Origin: Kudoa neothunni
Taxonomy: Eukaryota; Animalia; Cnidaria
Length of the DNA: 64,000 bases
Assembly: GCA_964304625.1 (NCBI GenBank)
Contig: OZ199840.1
Coordinates: forward strand, 8,457,487-8,521,486
Reading direction: 5' to 3'
Shown: in pieces, positions 1 to 64,000 of the stretch
Numbering within the stretch: the stretch's first letter is position 1
Layout of the letters: each line of letters starts with the position of its first letter
Notes under the pieces: model-generated
The model's input: only the letters and a program-made list of their open reading frames with translations
Database searches by the model: none
What the model was told of the DNA's origin: nothing
Program-made: the position numbers and the translations under genes

Positions 1-1853
1 CTATAATAATTTAGCATTCCACAGAATATCCTTACGTCCGTTTCATTAGAAGGTTTTTGCATCCTCATCACTGCTTCCACATTTTTTTTACTCTTCACTA
101 GGTCTTTTCTGGAAACATTATATCCGCAATATTCAATAGATTCGTTAAGGAAAGCACATTTTTCTTTGTTCAGGCGAAGACCATGCTGCTGAAGTATATT
201 CAGCACCTTATCTAACGTTCTCAAGTGTTCATTCCTCGTTTTCCCAGTAACAATAATGTCGTCCAAATAGCATTGAGCATCTGGTATACCATTCAGTAGC
301 ATATCCATCGTTCTTTGCCAAATAGCAGGGGCTGACGCCAACCCAAAAGGAAGCCCTCTGATATTCAAACAATCCTTTATGTGTTGTGATCGTCAAAAAC
401 TCCTTAGAAGAATTCTCAACATCCATTTGAAGGTAAGCATTTGCTAAGTCAATAACACTAAACGACTCTCCGCCGGCAAGAGTAGACATGATGTCTTCTA
501 CCCTAGGTGGTGGATATATATCCACATTTAGATGAGGGTTCAATGTGACAGAAAAATCAGCACAAATTCTTACTCCACCGCCTTTCTTTTCAACAGCAAC
601 TATAGGTGTAGCCCATTTGCTGAACTTGATAGGCTTCAATATGCCTGCCTCTACCAAGCGATCAAGTTCTATTGAAACCATTTCTTTCTTATAACACGAT
701 ATTCTTCGGTGCTTGCAAAAAACAGGCGGCGTATTAGATTTCAGTGATATTGCAGCTTTTGTTCCGTTGAAACATCCAAGTTCGTTCGAGGATAATTTAT
801 GATATTTCTTCAACAATCTGCCAATTTCTTTAGTTTCTATCTTCTTGATCTCTAATGGCCACTTTTCACACAGCACTTCTAGCCAGTCTCTGCCTATGAT
901 ATTGGGCCCATTCATTCCAGTGACAAAAAATTCTAGTTTGAGCATCTTTGATCCATAGCATATATCAGCTACACACGTCCCTCTTATCTCAGTATCTGAA
1001 CCTTCATAGCTTTTAAAACGTTCATATGATGGCTTTAGATAGCCCCCTATTTTGTTAAATGTTCTCCAATTCAATAAGGTAACAGGGGAACCTGTATCAA
1101 TCTCCAATTTGACAAATTTTGAGTTTATCATAACACGCATAAATAAAGGCGCCACATAATCAATTTCATTCAAACATTTTTCATTATTGTCATTTATACT
1201 AACAGTTTTAACCTTCATTGTTGTAATTCGCTTCCTGCAGGCTCTATTAATGTGGCCTATCTTCCCACAATTGTAACAAGTTGCGTCCACGAATTTGCAT
1301 TTCTTCGGATCGTGGTTTCCGTTGCATCTGTAACATGTTGGTGAAATTTCATCATTATTCTCTCGATTACCACCAATTTTTTTATTGTGAATTTTTCCAA
1401 TGTTACATTCTTTTCCGTAAGGAGTGATCGCTGTGCGCTTGCTAATTCACTCTTAAGTCCTCCAACAAATTTATCCCTGAGAGCTTCCTTCAAGAATGAG
1501 CCAAACTCACATTTTGCACTCATTCTTCGTAATTTCATAACATATTCAGCGACAGATTCATTCTCATCTTGTTCGGTTTTCCAGAATGTGAACCGTTCCG
1601 AAATAACAAGAGTCTTAGTATCGAAGTGTTCGCTCATCAAACTAGTAATTTCAGGCATTGTTAGCTTCGTCGGGGTTTTTGGAGCAGCCAGAGTTTTCAG
1701 CATTCCATAAGTTGGAGCATCCAAGGTAGAAAGTAACAGGCTTTTCTGCCTTTCCGGTTCAACGCCATTGGCCTCAACAAAGCATGAAAACCGCTCCATG
1801 AAGCAAATCCAACCCTCCTCATTAGGGCAAAACATAGGTAGGTTTGTAAGCAT
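1..1853 (-). pseudogene. gag-pol of a Mag-like Ty3/gypsy LTR retrotransposon, frameshifted, runs off the left edge of the window
   Basis: ATG at 1853 directly after the PBS. Gag-like MLTNLPMFCPNEEGW...LRDKFVGGL; two zinc knuckles (CYRCNGNHDPKKC, CYNCGKIGHINRAC); aspartic protease IDTGS; RT motifs WATPIVAV, RICADF, IDLANAYLQ, then after a frameshift near 355 LPFGLASAPAIWQ and CYLDDIIV. A second frame break lies near 1390. Confidence 0.93.
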
Positions 1854-1854
1854 T

Positions 1855-1864
1855 CTCGTCGCCA
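1855..1864 (-). promoter_or_regulatory. primer-binding site TGGCGACGAG
   Basis: Plus-strand ctcgtcgcca reads TGGCGACGAG on the minus strand, 4 nt inside the LTR end and immediately before the gag ATG; TGG start complementary to tRNA CCA. Confidence 0.85.
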
Positions 1865-1868
1865 GTAT

Positions 1869-2015
1869 TGTAAACGCAAGAGAGAGACACCACAAAGCAA
1901 CAATAACAACAATACAAATTGTTCCAAAATACATAAAATGCGAGGTATTGATATTATTTTGGTTGTTGATACTACAGAATATCACGCAAACAACTTTTGA
2001 ACTGCTTTCATTACA
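1869..2015 (-). repeat. 5' LTR (about 147 bp) of the gypsy element
   Basis: Bounded by inverted TGTAA (1869) and TTACA (2015), adjacent to the PBS. The partner LTR is outside the window, so the outer boundary is unconfirmed. Confidence 0.65.
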
Positions 2016-2194
2016 GATGGCTCTATAAACAAAACAAAAATAAGTCCTCGCTTTTCTGTCTCGAGATCTCGAACAATAACAGCATCACTCACGACAAAGA
2101 AATTCTATTATACAATTATAATTGTTATAAACCCGATTTTTATTTCACTGAGCATAATCCTTCACCAAACCATCTTCAAGCTCTTCTAGAAACT

Positions 2195-3898
2195 TAACTC
2201 TTGAACAATTTCGATCAAAGAAGACAGTCTTTAAGAATAAAATGAATTAGCCAAGTTAATACCAACCGTAATGAAGAGTGCTGCTGTCGACCATCGTATC
2301 GATTCATCTACTTTATACACTCGTTGTAACAATAATATGATCCATTGTTTCCACTCCTTCTTTTTAACGATCATATTCTAGATTAACAACAGGTTTTTTC
2401 AGTCTGTATCTTTAACATTTGTAATGAACCGGAGGTTGTTAGTAGTAAAATTTCTTTACCTTTTATAGGAATATAGGAACATAGGAGTTTAGTATCGGTT
2501 TTTGATAAAACAAAAGTATACTGAAACTTCCTGTTTTGAATTCTTATTTAGACAATTTGTAATATCTCTTTTACTATTTCGGATTGTTCCAGTCATTCTC
2601 CGTTTAAGAGTTTTTGGCCAATGGAAACAGAAGTAACGAAATTTTCACAAGTGATATTTCTCCCACTTTCTATTAATTATGACACAAAATCTAGAACAAT
2701 ATCTCCCCAATATTTTCTGACGTTTCATTATTAGTTTTATCCAAATACACAGGAAAGTTATGAGTGTTGTACTTGGTCTCGGGATTTGTAAGGAGAAAAT
2801 ACTTGATTCCGTATATTTCCGGCATTGATGGTATATATATATATAGCGCGGAGGTAAATTTTCCCTAAAAGCAAACAGCTGCTCTTCAATGGTCAAACTC
2901 TCCTAGAGTAATAAAGTTCGATACAACAATCTTTCGAACCTTTAAAAATATCGTCACCAATGGGGAAGAACTTATCCGTGATTCTTCAAGCTTCTCTGGT
3001 TTTTAATTCTTTATAATGAATGTTCCTCGAAATTTTATTAAACCCATTTATGACATAATCTTTCTAAAAATATCCCTTCGTTTTCCAACATTCCAAAGCA
3101 ATTTGAATCATTCTAGTTAAGATTTAAAAATTGGAATACAATTATGGATTCCCAAATTAGCTAATAAATCTTGTTTTAGAAAGTCTTCAAATAATTCTGA
3201 TAATTGAAATTGGCAAACGTGTTAATGTTTGAAATAACAGTTGAGGAAATGGATTCTATATAAAATATGAGGAATGATAAGCTAAGAAGGAGATTCTGTT
3301 TGAAGCATAAGAAGTGGAACCTGGATACTTTGAAAAATATTTTGTATAAAGCTTCTAGTTATTTGAAGTTTCTCAGAAAACCAATTAGCATCATCCTTAT
3401 CTTCGTAAATGTTTTTATGTGTTTATTATCTTCAGAAACATTAGAATGACATAAATACCTAAATTATCAAAAGCTACCATAAAATTCGTTGGTATCGGGA
3501 TCAAATTCATCCAAAATCTTACGCTCAGAACCATTCATGGTGGCGTTTTATTCTTCGGTAATGGTCGATATTTAGTGTATGTACGGTTTTTTCAATTTTC
3601 TGTTACCTCTAGATAAAATTTTATTTAATTCTCAAAAATGTTATAAATTATTTTTCTTTGTTGTTTGATAGAAAAAAAACGTGGGTTCCATTGGACCCCA
3701 AAAGAAGGAATGTGTAAGTATTTTGATTATTTCGTTACCTGAATGTACAAATTAAAATTTCCTGCTATATTTTAATAGAACTAATATTTATAGGAGAATA
3801 GATATGATCCTAAACCAAATGGTATAGTATAAGATTCTCTAAAATTGATTCAAACATCCATTGGGGTCCAATGTACCCAAAGACGCCCGGAAGTTTAA
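2195..3898 (-). mobile_element. decayed piggyBac-like transposon
   Basis: ORF 2645-2896 retains TIEEQLFAFR (cf. piggyBac TIDEQL..FRG). Subterminal palindromes gggttccattggacccc (about 3683) and ggggtccaatgtaccc (about 3863) lie next to a terminal TTAA at about 3895. Left boundary approximate. Confidence 0.7.
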
Positions 3899-4842
3899 TT
3901 CAATAAAGATTATTAAATATTTAATTTTAATATATTATGTGTTATTTTCTATATTTTGTTGGAGTTTTAATACTAAAAATAATTCATTTTTTAACGATTA
4001 AAATTTGTTAATATATACTTAAAGACAAATCCACTACATAATTAATCTATTTGATAAATATTTTAATTAATTAAGGGATATTATATATATAATTTTAGTT
4101 GAGACATTTATATGTATGGTCGGATTATGCATAAAAACAAAATGGGATCCGTGTTGATTCCATTGAACGCATTAGGGATTCGCCAGCGAGAAAGGTTAAG
4201 AATCACTGCTTTAAAGAAAAGATAAATATTTATCAAATAGTATGCTAAGCATCGTATTTCTTCCATTAAAAATATTATTTTGTCTGCTTAACAAAATATT
4301 TTGGTTAATTCTGTTATGTGAGCTAAATAATGCATAGGGAGTTTTGTTGTTTACAAATATGACTTAATGTCCCTTATTCAATCAAATAAAAAAAACCCAT
4401 CTTATATTCGAGGAGCACGGTATTAATAGAAGGAGAAATTGCACATTTAATTTTTTGGTAAATTTATTCATATTATAATCATTTTTAATTATATTATAAA
4501 GAAATTAATGCTGTCAACTTCAAACTAATGTCTGAATCTGAATTATAATTGCAATAATACTAATAACGTCCAACTAATGATGAAAATTTCCCGCGTATTA
4601 AGATTAAGATTATTATACTGGGGTTATCATATCTCCGGTTGGAAAATGCTGCTATAAAGGTCTTAGCAATTAAGGATTAATAATGTGATTATTTAAATAT
4701 TAGTTAGTTTTATATCTTAGTCTTTATAAGTAAGTCATCCGGCTAATTCAAATTATTACTACTAAAATTCGAACTTAAGGGAGGTTATAAAATCTATTTG
4801 AATTGATGTACCAAATCATCATAAATACAAAATTTTGTTTAG

Positions 4843-5870
4843 AATCGAAAATTTCGCATCAGCAGTACAGAAAAGGATAGCCCTCCTTGTGTAATAGATG
4901 TCATCTCGGGCCAATCAACATCAATATCTGAAGAAATGAATAAACACCCGTTGAAGAGTTCTCAATCAACAGATATTTTGAATTCAGACGAAGTCTTACC
5001 AAAGAGACCTCCGCCGCTTCCACCAAACAAATTTAAAACACTCGCCAAATCTTTGCTTTCTAACCAAGCAATCAGTGGAAAAACCGAAAAAGATCCATCC
5101 AATGCGTCGGCTGATAAATCATTTCGTTCTCGCGCCAAAACCCATGCACTCGAAACTATGAAACTATTTTCCAAACAACGGAAGAACAAAGCTCAAAGCG
5201 ACATTAATATCCCCGGTGATGTCGTACAGCCTCAGCGAATGCAATATTTTAAAGTTCATGTAATCTATCAATTAATGCGAATACCTATGTTAAATAGATT
5301 ATTATGGGATATTTAATCACCCATTCACATAATATATAAATACAATATATATATATATATAAATATGATATATAATTATATAGTATATCGGGATGCATCC
5401 AATCAAATACTTAGAGACTAAATCGAGAAAAATCGTCGAGGATGCTTTCGAAAAATCCAGGGTTTGCATCCAAAATGTGGACAAACTGCCGATAGTCGGA
5501 ATCACCATTGATGAGTTTAAATTAAGCATCGCCAATCATAAATCCAAAGTAACCGCAAACACACAATAACACACCATTAATTAACACATATTATTATCAA
5601 ATTAGGCAAATTTGTTCGACAGCTACTATAACGATGTATTCACGTTTACACAAGATTCAAAAGATTCGAACTTATTCGCGTATACGTCATTGGTGAAAGT
5701 TAACGAAAAATCCAAATATATTGCTCAAGTGTTCCGTTCAAGCAAATCGGTATAAATAAACACCTAGACAACACCAACGTTTGGTTGAATGGTATAATAT
5801 ATTTCTCTTTATATAGAAAGAAGTTGACAGAATGTGCAGATTTCTCTTTGAAAGATTCAGCACATTGTAA
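4843..5870 (+). CDS. PTB/PID (phosphotyrosine-interaction)-domain adaptor with Pro-rich N-terminal region; 5' end unresolved
   Basis: Exons about 4843-5259, 5384-5548, 5606-5749, 5817-5870 join via GT-AG introns in one frame: PKRPPPLPP ... YFKVH|YIGMHPI ... VGITIDEFKLSIANHKSK|... DSKDSNLFAYTS ... YIAQVFRS. This matches the PTB pattern FxVxYxG ... FAY ... CHVF. Confidence 0.7.
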
Positions 5871-6299
5871 GTTAACCACACCATGGATGATCGATGTAAC
5901 GAATGTGAACTGTGTGCGCTAATATGTATGAATTGCAATGCATGGATGGCTCAATGAAAACGACATCGATTCGTACTATCTTCTATTGAAATGTAAGCCC
6001 GGAATCTAGGTTTTTTAAAATCAAACTATATAAATAATCTTTCAGTTTTATACCTTTTTTTCTTTGCAACTACAAGTCTGATGTATCTTTTTGGTCGGAG
6101 CGACTGCGGTCGCATGTTCTTCGCTCCGTAAATACCAAATAACAATCGACGGGATCAACTTGTTGCTTATCGCGCATTTCAGCATCATCGATGTATCGGT
6201 TACAAAATTTCTTATCAAAATACAGTTTAAGTTTGTCAAAGCTCCTGCTCATTTCCTTGTGTATTTGCTCGCGCATAACGAATACTGTTAATCCTTTAA

Positions 6300-6372
6300 G
6301 GCGTGGCTATTCTCATGGACCCGTTTAATCCCTACTTCGGCACGGGCTATTCTTACGGTAAAGAATATCTCC
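6300..6372 (+). mobile_element. isolated terminal sequence related to the left end of the MULE at 48193
   Basis: ggcgtggctattctcatggacccgtttaatccc...ggcacgggctattcttacgg aligns with 48193-48262, including the doubled motif at 39-bp spacing. No partner TIR found. Confidence 0.6.
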
Positions 6373-8635
6373 TAGAATAGCTGAGATTTTATAAAACTAA
6401 TTTCACGAATGTGTAAAGCTATTTTGTATTTAATCGAAAATAAATTTTCATAAAGATATATTGTTATTAAATTTCGGCTACTGTGGAGCGTGTGGCCCAC
6501 CCATTTTTAGCGGTTTTTACGACTTTTTTTGTCGAAAGCGGCTTAAAAAATATTAAATGCATTTTTCATCTGGAGCATAACAAAATTTTTTCCAAAATTA
6601 TAAAAATAAATTTTTCTTCTAATCGCATATATGATAGTTGAGTCAACAACAAATCCTCATAACATTTTTTCATTTTTATTTTATTCTAATTAAAGCTATA
6701 TAATCATTTTTAGTGTTATGAATTTTCATTGTCAAATCTCTACATTATTAGAGGCAATTATTGAGCGTTATTTGATAATTGCCTCTTATATTGCGATTAA
6801 AGTGTGATTATTAATTGGAAAATTTTCAATTAACTAAGAAACAGTTACTAAAAAGGTTAATAATTAAAAATAATCTTTAGAAATGAAATTCATTTTGACG
6901 GATTATTATTAATATAAATTAAACTTTGTGTATTTAAGTTTATGTAATTTTTTTATCAATTTTTTATTCTCCGTTAAATGTAATATATTTTTGTTTATTA
7001 TTAAATTTCTTTTTTCTTCATATTCTTGATTTTTAATGGAGCAAAGAAATATAAATATTGAGTTAAGGATTTAATTAAATAAACTAAAACCTACAGTAAT
7101 ATTCTGATGTTTCTTTGACTCAAATTTAAGTTAAACTTCGAAATTAAATACGCATTTTATTCTTTTATGTTTAAAACAAATATTTTGATGAATATAATAT
7201 TAATTTAATTATTATATTATAATGATGTCGAATATTAAAAGTTTTGTGTAAAAAAACATAACTCAAACTGAATTCTCTTAATTTGTTGTTATTTGAAGGT
7301 TTTTTATAAAATCATGTTTTAAAATTCATCTTAAATAGAAATCAATACATTTTCTATTTCAATACAAAGTATGATTAATTTTTCCACCAAGCTATGATGG
7401 TTGTTTCTCTCCTCTTAGTTGCTGTAACGCAATGGCAGAAAAATTTTTTTATTAAAAAATCTATGTTGAGAAAGTGATAGAAAACAAGTGATCTTTGAAA
7501 GTTGACTAGTACCACAAATACTTATTTTACTCTTTTTTGTTTAATATTTGTTTTATGTAATTTCAATAAATTATATTAACGTTGATATCGATTTACAAAT
7601 GATACTTCTATATGATAATAAATGATATACGTATCTAGATTTTTAATGAACTAGGGATAATTGTGAAGTTATTCATAACCATTATTGAGGGTATAAATCC
7701 GTCCGAGCACTGCGATTTTCAGCCATTGGGACAATAAAAACATTTCCTACGAAAAGAAAAACCAATTACTTGTTTTATAGCTGGCACCAACAACCATCAT
7801 CTGTTAAGTGTATCGTATCCATTCGCAGTTGGAATAATGAAAATGACAATCTTTGGAGAAGATGAATATTATGTTCTTGTGATCATTCATCGGAAACTTT
7901 TTAGAAGTTATCAAAATTATTTTTCAGCTTTAATGATTGAAAAGTTTTGATCCGAATAAAAAAAATCAAGAAATAGAGCCTGCTTTGAATTATTATATTT
8001 TAATAGTCAAAATATGAAATTTAATTTTAAAAAATATTAATTATAAGATGATATATAAATAAAATATTAATCTACGTTAAAATTTACCATGTTTAGATGT
8101 TGAAAAATAATTAAATAGGAATGTAAGAAAAATAAACCAGGCTTCGAAGTAAGGACGAACATAATGGAGATAACACATGCTCGAAATCTCTTTGTTGATA
8201 CAATCTAAAAAGTTAGAAGTGGTTTTTGTGGTGATACTTTAAAGTCCATAATTTCTTTCTTTAACAAAAAATGAAAAAAAGTAAAGTTTGATTAGTGAAG
8301 ATGTTCTTTAGATGCCACAATCTTCATCATTACACTGTCAATTAGAGAATAAAATTTCCCAATCTTGCAAGATTTTCATGCTTTTGTGTAAAATTTATTA
8401 CTTAAGTATCGTTAGCTGAATATTGTCACCCATAAATAAACAAGCAATAAACAAATCCCATAATGAACCCCAAATAACTAATGAAATTATCAATCTTAAT
8501 TAAGTAATTAATAAATTTTGAACTAACTTTGGATAATTTGTATATTTCCTTAAATCGTAAATGAGGTAACTGAGTCAACAAGGATAAATACTAACTCTAT
8601 CCCTTCCTATTTTTAATCATAAAGTTTATTTCAAT

Positions 8636-10150
8636 ATGGCATGCCACCAAAAAGTTAGAAAATGAAAGGAAGAATACGTCAAACACTGTTTTACTAGAAA
8701 ACTCGTCGATTGTATTGAAAAACCACAATGCGTTCTTTGCAATGTCATTTATTCAAATTCCAACTTGAAGTCATCAAAGTTACTTCAACATTATAAGAAC
8801 AAACATGATGATAAATCCTTGCTTCTCGCCTCATTCAAAATAGCTTACGAAGTGGCAACAGCCAAAAAACCCCACGATATGGCAGAGACGTTGATAAAAC
8901 CATGCATCTTGGAGGCAGCAAAGATCGTTTTGGGTGAAGAAGAAACACAAAAACTCAAAGGAATATCACCATCCAACAATGTTATCCGCAATAAAATTGA
9001 TGAGATACGTGCAGATGTCTGATATTCTTGATAAAATAGTTTCGGATGTCGATAATTGTAGTCAGCTCATCGCTTTCGTAAGATATGTGAAATAGATTTC
9101 TATTGAGGAAGACTTTTTTGACGCCAACGGAATTCCAATCACAACTATTCGATCTATTTGTACCGATGAGGCACCTCTCATGTTAGGAAATAAATCGGGG
9201 TTTGTTACTTATATAAAATGCCATGCTCTGGACGTGATAATCACCCATTATATTTTGCGTCACCAAGCTCTGATGTCAAAAACTTTGCATATTGGTTTAA
9301 AATCAACAATGGATTATTGTATCAAAAATATAAATTTCATACGCGGAAGAGCTTTAAATTACAGACTTATTAAAGCATTTTGCAGTGAAATTAACGATGA
9401 AGCTGCTTCTGTTCTTATCTGCCACACAGAAGTAAGATGGTAGTCTCGAGGTCGTGTTTTTAACTTAAAATATGAAATCGAGCAATTTTTATTGGATCAA
9501 AAGTCGGATCTTGCCAATGTTTTCAATGTCCACAATTTCTCAATAATGTTGGCACACCTCATTTATATCTTTCAACACTTGAACGAATTAAATTATTCGC
9601 TTCAAGTAAAAGATATAAATATTATAAATGCTTCTGACAAATTACGAGCATCTCGCGAAAAGCTAACCTTATGGATTGTCAGAATAACAAATAAAAAATT
9701 GTTGGAATTTTCCATTATTAGAGGAAAATATTAAAAATGAAAATGTGAATTCACCAATTTTGCAAATTGAAAGATTCTTTTGATGGCTATTTTTCTACTG
9801 GCAACTTAAGTGAATCTGATAGTTGGATTGTCAATCCATTCGCCTTCAACATGTAAAAAATGGAGAACGATAATGACGGAAAATAAAATTTGATCAGATT
9901 GAGATCATGTAAATCAATGAAACTGCTGTTTGAGCCAAGTTTACTTGAGCACTTCTGGTGTCACGCCCATAAAGTTATCCCAATTTATCGAAAAAAGCGC
10001 TGAAGATTTTAATTCCATTTGCCACTATGTGGTTATGTGAATCGGGATTTTCCTCCCTTTTATACATAAAAAACAAGTGTAGAAGCACGTTAAAACCAGA
10101 AAATGACTTACGAATAGCTCTATACGACAAAAGTCTTCATTTCGATGTTT
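8636..10150 (+). pseudogene. decayed hAT transposase (Buster/Charlie, ZBED8/SCAND3-like)
   Basis: Fragmented ORFs with EKPQCVLC (BED-like finger), KKPHDMAETLIKPCI, ICTDEAPLMLG (TDGAPAM), HTEVRW*SRG, LNELNYSLQ and PFATMWLCESGFS (hAT dimerisation region); many stops and frameshifts. Confidence 0.9.
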
Positions 10151-10875
10151 TAATTGATTATTTTACAACTGTATTTTTTCGCATTAAGTGGTTAAAAAAT
10201 GTATATTCGTTCTATTGTCTACAAATTCATCGCGGTTAAAGGAAATATGTGCGCGTTATCTTATATAATCCGAATTTCAACTAATCTTAAAAATAGGAGT
10301 GTGGAAATTGCCGATACAGTTGCAGGGGGTGTCAAACCCAAAACGAATAGGGAAGCCCTGCAATAGATAGATAATTCTGAAGTAAATGTAACGATATCCA
10401 CAAATAAGGATTTTCCATAATTTTTGTTGTATATTTTTATCAAAAGTTTTTTCTTCAAATTAACGGTTTTGTAGTATTCAACCAATTTTAGTCTTAAGTA
10501 GTTTTTAATCCTTAAACATTATGAAAGATTGGAACGTAAGAAAAATCAGTTAATTACTGTAATATAACTCAATACAGAGATTTAGTCACTTTGCACACTC
10601 AAAAAATGCACAAAATCTATAATTGATGTACATTCGTTGACTTTGCTCCTGTCTCAAGGAAATCATGATAAATTGAATACCTATTATGCAAAACTGTAAA
10701 AAGATAACGAAATAGACGCGTGCAATTTGTCCCTAAAGATGCCACGCGCATTAACATTACCTAAGATTATTTTCTGCTAATCATAAACATTAAATTTACA
10801 AAATCGTTTAAATTTCGTTTTTCTATGTACAATTAAATTAATTTATAGGAACACTGAAAAGGATAAAAACGAAAA

Positions 10876-10995
10876 ATCATCGCAACACCCCGGGTTCCCA
10901 GAGGGTCGCCCACTCGAGTACTGACGAGGCCGACGGCTGCTTAACTTCAATGATCTGACGGGTATTGGTGTTACCAACCGCGTATGATCGCGACA
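10876..10995 (-). rRNA. 5S rRNA, copy 1
   Basis: 120 nt, exact reverse complement of 12570-12689. Eukaryotic 5S motifs CATAC, GAAGTTAAGC, AGTACT..GTGGG.GACC..CTGGGAA; T5 Pol III terminator; TATA-like element about 30 nt upstream. Confidence 0.93.
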
Positions 10996-11204
10996 TGGTG
11001 TGTTGATACTAATTTGAATATATAGTTTATTTTCATTTAAATACTAGAAAGGAATGCCTTATTGTTGAGTTTTCTAATGATTATGTTAGTTCACAGATTA
11101 AATTAATAACCTCTTTGAAATTCGTAACAGAGGTATCCTCAGATTTATGTCCAAGCACTTCCTCATCATACTTAACGAAGTCCATGAAATCATTTATTTC
11201 TCTA

Positions 11205-12275
11205 CTAGCGCTAATGCACAGGTTTACCTGTTATTGTGCGGTGGAGAATTTTAACTTTTAATTTTATATCTGAATGGAGAAATTCTACGGTAAAGTTAAT
11301 TTAGTCGGCACGTTAAACCCCGTAAAGTTTATATTTCCATTTTTATTTACGCATTTTAGAGTTTGGCATTATTTTTGCACCGTGATGATTTAGATCCACC
11401 CAAATATGCATGCACATTTCAGTAAAATGTAAATAGAGGTATTGAGGGAAATTAAATGAATATTTTTAAGTTTATTATACGAATTATTGACCAAAAATAC
11501 AATGATTACAATTTTATGAGTAATATAATTAACGATGAATATTAATTCTTCTAGTCCTAAAACTTATTATTAGTCTACAAATGATAAGAAATAAAAATAT
11601 TAATTGTTACTCCTGTTTCGTAATTTTATGTTGTTAATCAGATTTTAATAATTTGTGAGCGGAAATTTATACATTTATTCTTTTAACACTATTTTTCGAT
11701 TTTTATATAAATGTAACGTTTCTTCAAAAAATTATCAATTGTTTAGAAATAATATAATTGAATTAACAAAATATGATTAAATATAAAATATCAATTTTTT
11801 CTCTCTCAGGAATGCCCTTTTATAAAAATAAACGTAATATTTGACATTATCGGAATAAAAAAATAATTTCATGTTAACCAACGTAGTACGTTGTGTGAAT
11901 GGATTGTATTTTATCAGGAGTAATCTTGGATATAAATCCTTCGTTTACCAATGTCATGAGCTATGCCATATTTCCGCGCATTGTTTTTTTACCATTCTGA
12001 ATTATTTTTGACCTAAAGAAAACTTTATATTGATTTGAATATGAACGTTAAAATCTAAAGGTAGGAAATAATCAAATTTATGGGAATTTAAACATTACTT
12101 AAAAGTTTTCTCGTCAAATATAGAAAATTATTGAATTAGTTATGTCAGTTGTTTTGCAAGATGGTTTACGAAAACCAAAAAATCAGTAAAAACTTATCGA
12201 AAAGATTAACATAGTTTCAATCTCAGGAATTTGGATGGAGTATACTTTTCATTTAAGAAATTCTCCCAAATTAAT
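11205..12275 (-). mobile_element. non-autonomous Helitron-like repeat, copy A (in the 5S spacer)
   Basis: On the minus strand, hairpin acaggtaaacctgt is followed about 10 nt later by CTAG|T (11205-11208). Colinear diverged homology with 26663-27905 over about 1.1 kb. 5' boundary approximate. Confidence 0.65.
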
Positions 12276-12569
12276 AACTATTTTAACATTAATTCTTGTG
12301 ATCGTTAATATTTATTGATATCGAACGCATGCTCAATCAATATAATCGAGAAGGATGTGTAAAATTGGTTGCCTGTTGTATTAAGAAACCGAGATCTCGC
12401 CGCATTGCTTGACATTCATTTTAGCCAAAAAAACCTTATATTGACCCGATAAAATCATGGATTCATCGAAAAAAATTTCATATTGATTAATAAACCCTAC
12501 GATCAAACATTCGTTCCAATAATATTTGAACTAAAAAAACTATATATTCAAATTAGTATCAACACACAA

Positions 12570-12689
12570 TGTCGCGATCATACGCGGTTGGTAACACCAA
12601 TACCCGTCAGATCATTGAAGTTAAGCAGCCGTCGGCCTCGTCAGTACTCGAGTGGGCGACCCTCTGGGAACCCGGGGTGTTGCGATGAT
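12570..12689 (+). rRNA. 5S rRNA, copy 2
   Basis: tgtcgcgatcatacgcggttggtaacacc...gtgttgcgatga followed by TTTTT. The ends pair as helix I (with G-U pairs); internal control region motifs present; tatata at about 12541. Confidence 0.93.
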
Positions 12690-15609
12690 TTTTCGTTTTT
12701 ATCCTTTTCAGTGTCCTATAAATTAATTTAATTGTACATAGAAAAACGAAATTTAATCGATTTGAATTATTGACGGCTTATAATCATGGATAAGGCCAAA
12801 GCACATGACATGAAAATGCAACACTGAAAGATTTTTTTTCTTTTTCAGTGTGCGCAATGAATTAAAATTTTTTATTGAATCCATATTACATTATGTGACC
12901 ATTTTTACGTAATAAATTCGTCATAAAGGATAATTGCGTGAAATTAATCGCTTAACCACCAGTTCTCATCTTGGTGTGTGCGCGCGCTTGTATAAATTAT
13001 TCGGTGTCGTTCTTGAATATGATTTAAACTATTGTCATTCACATAAAACAAAAAATAATAGATAGAGACATTTTATTATTCTCAAATATTTTTACATTAT
13101 TTTTTTGAATATACAATCTTTTATATTACTTTTAATTGTAGTCTCATAACTTTTCCTTAATTACGTGTGATATACGTTTATTTTTATATCGCTCGCCGGT
13201 TGTTTTATTAAAATCAGCTCATAAATTAGTCGTATATAATAGGCGAAAAATCCTGTTTACTTACAGTTGGTTGTGCTCTCCGGTTAGAATTGGCACAAAA
13301 ATATATTTTCTTTATATTTTACTTTCTTTAAATCAATGAAACGTAGTTTTTTCATATTTGATATTACATCTTGTTGAATAATATATCATTGATTTAATAT
13401 GTAATCAGAATTGATTATATTGAATCGCTTTCATCGAGTTCGCTCTAGAGTGTTCGTACAGAGAACCGATTTTTTCAGTTGATTAAATTTATATACTACT
13501 TTAAACATCAAGAGCTTAATAACTTAGTTAGTCATAAATTAATTGAAATGATAATAGTTAAAATCAAGACATTAAAATTGTAATGAACATTTATTTACTT
13601 TAACTTTTGAAAAGATATTTGAGAAATAACTGATTTATCTTTTATCCACAAAGTACATATATTTTTCTTTAATACTACATTTGGATTAGATAACGCATTT
13701 TCCTCCCTAGTGCCATATTTAAGTGTCCAAATTTTGATTTGTGTTTTTGGAAATTTCCTCTAAAAACAAAAAAAGAAATTTTAAATGTACTGTATATATT
13801 AACTGACTGCGATTCTAATGAACATTTCAATAAAAAATGTCTAAAACTAAATAAAATCTCTAATCTTTGAGTTAATAATTAAATAATTATTTCTAACGAT
13901 TAATTCCATAATCAAAACTAATTATAAAGCCTAAATTATTCTTTCTCACATTTAGAAATTCAGTGGATACAAAAGTTTTATATCAAAGTATAAATTTAGG
14001 AAACATTAATTTGAATCATTCCCGTTGTGTAATATTACTAAGAGATAAAGAAACGTTGTCAAACTGTACACGTTCATAATTATAAAATATTGTAAAAAAC
14101 AATGAATCTCCATCAAAAGCATAACCTCAATATTATATTATTCATCGAAATACCCTCATCTCGTTTACATTTTACATAAAAAAATAAATATTAAATTTGT
14201 AGAACTATACAATGTTACATTTTAAAGTAATCGACATACAAAAAATGATTGAATGAATCATTAATAGGTCGTAGTTGATATTAAATCTTGCATTTAGCTG
14301 TTGTAGAATTTTGTATATGCACTAAATTTAATAATATTTAACCATTTTATTCCTGATTGGTAAAATTAAAAGACTTATAGGCATTATAAACAAGAATCTA
14401 ACTTCAACTCGTTTCGGTCACGTGAGTTTCGATTAGAGGTGTTAAAATTTGAGTATCGAGGCACTTTAATCAAAATCGAGGGTTTTTAAGTACCATATGG
14501 ATGGATGATTATATGTATTAAGTCACATAATCGAAGTAATGTATGAGATTTCGTTAACCATCGTTGTCCCTGGTTAATAATAAATCTATTTATCAAATTT
14601 TTTGTAAAAGTGCTAATTTGTTAGTTTAAGTATGCAGAGATAAGAAAATATGAAATTTAGATCGGAGAAAATGAGTTCTAGATAGGGCATTAAGGTAGGA
14701 TTACGCATCTAAAATGCACTTTTCGATTCGTTTTTTCACTTATTCCTTCATAATTGTTTATATAAAAATAAAAGAATGCATAAAACAGGTAATCGGCTAA
14801 TTATGATGACGTGTAACTTTCCTACCAAATCCCGAATACAAAACTATCCGCGCATGTGAAATCTTAGTTAAATTTCGAAAATTCACCGAAAACCTACTCC
14901 ATTTTCCATACATTTACTTCAAAGTTAAGTATACATCTTATAAACATTTTTAATAGCGCTCTGTTTTCTAAAATTATACGAATCGGCCATTTAAATAACC
15001 TTTACAAATCTTATTGTGAGTTATGTTCCCTATCATTTTTTACGAATCGACTACAAACTATGTAAAATGCTATAACAATTATATAATACATTTTTTAGTT
15101 TATAAATTTTTTTGGTTAATTTATTTCGTGTAAAAAAATAGTTATAATCGTTGTTCTATCATTCAACTTTAATCATAAAATCTTAAAAGTGTTAATATGG
15201 TCAACCTTTTGACTTCGCGGTATTTATGATATGTAAAAAAAATTTTAAACAATTAGTTATTATAGAATCATTTTGGAAGAGGACGAATTTTATCAACTAA
15301 AAAAATGCATTAAAAATGAAACTTGAGTAATGTTGTGTTCTATAAGTGTACCATATTATACCTAATTTTTGAATACATATAATTAAAAACTATTTATTTT
15401 ATCTCTTATATTTTACAAGTAATTATGATTATTTAAGTTTCCTTTTCTATAAAGAATGCAACCAATCCTTTTTAATGAAACAATTTTGATTTGGGAACGT
15501 TTCTTAATTAAAAATACATTATTTTTATATTAAAAAGTAATTTTTGAACGAGTTCGGCAATACGTCAGGTCAAAACACATCCTTACCAAATCAAAATTGA
15601 ATTAACATA

Positions 15610-15920
15610 AATAAACGGAAATATGCGAGATTGCATGTAATAATGCGTAATAGAGTTATTCGGTTGGTAGAAGCAATTAGTGTCCGTTTGATTTCTTATT
15701 AAATGTCGCAGACGTATACAAATGAATAAATATCTGAATGTACGAGTGTTCACAAATCATCGATTAGGTGAATTTTAAGACGAAATTAAGAAGGTATTCG
15801 TACAGTCAGAAAAAAGGTGGTGACCGCCGTTCAAAATTTTCCAATGTGCAAAAATCGTTCATTCAAAATTTAGGAAGTGATGACTACACAGCAAGTTTTG
15901 CGAAAATTGACTAAAAACTC
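15610..15920 (+). pseudogene. relic N-terminal HTH region of a Tc1/IS630-type transposase related to the element at 54355
   Basis: Translates KRKYARLHVIMRNRVIRLVE|39 nt|TYTNE*ISECTSVHKSSIR*ILR...RKKGGDRRSKF, matching KRKYVILSDDMKQMAVSLAE|39 nt|DGYSNKYIAEKMGVHKSTIGRILK...KKKGGDRRSKL. Confidence 0.8.
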
Positions 15921-16481
15921 CTTTTCCTACCACGTTACAGCCCTTTTTAAATCAAAATGAGATATTCTTCCATCAGTTGATATCACTTGTAAAAAATAAA
16001 ATGACTCCTAACAGTATCTAAATTACTACAGTTATTCAGACTCAGTGTAATCCTTGTTTAAACTTACATAATATTGATAATTCGAAATACGTTACATATG
16101 AAGAAGGTTGCATTTTGATCTTAAAATACCTTATATATACACAGGTAAAAGTGTGCATATACTTCTATTAAACTTAAACATCCGTTAGACAGCACAAATG
16201 TTTGGAAAAGACATCTTGCCATAAATGCAACAAAAACTACTTCACTTTTTTAACCATTAAACAGATAATTAAGAACTATGTATAAAACAAGATTACCTAA
16301 GCTGGCCTATAACTCATTCAAAAAAATATCCAGAAATCTACATTAAGAAGCGCTGATAACTATCCAATCGGGAGAGTTAAAAATGAATTGAACCGACTGA
16401 ATCTCTCCCAATCAGTAGAACGCACATAAAAACAATAAATAAAGAAAATGATCAGGAGCAAATGAACAACAACTGTATTTT

Positions 16482-17077
16482 CTAAGCTATAAGAGCAGTG
16501 GCAGTAGATGCTTCACTAAAAAGGATTATTAGAAAGAAAGTAACGTTAACATTTAATTTACTATTTCCAAGTTGGAGGAAGAACTCTTTTCTGACGGTAA
16601 TACCTTGCCAATCTGTGAATTCTGGCTTCAACAAGAATAAGTCTAAATTTGGAGTCTTTATCTTTTCTATTGACTTCCAAATGTTTTCTCATGGAAATGG
16701 CTTTTTTGATCAAGAAGTAAAGATCCTCGGGGATAGTAGGAGCCATACCTAATTATTGGTTGAACAACCAGCAAGACGCTAACTAATTACCGTGACTCTT
16801 AAGAATACGAAGTATTTTACTTCCAGTCACATGTCTCACTTGAGGAATCACGTACACATCTCTCAGTGTGACACCAATTTGAGATGGAACCATACCTTTC
16901 TTGGCAAGTTTCAGTATAATATCTACAATTTCGGGGGTTCTTTGTGTAACCCATCCAGGAACAGCTCTTCTATAGGGGAGTAGAGAACCAGATTTACCTT
17001 TTCTATAAATATGTATTGGTTAAAGTGATCAGAGATGAATCAGTTATGTAGTACCCAGGAGCATGCAGACGACCCAT
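16482..17077 (-). CDS. RPS13: 40S ribosomal protein S13 (uS15), 4 exons
   Basis: MGRLHAPG|[12 protein letters not shown]...[18 protein letters not shown]...[10 protein letters not shown]|[50 protein letters not shown]...PTWKY|[10 protein letters not shown]; three GT-AG introns of about 40-50 nt. Confidence 0.97.
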
Positions 17078-17780
17078 ATTTGCAAACCGAAGTAATCACG
17101 CGATGACGCCGAATGGACCCGAAAGGTAACGATCACCATGACTAAGTGGTGCGACAATGCTTGATCTTGATATGAGGTTTTCAATTGCTCGCAATTATTC
17201 AAGAATGTAGTGAATTAATGTTGAGTTAATTTTGTTGGTTACTACGATAATTTTGCCTGCGCGTTTCATCTTTCATATTACATGAGCCATACTATTACAA
17301 AGATTCATCGATGATTGAATAAATATTAAAATAAACATATTTTTCGATATTTAAAATAATTATACAATTAAATAATTTATTTGAATTGGATATTCATATT
17401 CATAAATAAGAATATCCTCCAAAAACTTTCCGAATAAATTTCACTAGAGGAAACTAGGACTCTTATAAAATCCGATTATTTTGCTGTTTATTCCCCATAA
17501 ATCTAGAACCCAAATATTTCAAGAAGCAAATAAAATGATATAGAAAGGGTTTTCATCAAATTTACAGTTTGTAGTTAATTCTTCTCTATTTTATCGGTCT
17601 GTTGTTGTATTTAGTGTATGCTATACTTTGTGTGTCAAAATTTATTATTTAATTATACAACAAACATAAAATGATAGATAGGAAGAACATTTGTTTGATT
17701 TGATTTTAATTTACACCGGATTATTATGTAGTTTCAAACACCCACTATGAGATTTCAAATATAATTGTTCATATATTATA

Positions 17781-18016
17781 CAGTAGAAAATGGGTGGTTC
17801 GTAATCCCGTTGGGGCCTCAAAAAAGTTACGAACCACGCGTCAGTATACAAAAATAGTGGAAATCACAAATATTTAATTATTGGACAGCTAATATTTTTT
17901 TCAATTAATGAGTTTACTTTAATATGCATTTTTAGTTAGAATTTAATAATTCGATTCCTTTACAATTTCAAATTTTTACATATTTTCGGAAGTTACGAAC
18001 CACCCGCCACCGACTG
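17781..18016. mobile_element. Tc1/mariner-pogo-type MITE (236 bp)
   Basis: TA|cagtagaaaatgggtggttcgtaa ... ttacgaaccacccgccaccgactg|TA: imperfect TIRs flanked by TA; non-coding. Confidence 0.7.
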
Positions 18017-18608
18017 TACCCACTAATTAAATTTTCTACTTTAAAATTTGTATTAACATTTAAAAACACGATAAATTTTTTATTACTTTAATTTGTGATC
18101 GAAATATATAAATGATCTCCAATGATACTGGATTATCGGTAATATTTTTCTAATTATTGAAATTAATTGTCTGTACTCCAAATAATTGATTTTTAGAATA
18201 AACATTAATTTTTAACCAACCCTGCCTGATGTAGATTCTTACGAACAGTAATATTCGTGTATATCAAATTATTTCAGTTCCACCTATTTGTTCTATTGGA
18301 AATAATTAAAAAAATTAGATTTTAAAAAATTAACCGTATAATATATCGAGTTTTAACACGAGTTGTTAGGATTAAAAATGAAGATCGTCAATATGAAAAA
18401 CCCATTTGGGATTTAATTAACTAACAACAATAGCCACATCGTATAATTTTCTAATGTCGAAAGTATAAAATAGAGGAATAAGTGTAAAATTTAATAATTA
18501 ACGAGATTAAGCAAATTGAAAAAATTACAACGTGATATATATGCCAAAAAATAATAATTCAATTTATTATAAAAAACTATTTTCAAATATTAAAGGACAA
18601 TTATGGCT

Positions 18609-19081
18609 TCACATTGAATTAACTTCATCATTCAAAACTTCTAATCGTGTCATCATGTGCTCGATTTGCTCCAGGCGTTTGTCTAGTGCTTCTATTTAAT
18701 ATTTAGGCTTATTATTGAATAAATAGACGATATTGGTTACGGGAAGATTTGAATAATTGGTTTAATTGACTGTTGAATGTCTCTATTTTACTTTCTACGT
18801 TTTCCAAGGGGAAGTTCACAATTAGAGCATGAATGTGATTGGAATAATTGAAATGATTGTGATAAGCCTATGAAATTTTAGAATTAAAATTTGCAGTAGT
18901 ACAAATGAGATTGCTTTTATTATTTTTGAGTGTAATCGTTCAATTTCAGTATAGTTTCTATTTCTATAGCGAGATTGTATTTGATTAAAACGAGCTGTTT
19001 TATGAATAAATACGTTTTATGCAAAGAATATTGTTCGGCTAAAGTATCAACGTTAAATTCAGATTTCACTGGCTGATCCAT
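18609..19081 (-). CDS. small (about 110-120 aa) coiled-coil protein, 4 exons; weak resemblance to BLOC-1 subunits
   Basis: MDQPVKSEFNVDTLAEQYSLHKT|..YTEIERLHSKIIKAISF|AYHNH...ENVESKIETFNSQLNQLFKSS|LEALDKRLEQIEHMMTRLEVLNDEVNSM*, joined by GT-AG introns; divergent from RABGGTB. Not in the ORF track because the exons are short. Confidence 0.55.
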
Positions 19082-19479
19082 GAACAAAAGTTGCTATTAT
19101 CGAATAAATAAAATCGTCGTTATTCGGAATTAATATTTTAAACCATTACAAAACATAATAAAATAAATAATTTTTGGAAAATTGAAAAACATTAAATTTT
19201 CTATTTTCTGATTATATTTTAGAAATAAAATAATGTAATCACCTAAAAAAATTCCCACATCCATAAATATGTGAATGTTATATTTATTATATAAGGGGAT
19301 GATTAAATTGAATTTGTGATCGTATAATTGAGCAAAATATTTAAGATAATAAAATAACAAAAATAATAATGGAAAAATGTAGAAATCGGTAAAAATAACT
19401 TCAATCAAACGCATTTGTTATCCTTTCGTACGTTATCGGCAAAAGTCGAAAAATCATTTGAGGGTTTCAAAATATAGAA

Positions 19480-20892
19480 ATGGTAACAATATAATAAATT
19501 AAATATGTTGAAAATATGTAGGCATCATTAAAAAATGATTTTATAATGCCAAAAGGTTGCCCCACCTTTCGACCCGATAAACACATAAGCTACGTGTGCT
19601 CGATTATCAATAATTATGATATTGATCCAGTATTTTTTCCGCACTAAATTTAGGTTTTATGAAATTTGTTAAGGAATTAAAACTTATGGAACATCTTAAA
19701 ATGAACGCCGTTTTATGGGTGTTGACATCGTTGGATGTGCTCGGAAAACTCAATGAAATAGACGCCGATGCTCTGTTATCGTTTATAAAATCATGTGCCA
19801 ACAATGACGGTGGATATGGTCCCTCAGTGGGATTTTCCTCGTCAATTCTAACCACATTAAGTGCTCTTCAAGTACTTGATCGTTGGTTGTTTTGTAATGA
19901 CTGCACTGTTTGATTTACTAAAAGGCATTAATTATCTTGGACCAATTTTCTACTGTTGATATTGAGTCCACTACCAACTATGTAGTGTCACTATTACAAC
20001 CGGATGGTTCGTTTGCTGGTGACAACTATGGTAGGTATTCTATGGAGCGATAAAGAATAAACAATTGATGTTGTCTAGGCGAAGTTGATACTAGATTTTT
20101 GTATTGTGCCGTTAGTTGTTTGTTTTATATGGTAATAAATTCGAGTGATTCTATCTGAATTCTTGCTCACACAAATACATATAGGACAGACTAGATGCCA
20201 TTGACCGTGAAAACAGCATTAACTATGTATTATCATGCATGAATTTTGATGGAGGATTTGGAGTGAATCCTGGAGATGAATCCCATGCTGGTCAAGTGAT
20301 TATACATGCCAGTGTGTTGTTATCGCAAACTTAACAATTGCTGTGATTTGCGTGACTAGGTTTTTTGTTGTGTGGCTGCTATGGAAATTCTGAATGCCAC
20401 CCACAGACTACCCTCCCACAATGTGGGTGCTTGGTTATGCAGCAGACAACTCGCGAGCGGCGGGTTGAATGGAAGACCCGAAAAACTTCCCGATTCGTGC
20501 TATTCTTGGTGGATAATTAGCCCCATGGTTATCCTCAACAAACACGATTGGATATCCAAGGTGATTGCTGATTTATCAAAATATAATTCGTGGTTTATTC
20601 AGAAAAATCTCGTGAAATTCATCTTAGAATGCCAAGATATTGACAAGGGCGGATTTACCGATCACCCAGGAAACGAGGTTTGTCCATATTTGTTTTCTAT
20701 TCTAATTATCTATCAATCTAGCCTGATATCTATCACACACATTTTGGTTTGTGTGCACTTGCTCTTTTGGATTTCTCAACGCAAGATCTCAAATCAATTC
20801 ACCCGGTTTTATGTCTTACTAAGAATTCTATCAAACGTCATCTCTTCCACAGAGATGACGATATGAAAAGATTTTTGTTAGGAGATAAATAA
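19480..20892 (+). CDS. RABGGTB: Rab geranylgeranyltransferase (type II) beta subunit, about 9 exons
   Basis: ATG-only first exon; [34 protein letters not shown]|[63 protein letters not shown]|PDIYHTHFG; prenyltransferase repeats with zinc-ligand D/C/H retained. Confidence 0.95.
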
Positions 20893-20996
20893 TTGTTCTT
20901 TTATTTTTCAATGCAGTTTTTTATTTCCTACTATACATGGAGCCTGACGCAAGCTGGCTTTATTTTTTCTCCATTATTCATAAACTTAATTTAAAC

Positions 20997-21511
20997 CAGT
21001 AGTTCTCAACAATTTGTTCTAATTTATCTACTAAGTTAGAAGCCAAATTTATTGGTAACTTAGGGTTTTATAGGGGTTAAGTTAAACAGAGGCTATTTTC
21101 ATGGTAAATTCTCATCCTTAGAATATATACGCTTACTCACAACCTGTCTACAGATTTAATTATTATTGACCCATTCCTTTGCTCGTAATGACCAGAAATG
21201 ATTAGAAATAGTCAAAACTCGTGCTCTATGAATATTATTACCACGCAAATAGCTCTATTTTGAGTATTAATATTATTAGACGATATCATTAAAAGATAAA
21301 CGTGACAAAAAAGAAATATACTGATAATAGTTTTGTAAATAATTGTTAAATATTTATTTTTAAATTCATTTTAATAACACTAAGTAATATAATTCTTTAG
21401 AAATCCTGAAGTATGTCACAAACCCCATTATGCGAAAATTTCCCCTATCCAATTTTGATGTTTTTAATTTATTCCCTGCCATTTAAAATTTACTCCCGGT
21501 TGAGAACCCTG
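20997..21511. mobile_element. hAT (Charlie-like) MITE
   Basis: TIRs cagtagttctcaac / gttgagaaccctg; flanking 8-mers atttaaac and actaaaac (degenerate TSD). Confidence 0.6.
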
Positions 21512-22245
21512 ACTAAAACAATTTGAATTCAAGATTAGTGATATTTTGGAAATCAGCCTTTCAGAATGATAGTTGGACCTATACTTATGATATAATAGAT
21601 AGTATCTTTTTATATCCGAAATCGCGATTACCTTCAAGTTGATCTATTATTCTTCTTCTTGTTCTTCTAAGTCACAAGAATTCTCTAAAATCAAAATTGA
21701 CTTTAGGCTCTTCATAACCAAATATTTATTAATGCTTAAAAAATAATTATTCAATTCAATGCATTTAAATATATTTTAATTTTAATAGAATCTCTCTTCA
21801 TTATCAGTGTTGGTCTGTATAATATGAATTCTATCTCAAATTTAGATATAACTATCTTTAAGTCAAAATATAGAAAAACCAGATACGACATAACTTACGA
21901 TTTTTGTTTGTTTACGAAATCAAACCCCTGTCGCAACTTATTAGGTTGTGGAGTTAAAACTAGTTGGACAAATCTCGTTAAATTACCGCTGCATACAAAG
22001 CAGGGCGAATAATATGTATACACCTGTCCTTCTGTGGTAGTATGAGAGTTTAATCTACTAAACATCCCTGTTTCTATGACAATCCCAAACCCTATACATT
22101 AAGACTGGCTACACAGAAATATCACGCCTGTTAATGTATCTTCTTCGATTTAAACTTCTAATTCAAATTCAAATTCTTATGTTAGACCGAATTATAATTT
22201 AATTGCATGTGAAATTACACACTTCAATGCAATCTTACTCTAACA

Positions 22246-22562
22246 CAATGGTTTCCGACCGGCGATCCGCGGATTTCTATGATTCCACCAAGGTCCCCTA
22301 GGGGTCTGCAGCATAGAAAAAATATAGATAATAATAGTAGGTACCTATTTACAAATGTATGTTGTCTAGATCCTTGGCGATGCCGAATAAATTTTAGGGA
22401 TAATATATTTAAGTTTTTAGTAAATAAATGCACGAAAATTTTTTGTCTTGTGTTTTATTTGTTTACAATTGTCATAAAAAATATACATACTTATATAGAG
22501 GTCTGCAAGACATTTTGAGGTGATCAGGGGATCCGTCCTTCTAAAATGGTTAAAAATCATTG
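22246..22562. mobile_element. hAT (Charlie-like) MITE
   Basis: TIRs caatggtttccgacc / ggttaaaaatcattg; flanking 8-mers ctctaaca and ttctaact resemble the NTCTAGAN target; internal gatccg motifs near both ends. A similar right end lies at about 4143-4208. Confidence 0.6.
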
Positions 22563-22646
22563 TTCTAACTATAGCTTCTTTTTGGAGACAAAGACACACT
22601 CCTACGACCGTAATAGACTGATCGGTATTGGGAGTTCAATCGAGTC

Positions 22647-22720
22647 ATTAAACCGCGTAACTATCTGCTCTTGGCAGCTACATAATGTTGCAAACCCCTC
22701 CGAATAAACGCGGTTTAATG
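22647..22720. repeat. 74-bp unit bounded by a perfect 13-bp inverted repeat (mini-MITE-like)
   Basis: cattaaaccgcgt ... acgcggtttaatg. Confidence 0.6.
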
Positions 22721-23018
22721 TGCATCGTAGTAAGTAGAAAACTTTTAATAGATCAACTCGAATAATATTATGTATGTTTTTGAGGATTTGGCACTATTCA
22801 ATGTACTCCTGCATTACTCTACGTTGAAATTATATCCCACGTTCTAGGATCTAATGAAAATTCACTTAATTCCTCAACTAACTGTTATAACTGTTATAGA
22901 GTGTATTAGCAGCTCTTTCAAAATTACAAAAAGTATAATATATGGAATCCAGTTATTTTTTAGTAGAAAAACGCAACCAAGTCAAAAATATAAAGAAAAT
23001 AAACAAACTACAATCTAA

Positions 23019-25531
23019 CTACAAGATGGATTTCAATTTATTTTGTACATCTTTTGGCATATCTCTCAGTAGGGCTTTGACTTTGGAAATATTTTGACCC
23101 TTAGCCTCTGATTCTAGTGGCTCAATGATGGTTCCAGGTTTGGTTTGGATTTTAGGTTGGATCATATTTTTGAAGGATTTCGGAGTGTTAAACAGCTGGC
23201 CCACTGGTTGTCTGATGCTGCTGTTGAAAATGTGTTTATCATTGGCGAATCCTCGGGGAACTTTTCTCACCTAACCAAAATTTTAGAAATAAATCACCTC
23301 ATAACTCCAAAGGTAATGTGATTATCACCTTGAAGTTATCCAACGCAGAGTTATTATTTTTGTTCTTGATAACAAGTGGGGGAAGGGGATCTTTTTTTGC
23401 GGTAGTTTTCTTTTTACGTCTATTTCTACGCGAAGAAGAGCCGCCAGTGTTGATGTTGGTTGGGTTATCCGATATCCATGAACCCCAACCTGGCAGTGGT
23501 TTCGCTGAGTTGTTTGCTTGAGCAAGGATCTCATTTTTCAAATGCTGTTGATTGGATTGGACATCATTTGCGAATTCTCGACCGATCACGTTGTCGCCGA
23601 AAGCATCCACAATAGCTCGCATATTTTTCTCTTCTTCGGCTTTGTCCACCAAAGTTGCTGCGTCATTTCGGTCAGAAGAGGACTCATCGGTCTGTTGTTC
23701 GCTTTCATCTTCAGATTCGGTGAACAATTCTAAATCCAAACGATAAGAGACCTTCTAACGCCACCAGCATTAAAAGAACATACGTTCTCTATCATCCGGG
23801 TGGGCAAAATCATCCGATTCATCACAAGAATCGTTCGCGGTGCGACTGATGGGAACAAGTGCTCTAAATCGCGTTTTTGGATCGTTAGTATCTTCAGCTA
23901 TTTCTACAGATGCGCATTATGAAGCGGAATGTCATATTTTAAGTAAGCGCAAACATACCATAGATTTCATCGTTTTTAACCTCATCGGTGAGCCAAGGAT
24001 TGTTAACAAGGTTTAATTTTTGTTGGTTAGTAAGTTGTTGATTGGGGTTTTTAGCGTTTTTAATGTCGAGATGGTTGAATGATTGTGAAAAATTGGTGTT
24101 ATTCTCGTCATCATCTGAGCTAACGCCTTTGGTTTCGTTGATACGTTTGTTACCGGTTTCCTGATGCTGAATGAGTGCCTCTTTGGCCTATCCACCCATC
24201 AAATCAGATATTCATTTGTCAATCACATAAAATAGTAAAACTTTACATCTGGCAATTTATGACTGAGGGTTTTCATGCGTTTTTCCCATTTGGACTTTTT
24301 CTTGTGTTTCAGAAGTGCCCTTTCTTCAGCTCGAACGTTATCCATCTCTTCTTGTGTTTCTCCAATGTCATTGGCCTCACGTTTTTTCTTGAGATTGCGT
24401 AGACGTCGACGAAAACTAAAACCCACATATTATCCCTCTTAAATCCCACCAAATTAACTACAAACATACTTTTTGCTTTTGATTTTTCGAATATAATTAT
24501 TCTTGGCGTTGAGATTAGCTTCAAATAATCTCAATTTACGAAGTTGATTTCGTTGCTCAAGAACTTTTTCCAATTGCAGTTTGTGAAGCGCTTTACGCTC
24601 TCTGTTAGACAGCTTTCCTAAAATGTCCATAATTTTGTTGCTTTTATTCAAATCTTCGGTTGCTATGTTTCTTTTATCTTTATTATTCTATTATGTTAGA
24701 GTTAATTTCTATCGATCTGTCTTCGAAAATCAACTACATTAATTGTATCATTTGCATTAACCCAATCATCCAAAGTCGGTTCGAGTTGAATATCATGGGT
24801 GGAATCAAATTTTATTTTTTTAGCCTAATCCAACATTTAAAACCCAAATCAACACAAACAACCACAAATACATCTCTGTGTTGATGAATAACGTGATCCC
24901 ATTTGTTCATATCCTTCACATTGGTTTTATAAGCTTCTTGTCTGGTTCGCTGAACCGAATGTCAAACTCCAAAAATATCACTCTTAAAACCGGTATTACT
25001 TTTGCAACTTTTTCACGATTTTCCGGTATTACACACGCTTGGTAGCTGTCTGCAGATTTCTATAGTCGACAACAAGCTCAAACATCAAACAAACTACAAC
25101 CAAAGCTACTTGGACATGTTTGAAATTTTTTAACGTTTTATCGTCCATACATGCTAACAGCTGATCCATTGAAACCTTTGAGGATGTTATACGATCTAAA
25201 TTAATTGTTTTGTATTCAACTATTGAGTTCATATCCAGCTAATAGTTACTGTTATAAAAAAGTGATGGTTGTTCTCCATCCTCATCTCGATCTCTCAGTC
25301 TATTTTAATGTTAAATCACATATTATACCTTTGGACGCTTATGTGTAATAAAAAATACTTTGGTTTCACCGTTCCAATGGTGGATTCCAAACTTTTCAAA
25401 AGCTCATCATTCTTATCCAAATTTTGCTTTTTCTATGCATATATAAATTAAGTGGGGCTGAAACTATTCGAATATTTTACATTTTTCTCCAATTTAATGT
25501 CCAGAATATCACAATCTGTGTTTTTTGGCAT
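23019..25531 (-). CDS. UTP14: U3 snoRNA-associated protein 14 (SSU processome), multi-exon
   Basis: Likely start MPKNTDCDIL at 25531; NAKNNYIRKIKSKK..RRRLR, RAEERALLKHKKKSKW, LPGWGSW, VPRGF...IRQPVGQLFNT...IQPKIQTKPGTIIEPL are Utp14 signature blocks; short GT-AG introns between ORF pieces. Confidence 0.9.
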
Positions 25532-26662
25532 GGTTCGTCTCGTCGATAGTGTTTATGCGTGCGCGCGTATCGCGTTATTATACGAGAGAGCTGGCCAACG
25601 TAACAACATGGATAATAATTTTATCCACCGCTTGAAATTAAATTATTAAATTGTTTAATGATGCACATACTTGGATAGAGTATGAATGATCGAATAGGAT
25701 GGATTTAAACCGCGCGTACGGTCTTACAAACAAAGAAACAGTTGATAATTTATTTGTAATATTCTTAATCACTCTTCTCTTTGTAGAAACTAAAAAATTT
25801 ACGTTTCCAGTTCCTTATTTCAAGACTTAATGCAACATTGTATATAAATAGCTTATTTAATAGTAGAATTACACAAAAATTTATCGACAAATCTCTGTCG
25901 TATTTTCACCAAGATTTACACTGCGTGTATGCAAAATAATTCGAATTCGTGTGAATTTGTTGACGCAACATGTGTTTTATCGACTTGGACTTTATTGTAA
26001 CGAATCAATGAGATAATCAATTTTAAGCGTGTCAGATGGTTCAAATTTTGTTTACTAACAATATTGATAAATTAAGCTCATCCATAATGTGAGTAACAAA
26101 TTGGTTTCCTACAGTTGGTAACCACTACTTTTACGTAATCCCCTTGGGACAGAGAAAAGGTTAAATAGTCGCTTAACAGCTTTAATCCAGCTCGGATCGC
26201 AAGTAAACAATATAGATTTTTTTATATCGCTTTTTGGATGTAATTTAGGCCATAAATATTAATCTTCTTACAAAACACATTCAAATCCTCATCAGTATCG
26301 TCAGATCCACCAGAAACTGACTTTCGACAATTAAAACAAGTGAAGTCAAATATTTCGTTGAAATCATCGTCATAGTAAGTGAGAAAAATCTCATCAAAGT
26401 CTCGCTTCAGCTTTTGGCAGTACATTTCGGGGGAATTCGTGCCATCGCGTACAATTTCGCGTGCATGTTTTCCTTATTTTCTCAGTATTCTGCCAGCAGA
26501 ATTCAATAAAATTCAACGATTTATTTCTTTAAATATTCTGTTATCATTTAAAACACTAAAAACCCCGTGGTAAAATTGACCACAAAAGCACCAAATGTAT
26601 ATTTTGTTGTATATCGTTGTTTGTTCTCCTTTTTCAAATTTTTATTAAATGTTTATAAAATG

Positions 26663-27905
26663 CTAGCAACAATGTCCAGCTTTGCCTGGCATTATGTGAT
26701 GGAAAATTTTAACTTTTAATTTTATTCTTGAATACAGAAATTCCACGGAAAAGTTAATTTAATTGATGCATTTTAAAGCTTGTCATTATTTTTGCAATAT
26801 GATGATTTAGATAAACCAAATTATGCGCACACTTTCCATTCAAATATAAATAAAGGTATTGAGAGAAAATAATGAGTATTTTTAAGTTTATTCTACAAAT
26901 TATGAGCAAGTTATAATTAACGATTAAAGTTCATTTATTTATTAAACAAAATCATTGAATAACTTAAATAGGACTTTCAGTTGTTTTCAAAATTTTACGA
27001 TAAAAATTAACCCTTCTAGGTAAAAAAAATTATTATTATTAGTCTACAAATAATAGAAAAACAAAATTGACCTAAGATGCTTCAGAAATAAAAATATTAA
27101 TTGTTACTCTTTTTTTTTCAATTTTATAAAGGATTAATGATGTTTTAATAATCTGTGGGTGGTAACTTACGTATTCACTATTTTGATGAAATAAAAAATC
27201 AGATTTTTTAATTAATGCAACCTTTGGTTTTTAACTAAAATATACAAATTTAATTATCAAAATACGATTAAATCTAAAATGTAAAGGTGTTTTTGGTTTG
27301 AAAAATTACAGTAATGCTTAAATATTTAAATATCACTTGGTTTCCTCGAAGGAGAGCTCGCTTTTAAAAATAAACGTACTGTTTGATCGCCCTAGAAAAT
27401 TTCTTTGTATTGAACTATTCTTAGATTAACGAAAAAAGTTTGTGAAAATATCGGTTAGATCGGATCGGTTAGATCGAATAGATCAATAATTTCTTATTAA
27501 CTTACATGGCACGCATTGAGATTGAGAGGGGATTGTATTTTGTGCAAAAGTTATCGTGAATATAAATTCTTAAATTATGTATAGAATGCGATGTCGCATA
27601 TTTTCATGCAGCTTTTATATCATAATGAATTATTTTTAGCGAAAAGAAAATTATATATTGATTTGAATATTAACCTTAAGTTCTGGGTATAAGGAATAAT
27701 TAGGTAAATAAGAACTTAAATATTACTTAAAAATTATCTCATCAAATATAGAAAATTATCGAATTAGTTATTCCAGTTGTTTTGCAAGAAAGTTTAGGAA
27801 AACCAAAAAATGAGTAAAAACTTATCAAAACGACGAATATAGTATCAATCGATCTATTTGATAAAAAGAAATTTTTATTTAAGAAATTATCACAAAAATT
27901 TAATT
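26663..27905 (-). mobile_element. non-autonomous Helitron-like repeat, copy B
   Basis: Minus-strand hairpin aatgccaggcaaagctggacatt then CTAG. Shares blocks such as aaatatagaaaattat.gaattagtta and gttgttttgcaaga with copy A. Confidence 0.65.
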
Positions 27906-28232
27906 AATTGAAAACTCTACATACATCACGCATCTTACATTGTTTTTAGAATGCTTATAGAACTATCAAATTATTCATTGAAGGCAACAACTTATGATCT
28001 CAAATTATGTGTTTTATTTAAAATGTATCTATAATGCTTGAAAAATTAAAATACACCCTAAATACTTTGTTATGCTTCAAATTAAAGGGAAATGCAACAA
28101 CTCTTGTAAATATGACGTTAATAGTTTTATTTGTCTTAAAATTACTCCAAACAGGCATGCTTAACACTTTTGAAAAATTCTACACCAAATTTAACAAATT
28201 TTCTTCGTATATAAAACTTGTAATGCAATAGA

Positions 28233-28272
28233 CTCTGGGGTCAATTTGACCCCAGCAACACTCGGAGGTTAA
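28233..28272. mobile_element. solo piggyBac-type terminus
   Basis: Palindrome ggggtcaatttgacccc followed by ..ggagg|TTAA; same architecture as the other piggyBac ends in the window. Confidence 0.6.
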
Positions 28273-28991
28273 ACGGCATGTACGCTTGCACAAACTACAA
28301 TTTTTAATCCCATCAATTCTTACTCATATGCCGTATACAGACAAATTTTTAGAATCTGTTGTATTTAATTGTGTCACACCCATCGCTTATATATTATATA
28401 TTATTATTCAGAAATAATTAAATATAGTAAAATTTGGTGACACCCGAATATTATTTAACGAGCAAGTAGCCAATTCCTAAATTAAATTAAATTAATTTAA
28501 TTGAATAATGAAAAATAAACGTGATTTAATCGTAAATAATATTAAACGCGGGCGCAATTCCAAAAATATGGGAGAAATTCTCAAATATTTATCAAGAGGA
28601 AATGACTATTGCAACAGTTCATAATATATATTATCGAGATGATTATAATTTTGACTGTAGTTTATTATTTTTAGCTCGTCGCCACTACTCCTAGGCACCA
28701 AAAACAATTAAATACAGCACATTCCAAGAAATAAAATTCATACCTTAACTACAAATAGGAGTTTCTGTGATTGAAAATGGGAATTGCGCAAGCTTGGGGA
28801 TGCTATTTAGAATCAAAAATATCCGTAGCAATAGCCACTGTCTCTTTTTATAAACCATCAAAAATCTTGTACATAAATACATTAGAATTAGGCGTGCCTC
28901 ATTTAAAGCGCAGAATTGGAAAAAAACTACAAAACAGCAAAAGAAGAACAAACTATTTATACACTAAAATTGGTCCAAATTTATTGTTTTA

Positions 28992-29406
28992 TTAACTGTC
29001 AGTTTTGGAATTTTTGGAGCGAAACTCACTTTCTACAATTAAAATCATGTGCATTGAGTTAGAACAAGTAATCTCAATCCAATTACCTAAATCAGCCAAA
29101 TTTGTTGTATCATGTTTTATGATTCTTTTCATTGCTTTCACATCAACTTTAGTGACTAATAATAGATCGAAATTATTTTTATGGATCAACGAACTATTTC
29201 TAATGTGTACTTTTTTTGTCCGCCGCTAAAGTCTCTATTTCCTTTAGTTTCGCCATAGAATCACGTATACGACCCTTTAGAACTACTCGGGAAAACTCAA
29301 AACAAAATATAAATACCATTTCATTTTTTATGGGATGATTAAATGTAGGAATTCCATTGGCGGATAACATTACTACAACAAATAACCAAATGCATTGTGA
29401 CCACAT
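28992..29406 (-). pseudogene. small secreted protein of unknown function, frame broken in an A7 run (pseudogene or assembly error)
   Basis: Signal-peptide-like MWSQCIWLFVVVMLSANG. ORFs 29200-29406 and 28992-29189 join (DKKVHIRNSSLIHKNNF) if one base is removed from the homopolymer at 29211-29217. Confidence 0.45.
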
Positions 29407-30383
29407 TAATTACCCCAACAATATGAATTCAATAGATAGCCAATAAGTATAATAATTCTACTACGTTTCAGTGGTGTCAACTAAAATAAGAAAAAAAGCC
29501 AATGAAGATTGTTAGTGTTAGTGTTGGTGTTAGTAAGGGGGTTTAGATTGTGGCATCTACTTGTTGCAAATTTTGATAAAAATTATCCTCAAACAATGGA
29601 GATAATTTTTCATTGAGATCAGATACGATTTTTTGTAGAGTTTTTAGGTTTTGAAGCGTGTTTTCTGCTTCCATCTTTTCGATACGATTATTAACGGATG
29701 AAGACGACTTAAGTATTTCGAATGCTTAATTTTACAGTTTCATTGATGATTCTTCTAAATTTTATTAAACAATAACTAAAAACTATTTTTTTACGTCAAG
29801 ATACGGAATAAAGTTTTAAAAAGACAGATAGGCGATGGCGAAAATATGAGCGTCCTAATCTGAATCGTGACAACAGACGGTTGATGCGGGTGTGTGCCCA
29901 TTAGACTGAGACTCCGCAGGTTGCGAGTTCTAATCACGCGCTATAATAATGGTGTGTGTCATTTTTAAGCAAATTAAACCAAATTTAGAGTTTTTACACA
30001 TTAATACGCAGGATTCATTTGCATGTATACTTTGGCTTAGCGGGGTTGTATATAGTGTTTATCTCAATAATTGAAGATTTGATAACAAATGGAAATTTGT
30101 TTAATGTTAGACCCTACAAAGTTGGTTCCCTCGAAGCTTAAACAGATAAAGTCTACCTAAATTTGCAGTAACCCCTAGTTAATTTTTAAAATGTTTGCCA
30201 TTTCTCAATACATTCGAACAAAAATATTAATTCTCTGCAATGCTTACAGCCAACCCGCTTCACTAAGCAGAACCCCACATTCTAGTGAATTTAATGAGAA
30301 GCGCCAAATTTAACTTAATGATAAATAAGAGGGATTTAAAAGACAGTCTAACTGAAAAAATAAAATAAATAAATTTGTTGAGA

Positions 30384-31804
30384 TCAAAAAGTTCCAGAAT
30401 TTCTCAAAGTTTTCACCCTTTTCATCAACCACCAAGTAACAACAACAAGGGCCACATAGAACGGGATCAAAATAATCGCATGAAACAGTTTGAAGTTGTG
30501 ACTTAAGTCGAAGTTATTTTCAGAGATGCATGCAAAATTAGTTTTTGTGGAATATATTGGTATGTTTCCCGACATTTTCGGAACACATTCCACAGAGAGA
30601 TGGACTTGTTGTGGGTCAGTACAAGTGTAGATCACAAAACCTGTTTGAGAATCGGTCCTTTTAGCACCTTCCAAGTAATAGTCAAATTTTGTATGCTGAT
30701 AAACATTGTGATCAGTTGCGACTTCACATTTGAACTCAAAAGACACATTCATATGTACATTAAAAGTTTCATTATAGACAACAAACACTTGTCCTAGTTG
30801 CTTTACAATCAAATACGAATATATGGGTTGATCCTCGACAAGAATTTCAATGAATTTTTGTCTTTCTTTTTCGTTCCATAGATTGACCAATTGGCCAGAT
30901 TCATTTGGGATCCCGCCCGGATAATAGGCATCTAAATATGATTTTAATATTTTTTCATTATAAAATTAGAATCACCTTTCAACTTATTATAAATTTTATT
31001 TGGGATCGATATTGAGACAGTTCCTCCAAATTTACCTTCACAGTCACATCCAATCCCAATCAAAGGAGGAGTTACGGATTTTTTAATCAATAAATACGTG
31101 TTGGTGTATTTGTCCTCCACCCTAACTCTATTTTGTAGCTCTAGCGTGTCATAGTTGGAGAGTTTCCAGTTTAAGGTGCATGAATAATGAATGGAACATG
31201 TGATTGTAGCAGTCGAATCATCATCAATATTAAGAGGGATGCATTCGAAGGGTACATACTCTAGAAATTGTCAATATTTACATATTTACCGTGGCAACTA
31301 AGAGGGTACCAAAAATAATAAATTTATCGGTCATTTCTCGTATGTATTTATTTTCTTGATTCTTATCGTAATTGAGTTCAAAAACTAGTTTTTTGTTATC
31401 CAAAAGTTTATCGCAATGCAGATAAATTTCGTTTGTGTCAAAATTGGATTTTTTGAATGGTGGCTTTTTCATGTTTAGAGAAGGTTGAAGCAACTCATCA
31501 AATACAACCATCAAAAATTGTGTCGTCACATTCATATCATAATAAGAAATGGATAAATAATAGTATTTTATATCAGGGATGTGGGTAGATAACTGGAATT
31601 CGATAATAATTTCTTGGTTTTTTGTCTTCAGAATTGGGTTTTCTGGGAGATTAATTTTGTAATGGAACAAATTATCTTCCTCGTTATCAGAAAAAACTCC
31701 TTAAATATAATATAATAATTAGTCTGTAAAAATGAAGACTATAAACCTTCTGAGAATCTCGACGTTAATGCTATGAAGTATATCACACACGGCCAATATG
31801 GCAT
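30384..31804 (-). CDS. orphan type I membrane glycoprotein, about 4 exons
   Basis: Signal-like exon MPYWPCVIYFIALTSRFSE; long open exons (ORFs 31278-31670 and 30384-30890) with GT-AG junctions; C-terminal TM LFHAIILIPFYVALVVVTWWLM and short basic tail; several NxS/T sites and scattered Cys. Confidence 0.7.
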
Positions 31805-32127
31805 ATTCGTAATAAACCTACTACTTCAGCTTTAAGAACGCTTTATTTTTTAGGTAGATTAATGTTATCACAATTATTCATTCTAAGTGTAATTTTCATT
31901 TCATCCGATTCAATATTTGTTGTTTTCACTGACACAGAGATTAAAAAACAATATTTTTAATAAATTTAAGTGTTTCAAGACAATACTCGAGTTATTAGAT
32001 AGAATAAATGTTTAATGATATTATTAAAGTGATTGATAACGATGAAAGGCTGTAGAGAAACACCAACACAACTGAAATAGAATAAATAATATAGATCTTA
32101 TGGTTGTTCTTTGTGAGGTGTATTATA

Positions 32128-33997
32128 TTATTTCCTGATCAATTTGATCAAGAAGGCCACGAATGTAGCTGTAAGCAAAGCTGAAACCACAATAAGAGCG
32201 TTCTTATACTTTTTGTTGACTGATTTGGCACTGAATAATTTCAAAAAATAATGGGCAATTTGTTCTAAATAACCTACATGCAGAGATTCTTTCCCATAAA
32301 ATGCGCACAAGCTTGATCGTTTGGGCATTGTCTTGATTTGCATGAATCTAATTAGTTGTTATTTCGAATAAAAGTTACATAGTTGATTTCAACCTGCAAG
32401 TGTGCAAATTTTTCCGTCCCCCGAGTAATTCACTTTACAGTAACATCTGAAATAGCCAGGATAATTGGTGCACCGAGCATTTTCAGAACAATTGGTCTTA
32501 TTAGAAGAACAAATATCCACATAACCTGAAAATATATTAAGTTGTTTAGTAATAGAAACCAATAACTTAGCAATTTGGGAGAGGGACCAATCAGTAGGGG
32601 AGGTGTTTGATTGGTTAAGTATGTTTCGCAGAAAGTTTGATTCAATAAACTTGAAATTAGATGAGAATAAGCCAAAATGATAGTTTGGTTTGGATATCTA
32701 TCCATAGTTATGATTATCTCAAAAGTATTTGGATCTCTAAAATTTTATCTAGCACAAGGTTGAACTTTGGGTATAATTTACATTAATGCCCAAAATTGCA
32801 TAGATTGAATTATTTCGGTGAGATTGGATTGGAATAATTGTTTCTCGAGCTATGGTATACAAAGTAAATAATTACAAATAAAAAATTAATGAAAACCTAC
32901 AAATTTGTTTAGACAGTCTAAAAAATTAGTTTCATTAAACAAACTTTCTATAGTTCTGTTTGACGTAGTGGAATTGAGGAATTGAAGTGTAGTTCCATAA
33001 ATGAACTGGTCTATATTTCGCACATAGTTTTATAGTTATTTAGAGAATAATAAGGCATTATTAACTGTCACCTTGAGAATAAAAGGTGTTTTTATCGAGA
33101 TTATTTTGTTTAGTTGGAGTAGTTGGGGATGAATAAACGTTGGGAATGCTTAGACTGCTTCCGGGATTGCATTCGATTGGAATCCTTTCTTCCTCTATAA
33201 AAAACAGTCAGATTTGTAAATTCAGAGAATTATTCTCACTGAATTGAAGCAGATTTCTGAAGGCATAACGTGGATACATATCACCGATACTTCGTTTGAT
33301 GGCATAAATGGCGAATTTAAATGATTCATATTGATTTTTTGACAAAAAGTAGACGCTCATCTGATAGCTTAGGTTTTCGATAGTACCTCTAATAGATAAT
33401 AAAATTAATTGCCAAATGGTAGGATAGAGATAATTAAAGTCTACTTTAGCTCTTTCATGCTAATACAGTATTGCGTTTTTATATCATTGGCTTCCAACTG
33501 ATCCATTATCTAATATGTTCCTCGTATCAGTAAACAAATTTAAGGGTATAAGTAAGGAAACTTTTTGTGTTAGATTTTTCACACTGGTTGTATCATATTT
33601 TGTTGATTCAGTTATGCCAAGATTATTTCTAATTCTAGTGGTTGAGATTGCAAATATTTTCCGATAATCTATTTCAGTTTAGTATTGGCAGTGTTAGAAT
33701 TTGTTTATTGGTCCAACTTTACTTTTGTAATTATAGGTGGGATCCAGCTGCAAACTGTCGCTACAAACGCATCCATTGTTCTCCGAATCTTGACACTCTT
33801 TCTGCAAGTAATCTTCAAAAAACTCTATTCGATTTTAATGTGATCGGATAATATACTACAAAACTACTTTTGTGTTCTTCAGTGCTGTTGAGACAGTTGG
33901 TTAGGTAGGTATCCACACGAAGTCTCACCCCAGGCAACCCAATCAGAAAAATAATAGCCAACTGAAATAGAGTAAAGTTTCTCCTTTTATGAAACAT
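32128..33997 (-). CDS. type I membrane protein with a membrane-proximal calcium-binding-type EGF domain, multi-exon
   Basis: Signal MFHKRRNFTLFQLAIIFLIGLPG; exon about 32395-32527 encodes VDICSSNKTNCSENARCTNYPGYFRCYCKVNYSGDGKIC (6-Cys EGF); next exon DSCKSRQCPNDQACAHFMGKNLC; TM ALIVVSALLTATFVAFLI then KLIRK*. Confidence 0.8.
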
Positions 33998-34714
33998 CTG
34001 TAAACCAATAACGAATGTTTCTTATGTTTACAATCCCCAGACATTTACGGAAGTTCCATTGTAGGTAGTGTGGCACGATGTAAAGTTTCCGAATTGTTTA
34101 CAATGCCGGTAATAACTAAAAGAGGTTCATATACACTTGAGAAATTAAACTCATTAAAATTGTAGTCATTATTTTAAAAAATTATTATATTTAGACTCTA
34201 CCTCGATTTCCCTTGCTTTACCATACAGATTTAGTCCCCCAATTACATATTTACATGTTTTAATAACTAATAGTTTTTCTGAATACTCAGTTGTATTCAA
34301 AATTATTAATCAATTAGGAAGTTATAATTGAATTTGTACAAGTTAAAATATTTATTAAAAATACAATAGTATTATATAAATTATGGATCGAACGTCACTC
34401 TTAAATATTCAACTATAATTACATTACTTTTCTTAAATTTTAGCTATAACGATTCAAAAAGAATAAGGGTAACTCAGGTATAAATATTTTTAAAAGTTAA
34501 GGAAAATTTTTAGGAAATCATAAAATGAGTCTAACTGACAACGAGTTTGTTTTCAGTTACACAAAATTATCGCTTCTGCGACTTATTTAAATGATACAAT
34601 ACAATGGATATCGCCAAAAAATTTTCCACAGAATTATTACGGAAACGTAGAAAATGACATAAATAATGTATTTACAAAATTTTTTTAATATATAATTGAA
34701 TTAAAATGGATTAA

Positions 34715-37623
34715 CCCTCGTACACACATTGAGGGTCATTTTTGACCTTCCACTCTTTATTGGAAAATCTATGAAAATTACTCTGTTATTGATATGTATA
34801 ATATAAAATTCAGTTATTAAATATTCATAAAATTTTAAAAATAAGTAAAATAATTTTGAAGAAGAGATAAATCTGTGATTTTTAGCATGTCACGTGACTA
34901 TACAAACTCAAAATCAGCCGAACTTTGGTCTGTTTTAGCGATGGAAGGAGATGAACATGGAATTCTATTGGATGACACTGATTCTGAGTTTAACGACTAT
35001 TTAAATGAAAATCCCGCGTCCGATTATGATGATTCGGATGATGAAGCGGAATTTAGTACTGAATTGATTGTCTCGTTGACATCGAAAGATGGAGAAAAAT
35101 GGTCTAGACAACCAACAAGGAACCAACGAAGAACTGACGCGGAAAATATTTTTAAGTGCCAACCAGATTTCAAACCACATGTGCTAAAACGATCGGACAT
35201 CCTACCCATGACATTTTTAAACTTTTTTGACGACGAAATCCTTGATTCGATTGTTGAATGCACCAATCATCATATGAAAAATCATTGATAAAAATTAGCT
35301 TTGATTATTAAAGATGATTGAATGAAATATATTGATGGTTGCATAATAATTGGTGTAATGAAGGGTAAAAATATGGATATTCGTGAATTCTGATCATCAA
35401 AGTATGGTCAACCTACAATAAACCAGTCAATCTCCATTAATTTATTTGAAAAAATATCTTTGTGTATGTGGTTTCAAAATATACATTCCAAGTAAACCAG
35501 GACAGTATGGTGTTAAAATATGGGCTTTGGGCGACTCACAGAATGCCTACCTATTCAACGCAAAGGTATATATTGGAAAAGAAAATGGTGAAATACAGTT
35601 TAATCAAGGGGGAAATGTTGTGGAAACTTTATGTGAACCGATTTTTAAATCCGGTCGAAATATCACAACAGATAATTTTTTCACTACTCTTTCCCTCGCA
35701 ACATTTCTACTTGGCCAAAAATTGACAATTGTAGGAACTGATCGAAAAAACCAAAAATTTTTGACACCAGATTTTCAAATGTCGGAAGGAAATAAAGATA
35801 ATAGTCAGTCCTTGTTTCAAGATAAGTTCACACTCGTCAAATACAACTCTAAGAAGAACAGATCAGTTGTCTTGTTGTCAACACTTCACATAGATGCGAA
35901 TATTGATGAAGGAAGCCAAAAACCTGAAATTATATCTTACTATAATTCTACAAAAGGTGGAGTTGATACTCTTGATCAAGTAAGTAAGATATTTTTCGAT
36001 AAAAAGAAAAACACGATGGTGACCAATGACTCTTTTCTATAATTTGTTAGACATCATCGCATATAATGCCTACCTGTTGTATTGCCTAAAGCATCCCGCA
36101 TTCTTGAATAAATATAGAAAGCGAGCCAGTAGAAAATTTCTAAAATTACTCGCAGACGTGCTTTTAACATCTAAGAGTCCCAAAACAGGCATTTCACCTT
36201 TAAAAAGGTCGAAACCCTTACAAAACAATGTTATAAGTGGTGCCAATTTTGTATTCGTTCGAGGAGGTTAAAAAAATCAACGCAATGAGCATTATGCAAT
36301 AAAATGGCTTGCAAACTCCATAATAATGAAGAGATAATTTGTATTGAATATTTAAACTCAAAAAATATCGATTTGAATTTTAACTATCTAATAGTATACC
36401 TTTTTGTAAAATTAACCAACACCTAATAGATTCCTATTATTCTTCTTCTAATAAAATTTTGTGTTTAGTTTGACGAAAAATTGTTGTTCGATAAATTATT
36501 GTATAAGTTTTAATTTTAATTTTATCTTGTAATGGTCTTTGGGGTAAAATTTACCCCATGCTTTTTTTGATTCAAAATATTTCGAAAAATGTGAAAATTT
36601 TTTTAACTTGAGTAAAATATAATTCCTATGAGTAGTTTTTGTAGAAAGTAAGGAAATGTTAGATAAATTACTTAAACCGCATGCGCAAACATATGAAGAT
36701 GTGTTATTCTAATAATTTCATTGATGAATTTTTTTTAACAGGGGTTGAACATTATGTTGTTGACGCGAATGTCTTCTTATCGATGTTTCTTGCTGAAAAA
36801 TTGTTGGAAAAAAATTGACCATACAGACAATTACGTTAAAAACTAAAGATACCACCATGACTCCAATCATCACCAAATGGAACCCCTTGTGGCAGCATTT
36901 TTGTATTCCGTGAAAAGTATATGTTGGTATCTTATGTTACCAATGAATTAAAATGCGTGATTTTCTTAAAGAAATCGTTGAACAATTAAACAAAATATTG
37001 TTGATAACCAATTCCACAAACAAAGCAATAAAAACAGTTCTCAGCATTGTTTATGCATCCTAACAGGAACCTCTTCTTAATGTAAAGCGATCAACATGTG
37101 GATACAGTGAGAGGAAAAATGATAAAAAATCTAAATGGTGCGAAAATTGTTATATATTTTATTGTCCATTTCACGCATTTAAAAACTGTTTTAACTTCGC
37201 ATAACTGTCAAGAATTCGTTGTATGGTTGGTCTTAATATTTCAACTGGCACAGCACATTTAATTCTGTTGAATTAACGCAATTACTTTATTAACGAACAT
37301 CGATGTGTACCTGCATAAGACGGATCGTAACGAAACAGATTATCGCGTGGATTACGTTAAAATTTAATTAGCATTTGCCAGTTTTTCGTACATAGGAATT
37401 AAAAATGATTCTGCAATATTGATTATTAGATTTTTTTAAAGGGTTATAATTAAAAAAAATGTGGGGTAAAATTTACCCCGAAGTCCATTACACGTTCATC
37501 TCATCGTTTTTGGGCTCATTAGAGGGTTAAAAACGTTTTTATGTGTTTATTTTTTAGTGTGGGTCAAAGATGACATCCCCCATTACGGGTTAACGTCAGT
37601 TTTTTTGCACATGTGTACCAGGG
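34715..37623 (+). mobile_element. piggyBac transposon with degenerate transposase, containing a nested second piggyBac fragment
   Basis: TTAA|ccctcgtacacacat ... atgtgtaccaggg|TTAA. Transposase motifs YIPSKPGQYGVKIW, GRNITTDNFFT, YNSTKGGVDTLDQ; stops and an internal deletion near 35450. Confidence 0.9.
36522..37526 (+). mobile_element. nested internally deleted piggyBac of a second family
   Basis: Palindromes ggggtaaaatttacccc at about 36541 and 37463; right end attagaggg|TTAA (37527-37530), same as at 43768; relic transposase pieces (FLAEKLLEKKLTI, MLVSYV, Cys-rich tail). Left boundary approximate. Confidence 0.7.
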
Positions 37624-37648
37624 TTAAGTAAACACAAAGTGGTATAGT

Positions 37649-38225
37649 TAGAGGCCGTAATTTTCGATTAAGATCGAAATACATCGAATTTTTAAAAATA
37701 TTTTTACATTTTTCAGAAAAAATCGAGATAACTGGTTGATCGTTTTACGTTTGATTATGTGCAGAAATACAATTGTCGAATATCCAGATTTAAATGAGGG
37801 AATTGACCCCCAAATTATATCAAAATTTTTTAATCTCGATCAACAAGAAACTCCACAGCAAGTGTCGTTGAAATTTCACACTAGAGAAATGATAAAATGA
37901 TAGGTCCAGGATTTAGAGAAAACAACAAATCGAAGTATTCCATATTGTGTAGGGTAGGCCAAGATTTGGTGCATATACCGCTAGCTATCACCTCCAGCCG
38001 TGGAAATAAGTTTCTAAAAATTGAGGCGTTTGCGTCAAAGTTATGAATTAAATATAGTGACTGAACAAATGAGAATACATTAAATATTTAATTTTAAAGA
38101 AAAATTATAGTTATATTTATTTCGTTGACATTGAGCCTGATAATAATATTTTATGTTGCGTATTCGCTAGTTTAAAAATAACCGTCGAATTTTTTAAAAA
38201 TATTCGTCGAAAATTACGGCGTCTA
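37649..38225. mobile_element. hAT-like MITE
   Basis: TIRs tagaggccgtaattttcga / tcgaaaattacggcgtcta; flanking 8-mers ggtatagt and gctataat (6/8). A related TIR starts at about 38248. Confidence 0.65.
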
Positions 38226-38682
38226 GCTATAATCTATAATTTACAACTAGGGATCGCAGTTTTCGATTAAAATCGATTTTAGTCGTCAAATTTTATATTA
38301 AAAAAATATAAAATTTTAATGCAATAATATAATTAAAAAATCTGAAAAGTAATTTATTAAGTTGTTATAATATATAATATTACATTATTGTATTAAATAT
38401 TAATTTTGATATAAATATAATATTTTATTATTATAAAGAGAATTAATGCATGATAATTTCGGTTGATTTTGAAATTAGAAGTATTAATTAAAAAATATAA
38501 ATTTTTAGGGAATGATGTTTTGGATGAAAAAATTGAATAATTCGACTGATGCAGATGAAAAAAACTAACAAAATCATAACTATAGACGAGCTAGAATAAC
38601 TAAAATTCGATCGTACTATCAGTGGACTAACGTAAGGCCGATAAATCGACAAGAAAGCTTAAGACTAATGGTAGTAATCGCT

Positions 38683-39551
38683 TCATAAATCTTTAAATGA
38701 ACGACTAATCACTCTCTCATTGAGTGGCATGATGTTTCGGAAATTGTCATGAAGATGACCGTCGGCTTGAGTCTTGTGTTTGCATTCCATTTTTCTTAAA
38801 GCATCCAAAAATTGGAACGTAGCACAAATAGGTTGTTTCATTACAATCCATCGAACATTTTCTGAGAAGGGTGGAGTGGTTAGGCTGCCTTTATATGTAT
38901 AGTATTCGTTGCTGGATGACGGTATTATTTTTTCCAAATCAATTGGAATACTTTCCGATGTCGAATCCACCTTTATCGATTTACGAACATGCGAAAACAA
39001 CTAGAAAAAATGAGTTGAATTTTCATCTACGTGATACAATCTACATTGGTATCCATAAATGAGATCCTTCTGGGACAGCGTTTTCTGGCTTGAACCAACA
39101 GGCCAATAACAGCGAGCTCATCACTTTTTTTTGTCTTTGCTGGATTATTTTTGGAGTGCACCAAATGCATTTCGGCTGCGTATGACTCATCATTGATAAA
39201 GTGTTCTGAACCGACATCATTAAAGGAACCCCAATGCAGATGCATTTGAAGGAATTTGTAATTTGTGCCATTAACTTTTATTGAAGGACCTTGGATGTTG
39301 TTACCTGCCTCCTTGAGTGTCCATTTTATAGTTTCTCCGGTGTTTTTGTACGAGAAACGAGCCATTTTGTATTTTATTTTCAAGAAATTTTTCTTCAATT
39401 TACAATCGTACTTTGTCTTGCAGGTGTTTATATTAACTGGTGATTGCTTCGATATCTTGTGTTGCGGATGTTTATCCATTCTGTCTTTTATGCTGAGCTT
39501 ATGTGTTTTTTCGCAGCAACTTTTACGTTCCTCAACGGATGAACCATCCAT
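38683..39551 (-). CDS. alpha-carbonic anhydrase, paralog 1
   Basis: QSPVNI, QMHLHWG, GSEH, EMHLVH, YKGSLTTPP, WIV, DNFR..MPLNER; intron 39001-39044. True start may lie further upstream. Confidence 0.93.
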
Positions 39552-40998
39552 TACAACTGTTATCTAAATGCATCAATCTATAGATACTCTCTTTCATCAT
39601 GCCCCATATTCACTTACATTTAGTTGTTTGTTACACAGAGGCCTCAGATCCACCATACCTACAACCACACATTACACACACACACACACACAAATGCATC
39701 ATCTGGATAATTACATGAACCTAATATCAATGATAGAATTATTAACCATAACTGTCTTGTCATTTTTCACCAACAACTCTTATGCGATTATTATTAGACA
39801 ATTAGACACGAGTTTTTAACTTCCACTAATATATCAATAATGTCTAATAACCATAACTAATCACGAGGAAATGATATTAGGGCAATTATGAGGCCAAACC
39901 CTATCAAAAGTAGCTTTATCTTTACTAATTCCTTTTCGAGCCTAACAACATTTAATACATATCTTATTAAGACAAAGCCGGGATCCACGCTTTCCCGATC
40001 GAAGGTGTGACTAGTGAATTGTTGAGACTGGGAAGGTTCGTGTCGGAATTTAAGCTAAGTTTTCAACGAAACAAAAAATCCGTTGGAATTAAGAGTAGCT
40101 AAAAAGGTTTCGAATTAAATTATTTTCATCAAAATATTTCTCAATCTAAATTAAAAAAAATAATTGTTTAAGATAATTATAAAGAACGATATGGTAGAAA
40201 AATAAATAATTACTTGATAAAGTATCCATGGATATTAATGATATTACATAAATTTTACTTTACTCTCAATCATTTTGCAAACGGAAAATCTTTATAAATA
40301 TTGTTTCATAGAATAAAATTCAACCGAGCAACTTCCTCCCACTCCTCCAATTCCCACTCTTTCGTTTGAGGTCATTATAGGATGTAGAAACTTCTTGAAA
40401 ATTACTGATTATAATAATTAAACAATCAATCTTTCAAAATATATATTATTTTGTAATATAAATTAAATTTCATGTTAAATGAAGTGAATTATTTGAATTA
40501 AGCGTAGAAACCTGTTTTTCATAAACATATTTTTCAATCCAATTAGAGAAACAAATATTTTAAATTATAAAATTATTTATGATATTTCAGAAGTTTCTAT
40601 TTCTCTAATCAATATGATAAAGTTCGGTTTTATGAGTGCGAGTAATGGTCAAACAATTTTAGAAGAAGAATATTAGTTTAATAAATGAGTAGGATTCGAT
40701 ATCGAACGTTAATATTTGATAGATTATTTTATTTAAATATTTTCAATTCATTATTTAATAATAGAAAAGTATGGATATAATAATTTTTAGACATCATAAA
40801 CTCGTGACTTGACAACCACAGCACCAAATTTAGCGCATAAAATAACAAGCGGGAAACTTGAAATGAAAATATTAATTTATATACTATTGAATATAATTAG
40901 CTTCTTTGAACAACTGATTTATTTTTAAATTACTCTAAACATTAAATGTCCGGTAACCCTTTCATTATCAAGAAGAAGGCACTACGAATGGCGGGATC

Positions 40999-41896
40999 TC
41001 AGAGTGTAGAGAACGAACGACCAATCACCCGATTGTTCAGTGGCATAAGCTCTCGGAAATTATCTACAAGTTTATTATTCTTAGAATGGTGATCAGAGTC
41101 TGTTTTTTTTAAATTTCTTAAAGCATCCATGAAAGCGAAAGAGGCGCAGATAGGATCTTTCATAACAATCCACTCGACATTTTCCGTGTAGGGTTTAGTG
41201 GTGAGACTCCCGTCATATGTGTAGTATCTTTGAGCATTTTTTGGGGGAATAAGTCCTTTTAAATCGATTAATAGACAATCAATTTTTCGATGAGGTATCG
41301 TAGACTTTTTTACTTGATCAAGTAACTTTTCAGTCATATAAAAATTATAATATGTATGTAAATAATTAGCTAAGTACATTTTTATCAAGAAACTTGTCGT
41401 TGTGAGTGCAATGGTTGCTCGCTCTAATAAACAAACCAATTACTACAAGTCCATTTTCTGCACTCATTGCCTCTTCAATAGTATAAGATGTGTTCCAATG
41501 AACCAGATGTAATTCGCCAGAGAATGATTTATTATCCAAACGGTGCTCAGATCCGATTTTATTATTAGAACCCCAATGAAGATGGAATTGGGTTAGTTGA
41601 AAAATACTTGACCTACTATCTGTTTTGAAATGCAAAAGAGGCACGACATTATTCGACATTTTTAGGTTCCATTTAATGGTTGATCCAATGTTTTCGCAAG
41701 AGAAATAGGCAGGACGGTATTCAATTTTTAGGTAATTATTTCCTTGGATACCAGTGTAGGTAGTGTTGGTGGTGTAAATCATAATAGGAGACTGCCTAGA
41801 ATTGCGGGTATGGAAACCCTTGTGGATGAGTTCGGTTTTCGGCTGTCTCGGTGAAAAACCATCTTTACCTTTTATGGTTGAGTTATAATTTTGCAC
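40999..41896 (-). CDS. alpha-carbonic anhydrase, paralog 2 (5' exon unresolved)
   Basis: RQSPI, QFHLHWG, GSEH, ELHLVHWN, YDGSLTTKP, DNFRELMPLNNR; intron 41326-41377 at the same position as in paralog 1. No in-frame ATG at the ORF start. Confidence 0.92.
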
Positions 41897-42619
41897 TTGA
41901 ATATCCTATACCTCAATTTTATATTTTCTCATATAATTAATACATAAAATTTAGTTAACAAACATTTATCACATCCGAGACTAATAAATCCGTTAAATTA
42001 TTGTATTCCTTTCCTAAATAAACAATCATGTCTCATTACTAACTTATGAAACATGGTTCTCTTACCAAAAAGCGAATATATCACAAATAAAAATAGATAT
42101 AGTATTCGAATCATTTTAAGCAGCTCTATCTATTTTCAAAAATCTTAAGTACATAAAAAGAATGAAATTTACCCTATGTTAATTGTTTTCAGTCAATTAT
42201 AATCTCCAATTATTCTGAACTAGCTTGTAAAAATGTCTACTTAAAGGTAAAACTCTCAGTTGACGTTGAACCAATTCGTATGCAATCTTTCGGATGTCGA
42301 AACATTCCTTGGTGACAAATAACGCTAAATTAGTACCCTAATGGGAAGATTTATTCCCAAGGAATTTATTCAAGATTAGCTTCCATAGGTGTGAAGGAGA
42401 GGTGGTCTAATATAAACTGTCTACGGGAAGGTTTACAAATTCATAGATAATTAACTACTATTTTGAGTCGTAAAAATTGCTTTCAACTGTTTCTATAAAT
42501 ACAACGAAAACGTCGACAATTTATTTGATTTATGGATTCATCATAAAAAATATCTAAATTTCACAAAAAATTGATATTTTTGATAAATGGCTGAAAGTGA
42601 TTTTTAACATTTTTATTAA

Positions 42620-43768
42620 CTCTCCATTGAATTTGGGGTGAATTTTTACCCAAACAAGAAGTTGTTGGTTCTATACGTGATTTTTTTCTCTTCACAAGAT
42701 AAGAATTTTTGCATATTCCTCCAAAATGGTGACTAATACATGATTTTAAAATATTATGACCTAAAATATAAAATCCGAGAAATTATAACAAGATTACTCT
42801 TGAATGAATTTTTGGGGGTAAACAATTACCACAGCTTTTTTTTACATTAATTGAAAGATAAAATAATAATTATTATATAACTTAAGTTTCATGTTTATTT
42901 GATGGATAAATTTGAAGTTATACGGTTATTACTTCTTCAAAGATCACGTGACTTTCCACTTAATTTCTTCGTCATGATAATAGGAATGGATTAGCCCATA
43001 GTAGTTAAAATGATTAGTCAAATTCTTTCAAAATTGATTACGAATATTTTAAACTCGATGTGTCGGAAGAATCTTACGAGATTGAAAATTGAGAATTGGG
43101 GCCAATCTACAATCAATAATGCCGACCTATGGTGTTGTTTTTCTATTTAATGGATTTATTATATGTAAATGCGTTTTTCATATACAAAAAAAACTTGGGA
43201 GAAAGTTTTTGAAAACAAGGCAAAATTGTTATATTTTTCCATTAATGGAAAGAAACATCCGTGCAGTCCAAAATCCTAAGAACTCGACCATATCTATTCT
43301 GTTACAACTCAGAACACCAAATAAAGGAACAATATTTTCAGGGCTTGAGTGTTTTTTTACTGCAAATTAATGAGAAACCCACCACTGCTTATTTCAGATG
43401 TATGAAACTGTTGCAAAAATTCATTTTGAGTGCTTGCGAATCTTATCCCCATTAAATGTTCTATTTTTTACGCATATAACAATTAAAATATTTATTAAAT
43501 CATATAAAATATGAAATCCACTCAAACATTAAACTTTAATCGAAAATTGTTATGGCGGATTCTAACGAATACAGTTTTCGTAGGATTATGAAGATTACTA
43601 CTAGGTATGTTAGTTGTTTTACAGCTGAATCTAGCCGCGGGAATTTGTCTATTTTTATTTTCTTATATCAAATATTTTTTATGGTTCGAATGGAGACATA
43701 AAAATCTGGGGTAATTTTTTACCCCAGAGTTCATCGGAGTGCAGTCGATTTTTAGGTACATTAGAGGG
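42620..43768 (+). mobile_element. non-autonomous piggyBac derivative
   Basis: TTAA at 42616-42619 and 43769-43772; subterminal palindromes ggggtgaatttttaccc and ggggtaattttttacccc; right end matches 37463-37530. Confidence 0.75.
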
Positions 43769-43882
43769 TTAAAGTAAAGGTTAATTAATGTTATTGTTTA
43801 TCAATTTAATTGAAATATTTTCATAAATAGTATAGTACATTTGTGTAAAATCTTATTGTTTCTATGAATTTATACACACAAC

Positions 43883-45011
43883 CAACGTTGCCAACCCAAA
43901 TCGGACATTCGGCCAAATTTTTTTCGAACAAATCAGAATTTTTCATAGGAATCAAATTAATATTTAATTGTATGTAAATTTGTAATTAACTCAGAAACTT
44001 CAAAGTTTTGATACCATTTGTTTATGTGTAAAAATGTCATCATTCGAATAAGATCATCTAATGTAAAGCACAACATTCTGTTTCTTCTGATGGTTTTGAT
44101 AGTTTCAGAAAAAGAAAATATTCTTTTCAAAAAATAGTTGATTAAAGTTAGTTAAAATAAAGATATGCTGTATTTTTCAATGGAAGGAAAAACTATTTTT
44201 CCGACAAACAACGCTCAAAAAGTCGATTATTGATATTTTTATCAATAAAACATTTTTTTGAGCCTGTTTAGTTCCTTTAGTTCCTCTAATTTCAATTAAT
44301 TGTATTACTGCCCTTCGTTCGATTTTTTAATAAAACAACAATTATACCTAGATGAGGTTTTATTTCGTATATACGATAATTCACCCTACTACAATTAAGA
44401 AAAGTTGATCAGGTAGATAGTATTTAGTTAAATTTTAATTTATTTAAGCATTAACTAAAATTATACTTTTTTCAAGATTGATAACAAACTTTTGTAATGA
44501 TAGCTTAGTATTGGATATCACCATCATCAGAGTCTGTTTTTCAATTCAAGCATTCAGAATTCCAACATTATAACATTCTTCGCAATCATTCCGAAATGGT
44601 TTATGGTCCTAGAAACTGTATCTTATCGCTAAAAGGGGGTGAAAAAATGATCCAAAAATTTTGGTCTTAATTGGAGCATAACATTTGAAGTGTGTTCAAT
44701 TCATAAATGATTGACATATTCTTTTTAATCACAATTTTTGTATTAAGTGAACTTTAAGAATTGATTACTAAAATGTACGATTGTAACTTGTCTTTGCTGA
44801 ATTTCTACTGTAGATATTTTAATTGGAAATATTGCATGTGTTCCAACTATAAGATTATCTATTTGAAGATTTTTCGTGACTAAATAAATAATGATTACTT
44901 TCTATTTTGTTGAATTGGCAATAATTTCTCACTTTTGATACACTGCCTTACGATTGTTCAATTTTTCGAAAAAACAAGAATGAAAAAATCGGGATGCGGT
45001 TGGTAACGCTG
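43883..45011. mobile_element. non-autonomous hAT-like element with 8-bp TSD
   Basis: TIRs caacgttgccaacc / ggttggtaacgctg; flanking cacacaac and caaacaac (7/8). Confidence 0.7.
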
Positions 45012-46175
45012 CAAACAACTTTTTTGAGGAAATAAGCTTTAAAAAGCAGAATTTTCCTTAAGTTATCTTTAAAATTTAAAATGATCATAATAAACTATTT
45101 ATTTAACCACTTTACAAAAAGAATATTCCCAAATTAGTAACTAAATATCTATTTTTGTATTAATTAAAATATATTTAAACATTAATTTATTATTACAAAC
45201 CGAAAAACAAGTGATTAAATTGGAAATTTTAAATAATATATTAAGATAATTCAACCGACATATTTTTTGGTGCGCGTAACTTAATAAAATATACTTTATC
45301 GCCCATCTGGCTCTCATTATTTGTTTGAAAAAATGTATAAACTAAAAATAAATATTTCCTAACTAATTAGTTATTTTGCGCAGCTATTTTTTAATTATAA
45401 ATGGATTTATGATATCGATGAAACTAAACAGCAATAATGTAACGCATGCGTTATAAAGTAAATAAATGTGTTTAATACATAATTAGCATCATCTTCATAA
45501 TTTCTAAAACATGTTAAAAAATATAAAACGAAAAAATAATCTTTAAATATAAAATAGAGATTTTGTATAAAATATTTCCAATAAATGTACATAAACTAGA
45601 TAAAAATATAAATATAAGTTGGATTAGTTACTTTTTTAACTTAGCAAACAATAACATAAGTATGTCAGTAGTGAAAATCAACAATAAATTATCACCTGAC
45701 CGGAATTCAATGAAAAATATTATTCAAACACATTTTATCTTAGTTTTAGAAATAATAGAATTTTACTATTAAAAAAAATACAGAATCACTATAGCCTTAT
45801 TATAATTATTTAAATAGGCGTAAGTTTTATCAACAAATAATATTATTTATTTTTTGGAATCAATAATATATACAAATTGAATGTGATACTTGAAAGTGCA
45901 TTTTATATGTTGGATAGGAACGTAAATAGGAACGTAAAGTTAAATAAATATACAATTGTTAAGGACAATACTAAATTACATATAATTTAGTAACCGAGAA
46001 TATTTTTCTCTTGGAATGTGAAAAATGGTCATCTCAAGCTCAAGTGAAAGTTATATGCGAATAAGGCTAAAAGTGAGGACTTTGTATATTGCATAAAAAT
46101 TAAACTGAAAAAATAACAATAATTCTTTCAACATCAAAATTAATTAATCGATCAATCAATTAATATGATAAAAAT

Positions 46176-47110
46176 TCAATTCAGCATATTGTAGAATGAA
46201 CGATAAATGATCCTCTCATTGAGAGGCATAATATTTCGAAAGTTGTGAGTGAGTGGCGAATTTTTTTTCTCATGCTCACTGTCTGATTTGATTGAACGTA
46301 GAGCATCCATAAATTTGAAAGAAGCACAAATTGGATCTTTCATTACGATCCATTTAACATTTTCAGTGTAGGGTGAAGTGGTAAGACTGCCATCGTACGT
46401 GTAATAGTCGCTGTTGTTATGGGGAAGTATCGCCTGTATGTTGATAACATCGGTCTCAAATTTTTTGTGTGGCGTGTCAACTTTGTTTACGTATGATAAT
46501 AACTACAACAATCAAAACATCAACACAATATCTATCATTACAATGATAAGCAATGTTAAGAAAAAATCACCTGAGTATCGAGGAAATTGTCATCACCGGG
46601 AGGGTTTTTCGTTGCTCTCACAAAAATTCCCAAAACCACTAATCCATCTTTTTCTTTCATAGCAACTTCAGGACTAAGGTAAAGCGACGAATTCCAATGC
46701 ACTAGATGGATTTCACCGGAAAACGACTCGTCATTGAGAAAATGTTCCGATCCCACTTCATTATTATATCCCCAATGGAAGTGAAATTGGGCCAATTTAT
46801 ATTCGTGAAGGTTGGCTGATGCTCCGCCCAATTTAATACTTGGTATCTTGTCTTTGGTTTGTGAACGGAGATATTCAAAAATTACGGTGTGCCCGTTGTT
46901 CTGATATTGAAAAAACGAGGGTTGGTAACGGACGGTGATAGGATTCATTCTCAAGCTGGAATCAAACACAGATTTGAATGGAGTTATCATAATTGGGGAC
47001 TGCTTGGAAAGGGAACCATTTGAGTTGTCATCCAATCCATCGATTAGTGCCAACCTTTTCGATTTATCACAACAAGGGGATGAACAATAAGGGTGATCTG
47101 TGCTGGTCAT
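46176..47110 (-). CDS. alpha-carbonic anhydrase, paralog 3
   Basis: KQSPI, NNGHTV, QFHFHWG, GSEH, EIHLVHWN; intron 46503-46570; then YDGSLTTSP ... HNFRNIMPLNERIIYRSFYNMLN*. Confidence 0.94.
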
Positions 47111-48192
47111 ATTTGAGCAACTCTAAATATATCTCTAAATAGTAGTCCAAATGGCGACAATGTTTTTAATTAAACTTAAGTAATTTTAAATTAAATGCTC
47201 TATATTTACTCGTTTCAAAAAACAGCTTCCATTAGTCGAGACACTTAACCGTTTTAATTTTGGATATAATTGGGAGCACCTTATACGAGAATTAAATTGG
47301 GTGTTATATTTTAAAACGAAGCCCATATTTAAACTCCCTCGAAGCGTCATGCCGATTTAATGTAGTCGGCTATTTTCATTTTTCGATTATTAAAATCAAC
47401 TATTGTTTCTCCAATTAATTTTCACCTAATTACTGATTTTTAGTAAAAACTTTATAAATTTCTTCAAAGTTATCACTTAGAAAGAAATGTGCCATTCATG
47501 GAAACCAATTACAATTAGAATTAATTCATTAATTAAACAAACAAATCATTATTCCCGGTGATATATCATTGATAAAGAACAAATGTAAATGATGAGAAAA
47601 ATAATTACTTTGACACCTTCAATAACTTCCACAAGCTGAATCGTATTTCACTCAACAAAATTCAGGTTTTAGATATGTGATCAAACAGCAGATTATATAC
47701 AACAAACTAAATTGTACGGGGTGGCTTTATCGAATAAAGCTTCTTAGGCGAACGTGTGAATATATATATTATAGTTTTAGCATGAAATATTGACATTATA
47801 TTTCTTAAGCATTTAAGTTAAATAATTATAGGAAGAAAATACTGGACGTATATATTTTAAAAATGGGTTAAAAATCGCAGTTTCATATTTTCCCTGTTAG
47901 TTATCAATCGCATTATTTGAAGATTAATATTAATCTCAATCGGTTAATACTTCTTACTAAATCCGATATTGTTTGAATATCATTTATTCAAGAAAAGTGT
48001 GATTATTCTAGCTAAGGTTTTATAAAATATTTATTTTATATAACATTAATTAAATTACCAATCAAATTATACAGATACATAAGATTATCAAGCATTACAT
48101 AAAAATCAGCTAATCCTTCGGACTTTTTTCGGATTTAAAAAACTTATGAAAATAAGCTCCTCCACTACCTTAAGATTATGTAATAATTTAAA

Positions 48193-51100
48193 GGCACTGA
48201 CTATTCTTACGAGACCGTATAATCCCCTCTCGGGACTGGCTATTCTTACGACAATGAATATCTTTTTTCTTACTGAAGATACTTTAAATCGAAATTTAGA
48301 AACATTCTATTACATTTTTTTCCTACAAAAATGTAAGTTTTTATAAATTATTATTGCGATAAAACCAATACATATATTTTGGCCTTATTTCGCCATTATA
48401 AGTACTAAAAATGATTAAAATCAGATCTTCATTAACATTTACAACATTTTAAAGCATTTTTTAATCGAAAAATCATGAAAATTGTGCTAATGTAACTTCA
48501 TTCGATTATTGCGTCACGAACTACATCATATTTTAATTACATTTAGATCCGAAATGCAATTTTAAAAGCTTATTTTTAAAATTAATAATCTAATCTGTTC
48601 TATTTGTTTATAACATACTTCATTTATCTTGGTGAGTATAGCGACATAGTAACTACCTATTATTTCGTTCAAAATGATATATATTTTTCAGGTTAAGTAT
48701 CTGGAAAGATATTGAGGTTAATTGTATTTCATAATAATTACATTAAATAAATTTTAATAATATTATTGTCTTAAAAATTAGATAAAATGATTATTTCCTA
48801 CACCAAATAATTATACGGCATAATTTTAACAAAAAGATAAAACCTGCTAATATTAATTATCTTAAAAAATATAATATTTACTAGTAATTCATTACATATA
48901 TTAACAATTTGTTTCCGAGTCTGTTAATATCCCCAAACATGTTAAAGTAAAAACGTTATGTTGCGCAGTATTATGGAAATCATGGATTGTGAACAGTCTG
49001 CTGACTTCTTTATTGGAATGAAATTTGATTCGTACGAAAAGTTACAAATTAAAGTGAAAGAATACGAAGAAAAACATTTTTGCAATTTAAAAATTAGACA
49101 TTCGAGAAAAATTTCAAATGCACAACGAAGAGTAAACAGATCCATAAATTCCCAGTTGGTTTATTATGACATTAATTACGTGTGTTTCTTTGGTGTTCCT
49201 TACAAACGCAAAAGCAGTGAGATAGAAACAAATTATCATTTAAGAAGGAATGCCCATTTATTATCTCGCTCCGGAGCACTGTGGACGGTAACTTTTTCGA
49301 GGTGAAATCGCTAAATTTAATCCATAACCATTCCTGCGATCAAAGAATATTCGAAAACCTTCCTCCACAAAGAAAAATTAACCTTGATGATCCAATATAT
49401 CGGAGTTAATATCATTAGGAGCAAATAGAAGGTTAATTCAATGTGAGTTAAGCGGAGAAACCGAAAGAAAATTACATTAAAATCTATCCATAATGTAAAG
49501 ACTGTTTCTACCTTCGAACCGAAAATATTGACTCCGTTATTACAATATTGAAAAATGATTATAATTGCAGAGTTAAAATTCTTGCTAGTGAAAATTCTGT
49601 CAATGGAATTTTCTTCGTGGATAACGAAATGCTTCATGTTCTTGAATGTTTTTCTGAGCTATTATTCATAGATGCCACTTATAAGCTGTTGGATTCAAGG
49701 TACGAAAACCCTATTTTATAACAAATGACGATTGTATTTATAGAGCTCCTCTTTATTTAACTGCATCTCAAGACTCTTTTGGTTTAACCCCATATCACTA
49801 GTGCCTGTATTTTATATGAGGAGACAGCAGAAGCCATAACATGGTTTCTGAACGAATTGTTAGATGCTGCACCATGGTTGCGATCCGAAACGATGTCAAT
49901 AATAACTCACAAAGACCATTTGTTACGAAAATGTTTAAGTTTCGTATTTCCTTCCACAAAGTTGATACTATGTAAATTCCATGTATTACAAGCGTTCAAG
50001 CGGGAAATAAAAGTGGGAAAGTATGGTATAACAACCGAAACAAAAACACTTATTCTTCAAATATTAGAAAAAATGACTCATGTCAAGAACAAGGAAAAAT
50101 CTTGACCGCTTAGCTTATGTTGTGAACTTTTTGACCTCGGAGTTGAGGAACTTAATGATTATTTCAAAAAGAATTGGCTATCCATTTACCAGGAATGGAT
50201 AATTGGATTAAGTATGGCTGAGCATTACTATAATAATACAACGGATAACAGAATTGAATCCATTAATGCAAAACTAAAAACTGTAGTGAAAAAGTTTTCA
50301 ACTTTGAGTGATTTTTTCGACAATTTCTTCCGATTTTTGAAATCGCAAAGGATTGAGCGGCAAAGCAACATTGCTATGGAACTAATAAAACCATACGATT
50401 TTTCCAACGATAATGAGACTTTCATAAAATATCATAATTATCTCACGCCCTATTCTTCAAGTATAATCCAGGAAGAATCATCAAAAATAAAGGACGCCAC
50501 TTTAGAAGAAAATTCCAGTTACAATTCCTGTAATTGTTCAATGCATAAAGCATTCAAGCTTCCTTGTCGTCATATTCTACAAAAACGTGCACTCAACTTA
50601 ATCAACTTGTTTGATGAATCATTGTGCCATTCTCGTTGGATTAGGGAGCATGCGAATAATTTCTTAAATGTTATAATTTTAAAGATTTTCATGATGAGGG
50701 AGTTGTAAAAATCAAACCTAAAGACACTATCCAAACCCCTTCTCAAAGATTAAGACTGTCTTCAGTGCTTACAAAAAAGTTGGCGACTACATCTGCAGAG
50801 TTTTGCGGAGATTATTTTCAAACTTCCATTGAAATTTTTAGAAGACTTGAATGTGTGATTAAAAATCATGATACGAAAATGATGTCTACTATAAATGAAC
50901 TAAGTTATTTACTATTTGTTGCAAATGTGTGGAGTATATTAGTGAAAATAAATTTGAGAGAAGATAACGCTTTCACTGAAATCATATCCACAAATCCTGA
51001 GAGTGAATTGTCTTACACAAGTATTTAGTAAATGAAAATATTTTATTAATATAATTTAAAACTAAGATGATGAATATAAGGAAGAAAAATACGGTAAACT

Positions 51101-51873
51101 AACCATAGTACTAACTGATGGTAATGTATTTAGCTGAAAGCTTTGCTAGTAAAAGAATGAATCAGGAAAAAACTAATGATACATATAAAAGTAATTAATT
51201 TTGTATTAATTATAAAAAATTTCTAGATATACCCATTCCTTCCAAAGTCAAGTCTGTCGGAAGGCCCAGGGGTAGCAGATTAACTACTATTGGACTTCCG
51301 AAGAAAATACAAAAATAAAATTTCAATTGATAATTGATAATAAAAGTTAATTAATTATAACATTTCCCAAATATTGATTGCTAATTATGTATTTCGATTT
51401 ATATTTTAATGTTAAATAACTTAATTATGAAGTGATGACAAATGATTTTTTGAGTTCGGTCTATTTGGCTTAAAAAAATTTCTAAAGTTGATTAATATTC
51501 GTTGTATTTTTATGTAAATATCTCATAAAATGGACACCGTTTCAAACACTTAATCCGTACCAGACCGTATCATTGACACGTGGACTAATGGTCTCCTTTG
51601 CAAATGAAGTTACATTAGCACAATTTTCATGATTATTCGATTCAAAAATGCTTTAAAATGTCGTAAATGTTAATGAAGATCTAGTTTTAATCATTTTTAG
51701 TACTTGTAATGGCGAAATAAGGGCAAAATATATGTATTAGTTTTATTGCAATAATAATTTATGCAAACTTAAATTTTTGCAAGAAAAAAATGTAATAACA
51801 TGTTTCTAAATTTCGATTTAAAATATCTTTAGTAAGAAAAAAGATATTCGTTGTCGTAAGAATTGCCACTTCC
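48193..51873 (+). mobile_element. Mutator-like (MULE) transposon with long TIRs and a decayed SWIM-finger transposase
   Basis: Perfect 9-bp TSD TAATTTAAA (48184-48192, 51874-51882); about 270-bp imperfect TIRs (48232-48502, 51603-51873). Transposase relics: FDSYEKLQ (FAR1-like N-terminus), LLFIDATYKL, LCKFHVLQAF (CxxH), TDNRIESIN, SWIM CNC..LPCRH, AT-hook GRPRG. Confidence 0.95.
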
Positions 51874-52803
51874 TAATTTAAACTTAAAATTCGTTCAAAT
51901 TGTAGCTTGTATAACAAACTTTAAATTATTTATCATTTGGACATTTGCGGAAGACATTTATTGTTTGAAAATCGAGGTTTTCCGCCGCACACTACATAAA
52001 TTTTTATAAATATTTATCTGTTGATATAATATAATGGTTATTCTATAAAATTACAGAGAAAAAGACACAGAATAACGATTAACCTTAGAATCTTTATCGT
52101 ATTATATTTTAAGTAATTTTTATGAAAGGGTTAGATTCAGAATTTTATAGAACAATTTATTAATAAGTTTATTTGCTAATAATTCATATATAAATCCATA
52201 AAATTATCAATAAAACAGTAAAAAATGTAGTAATGAATCTGTTTATCGCCTCCACGTTAAAATCCGTATTAAAGTGAATCATTATGAAATAATATATCGT
52301 TTTAAGTGATTCATTTTATCACAGGAAGATGTAAAAAGGGGATTTTAATTCACAAATAAAAATATGATTCTATTTAAATATAATTTTTTGAGTTATATTT
52401 TTAACTGGTAATCTCTACAGAATTATTTTCAGTTCATACTGAACTTGAATATTGTTGAAAGAGTGCATTATACGAGTTATTCATGAAGATAATTTTTCGA
52501 TTATAACCGGAAAAATAAACTCTAAGTATTTCTCATCCTTCACAATATTAAGTTATTTAATCTGGGAGTGCACGTAATTGCTTAGATCGAAATAGCAATC
52601 CTGATTTAATCAAATAGGGGTTGAGTCAAATTACGCTGAAATGTGATTTTAAGTAAGCAACGACGTCAAATTAATGATTTAATGGCCGAGGTTTATTTTC
52701 GATTAGCAGTGCACAAACTTTTTGAGACACGAGGTCAAGTTATGATGTTTGATAATTGCTAGGGTTTAGAAACGTTAAAATTACTGTTATAGTTCAATTT
52801 TAA

Positions 52804-55800
52804 CCATTTAACGATCCTAAAGTCGACTTACCTCAAACGATCATTTGTGGTTGAATTGATAATACTTTTTAATTTATTTTTCTTTACTAAACAGTTTATT
52901 TTATAGTTTTATACAATATAAAAGAAATCTATTCACAGAGTTTTGAGTAAATTCAAGTTTACTAACCCATTAATATTAATCTCAAGTAATCTGCTAACGT
53001 ATGGATCTACGCAATTTCACTAAATATCGTTAATTACACATTGAGGAAATAGCCATAACATTGTGAAATGAGATTAATCTAATATTAGCGCCTATTACAA
53101 TTTTATTGAAATAAAAAACTTGTTTATGACTGTATACGCTAAAAAATAACGTATTCTAACGCACACAACTACATATATAATATATTATTTCGATTCGATT
53201 AATTTTTTGCAATTTTGAAACACTGAATGCAAAATTTTGCTGAATCTTATCTGCAGAAATGGCGGATGCACAACCTACAAATAACAACAGTCTTTCGGTC
53301 ATTTTTATAGGAAGATTTGACAGCTGCAAGGTTTCATTATTCGTTTCGATGTCAATGGAAATGAGTTTGATGTTTGATGGTGGTTTTTCAATATTTTATT
53401 TACTAATATTTTTAGCAGTATTGGATTTTACACGTTCTCGAAAATTTCTTCATGAAATTTAAACCTAAAAACTTTTTTGTTAAATATTTCTTTACATACG
53501 AAAAATGAATATACAAAAAATATTCTAAACGTTAAAACAATTATTTTAGTCAAACGCCAGAAAACGACCGAAAGCGTGAACACCTCCCTTTGATTTTTTG
53601 TAGTAAACAATAAATTACGGTTTTTATCTCGCCATGTTGATGATAATATTGTTCATTGAACTGAGTGATAGCAGATTGACATACTCATTTTTTACTCACC
53701 TATGATAATATCCCATTTTTTCGCAGTACACAAATGAGGTGCTGTAGAATTGCGTTGTTTTGAGGGAAGACACAAGGTGGTAATCCTCTCTTATTTTGGT
53801 GGATTGTGCCCAATAGATTAAGTTTTCTTTCATGTAATTTATCGGACAGGTTTATTGAAATGAACACATTAAATTAAAAAATTTTTGGAACCAGATCCCC
53901 ATAAAAAATTATCTTATCAAATGGCGATAGCGAAAGAACATCAAGGAAAATAATAGGCAACCAAAATTTTCTAATTTTTTCCATTTTTCGCCTTTTAAAA
54001 ACATAACTGACAAAGAAATGTCTAGGAACGCTTTTTAACGAAATATGTTTCATTGGCTTCATCTGTTTGTAAATTCTATTTTATTGTAGAGATCATTTCA
54101 TTTTGCAATAATTATCGATTAATTCATCTTCCACCTTCATTATATCGTTCTATTCAACAAGAAAATTATCAATATCTCTCCAGTTAATACCTCTTTCAAG
54201 TTTTTTTCGGAAGATTTCCAATATTCCGGGGAAATAAACGTCGAAACTTTATCAAAAATTCGACGACTACATTGGATTTTAATCAAAAATTACGATCTCT
54301 AGTTATAATATTTCGCCCAAAATAAAAAGGGGTTCAATAAGATACAAAACAATACAGTATTTCAAGACCTAAATGCAACTGCGTCCGATCAAAATGCAAC
54401 CCCATGCAATAATGTCCAAAAAAGGAAATATGTTATCTTAAGTGATGATATGAAACAAATGGCAGTTTCACTAGCTGAAGTTCATAACCTCTTTCGTATG
54501 ATTTCAAATTATTTCTAGGATGGATACTCTAACAAATACATTGCCGAGAAAATGGGTGTACATAAATCAACCATTGGGCGCATTTTGAAGACAAAATCGA
54601 TGACTACTGAATTAAGTTCACTAAAAAAGAAAGGGGGTGATAGACGGTCAAAATTGACTGAAACCCATAAATTATACATCCGCGAACTTTTGGGGGAGGA
54701 TTGCACCATTACATTAAATTCTATTACTGAAAAAGTTCTAGAATTTTTTGGTATTAATGTTTCTCGTCAAACAATTGCGAATTGTTTGAGAGATTTCCAT
54801 TATACCTTAGAAAATTTCCATTGTACCCCTAGGAAGAAATTCTCAGGATTGCATTGAAACGAGAAAAAGGTTTATTATCATTTTAAAAAAGTGCGTAAAA
54901 ATGAATAGATACGTGATACAATATCTGGAACTGAAGCCTCGTCATTCTACGGTCATCTATATAGATGAATCGGGCTTTTCATTGTCAATGAGAAGAACAT
55001 TTGGACGAGCACTTTCAGGGTCAAGAGCGAATCTGAAAGTGAAAAGCATTCGCTCTAAAACTATTACATTAATCGCGGCAATAAGCTCGGAACGGGTGTG
55101 GACATTCCACGTAGAAAATGGAACTGTCAACCAACAAGTTTTTTCTATTTTCATAGACAAACTATTTTCCGACTTAAGCTGCAGTGGAGTTGATAACGCC
55201 CTATTAATAATGGACAATGTGAGATTCCACAAACCATATGTTATTATTTCTTCCGCCATACTCTCCGTTCCTCAATCCTATTGAGGAGTTCTTCCATCAA
55301 ATTAAGTCCATTGTAAGAAACTGCGGGACCATTTAATCAGGAGGAATTGATCAACGCAATTATGACTAGCTCAGATGGAGTTTCTTGTGACCAACTACAA
55401 AATTATGCGAATCATGCGGAATCCTATTTCGCAGCATGTATTAATTCGGAAGAAATTAACAATTAGATTAATTTTACGTTGTGCTAAAAACATGAAGTTT
55501 AATTTGGTGCCAATTAACATTTCATTTTTGTTTATGCATGTCAAGAAGATTACAAATTTAAAAGTGGTAATTAAAGAAGCAGTAAAATCTTACATTGAAA
55601 CAGTATATTTTTGAGAAGCGTAAGTATCGAGAATGACACCTTGATTAAATCGATGACAAAAATGAATAAAAATTTAATTCCTTTATGTATTTAAATAAAT
55701 ATGAGTAAACTCTATGAGTACAAAAAATTATTTGATGCAATTCGTTAATCACAAAATTCGAAATATTATTCACTCTATCATAACTAACCATGTAGAATAT

Positions 55801-57164
55801 TGTTAAAAAATATCTTAATTTTATACAAATTAAATCTAAAAAAATAAGTTGTTTATGTAAAAAGTTGCATTTTGATCCGACGCAGTTGCATTTAGGTCTT
55901 GAAATACTGTATTTTCGCCAAGGGTTCCATTGGGCGATCATTCAAAAAAATTCTTTTCCCAATGGACATCAATGCTATGTACATAGATAATTAGAGATGG
56001 AGTCAACTGTCATGACAAATTTTGTCTCATATTTTACTCCGCATTTTGTTGGCATATATTGCCTAAATTGACATTTAGTTTTAAATGGAACCAATTGCTC
56101 GTCAATTATTAGGTCTTCATTCGGAGAAAAACACTTCAACAAATTCATTTTCCATTAACTCCATAACGCTCTAATCTGGCGTTATTTATCTTTCTCTCTT
56201 CTTTCAGATCTTTTAGTTATACCATCAAAATGTAATGCTCGCGTAATTTTTTTAAATCGAGAAAAATAAACAACTCTAGATGGATGAAATTTCTTTCATT
56301 TGTGCTAAATAGTTCATCAAACGACTTCTCTTGATTAATGAGGACGCCCATTAGTAATGGAATCTTGATATATCCTTATAGTTCAACCTGATCAACATCA
56401 GTCCATTCATTTTTGAAATACTGTGCTCCAAAAGAATTTTTATGTATCAATATTGTGTCGATCATTTCTGAAATAAAAAAATCCATCAAGGATTGATTTG
56501 ACCCTCAGAGTCGTATAAATTTTTGAACCGGGCGGAGAACTCAAAATATTTTCTGCGCGTGTTCTTGATGTATTATGTGGTTTTGTCGGGCTCCAAATTA
56601 ACTCATCTTCTCTAATTAATGAAGTATTATATTTATATCGAGATTGTCGCCATCACCAATTGTATCATCCACATAATCACCACCAGAATACTCATCGTTT
56701 TATAATATAAAATTAAATTAAGATTTAATAGAAATCCTCCCAACATCAAATTGTTAATAACAGAAAAAATATTTTATATCAACCAGTGCAATCGATAGCC
56801 GAAATCTCGCACGAACAGTTTTTCGTTAGGTTACGCAAGATTAGTTCACGTATTAATTTTGTTTTTCCTTAGAATTCTGTCGATAATTTTTTTAAATATC
56901 TCATATAACAAATTTAATCATAATTATATAGAAAATGACGAAATAAAAAGATGGGGTCGAATCGACCCCCAATGATCGTTGGAGGGTATCCTTCGAATTT
57001 TGACTACATAAAAAAACCTAGATTATCCCATGTTCTTCAGTTATATAGCAGAATATATTTTAAAATAATAACTCGAATTTTAGATCATTAGAATTAAGGG
57101 AGAAAAAGTTACTAGTTGTTCAATTTTATTGTGGTTGATTCGACTCCAAATGATCGTTAGATGG
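52804..57164 (-). mobile_element. piggyBac transposon, decayed, interrupted by a Tc1/IS630-type element
   Basis: TTAA|ccatttaacgatc ... gatcgttagatgg|TTAA; palindrome ggggtcgaatcgacccc at about 56953. Minus-strand transposase relics (EDLIIDEQLVPFKTKCQFRQYMPTK; LIEPL...GRNI) continue across the Tc1 insertion. Confidence 0.88.
54355..55909 (+). mobile_element. Tc1/IS630-type DDE transposon (1555 bp) with 46-bp TIRs and an intron-containing, frameshifted transposase
   Basis: TA|cagtatttcaagacctaaatgcaactgcgtccgatcaaaatgcaac and its inverse at 55864-55909|TA (45/46 identical). HTH IAEKMGVHKSTIGRILK; DDE motifs YIDESGF, IMDNVRFHK, FLPPYSPFLNPIEE. Frameshift near 54810 and a deletion after DNVRFHK. 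Confidence 0.95.
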
Positions 57165-57957
57165 TTAATGTATTTACGAGTTTAAAACTTAGTTGGAAGA
57201 ATTTACTATCGTAACGAGGAGTGGTTCGGTTCGATGAGGTCCACCAAAGTAAGGAACCATTGATATAGGTATTATCACCCACTCGGTGTGACCATTAATT
57301 GTAAAAATAAAACTTTTTAAATAAAATTACTTGGAAAACGATAAATTAATATATTTTAGATATTCAAGTTATAAATTATTTTCTCCAAACCGAAGTCATA
57401 TTTTATTAAAAATTTTAATTCCTCAAGTTAAATTCACCAGCATACAAACCGTTTTAACAATAGTTCTATTTGTTAAAATAATTTAATATCACTTTTATTA
57501 TATATTGTTTGAAGGAGGGTAACCTATTTTTTTGTAATTTAGACTCAAGTAGTGGTTAATAGATTAAAATTCTTCAGCGTAATCTAATATGCTACGGATA
57601 ACGTAAAAACCGAGTCATACAATATTAAAATTTTTTCCATTAAATATTTTCTAGGTTAGTTTATACAATTTTTCAAATGAGGAGATTTAAGGATTAATAT
57701 AATTATATTCTTGAATTTTTGACAAAAAACCAGACCCTCTATTCCCTTTATCTTGAATTGAAAATAAAATAAAAAATCCTTTTATATAAATTCATATCTA
57801 AATCTATTAAGTATAACTAATTTTTGAAATTACGCTATATAGATATCTTTCTGCAACAACATGAGTAATAATAGAAATAAAGGTTAAATGTAGTAATATT
57901 TATTTGATGCAAATTATTGACGAAAATAAACTAGATTTGAAAAATCAGGAGCTGCTT

Positions 57958-59767
57958 TCAAGGGTTTATTGGTTCGCTGAACTCAGATTCATCAAATTCT
58001 GTTGATTTGTATGGAGTAATTCTCAGACAATTAGAGATCTTGTTTCTCATCAGTATTAAAGCAATAATTGCCGAACATAACACAAGGAAAACACCACAAG
58101 CTATTCCTGTGATGAGTGGCTTGGAGATCTTGCTTGCTGGTGTAATATCAACTATTGTTGCTCTCTGTGAAAAACGCGGGTCAGTTTCGGCATATCCAGC
58201 AACCCATGAATAATCAGGACCCTTTAGAACGTGTGGAAAGTTATTTTCATTAAAATAAATATATGAAAAGTATACTTTAAGGGTGTAATTTAAATTATAT
58301 TTTTTAATGATAAATTCCAAGTACAACAAATAATAATGTAATATGTAGCATTCATGGAACCAATTTTCAAATTCCACCTGCAAATAAATATACAATTATA
58401 GTTAAAGAAGATATGTACCGGCCAAGAAATCCTCCATATCAAAAATTCATCACATTTGGAAATAGGGAGATGACTTAACTCACTAATTTTCGTATTTAAT
58501 TTAACATTAAGTGGAAAATAAATCTATTATTAATTAAATCAAAAAATAAATATTATAATGATACAATAAGTTTATCATTTGATGTGAAATTCAAAGAAAT
58601 CACCAAGGAGGCGTCACATAATTTTTGTAACAGTTTAGAATGATTGTTAAAATATCTCTGCACAATATTTTTACATATTTCTCCTTTAAAAGACGCGCTG
58701 GGCATTAGTGGGAAAAGTTTTATATAATTTAAGGTGAGCTCGGAACAGTTATTTTTATTGGCTATCTCCCAAACATTCAATACAGCTCCAATGTTTACAC
58801 TACTGCAGGTACTAGTATCTACTGTAAGATCTTGATGTATTTGTGCCTATAAATTAAAAACGTGCGAAACGATTCTAAATTTTAAGGTGGTACGTTTGAA
58901 TTGAACTCTTTAAAGGATAGGTTTCGTATTTTCTCAGAAAAGTAACTGTCTCCAGCAAGAATTGTCGTGTTAGTTCCATTCCAAGTTATAATTTTTTGAC
59001 GAGTACCGAAAGGTAATTGGATTTGGTTGGTAGTGGTAACAATTTTTGCGAAAGATAGCGCATTATCATCAAATGAAATAAACCCATCATAATATCCAAT
59101 TTTAATCTAAAGGTTTAATTAATTAAACCACATTTTTTTCTTGGCTTATACCGAAAATAATTTAGTTGTCAGGAATCTATATGCTGCTATATCGGATACT
59201 TCAAGAACAGTTAAGAATTTTCGACCTGGAACGTTGGAATATCGCTTAAAACTACCATTCAAAATATCCACAAAGCGATTATAAGTTGATCGATGGGCTT
59301 TCCTTTAATGAATATTCATAATTTATCTTAAGAAATGTATACACCTTAATCGAGTCCATTTAGCTCCACCGAGATATTCAAAGTGAATATTTTTCAGATT
59401 GACACCTTGGAGGATTTGATTTTTCCTTACTGAATTTATGCAGCGACTGATCCTACCTTCCAAATACAGATTCGGATAATCATCAAACATGTGATCTAAA
59501 CCCATCATTCTATTATTTATTTATCAAAAAGCTTACTGCTTTCAGAACATAATGAGTGATCTAGCTCTTCTACAACCGGAGATTGTTGATAAATGTTAAA
59601 TTGATAGATATAAGCCTTCAAACCATCTGATACTGCATGTATTAATACTCCATACTATAAATAAACACATAAAATATTCGTAAAGGTACTCATTATACTT
59701 TTAGGTAGCTCTCACAACTGGAATATTTAAAAATACATATAGACCATAAAATCATTAACAACCTCAT
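57958..59767 (-). CDS. GDA1/CD39 (ecto-NTPDase/apyrase)-like type I membrane protein with degenerate apyrase conserved regions, paralog 1
   Basis: Spliced by eye without stops: signal MRLLMILWSICIFKYSSC; YGVLIHAVSDGLKAYIYQF (ACR1-like); FEYLGGAKWTRLR (ACR2-like); VLEVSDIAAYRFLT (ACR3-like); DGFISFDDNALSFA (ACR4-like); GPDYSWVAGY (ACR5-like); TM LITGIACGVFLVLCSAIIALIL. Order and spacing follow CD39. Confidence 0.72.
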
Positions 59768-62700
59768 TGGTGATTAGTGTAGCGGTCTAAAAACGGATTA
59801 TTGTATCGGTAAAAGGGGACCTTTGTAGATAATGTATTTTTAAAAAAATTGGTAACTTCGATTTATAAATTACAATTCTTAATAAACCAATAAATATTAT
59901 TTTTTTAAGATAAATAAAGAAACATAAAAATCCATGTTGAATAACAATATTTCAAATATACCCGTTGATGAAATATTTGTAAAAATAATTTATTGGGTTA
60001 TAATTATCATTATTTTATATAAAATATATATTCACAAAACAATACGAATTGAACTTCCAATTCCGAAGAAATTATTTAAATAATTAAATTATTATTCGAT
60101 AATTCAATATTAAATATGCTCGTAAATCGCCGTAAAACTACGGTCGCCTAAAATTATCTGACAAAAACTTAATGTAATCCTATTTATCATCTGAAAATGA
60201 TATTCAAGTAAAGATAATACTGTTAATTATTGTTGGCAGGTCAGATTTATTACAATTTTTGTTCTTCAAAAGCTCCTTAGAAATTTTATGTGATAAATGT
60301 GACAATTTGCACAGAGGATTAATTATAAAATTTTAAAGGCAGAGGCTATTGGCACGGTAAAAGTTAATCATAAACGGCATGTACGCACGCGCATTAAAAT
60401 TTTTAAATCCCAGAAACTCTTACCTACAGGTCGTTTACTGATTTAATTGTTTAGAATTTGCTATATTTAATTATTTATCGTGTCAATAGCCACCTCCAAT
60501 TTTAAATAGTTTATTTTTAGATGATTTAAATATAAATGCCTAAATTAATTAATCTATGATCATCATACTTTAGAGTAAACGTGAATATGACTAAATTAAG
60601 ATTTAATAAAAACAAGCTGAAATTAAGCTGTTTTTATCGGAAAATATATTTTTTTCTTTTATTATCTTGGACATAATGAGATTTTAAAAATATTGAATAT
60701 GTAATTGTTTCGTTAGATGTTTATTTTTTCCATTTTATTGTAATTACTACGACTAACAAATAATTTGAAGTTAACTATTTAAATAAGTTAATTTTCTATC
60801 TTAATAATTTATGCTTTTAAATTATATTAAAAACACGGACTGAATTAATAATTAAATAGAAAATGAATTTTATAATGCTAGATGAATTCTCCCAAATCTA
60901 AAAATTATTAAACAGAATTCGAATTTTTTAATTTCTGTTCAACTATTTAACATAAACATTTATTTATGTAACTCAAAATTTACCACCAATTATATTATTA
61001 TACCAATTAATTTATTTTTATAATATAAATAATGTAACTTGCTGATCGAATATATTTTACAATAAGCAATAATGCTATTATTAAACTATCTGGGAATTTA
61101 AACAACAATTTTCCATTTTATTTCAATAAATGTCTAAATAACATCCTTTTATTTTAAATAGTTTTAAAATTTTCTACATTTAATACCGCTCTACATAATA
61201 AAACTTTTGGGGAAAGATGATAATATTTATACAACCTCTCTCGCCCTAATAATTAGCAGCAATGAAACATAAAAAAATCTTATCATTGAACGGATTAATT
61301 AATTGTATACGATAGGTTTTAAGATATTAAAGTTTATATTTTTGAACTATTCATGTTAAATAATTCTACCTTTAATTAAAAAAACGAACATTTTTTGTTT
61401 AAAAATAGATTAGTTTTAATAATTATATTTTGAGAAGAAAAATACTGACTTGTTCGGCAACAATTGATATTAAAGAAAAAAACATATTGTTACTTCATGC
61501 ATCGTATCCTAACACAGATTCAATATTGTTTTCACTTGAGGATGTATCAAAACTAGCTGATTTTATCTGTCTATTCATAGTTCATCTAGAAATGGATTTT
61601 TAAAATATAATCGCTCAGAATATTAAAAAATTTCAGCCCGGAGTTTTCAGAATCAGAAAATATATTTTGAAAAGTAAAAAATATCTAATAAACTAATAAA
61701 ATAAAAAGAAATTTGCCATTGTTTTTATATCAAATGTTGTAGTGGAAATAATTGTGTTATGTATGATCTTCCCCTCGGCAATTAATATATTATAGTGAGA
61801 TATAAATTTTGTTTTTCATCTGTTAATGGCACAGATAATGATATTCATACAAATATTTTGTAAAAATAAAAATAAAAGAAATGTAATGTTATAAATATAG
61901 AATTTCAAATATTCCATGTATTAAATTTTTGTTAAATATTCATAGATATCTGCTATGTTGCTTCTAACATTAGCAGTTAACACTACCTTCCAATTAAAGT
62001 TAAGAAAAAATTCGAAGTATAAATTAGACATAATTATTAATTATATCCTTTAACATGTGATTAGTTCATATGCTTTGTATTTACTAAAGAAAGTTTAATC
62101 TGATGTGTACTCATATCGTTCATTTATTTATTTATGTTTTGGCTGAAGTTTTTTTACTTCAAATATAGGCGAATTTCTTTGTAACTTCATATAAGGGGGA
62201 TATTTTTCCATTTGGAATCTTAACAAAATTGCTTATACCTGTCGTCTGCGTGGCTCGATTTTTATAAGAACACCCATTTATATTGTTATCATCATTAACA
62301 GTCTCGGACTATTAGATTGAAGAAATTATTTATATATCAAACATCAGTCTTTATAATCCTGACTCATTTTACGAACAAAATTTGTTCATTTTTATGTAAA
62401 CCCCTCTATTGTATAATACATGATTATAGCATGAGGGGTTTTTTATTATTTTAATTCTAAATTTAAATCTATTTTTGAATGAAGAAATTAATGAGCTTTT
62501 GTCAAAGAAAAGTTGGCCTCAGAAATATATTCATTTTCTAACAAATTTTTATTTCCAGATTAACACCCAATAAAATTCAAGTTAATTTTTTACTTAAATT
62601 GAAATTGTTGATTGATTAAATAATACGTTAAAAATAAAAATTGACGCTAAATGCTAAATGAATCTGTACATTATAATAATATTTATTTCATGATGACGTC

Positions 62701-62802
62701 ATAGAACAAACGAATGGAAACCAAACGAAAGCAATGATGATAAAAATTTATTTTTAGAATATGAATCGATATAACTCTTCATTAGGGAAAAATATTAGTG
62801 TA

Positions 62803-64000
62803 CTAAAATTTTAAATAGGTTTCATTATTCAGTTGGTTCGTTGGATAGTTATATAGAAGGGTTGCAATCTGTCTTCTCATCAGTATCAAAACGACACCTA
62901 TCGCGCCAATCACAATAATAACCAAAACCCCCACAGTTATCCCAACAATGGCTGCTGTGGAGAGTGAGTTAGCTGAAGTAATATCAACTATTATTGCTCT
63001 TTTCAAAAAACGTGGATCAGTGTAGGCGTATCCATCAAGAAAAGAATAATCCGACATCTAAAAAACGAATGCAGATGTTGACATCAGAATAAATATAAGA
63101 GAGGATACTTTAAGGGTGTGTTTTAATTTTAACTTTTCAGTGTTAAATTCCAAGTATAGTAAATAATGTTGTAACATGATGCATTCAGTTAACCAATTTG
63201 GATATTCAGTCTATGATTGGATGAATAAATAAATAAATAAATTAATAGAGTAAGAAAGTAAATTTACATCCCAATTAGGCTTAAATTTAAAATATTCATC
63301 ACATTTAGAAATGAGAAGAGGTCGTATTTCGTTTAGTTTCGCAGGTATACTTTGACTTTGGGTTGTGGAGGTTAGATCTGGAAAATATGTCTAAAATTAA
63401 TCAATAAAGACAATATTCATTAGGATTTTACAATTATCTCATTAATTGAAGTAACATTAAACGGGATTGGTTTTGCTACGTCACAAATTTTTTTGAATAT
63501 TTTCTTATTATCATCTAAAAATGTCAGTACGGATAGTTTGCAACGCTCAATTTTAAATAAAGGATCTGCTATATATGGATGAATTTCCACAAAATTAGAA
63601 GTAAATCTTAAACAATTTTCTTGATCTTTAAGTTTCCAAAAGTCTATTACAATCCCAAGAGTTTTACATGGGCATGGATTCGAAGTCACCGTACGTCTTT
63701 TAAACGTTTCCTAAAAATTAATTTTTTTATATTCTCGATTGCTCAAAATAATACACTTGAATCAGACTCTTGAGCGGACGGATTCCATATTTCTTTAGAA
63801 TATGCACTATCTCCAACTAGAACTGTCGTAATCGTTTCATTCCACTTGATTATTCTTTTGCGAGTTCCAGGTGGTGTTTGACTGGAATTGGTGCTAGTTT
63901 GAGCAAATGTTAAAATATTTTCATCAAACGATATAAATCCATCAAAGTTTGTATTTTCCCTCTATAATTATAACTCGATAAAAGCTCGGAATTAATGCTA
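62803..64000 (-). CDS. paralog 2 of the NTPDase-like membrane protein (5' part beyond the window)
   Basis: Colinear with paralog 1: FDGFISFDENILTFA, PGTRKRIIKWNET, KCDEYF, ECIMLQHYLLYLEF, DYSFLDGYAYTDPRFLKRAIIVDIT, TM IVGITVGVLVIIVIGAIGVVLIL; corresponding exon boundaries. Confidence 0.75.

What the first reader, a model, noticed from the sequence alone, without database searches (positions are those of the whole stretch)
57958..64000. Tandem pair of apparently catalytically dead ecto-NTPDase (CD39-like) surface proteins
Seen: two intact, spliceable, strongly diverged paralogs with C-terminal TM; paralog 1 also shows a signal peptide. Five motifs occur in CD39 order, but the phosphate-binding and catalytic residues are replaced: DAGSS becomes HAVSD, ATAGMR becomes GGAKWTR, EEGAYGW becomes SDIAAYRF (catalytic Glu absent), DLGGAS becomes SFDDNA, and the ACR5 Trp is kept only in paralog 1. 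Known: ACR1/ACR4 DxG motifs and the ACR3 Glu are needed for NTPDase activity, and CD39 has N- and C-terminal TM anchors. Inference: this is a lineage-specific pseudoenzyme family reused as a surface receptor, adhesin or variable antigen. The replacement motif DGFISFD is conserved between the paralogs, which suggests selection for a new function. The fragmented ORF track hides the homology.
Basis: partly seen in the sequence, partly recalled or inferred. Interest (0 to 1): 0.8.

Follow-up and report, generated by a model that had tools for sequence, protein, structure and literature searches.

The report
Dead CD39-like surface protein family
A fish-parasite genome, probably the myxozoan Kudoa, carries 17 intact membrane-anchored copies of an ecto-ATPase (CD39/NTPDase) gene that have all lost the residues that bind and cleave nucleotides, so an enzyme scaffold seems to have been reused as a fast-evolving surface protein.

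Summary
Window 57958-64000 (minus strand) has one complete 9-exon gene and the 3' five exons of a second. They belong to a family of 17 intact paralogs: 6 in tandem here, 10 on contig C1 and 1 on C2.

Pfam and HMMER see nothing in them. Several independent weaker lines tie them to CD39-type NTPDases:
- The ACR1 exon matches an NTPDase profile (hhalign P=2e-5).
- The best ordered chain of exon matches lands on ACR2, 3, 4 and 5.
- The genome's own canonical-motif CD39-like gene has the same 9 exons, the same eight intron phases and near-equal exon sizes.
- Seven of eight conserved cysteines align with that gene.

The ACR1 Asp is replaced in 17/17 copies and the ACR4 Gly-Gly loop in all 16 aligned copies. 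The ACR3 Glu survives in 11/16: it is lost in gene 1 and kept in gene 2.

dN/dS is 0.3-0.5. Each copy has a C-terminal TM helix and N-glycosylation sites; gene 1 also has a signal-like first exon.

A surface-binding role is inferred only. No RNA data or full-length fold could be obtained. Another first-stage note had already flagged gene conversion in this array.

The parts
59699..59767 (-). Gene 1 exon 1: start codon and a short hydrophobic signal-like peptide (23 aa); phase-0 intron follows
   Evidence: ORF and splice model
59537..59654 (-). Gene 1 exon 2: ACR1-like beta-hairpin (YGVLIHAVSDGLKAYIY) plus an invariant Cys; the phosphate-1 Asp is replaced by His
   Evidence: hhalign against NTPDase profile P=2e-5; alignment
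59345..59495 (-). Gene 1 exon 3: helix with invariant Cys (I..CI), then an ACR2-like strand (IHFEYLGGAKWTRL)
   Evidence: (best-scoring partner is the ACR2 exon of the CD39-like gene, 6.4 bits)
59152..59302 (-). Gene 1 exon 4: ACR3-like segment (FLTVLEVSDIAAYRFL); the catalytic-base Glu column is Ile here
   Evidence: best local hhalign hit is ACR3; alignment
58894..59106 (-). Gene 1 exon 5: ACR4-like strand (DGFISFDDNALSF); the Gly-Gly phosphate-2 loop is replaced by Asp-Asp; N-glycosylation sequons
58565..58846 (-). Gene 1 exon 6: four-Cys region, the most divergent exon between recent copies
   Evidence: AlphaFold model pLDDT 81 with no structural neighbour
58419..58523 (-). Gene 1 exon 7 (IYFP...SKCDEF)
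58276..58377 (-). Gene 1 exon 8: W...C...YL.YL helix with invariant Cys. The 54-nt in-frame, stop-free intron (58275-58222) follows
   Evidence: the homologous position in gene 2 has an intron with in-frame stops
57958..58221 (-). Gene 1 exon 9: ACR5-like W..GYA.TDPRF motif, transmembrane helix, short basic cytoplasmic tail, stop codon
63755..63961 (-). Gene 2 exon 5 (FDGFISFDENILTF). Exons 2-4, and probably exon 1, lie beyond the window end (L004 about 208-805)
63432..63710 (-). Gene 2 exon 6 (four-Cys region)
63268..63390 (-). Gene 2 exon 7
63109..63210 (-). Gene 2 exon 8
62803..63057 (-). Gene 2 exon 9: ACR5-like motif with Phe in place of Trp (YSFLDGYAYTDPRF), TM helix, tail, stop codon

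Best explanation
These genes belong to a lineage-specific family of 17 members, descended by duplication from a CD39-type ecto-NTPDase gene of the same genome.

Predicted protein (inferred from sequence): a signal-type first exon (identified in gene 1 and three other C3 copies), a glycosylated, disulfide-braced ectodomain of about 430 aa, one C-terminal TM helix and a short basic tail.

Shown here: the ectodomain keeps the hydrophobic strands, the cysteine framework and the exon structure of the NTPDase scaffold. It has replaced the residues of both phosphate-binding loops (ACR1 DxGSxGxR and ACR4 [DE]xGGxSxQ) and of ACR2.

Inferred: the proteins cannot bind or hydrolyse nucleotides in the canonical way. 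They act instead as non-catalytic binding or structural proteins at the parasite surface. The family diversifies by tandem duplication and patchy gene conversion under moderate purifying selection.
For: Family size and intactness: jackhmmer on six-frame translations finds every exon in 16-17 loci with no stops.

Sequence link to NTPDases:
- The ACR1 exon profile matches a 46-sequence NTPDase profile exactly at ACR1, Prob 77%, P=2e-5.
- An exon-wise ordered chain against that profile scores z=5.8 against 400 column shuffles, and exon-order permutation gives p=0.005.
- Without the ACR1 exon the best chain still lands on ACR2, ACR3, ACR4, the Cys region and ACR5, at p about 0.03.

Gene structure: the genome's CD39-like gene (L026:4849-3081) carries canonical DAGSTGTR, GTGGLR, DIGGSS and NWTLG motifs and hits PF01150 at E=3e-4 on its ACR1 exon.
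- It has 9 exons with intron phases 0,1,2,0,0,0,0,0, identical to gene 1.
- Internal exon sizes correlate at r=0.99, permutation p=8e-4.
- Eight other paralogs return the same phase pattern over all seven E2-E9 introns, and four more (gene 1 among them) match once an in-frame read-through is allowed.
- The NTPDase4-like gene on C2 is built differently.

Exon against exon: the diagonal of the HMMER score matrix between family exons and CD39-like exons beats permutations, p=0.0017. The invariant Cys of exons 2, 3 and 8 and the four Cys of exon 6 align with Cys of the CD39-like gene.

Loss of catalytic residues: the ACR1 Asp column is His in 12, Tyr in 4 and Asn in 1 of 17 copies, and the ACR4 Gly-Gly is lost in all 16 aligned copies.

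Selection: dN/dS is 0.32-0.53 in six pairs.

Other species: contigs from other samples carry the same exons and motifs.
Against: - No PF01150 hit in the window or on any single exon.
- No NTPDase among PDB profile hits for the two exon profiles searched, ACR1 and ACR4.
- The family exon HMMs do not individually reach significance on the CD39-like gene.
- Apart from ACR1, every exon-level profile match is non-significant on its own.
- Exon 6 folded alone has no neighbour.
- The full-length spliced protein was never profiled or folded.
- Transcription, surface location and lack of activity are untested.
- The ACR3 Glu is kept in 11 of 16 copies, and His and acidic residues recur at the former phosphate loops. 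That leaves room for some altered chemistry.
Confidence: 0.72

Rival explanations
1. The family is NTPDase-derived but is still an enzyme or nucleotide/phosphate binder with rewired chemistry. A new site would be built from the recurrent His (ACR1), the retained Glu (ACR3) and the acidic pair that replaces Gly-Gly in ACR4.
For: The replacement residues are themselves conserved: His in 12/17 copies, a Glu at the ACR3 column in 11/16, and S-F-[DE]-[DEG] in most copies. dN/dS is below 1.
Against: Both glycine-rich phosphate loops and the ACR2 ATAG motif are gone in essentially all copies. The residues between the strands vary freely among paralogs. Gene 1 itself lacks the Glu.
Confidence: 0.1
2. 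The resemblance to NTPDases is coincidental or convergent. The family would be an unrelated lineage-specific membrane glycoprotein, perhaps with some other actin-like or RNase-H-like module.
For: No Pfam or HMMER match. Only one exon is individually significant in hhalign. The structural hits do not single out NTPDases.
Against: Identical exon number, intron phases and exon sizes with the canonical CD39-like gene. Exon-diagonal test p=0.0017. Aligned cysteines. The ordered chain lands on all the ACRs. The ACR5-like motif sits directly before the TM helix, as in the genome's own CD39-like gene.
Confidence: 0.06
3. The genes are not expressed, or are decaying copies with no function.
For: No transcript evidence could be obtained. 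dN/dS of 0.3-0.5 is relaxed for an enzyme family.
Against: All 17 copies keep open exons and splice sites over about 1.5 kb of coding sequence despite dS of about 1. The motifs are conserved in contigs from other samples.
Confidence: 0.05

Closest known systems
Cell-surface ecto-NTPDases of the GDA1/CD39 family (NTPDase1/2/3/8; PDB 3ZX3, 3CJ1, 4CD3)
   Same: About 480 aa. ACR1 to ACR5 scaffold segments are in the same order, and the ACR5-type W..G motif sits directly before a C-terminal TM helix. The ectodomain is glycosylated and cysteine-rich. The N-lobe fragment is predicted as b-b-b-a-b-a and aligns to rat NTPDase2 residues 40-174.
   Different: Below Pfam detection. The ACR1 Asp, ACR1 Gly-Ser, ACR2 ATAG and ACR4 Gly-Gly-x-Ser are all replaced. 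The N-terminus looks like a cleavable signal rather than a second TM anchor. The family has 17 fast-evolving copies.
The same genome's CD39-like gene (C1:884081-885849, L026:4849-3081, minus strand)
   Same: Nine exons, identical intron phases, exon sizes within 15 nt for all internal exons. Seven aligned cysteines. Signal-like first exon and a C-terminal TM helix.
   Different: That gene keeps DAGSTGTR, GTGGLR, DIGGSSLQ and NWTLG, and hits PF01150. It is single-copy and is the likely active enzyme.
Pseudoenzyme families reused as surface or secreted binding proteins in parasites (for example the catalytically inactive cathepsin B paralog of Trichobilharzia, PMC7054455)
   Same: The enzyme fold is retained, the catalytic residues are lost, and the paralogs have expanded in a parasite.
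   Different: A different fold and family. My full-text searches found no paper describing a catalytically dead NTPDase family.

Membership tests
GDA1/CD39 nucleoside phosphatases (Pfam PF01150) | Significant match to the family profile | tested here: not met
   The six-frame PF01150 scan of the genome hits only C2:7278507-7279569 and weakly C1:885630, with nothing in the window. Single exons of gene 1 give no PF01150 hit at E<=10. The joined protein was not scanned.
GDA1/CD39 nucleoside phosphatases (Pfam PF01150) | ACR1 phosphate-1 loop, DxGSxGxR on a beta-hairpin | tested here: not met
   The hairpin scaffold matches (hhalign P=2e-5). The Asp is His, Tyr or Asn in 17/17 copies and the Gly-Ser residues are not conserved.
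GDA1/CD39 nucleoside phosphatases (Pfam PF01150) | ACR4 phosphate-2 loop, [DE]xGGxSxQ | tested here: not met
   The aligned segment reads S-F-D-[DE]-N-[AT]-L-S. No Gly-Gly in any of the 16 aligned copies. The register rests on MAFFT and the chain test, not on a significant score.
GDA1/CD39 nucleoside phosphatases (Pfam PF01150) | ACR3 catalytic-base Glu | tested here: inconclusive
   Ile in gene 1, Glu in gene 2 and in 11/16 copies. The best local hhalign hit of this exon is ACR3, but only at P=0.03-0.2.
GDA1/CD39 nucleoside phosphatases (Pfam PF01150) | ACR5 Trp-x-x-Gly | tested here: met
   W in 14/17 copies and G in 15/17, directly before the TM helix as in the genome's CD39-like gene. Gene 2 has Phe.
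GDA1/CD39 nucleoside phosphatases (Pfam PF01150) | Common descent from a bona fide family member (shared gene structure) | tested here: met
   Nine exons, phases 0,1,2,0,0,0,0,0 and matching exon sizes with the canonical-motif CD39-like gene. Exon-diagonal score test p=0.0017.
GDA1/CD39 nucleoside phosphatases (Pfam PF01150) | Two-lobed actin-like (ASKHA) fold | tested here: inconclusive
GDA1/CD39 nucleoside phosphatases (Pfam PF01150) | Divalent-cation-dependent NTP/NDP hydrolysis | not testable with these tools
   Needs a recombinant ectodomain assay.

The most novel reading that the evidence does not exclude
The dead-NTPDase family is a major host-facing coat or recognition family of Kudoa. 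About 0.3% of a roughly 5,300-gene proteome would be devoted to a retooled CD39 scaffold that diversifies by tandem duplication and gene conversion. It would mediate host-cell attachment, immune evasion or capture of a host ligand, which would make it the first described non-catalytic branch of the GDA1/CD39 family.
Probability: 0.2. Interest if true: 0.75.

Novelty: new variant of a known kind. Interest (0 to 1): 0.6.

Why it matters
Ecto-NTPDases are known as enzymes that parasites use to damp host purinergic signalling. My literature searches found no non-catalytic, expanded branch of the family. Myxozoans have tiny proteomes full of unannotated lineage-specific genes, and almost nothing is known about their surface molecules. 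Here one of their larger families gets an evolutionary origin, a predicted topology and testable candidates for host interaction or diagnostics. The case also shows that exon-intron structure can recover homology that profile searches miss in very fast-evolving genomes.

Tried and rejected
Sequence searches that gave nothing:
- Pfam on single exons gave nothing relevant.
- The PF01150 six-frame scan gave no hit in the window.
- HMMER profiles of the ACR1 and ACR4 exon alignments against PDB sequences gave only chance hits.
- HMMER with an NTPDase HMM against the six-frame loci stayed at noise level.
- The family exon HMMs against the CD39-like gene were individually non-significant.

Searches for a full-length protein:
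- The representative-protein search with the exon-6 profile returned only six exon-sized fragments of 80-122 aa and no full-length protein to fold.
- The three word-based protein searches went on collecting NTPDase references, because exon-length queries cannot reach full-length proteins.

Other attempts:
- The ESM Atlas look-alike search on the exon8-9 reading frame gave noise, best score 0.81.
- The bacterial promoter/terminator scan is irrelevant for a eukaryote.
- Exon 6 folded alone has no structural neighbour.

Step left out:, the spliced protein was never joined or sent to any search, family scan or fold tool. Everything was done exon by exon by reference, or on natural stop-free read-through frames.

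Rejected readings:
- A bacterial-style ORF reading.
- My first alternative register for ACR4 (D of YDGF = the ACR4 acid).
Full report
WHAT IS THERE

The window is AT-rich eukaryotic DNA of about 30% GC with very short introns. On the minus strand between 59767 and 57958 a GT-AG splice model gives a complete gene, gene 1. Its exons are 69, 118, 151, 151, 213, 282, 105, 102 and 264 nt, separated by introns of 41-54 nt.

The last intron (58275-58222) is in frame and free of stops. I placed it by homology with gene 2, where the same position holds an intron with in-frame stops.

Gene 2 has exons 5-9 in the window (63961-62803). Exons 2-4, and probably exon 1, lie just beyond the window end (L004).

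Both genes end in a hydrophobic helix followed by basic residues. Gene 1 starts with a short hydrophobic signal-like exon. The six C3 copies carry 2-8 N-glycosylation sequons and 7-8 cysteines in the ectodomain exons that were aligned.

A FAMILY, NOT A PAIR

Searching the whole assembly with single exons, then running jackhmmer on six-frame translations of the fetched loci, shows 17 loci. Six lie in tandem on C3:8515447-8548113, and the window holds the first one and a half. Ten lie on C1:15849045-15942640 and one on C2:11457540-11459356.

Exons 2, 3, 6, 8 and 9 are found in all 17 loci. Exons 4 and 5 are found in 16. No exon hit contains a stop.

Nei-Gojobori estimates give dN/dS of 0.32-0.53 in six pairs. 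Gene 1 against gene 2 gives dN 0.46 and dS about 1.1.

Gene 2 and gene 3 are nearly identical in exons 2-5 (pS up to 0.08) but not in exon 6 (pS 0.41). This agrees with another first-stage note about patchy gene conversion in this array.

A profile search of 1.84 billion representative proteins with the exon-6 alignment found only six fragments of 80-122 aa. They sit on short contigs from other samples. Those contigs have about 30-35% GC and carry the same exons and motifs. So the family exists in related organisms, but no full-length predicted protein is on record.

IS IT NTPDase-DERIVED?

Standard tests are negative:
- PF01150 scanned in six frames hits only an NTPDase4-like gene on C2 and, weakly, a locus on C1.
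- Single exons give no Pfam hit.
- Exon profiles for ACR1 and ACR4 give no NTPDase among PDB sequences.

I therefore collected NTPDases and built a 46-sequence reference alignment, A8. I then compared the family with it exon by exon.

The exon-2 profile matches exactly the ACR1 hairpin: family consensus YGViIh..aYIYkf against NTPDase consensus YgVIVD.GSSGSRahIY, Prob 77%, P=2e-5.

The best local hit of exon 4 is ACR3, but it is not significant (P=0.2; P=0.03 in a restricted window). The other exons are not individually significant.

I then wrote an exon-wise ordered chaining test that uses my own profile-profile scores and makes no joined sequence.
- With TM segments masked, the true exon order scores 66.6. 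The mean of 400 column shuffles is 49.9 with sd 2.9, so z=5.8. Only 0.5% of the 5,040 exon orders score as well.
- Without exon 2 the signal is modest (z=2.0, p about 0.03).
- Even then the best chain places exon 3 ending at ACR2, exon 4 on ACR3, exon 5 on ACR4, exon 6 on the Cys region, exon 8 on the C...L helix and exon 9 on ACR5.

THE STRONGEST EVIDENCE IS GENE STRUCTURE

The weak C1 locus turns out to be a CD39-type gene (L026:4849-3081, minus strand). Its motifs are canonical: FGFIFDAGSTGTR, FIGTGGLRNL, EAEYDF, VVDIGGSSLQV and NWTLGKML followed by a TM helix. Its ACR1 exon hits PF01150 at E=3e-4 and its exon 6 at E=0.14.

This gene has nine exons of 81, 133, 148, 166, 204, 285, 99, 93 and 189 nt with intron phases 0,1,2,0,0,0,0,0. 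Gene 1 has the same exon number and the same eight phases.
- The seven internal exon sizes correlate at r=0.99. Only 4 of 5,040 permutations give as small a size difference.
- The chance of eight identical phases is roughly 1e-3 to 1.5e-4.
- The naive splice model recovers the same pattern over all seven E2-E9 introns in eight other paralogs. Four more, gene 1 among them, differ only by reading through one in-frame intron.
- The NTPDase4-like gene on C2 is built differently: there is no intron before ACR1, and ACR2-4 sit in one exon.

An 8x8 matrix of HMMER scores (family exon HMMs against CD39-like exons) has a diagonal sum of 10.9. Permuted pairings average -6.8 with sd 4.9, p=0.0017.

MAFFT alignments put the invariant Cys of exons 2, 3 and 8 and the four Cys of exon 6 on cysteines of the CD39-like gene.

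FOLD

The spliced protein has no reference, so it was not joined, scanned or folded.

Four paralogs have a stop-free intron between exons 2 and 3. I folded one such natural reading frame (L005:6171-6503, minus strand, 111 aa) with the exon-2 and exon-3 rows as its alignment.
- Mean pLDDT is 76.9 and pTM 0.68. The intron-coded loop (residues 42-58) has low confidence.
- The order of elements is b1-b2-b3-a1-b4-a2, as in the first subdomain of actin-like ATPases.
- Foldseek E-values are all above 0.3, yet about twenty of the listed rows are NTPDase1/2 or Legionella NTPDase entries.

Exon 6 folded alone (pLDDT 81) has no neighbour.

CATALYTIC RESIDUES

In the aligned columns:
- The ACR1 Asp is His in 12, Tyr in 4 and Asn in 1 of 17 copies. 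The following Gly-Ser-x-Gly is not conserved.
- ACR2 ATAG/GTGG is replaced by G-[RG]-x-x-W.
- ACR4 [DE]-x-G-G-x-S-x-Q reads S-F-D-[DE]-N-[AT]-L-S.
- The ACR3 Glu column is Ile in gene 1, but Glu in gene 2 and in 11 of 16 copies.
- The ACR5 Trp is kept in 14 of 17 copies: W in gene 1, F in gene 2.

The 'Glu absent' point applies only to paralog 1.

Loss of both phosphate loops argues against canonical nucleotide binding. This follows from established NTPDase structure-function knowledge and is not tested here.

ORGANISM

Earlier notes of this scan call the genome Kudoa, specifically K. neothunni. I checked only that this is consistent.
- The assembly has three large contigs plus one of 18.2 kb.
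- GC is about 30% and introns are 41-54 nt.
- The published K. neothunni assembly reports three chromosomes, 30.4% genomic GC, 49-bp introns and 5,316 proteins (PMC12239612).
- Published Kudoa mitochondrial genomes are 15.9-19.4 kb (bioRxiv 10.64898/2026.02.11.705288).

Neither paper mentions NTPDases. Full-text searches for inactive or pseudo-NTPDases found nothing.

VERDICT

The NTPDase-derived pseudoenzyme reading is well supported by converging evidence, most of it individually modest; the gene structure is the strongest part. The surface-receptor, adhesin or antigen role is plausible from the predicted topology, the glycosylation sites, the copy number and the rapid divergence, but it is untested.

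Noticed in passing
window 39027-47110 (minus strand): Three tandem alpha-carbonic-anhydrase coding blocks (PF00194, E from 1e-27 to 5e-32). This is another local tandem expansion in a very small proteome.
   Followed up: partly
window 58222-58275; L005:6171-6503(-), L009:2384-2713(+), L021:5039-5356(-), L017:4934-5248(+): The last intron of gene 1 and the exon2/exon3 intron of four paralogs are in frame and stop-free. Retaining them would insert roughly 18-28 residues rather than truncate the protein. This is notable because myxozoans are reported to retain introns often (PMC12239612).
   Followed up: partly
L026:3081-4849 (= C1:884081-885849, minus strand): A divergent CD39-type NTPDase gene with canonical ACR motifs. 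It scores below Pfam's cut-off exon by exon (20 and 11 bits). It is the likely parent of the family and the likely active ecto-NTPDase of this organism.
   Followed up: yes
L004 about 690-805 (just beyond the window end): The signal-peptide exon HMM hits gene 2's first exon in two pieces in swapped order. Another first-stage note calls this possible intronization of the signal peptide. I did not examine it.
   Followed up: no
window 229-1985, 34875-36042, 48958-50708, 54405-55400, 55975-56148: Transposon debris around the array: a retroelement gag-pol, a piggyBac-type transposase (PF13843), a weak SWIM zinc-finger hit (PF04434, below Pfam's cut-off), a Tc1-type element (per another first-stage note) and a second piggyBac-like fragment.
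   Followed up: partly
C1:15856399-15861625 (L009): One C1 paralog has about 3.6 kb inserted between exons 4 and 5. Two others (C1:15915411 and C1:15940378) also have gaps too large for the simple splice model, possibly transposon insertions in introns.
   Followed up: no
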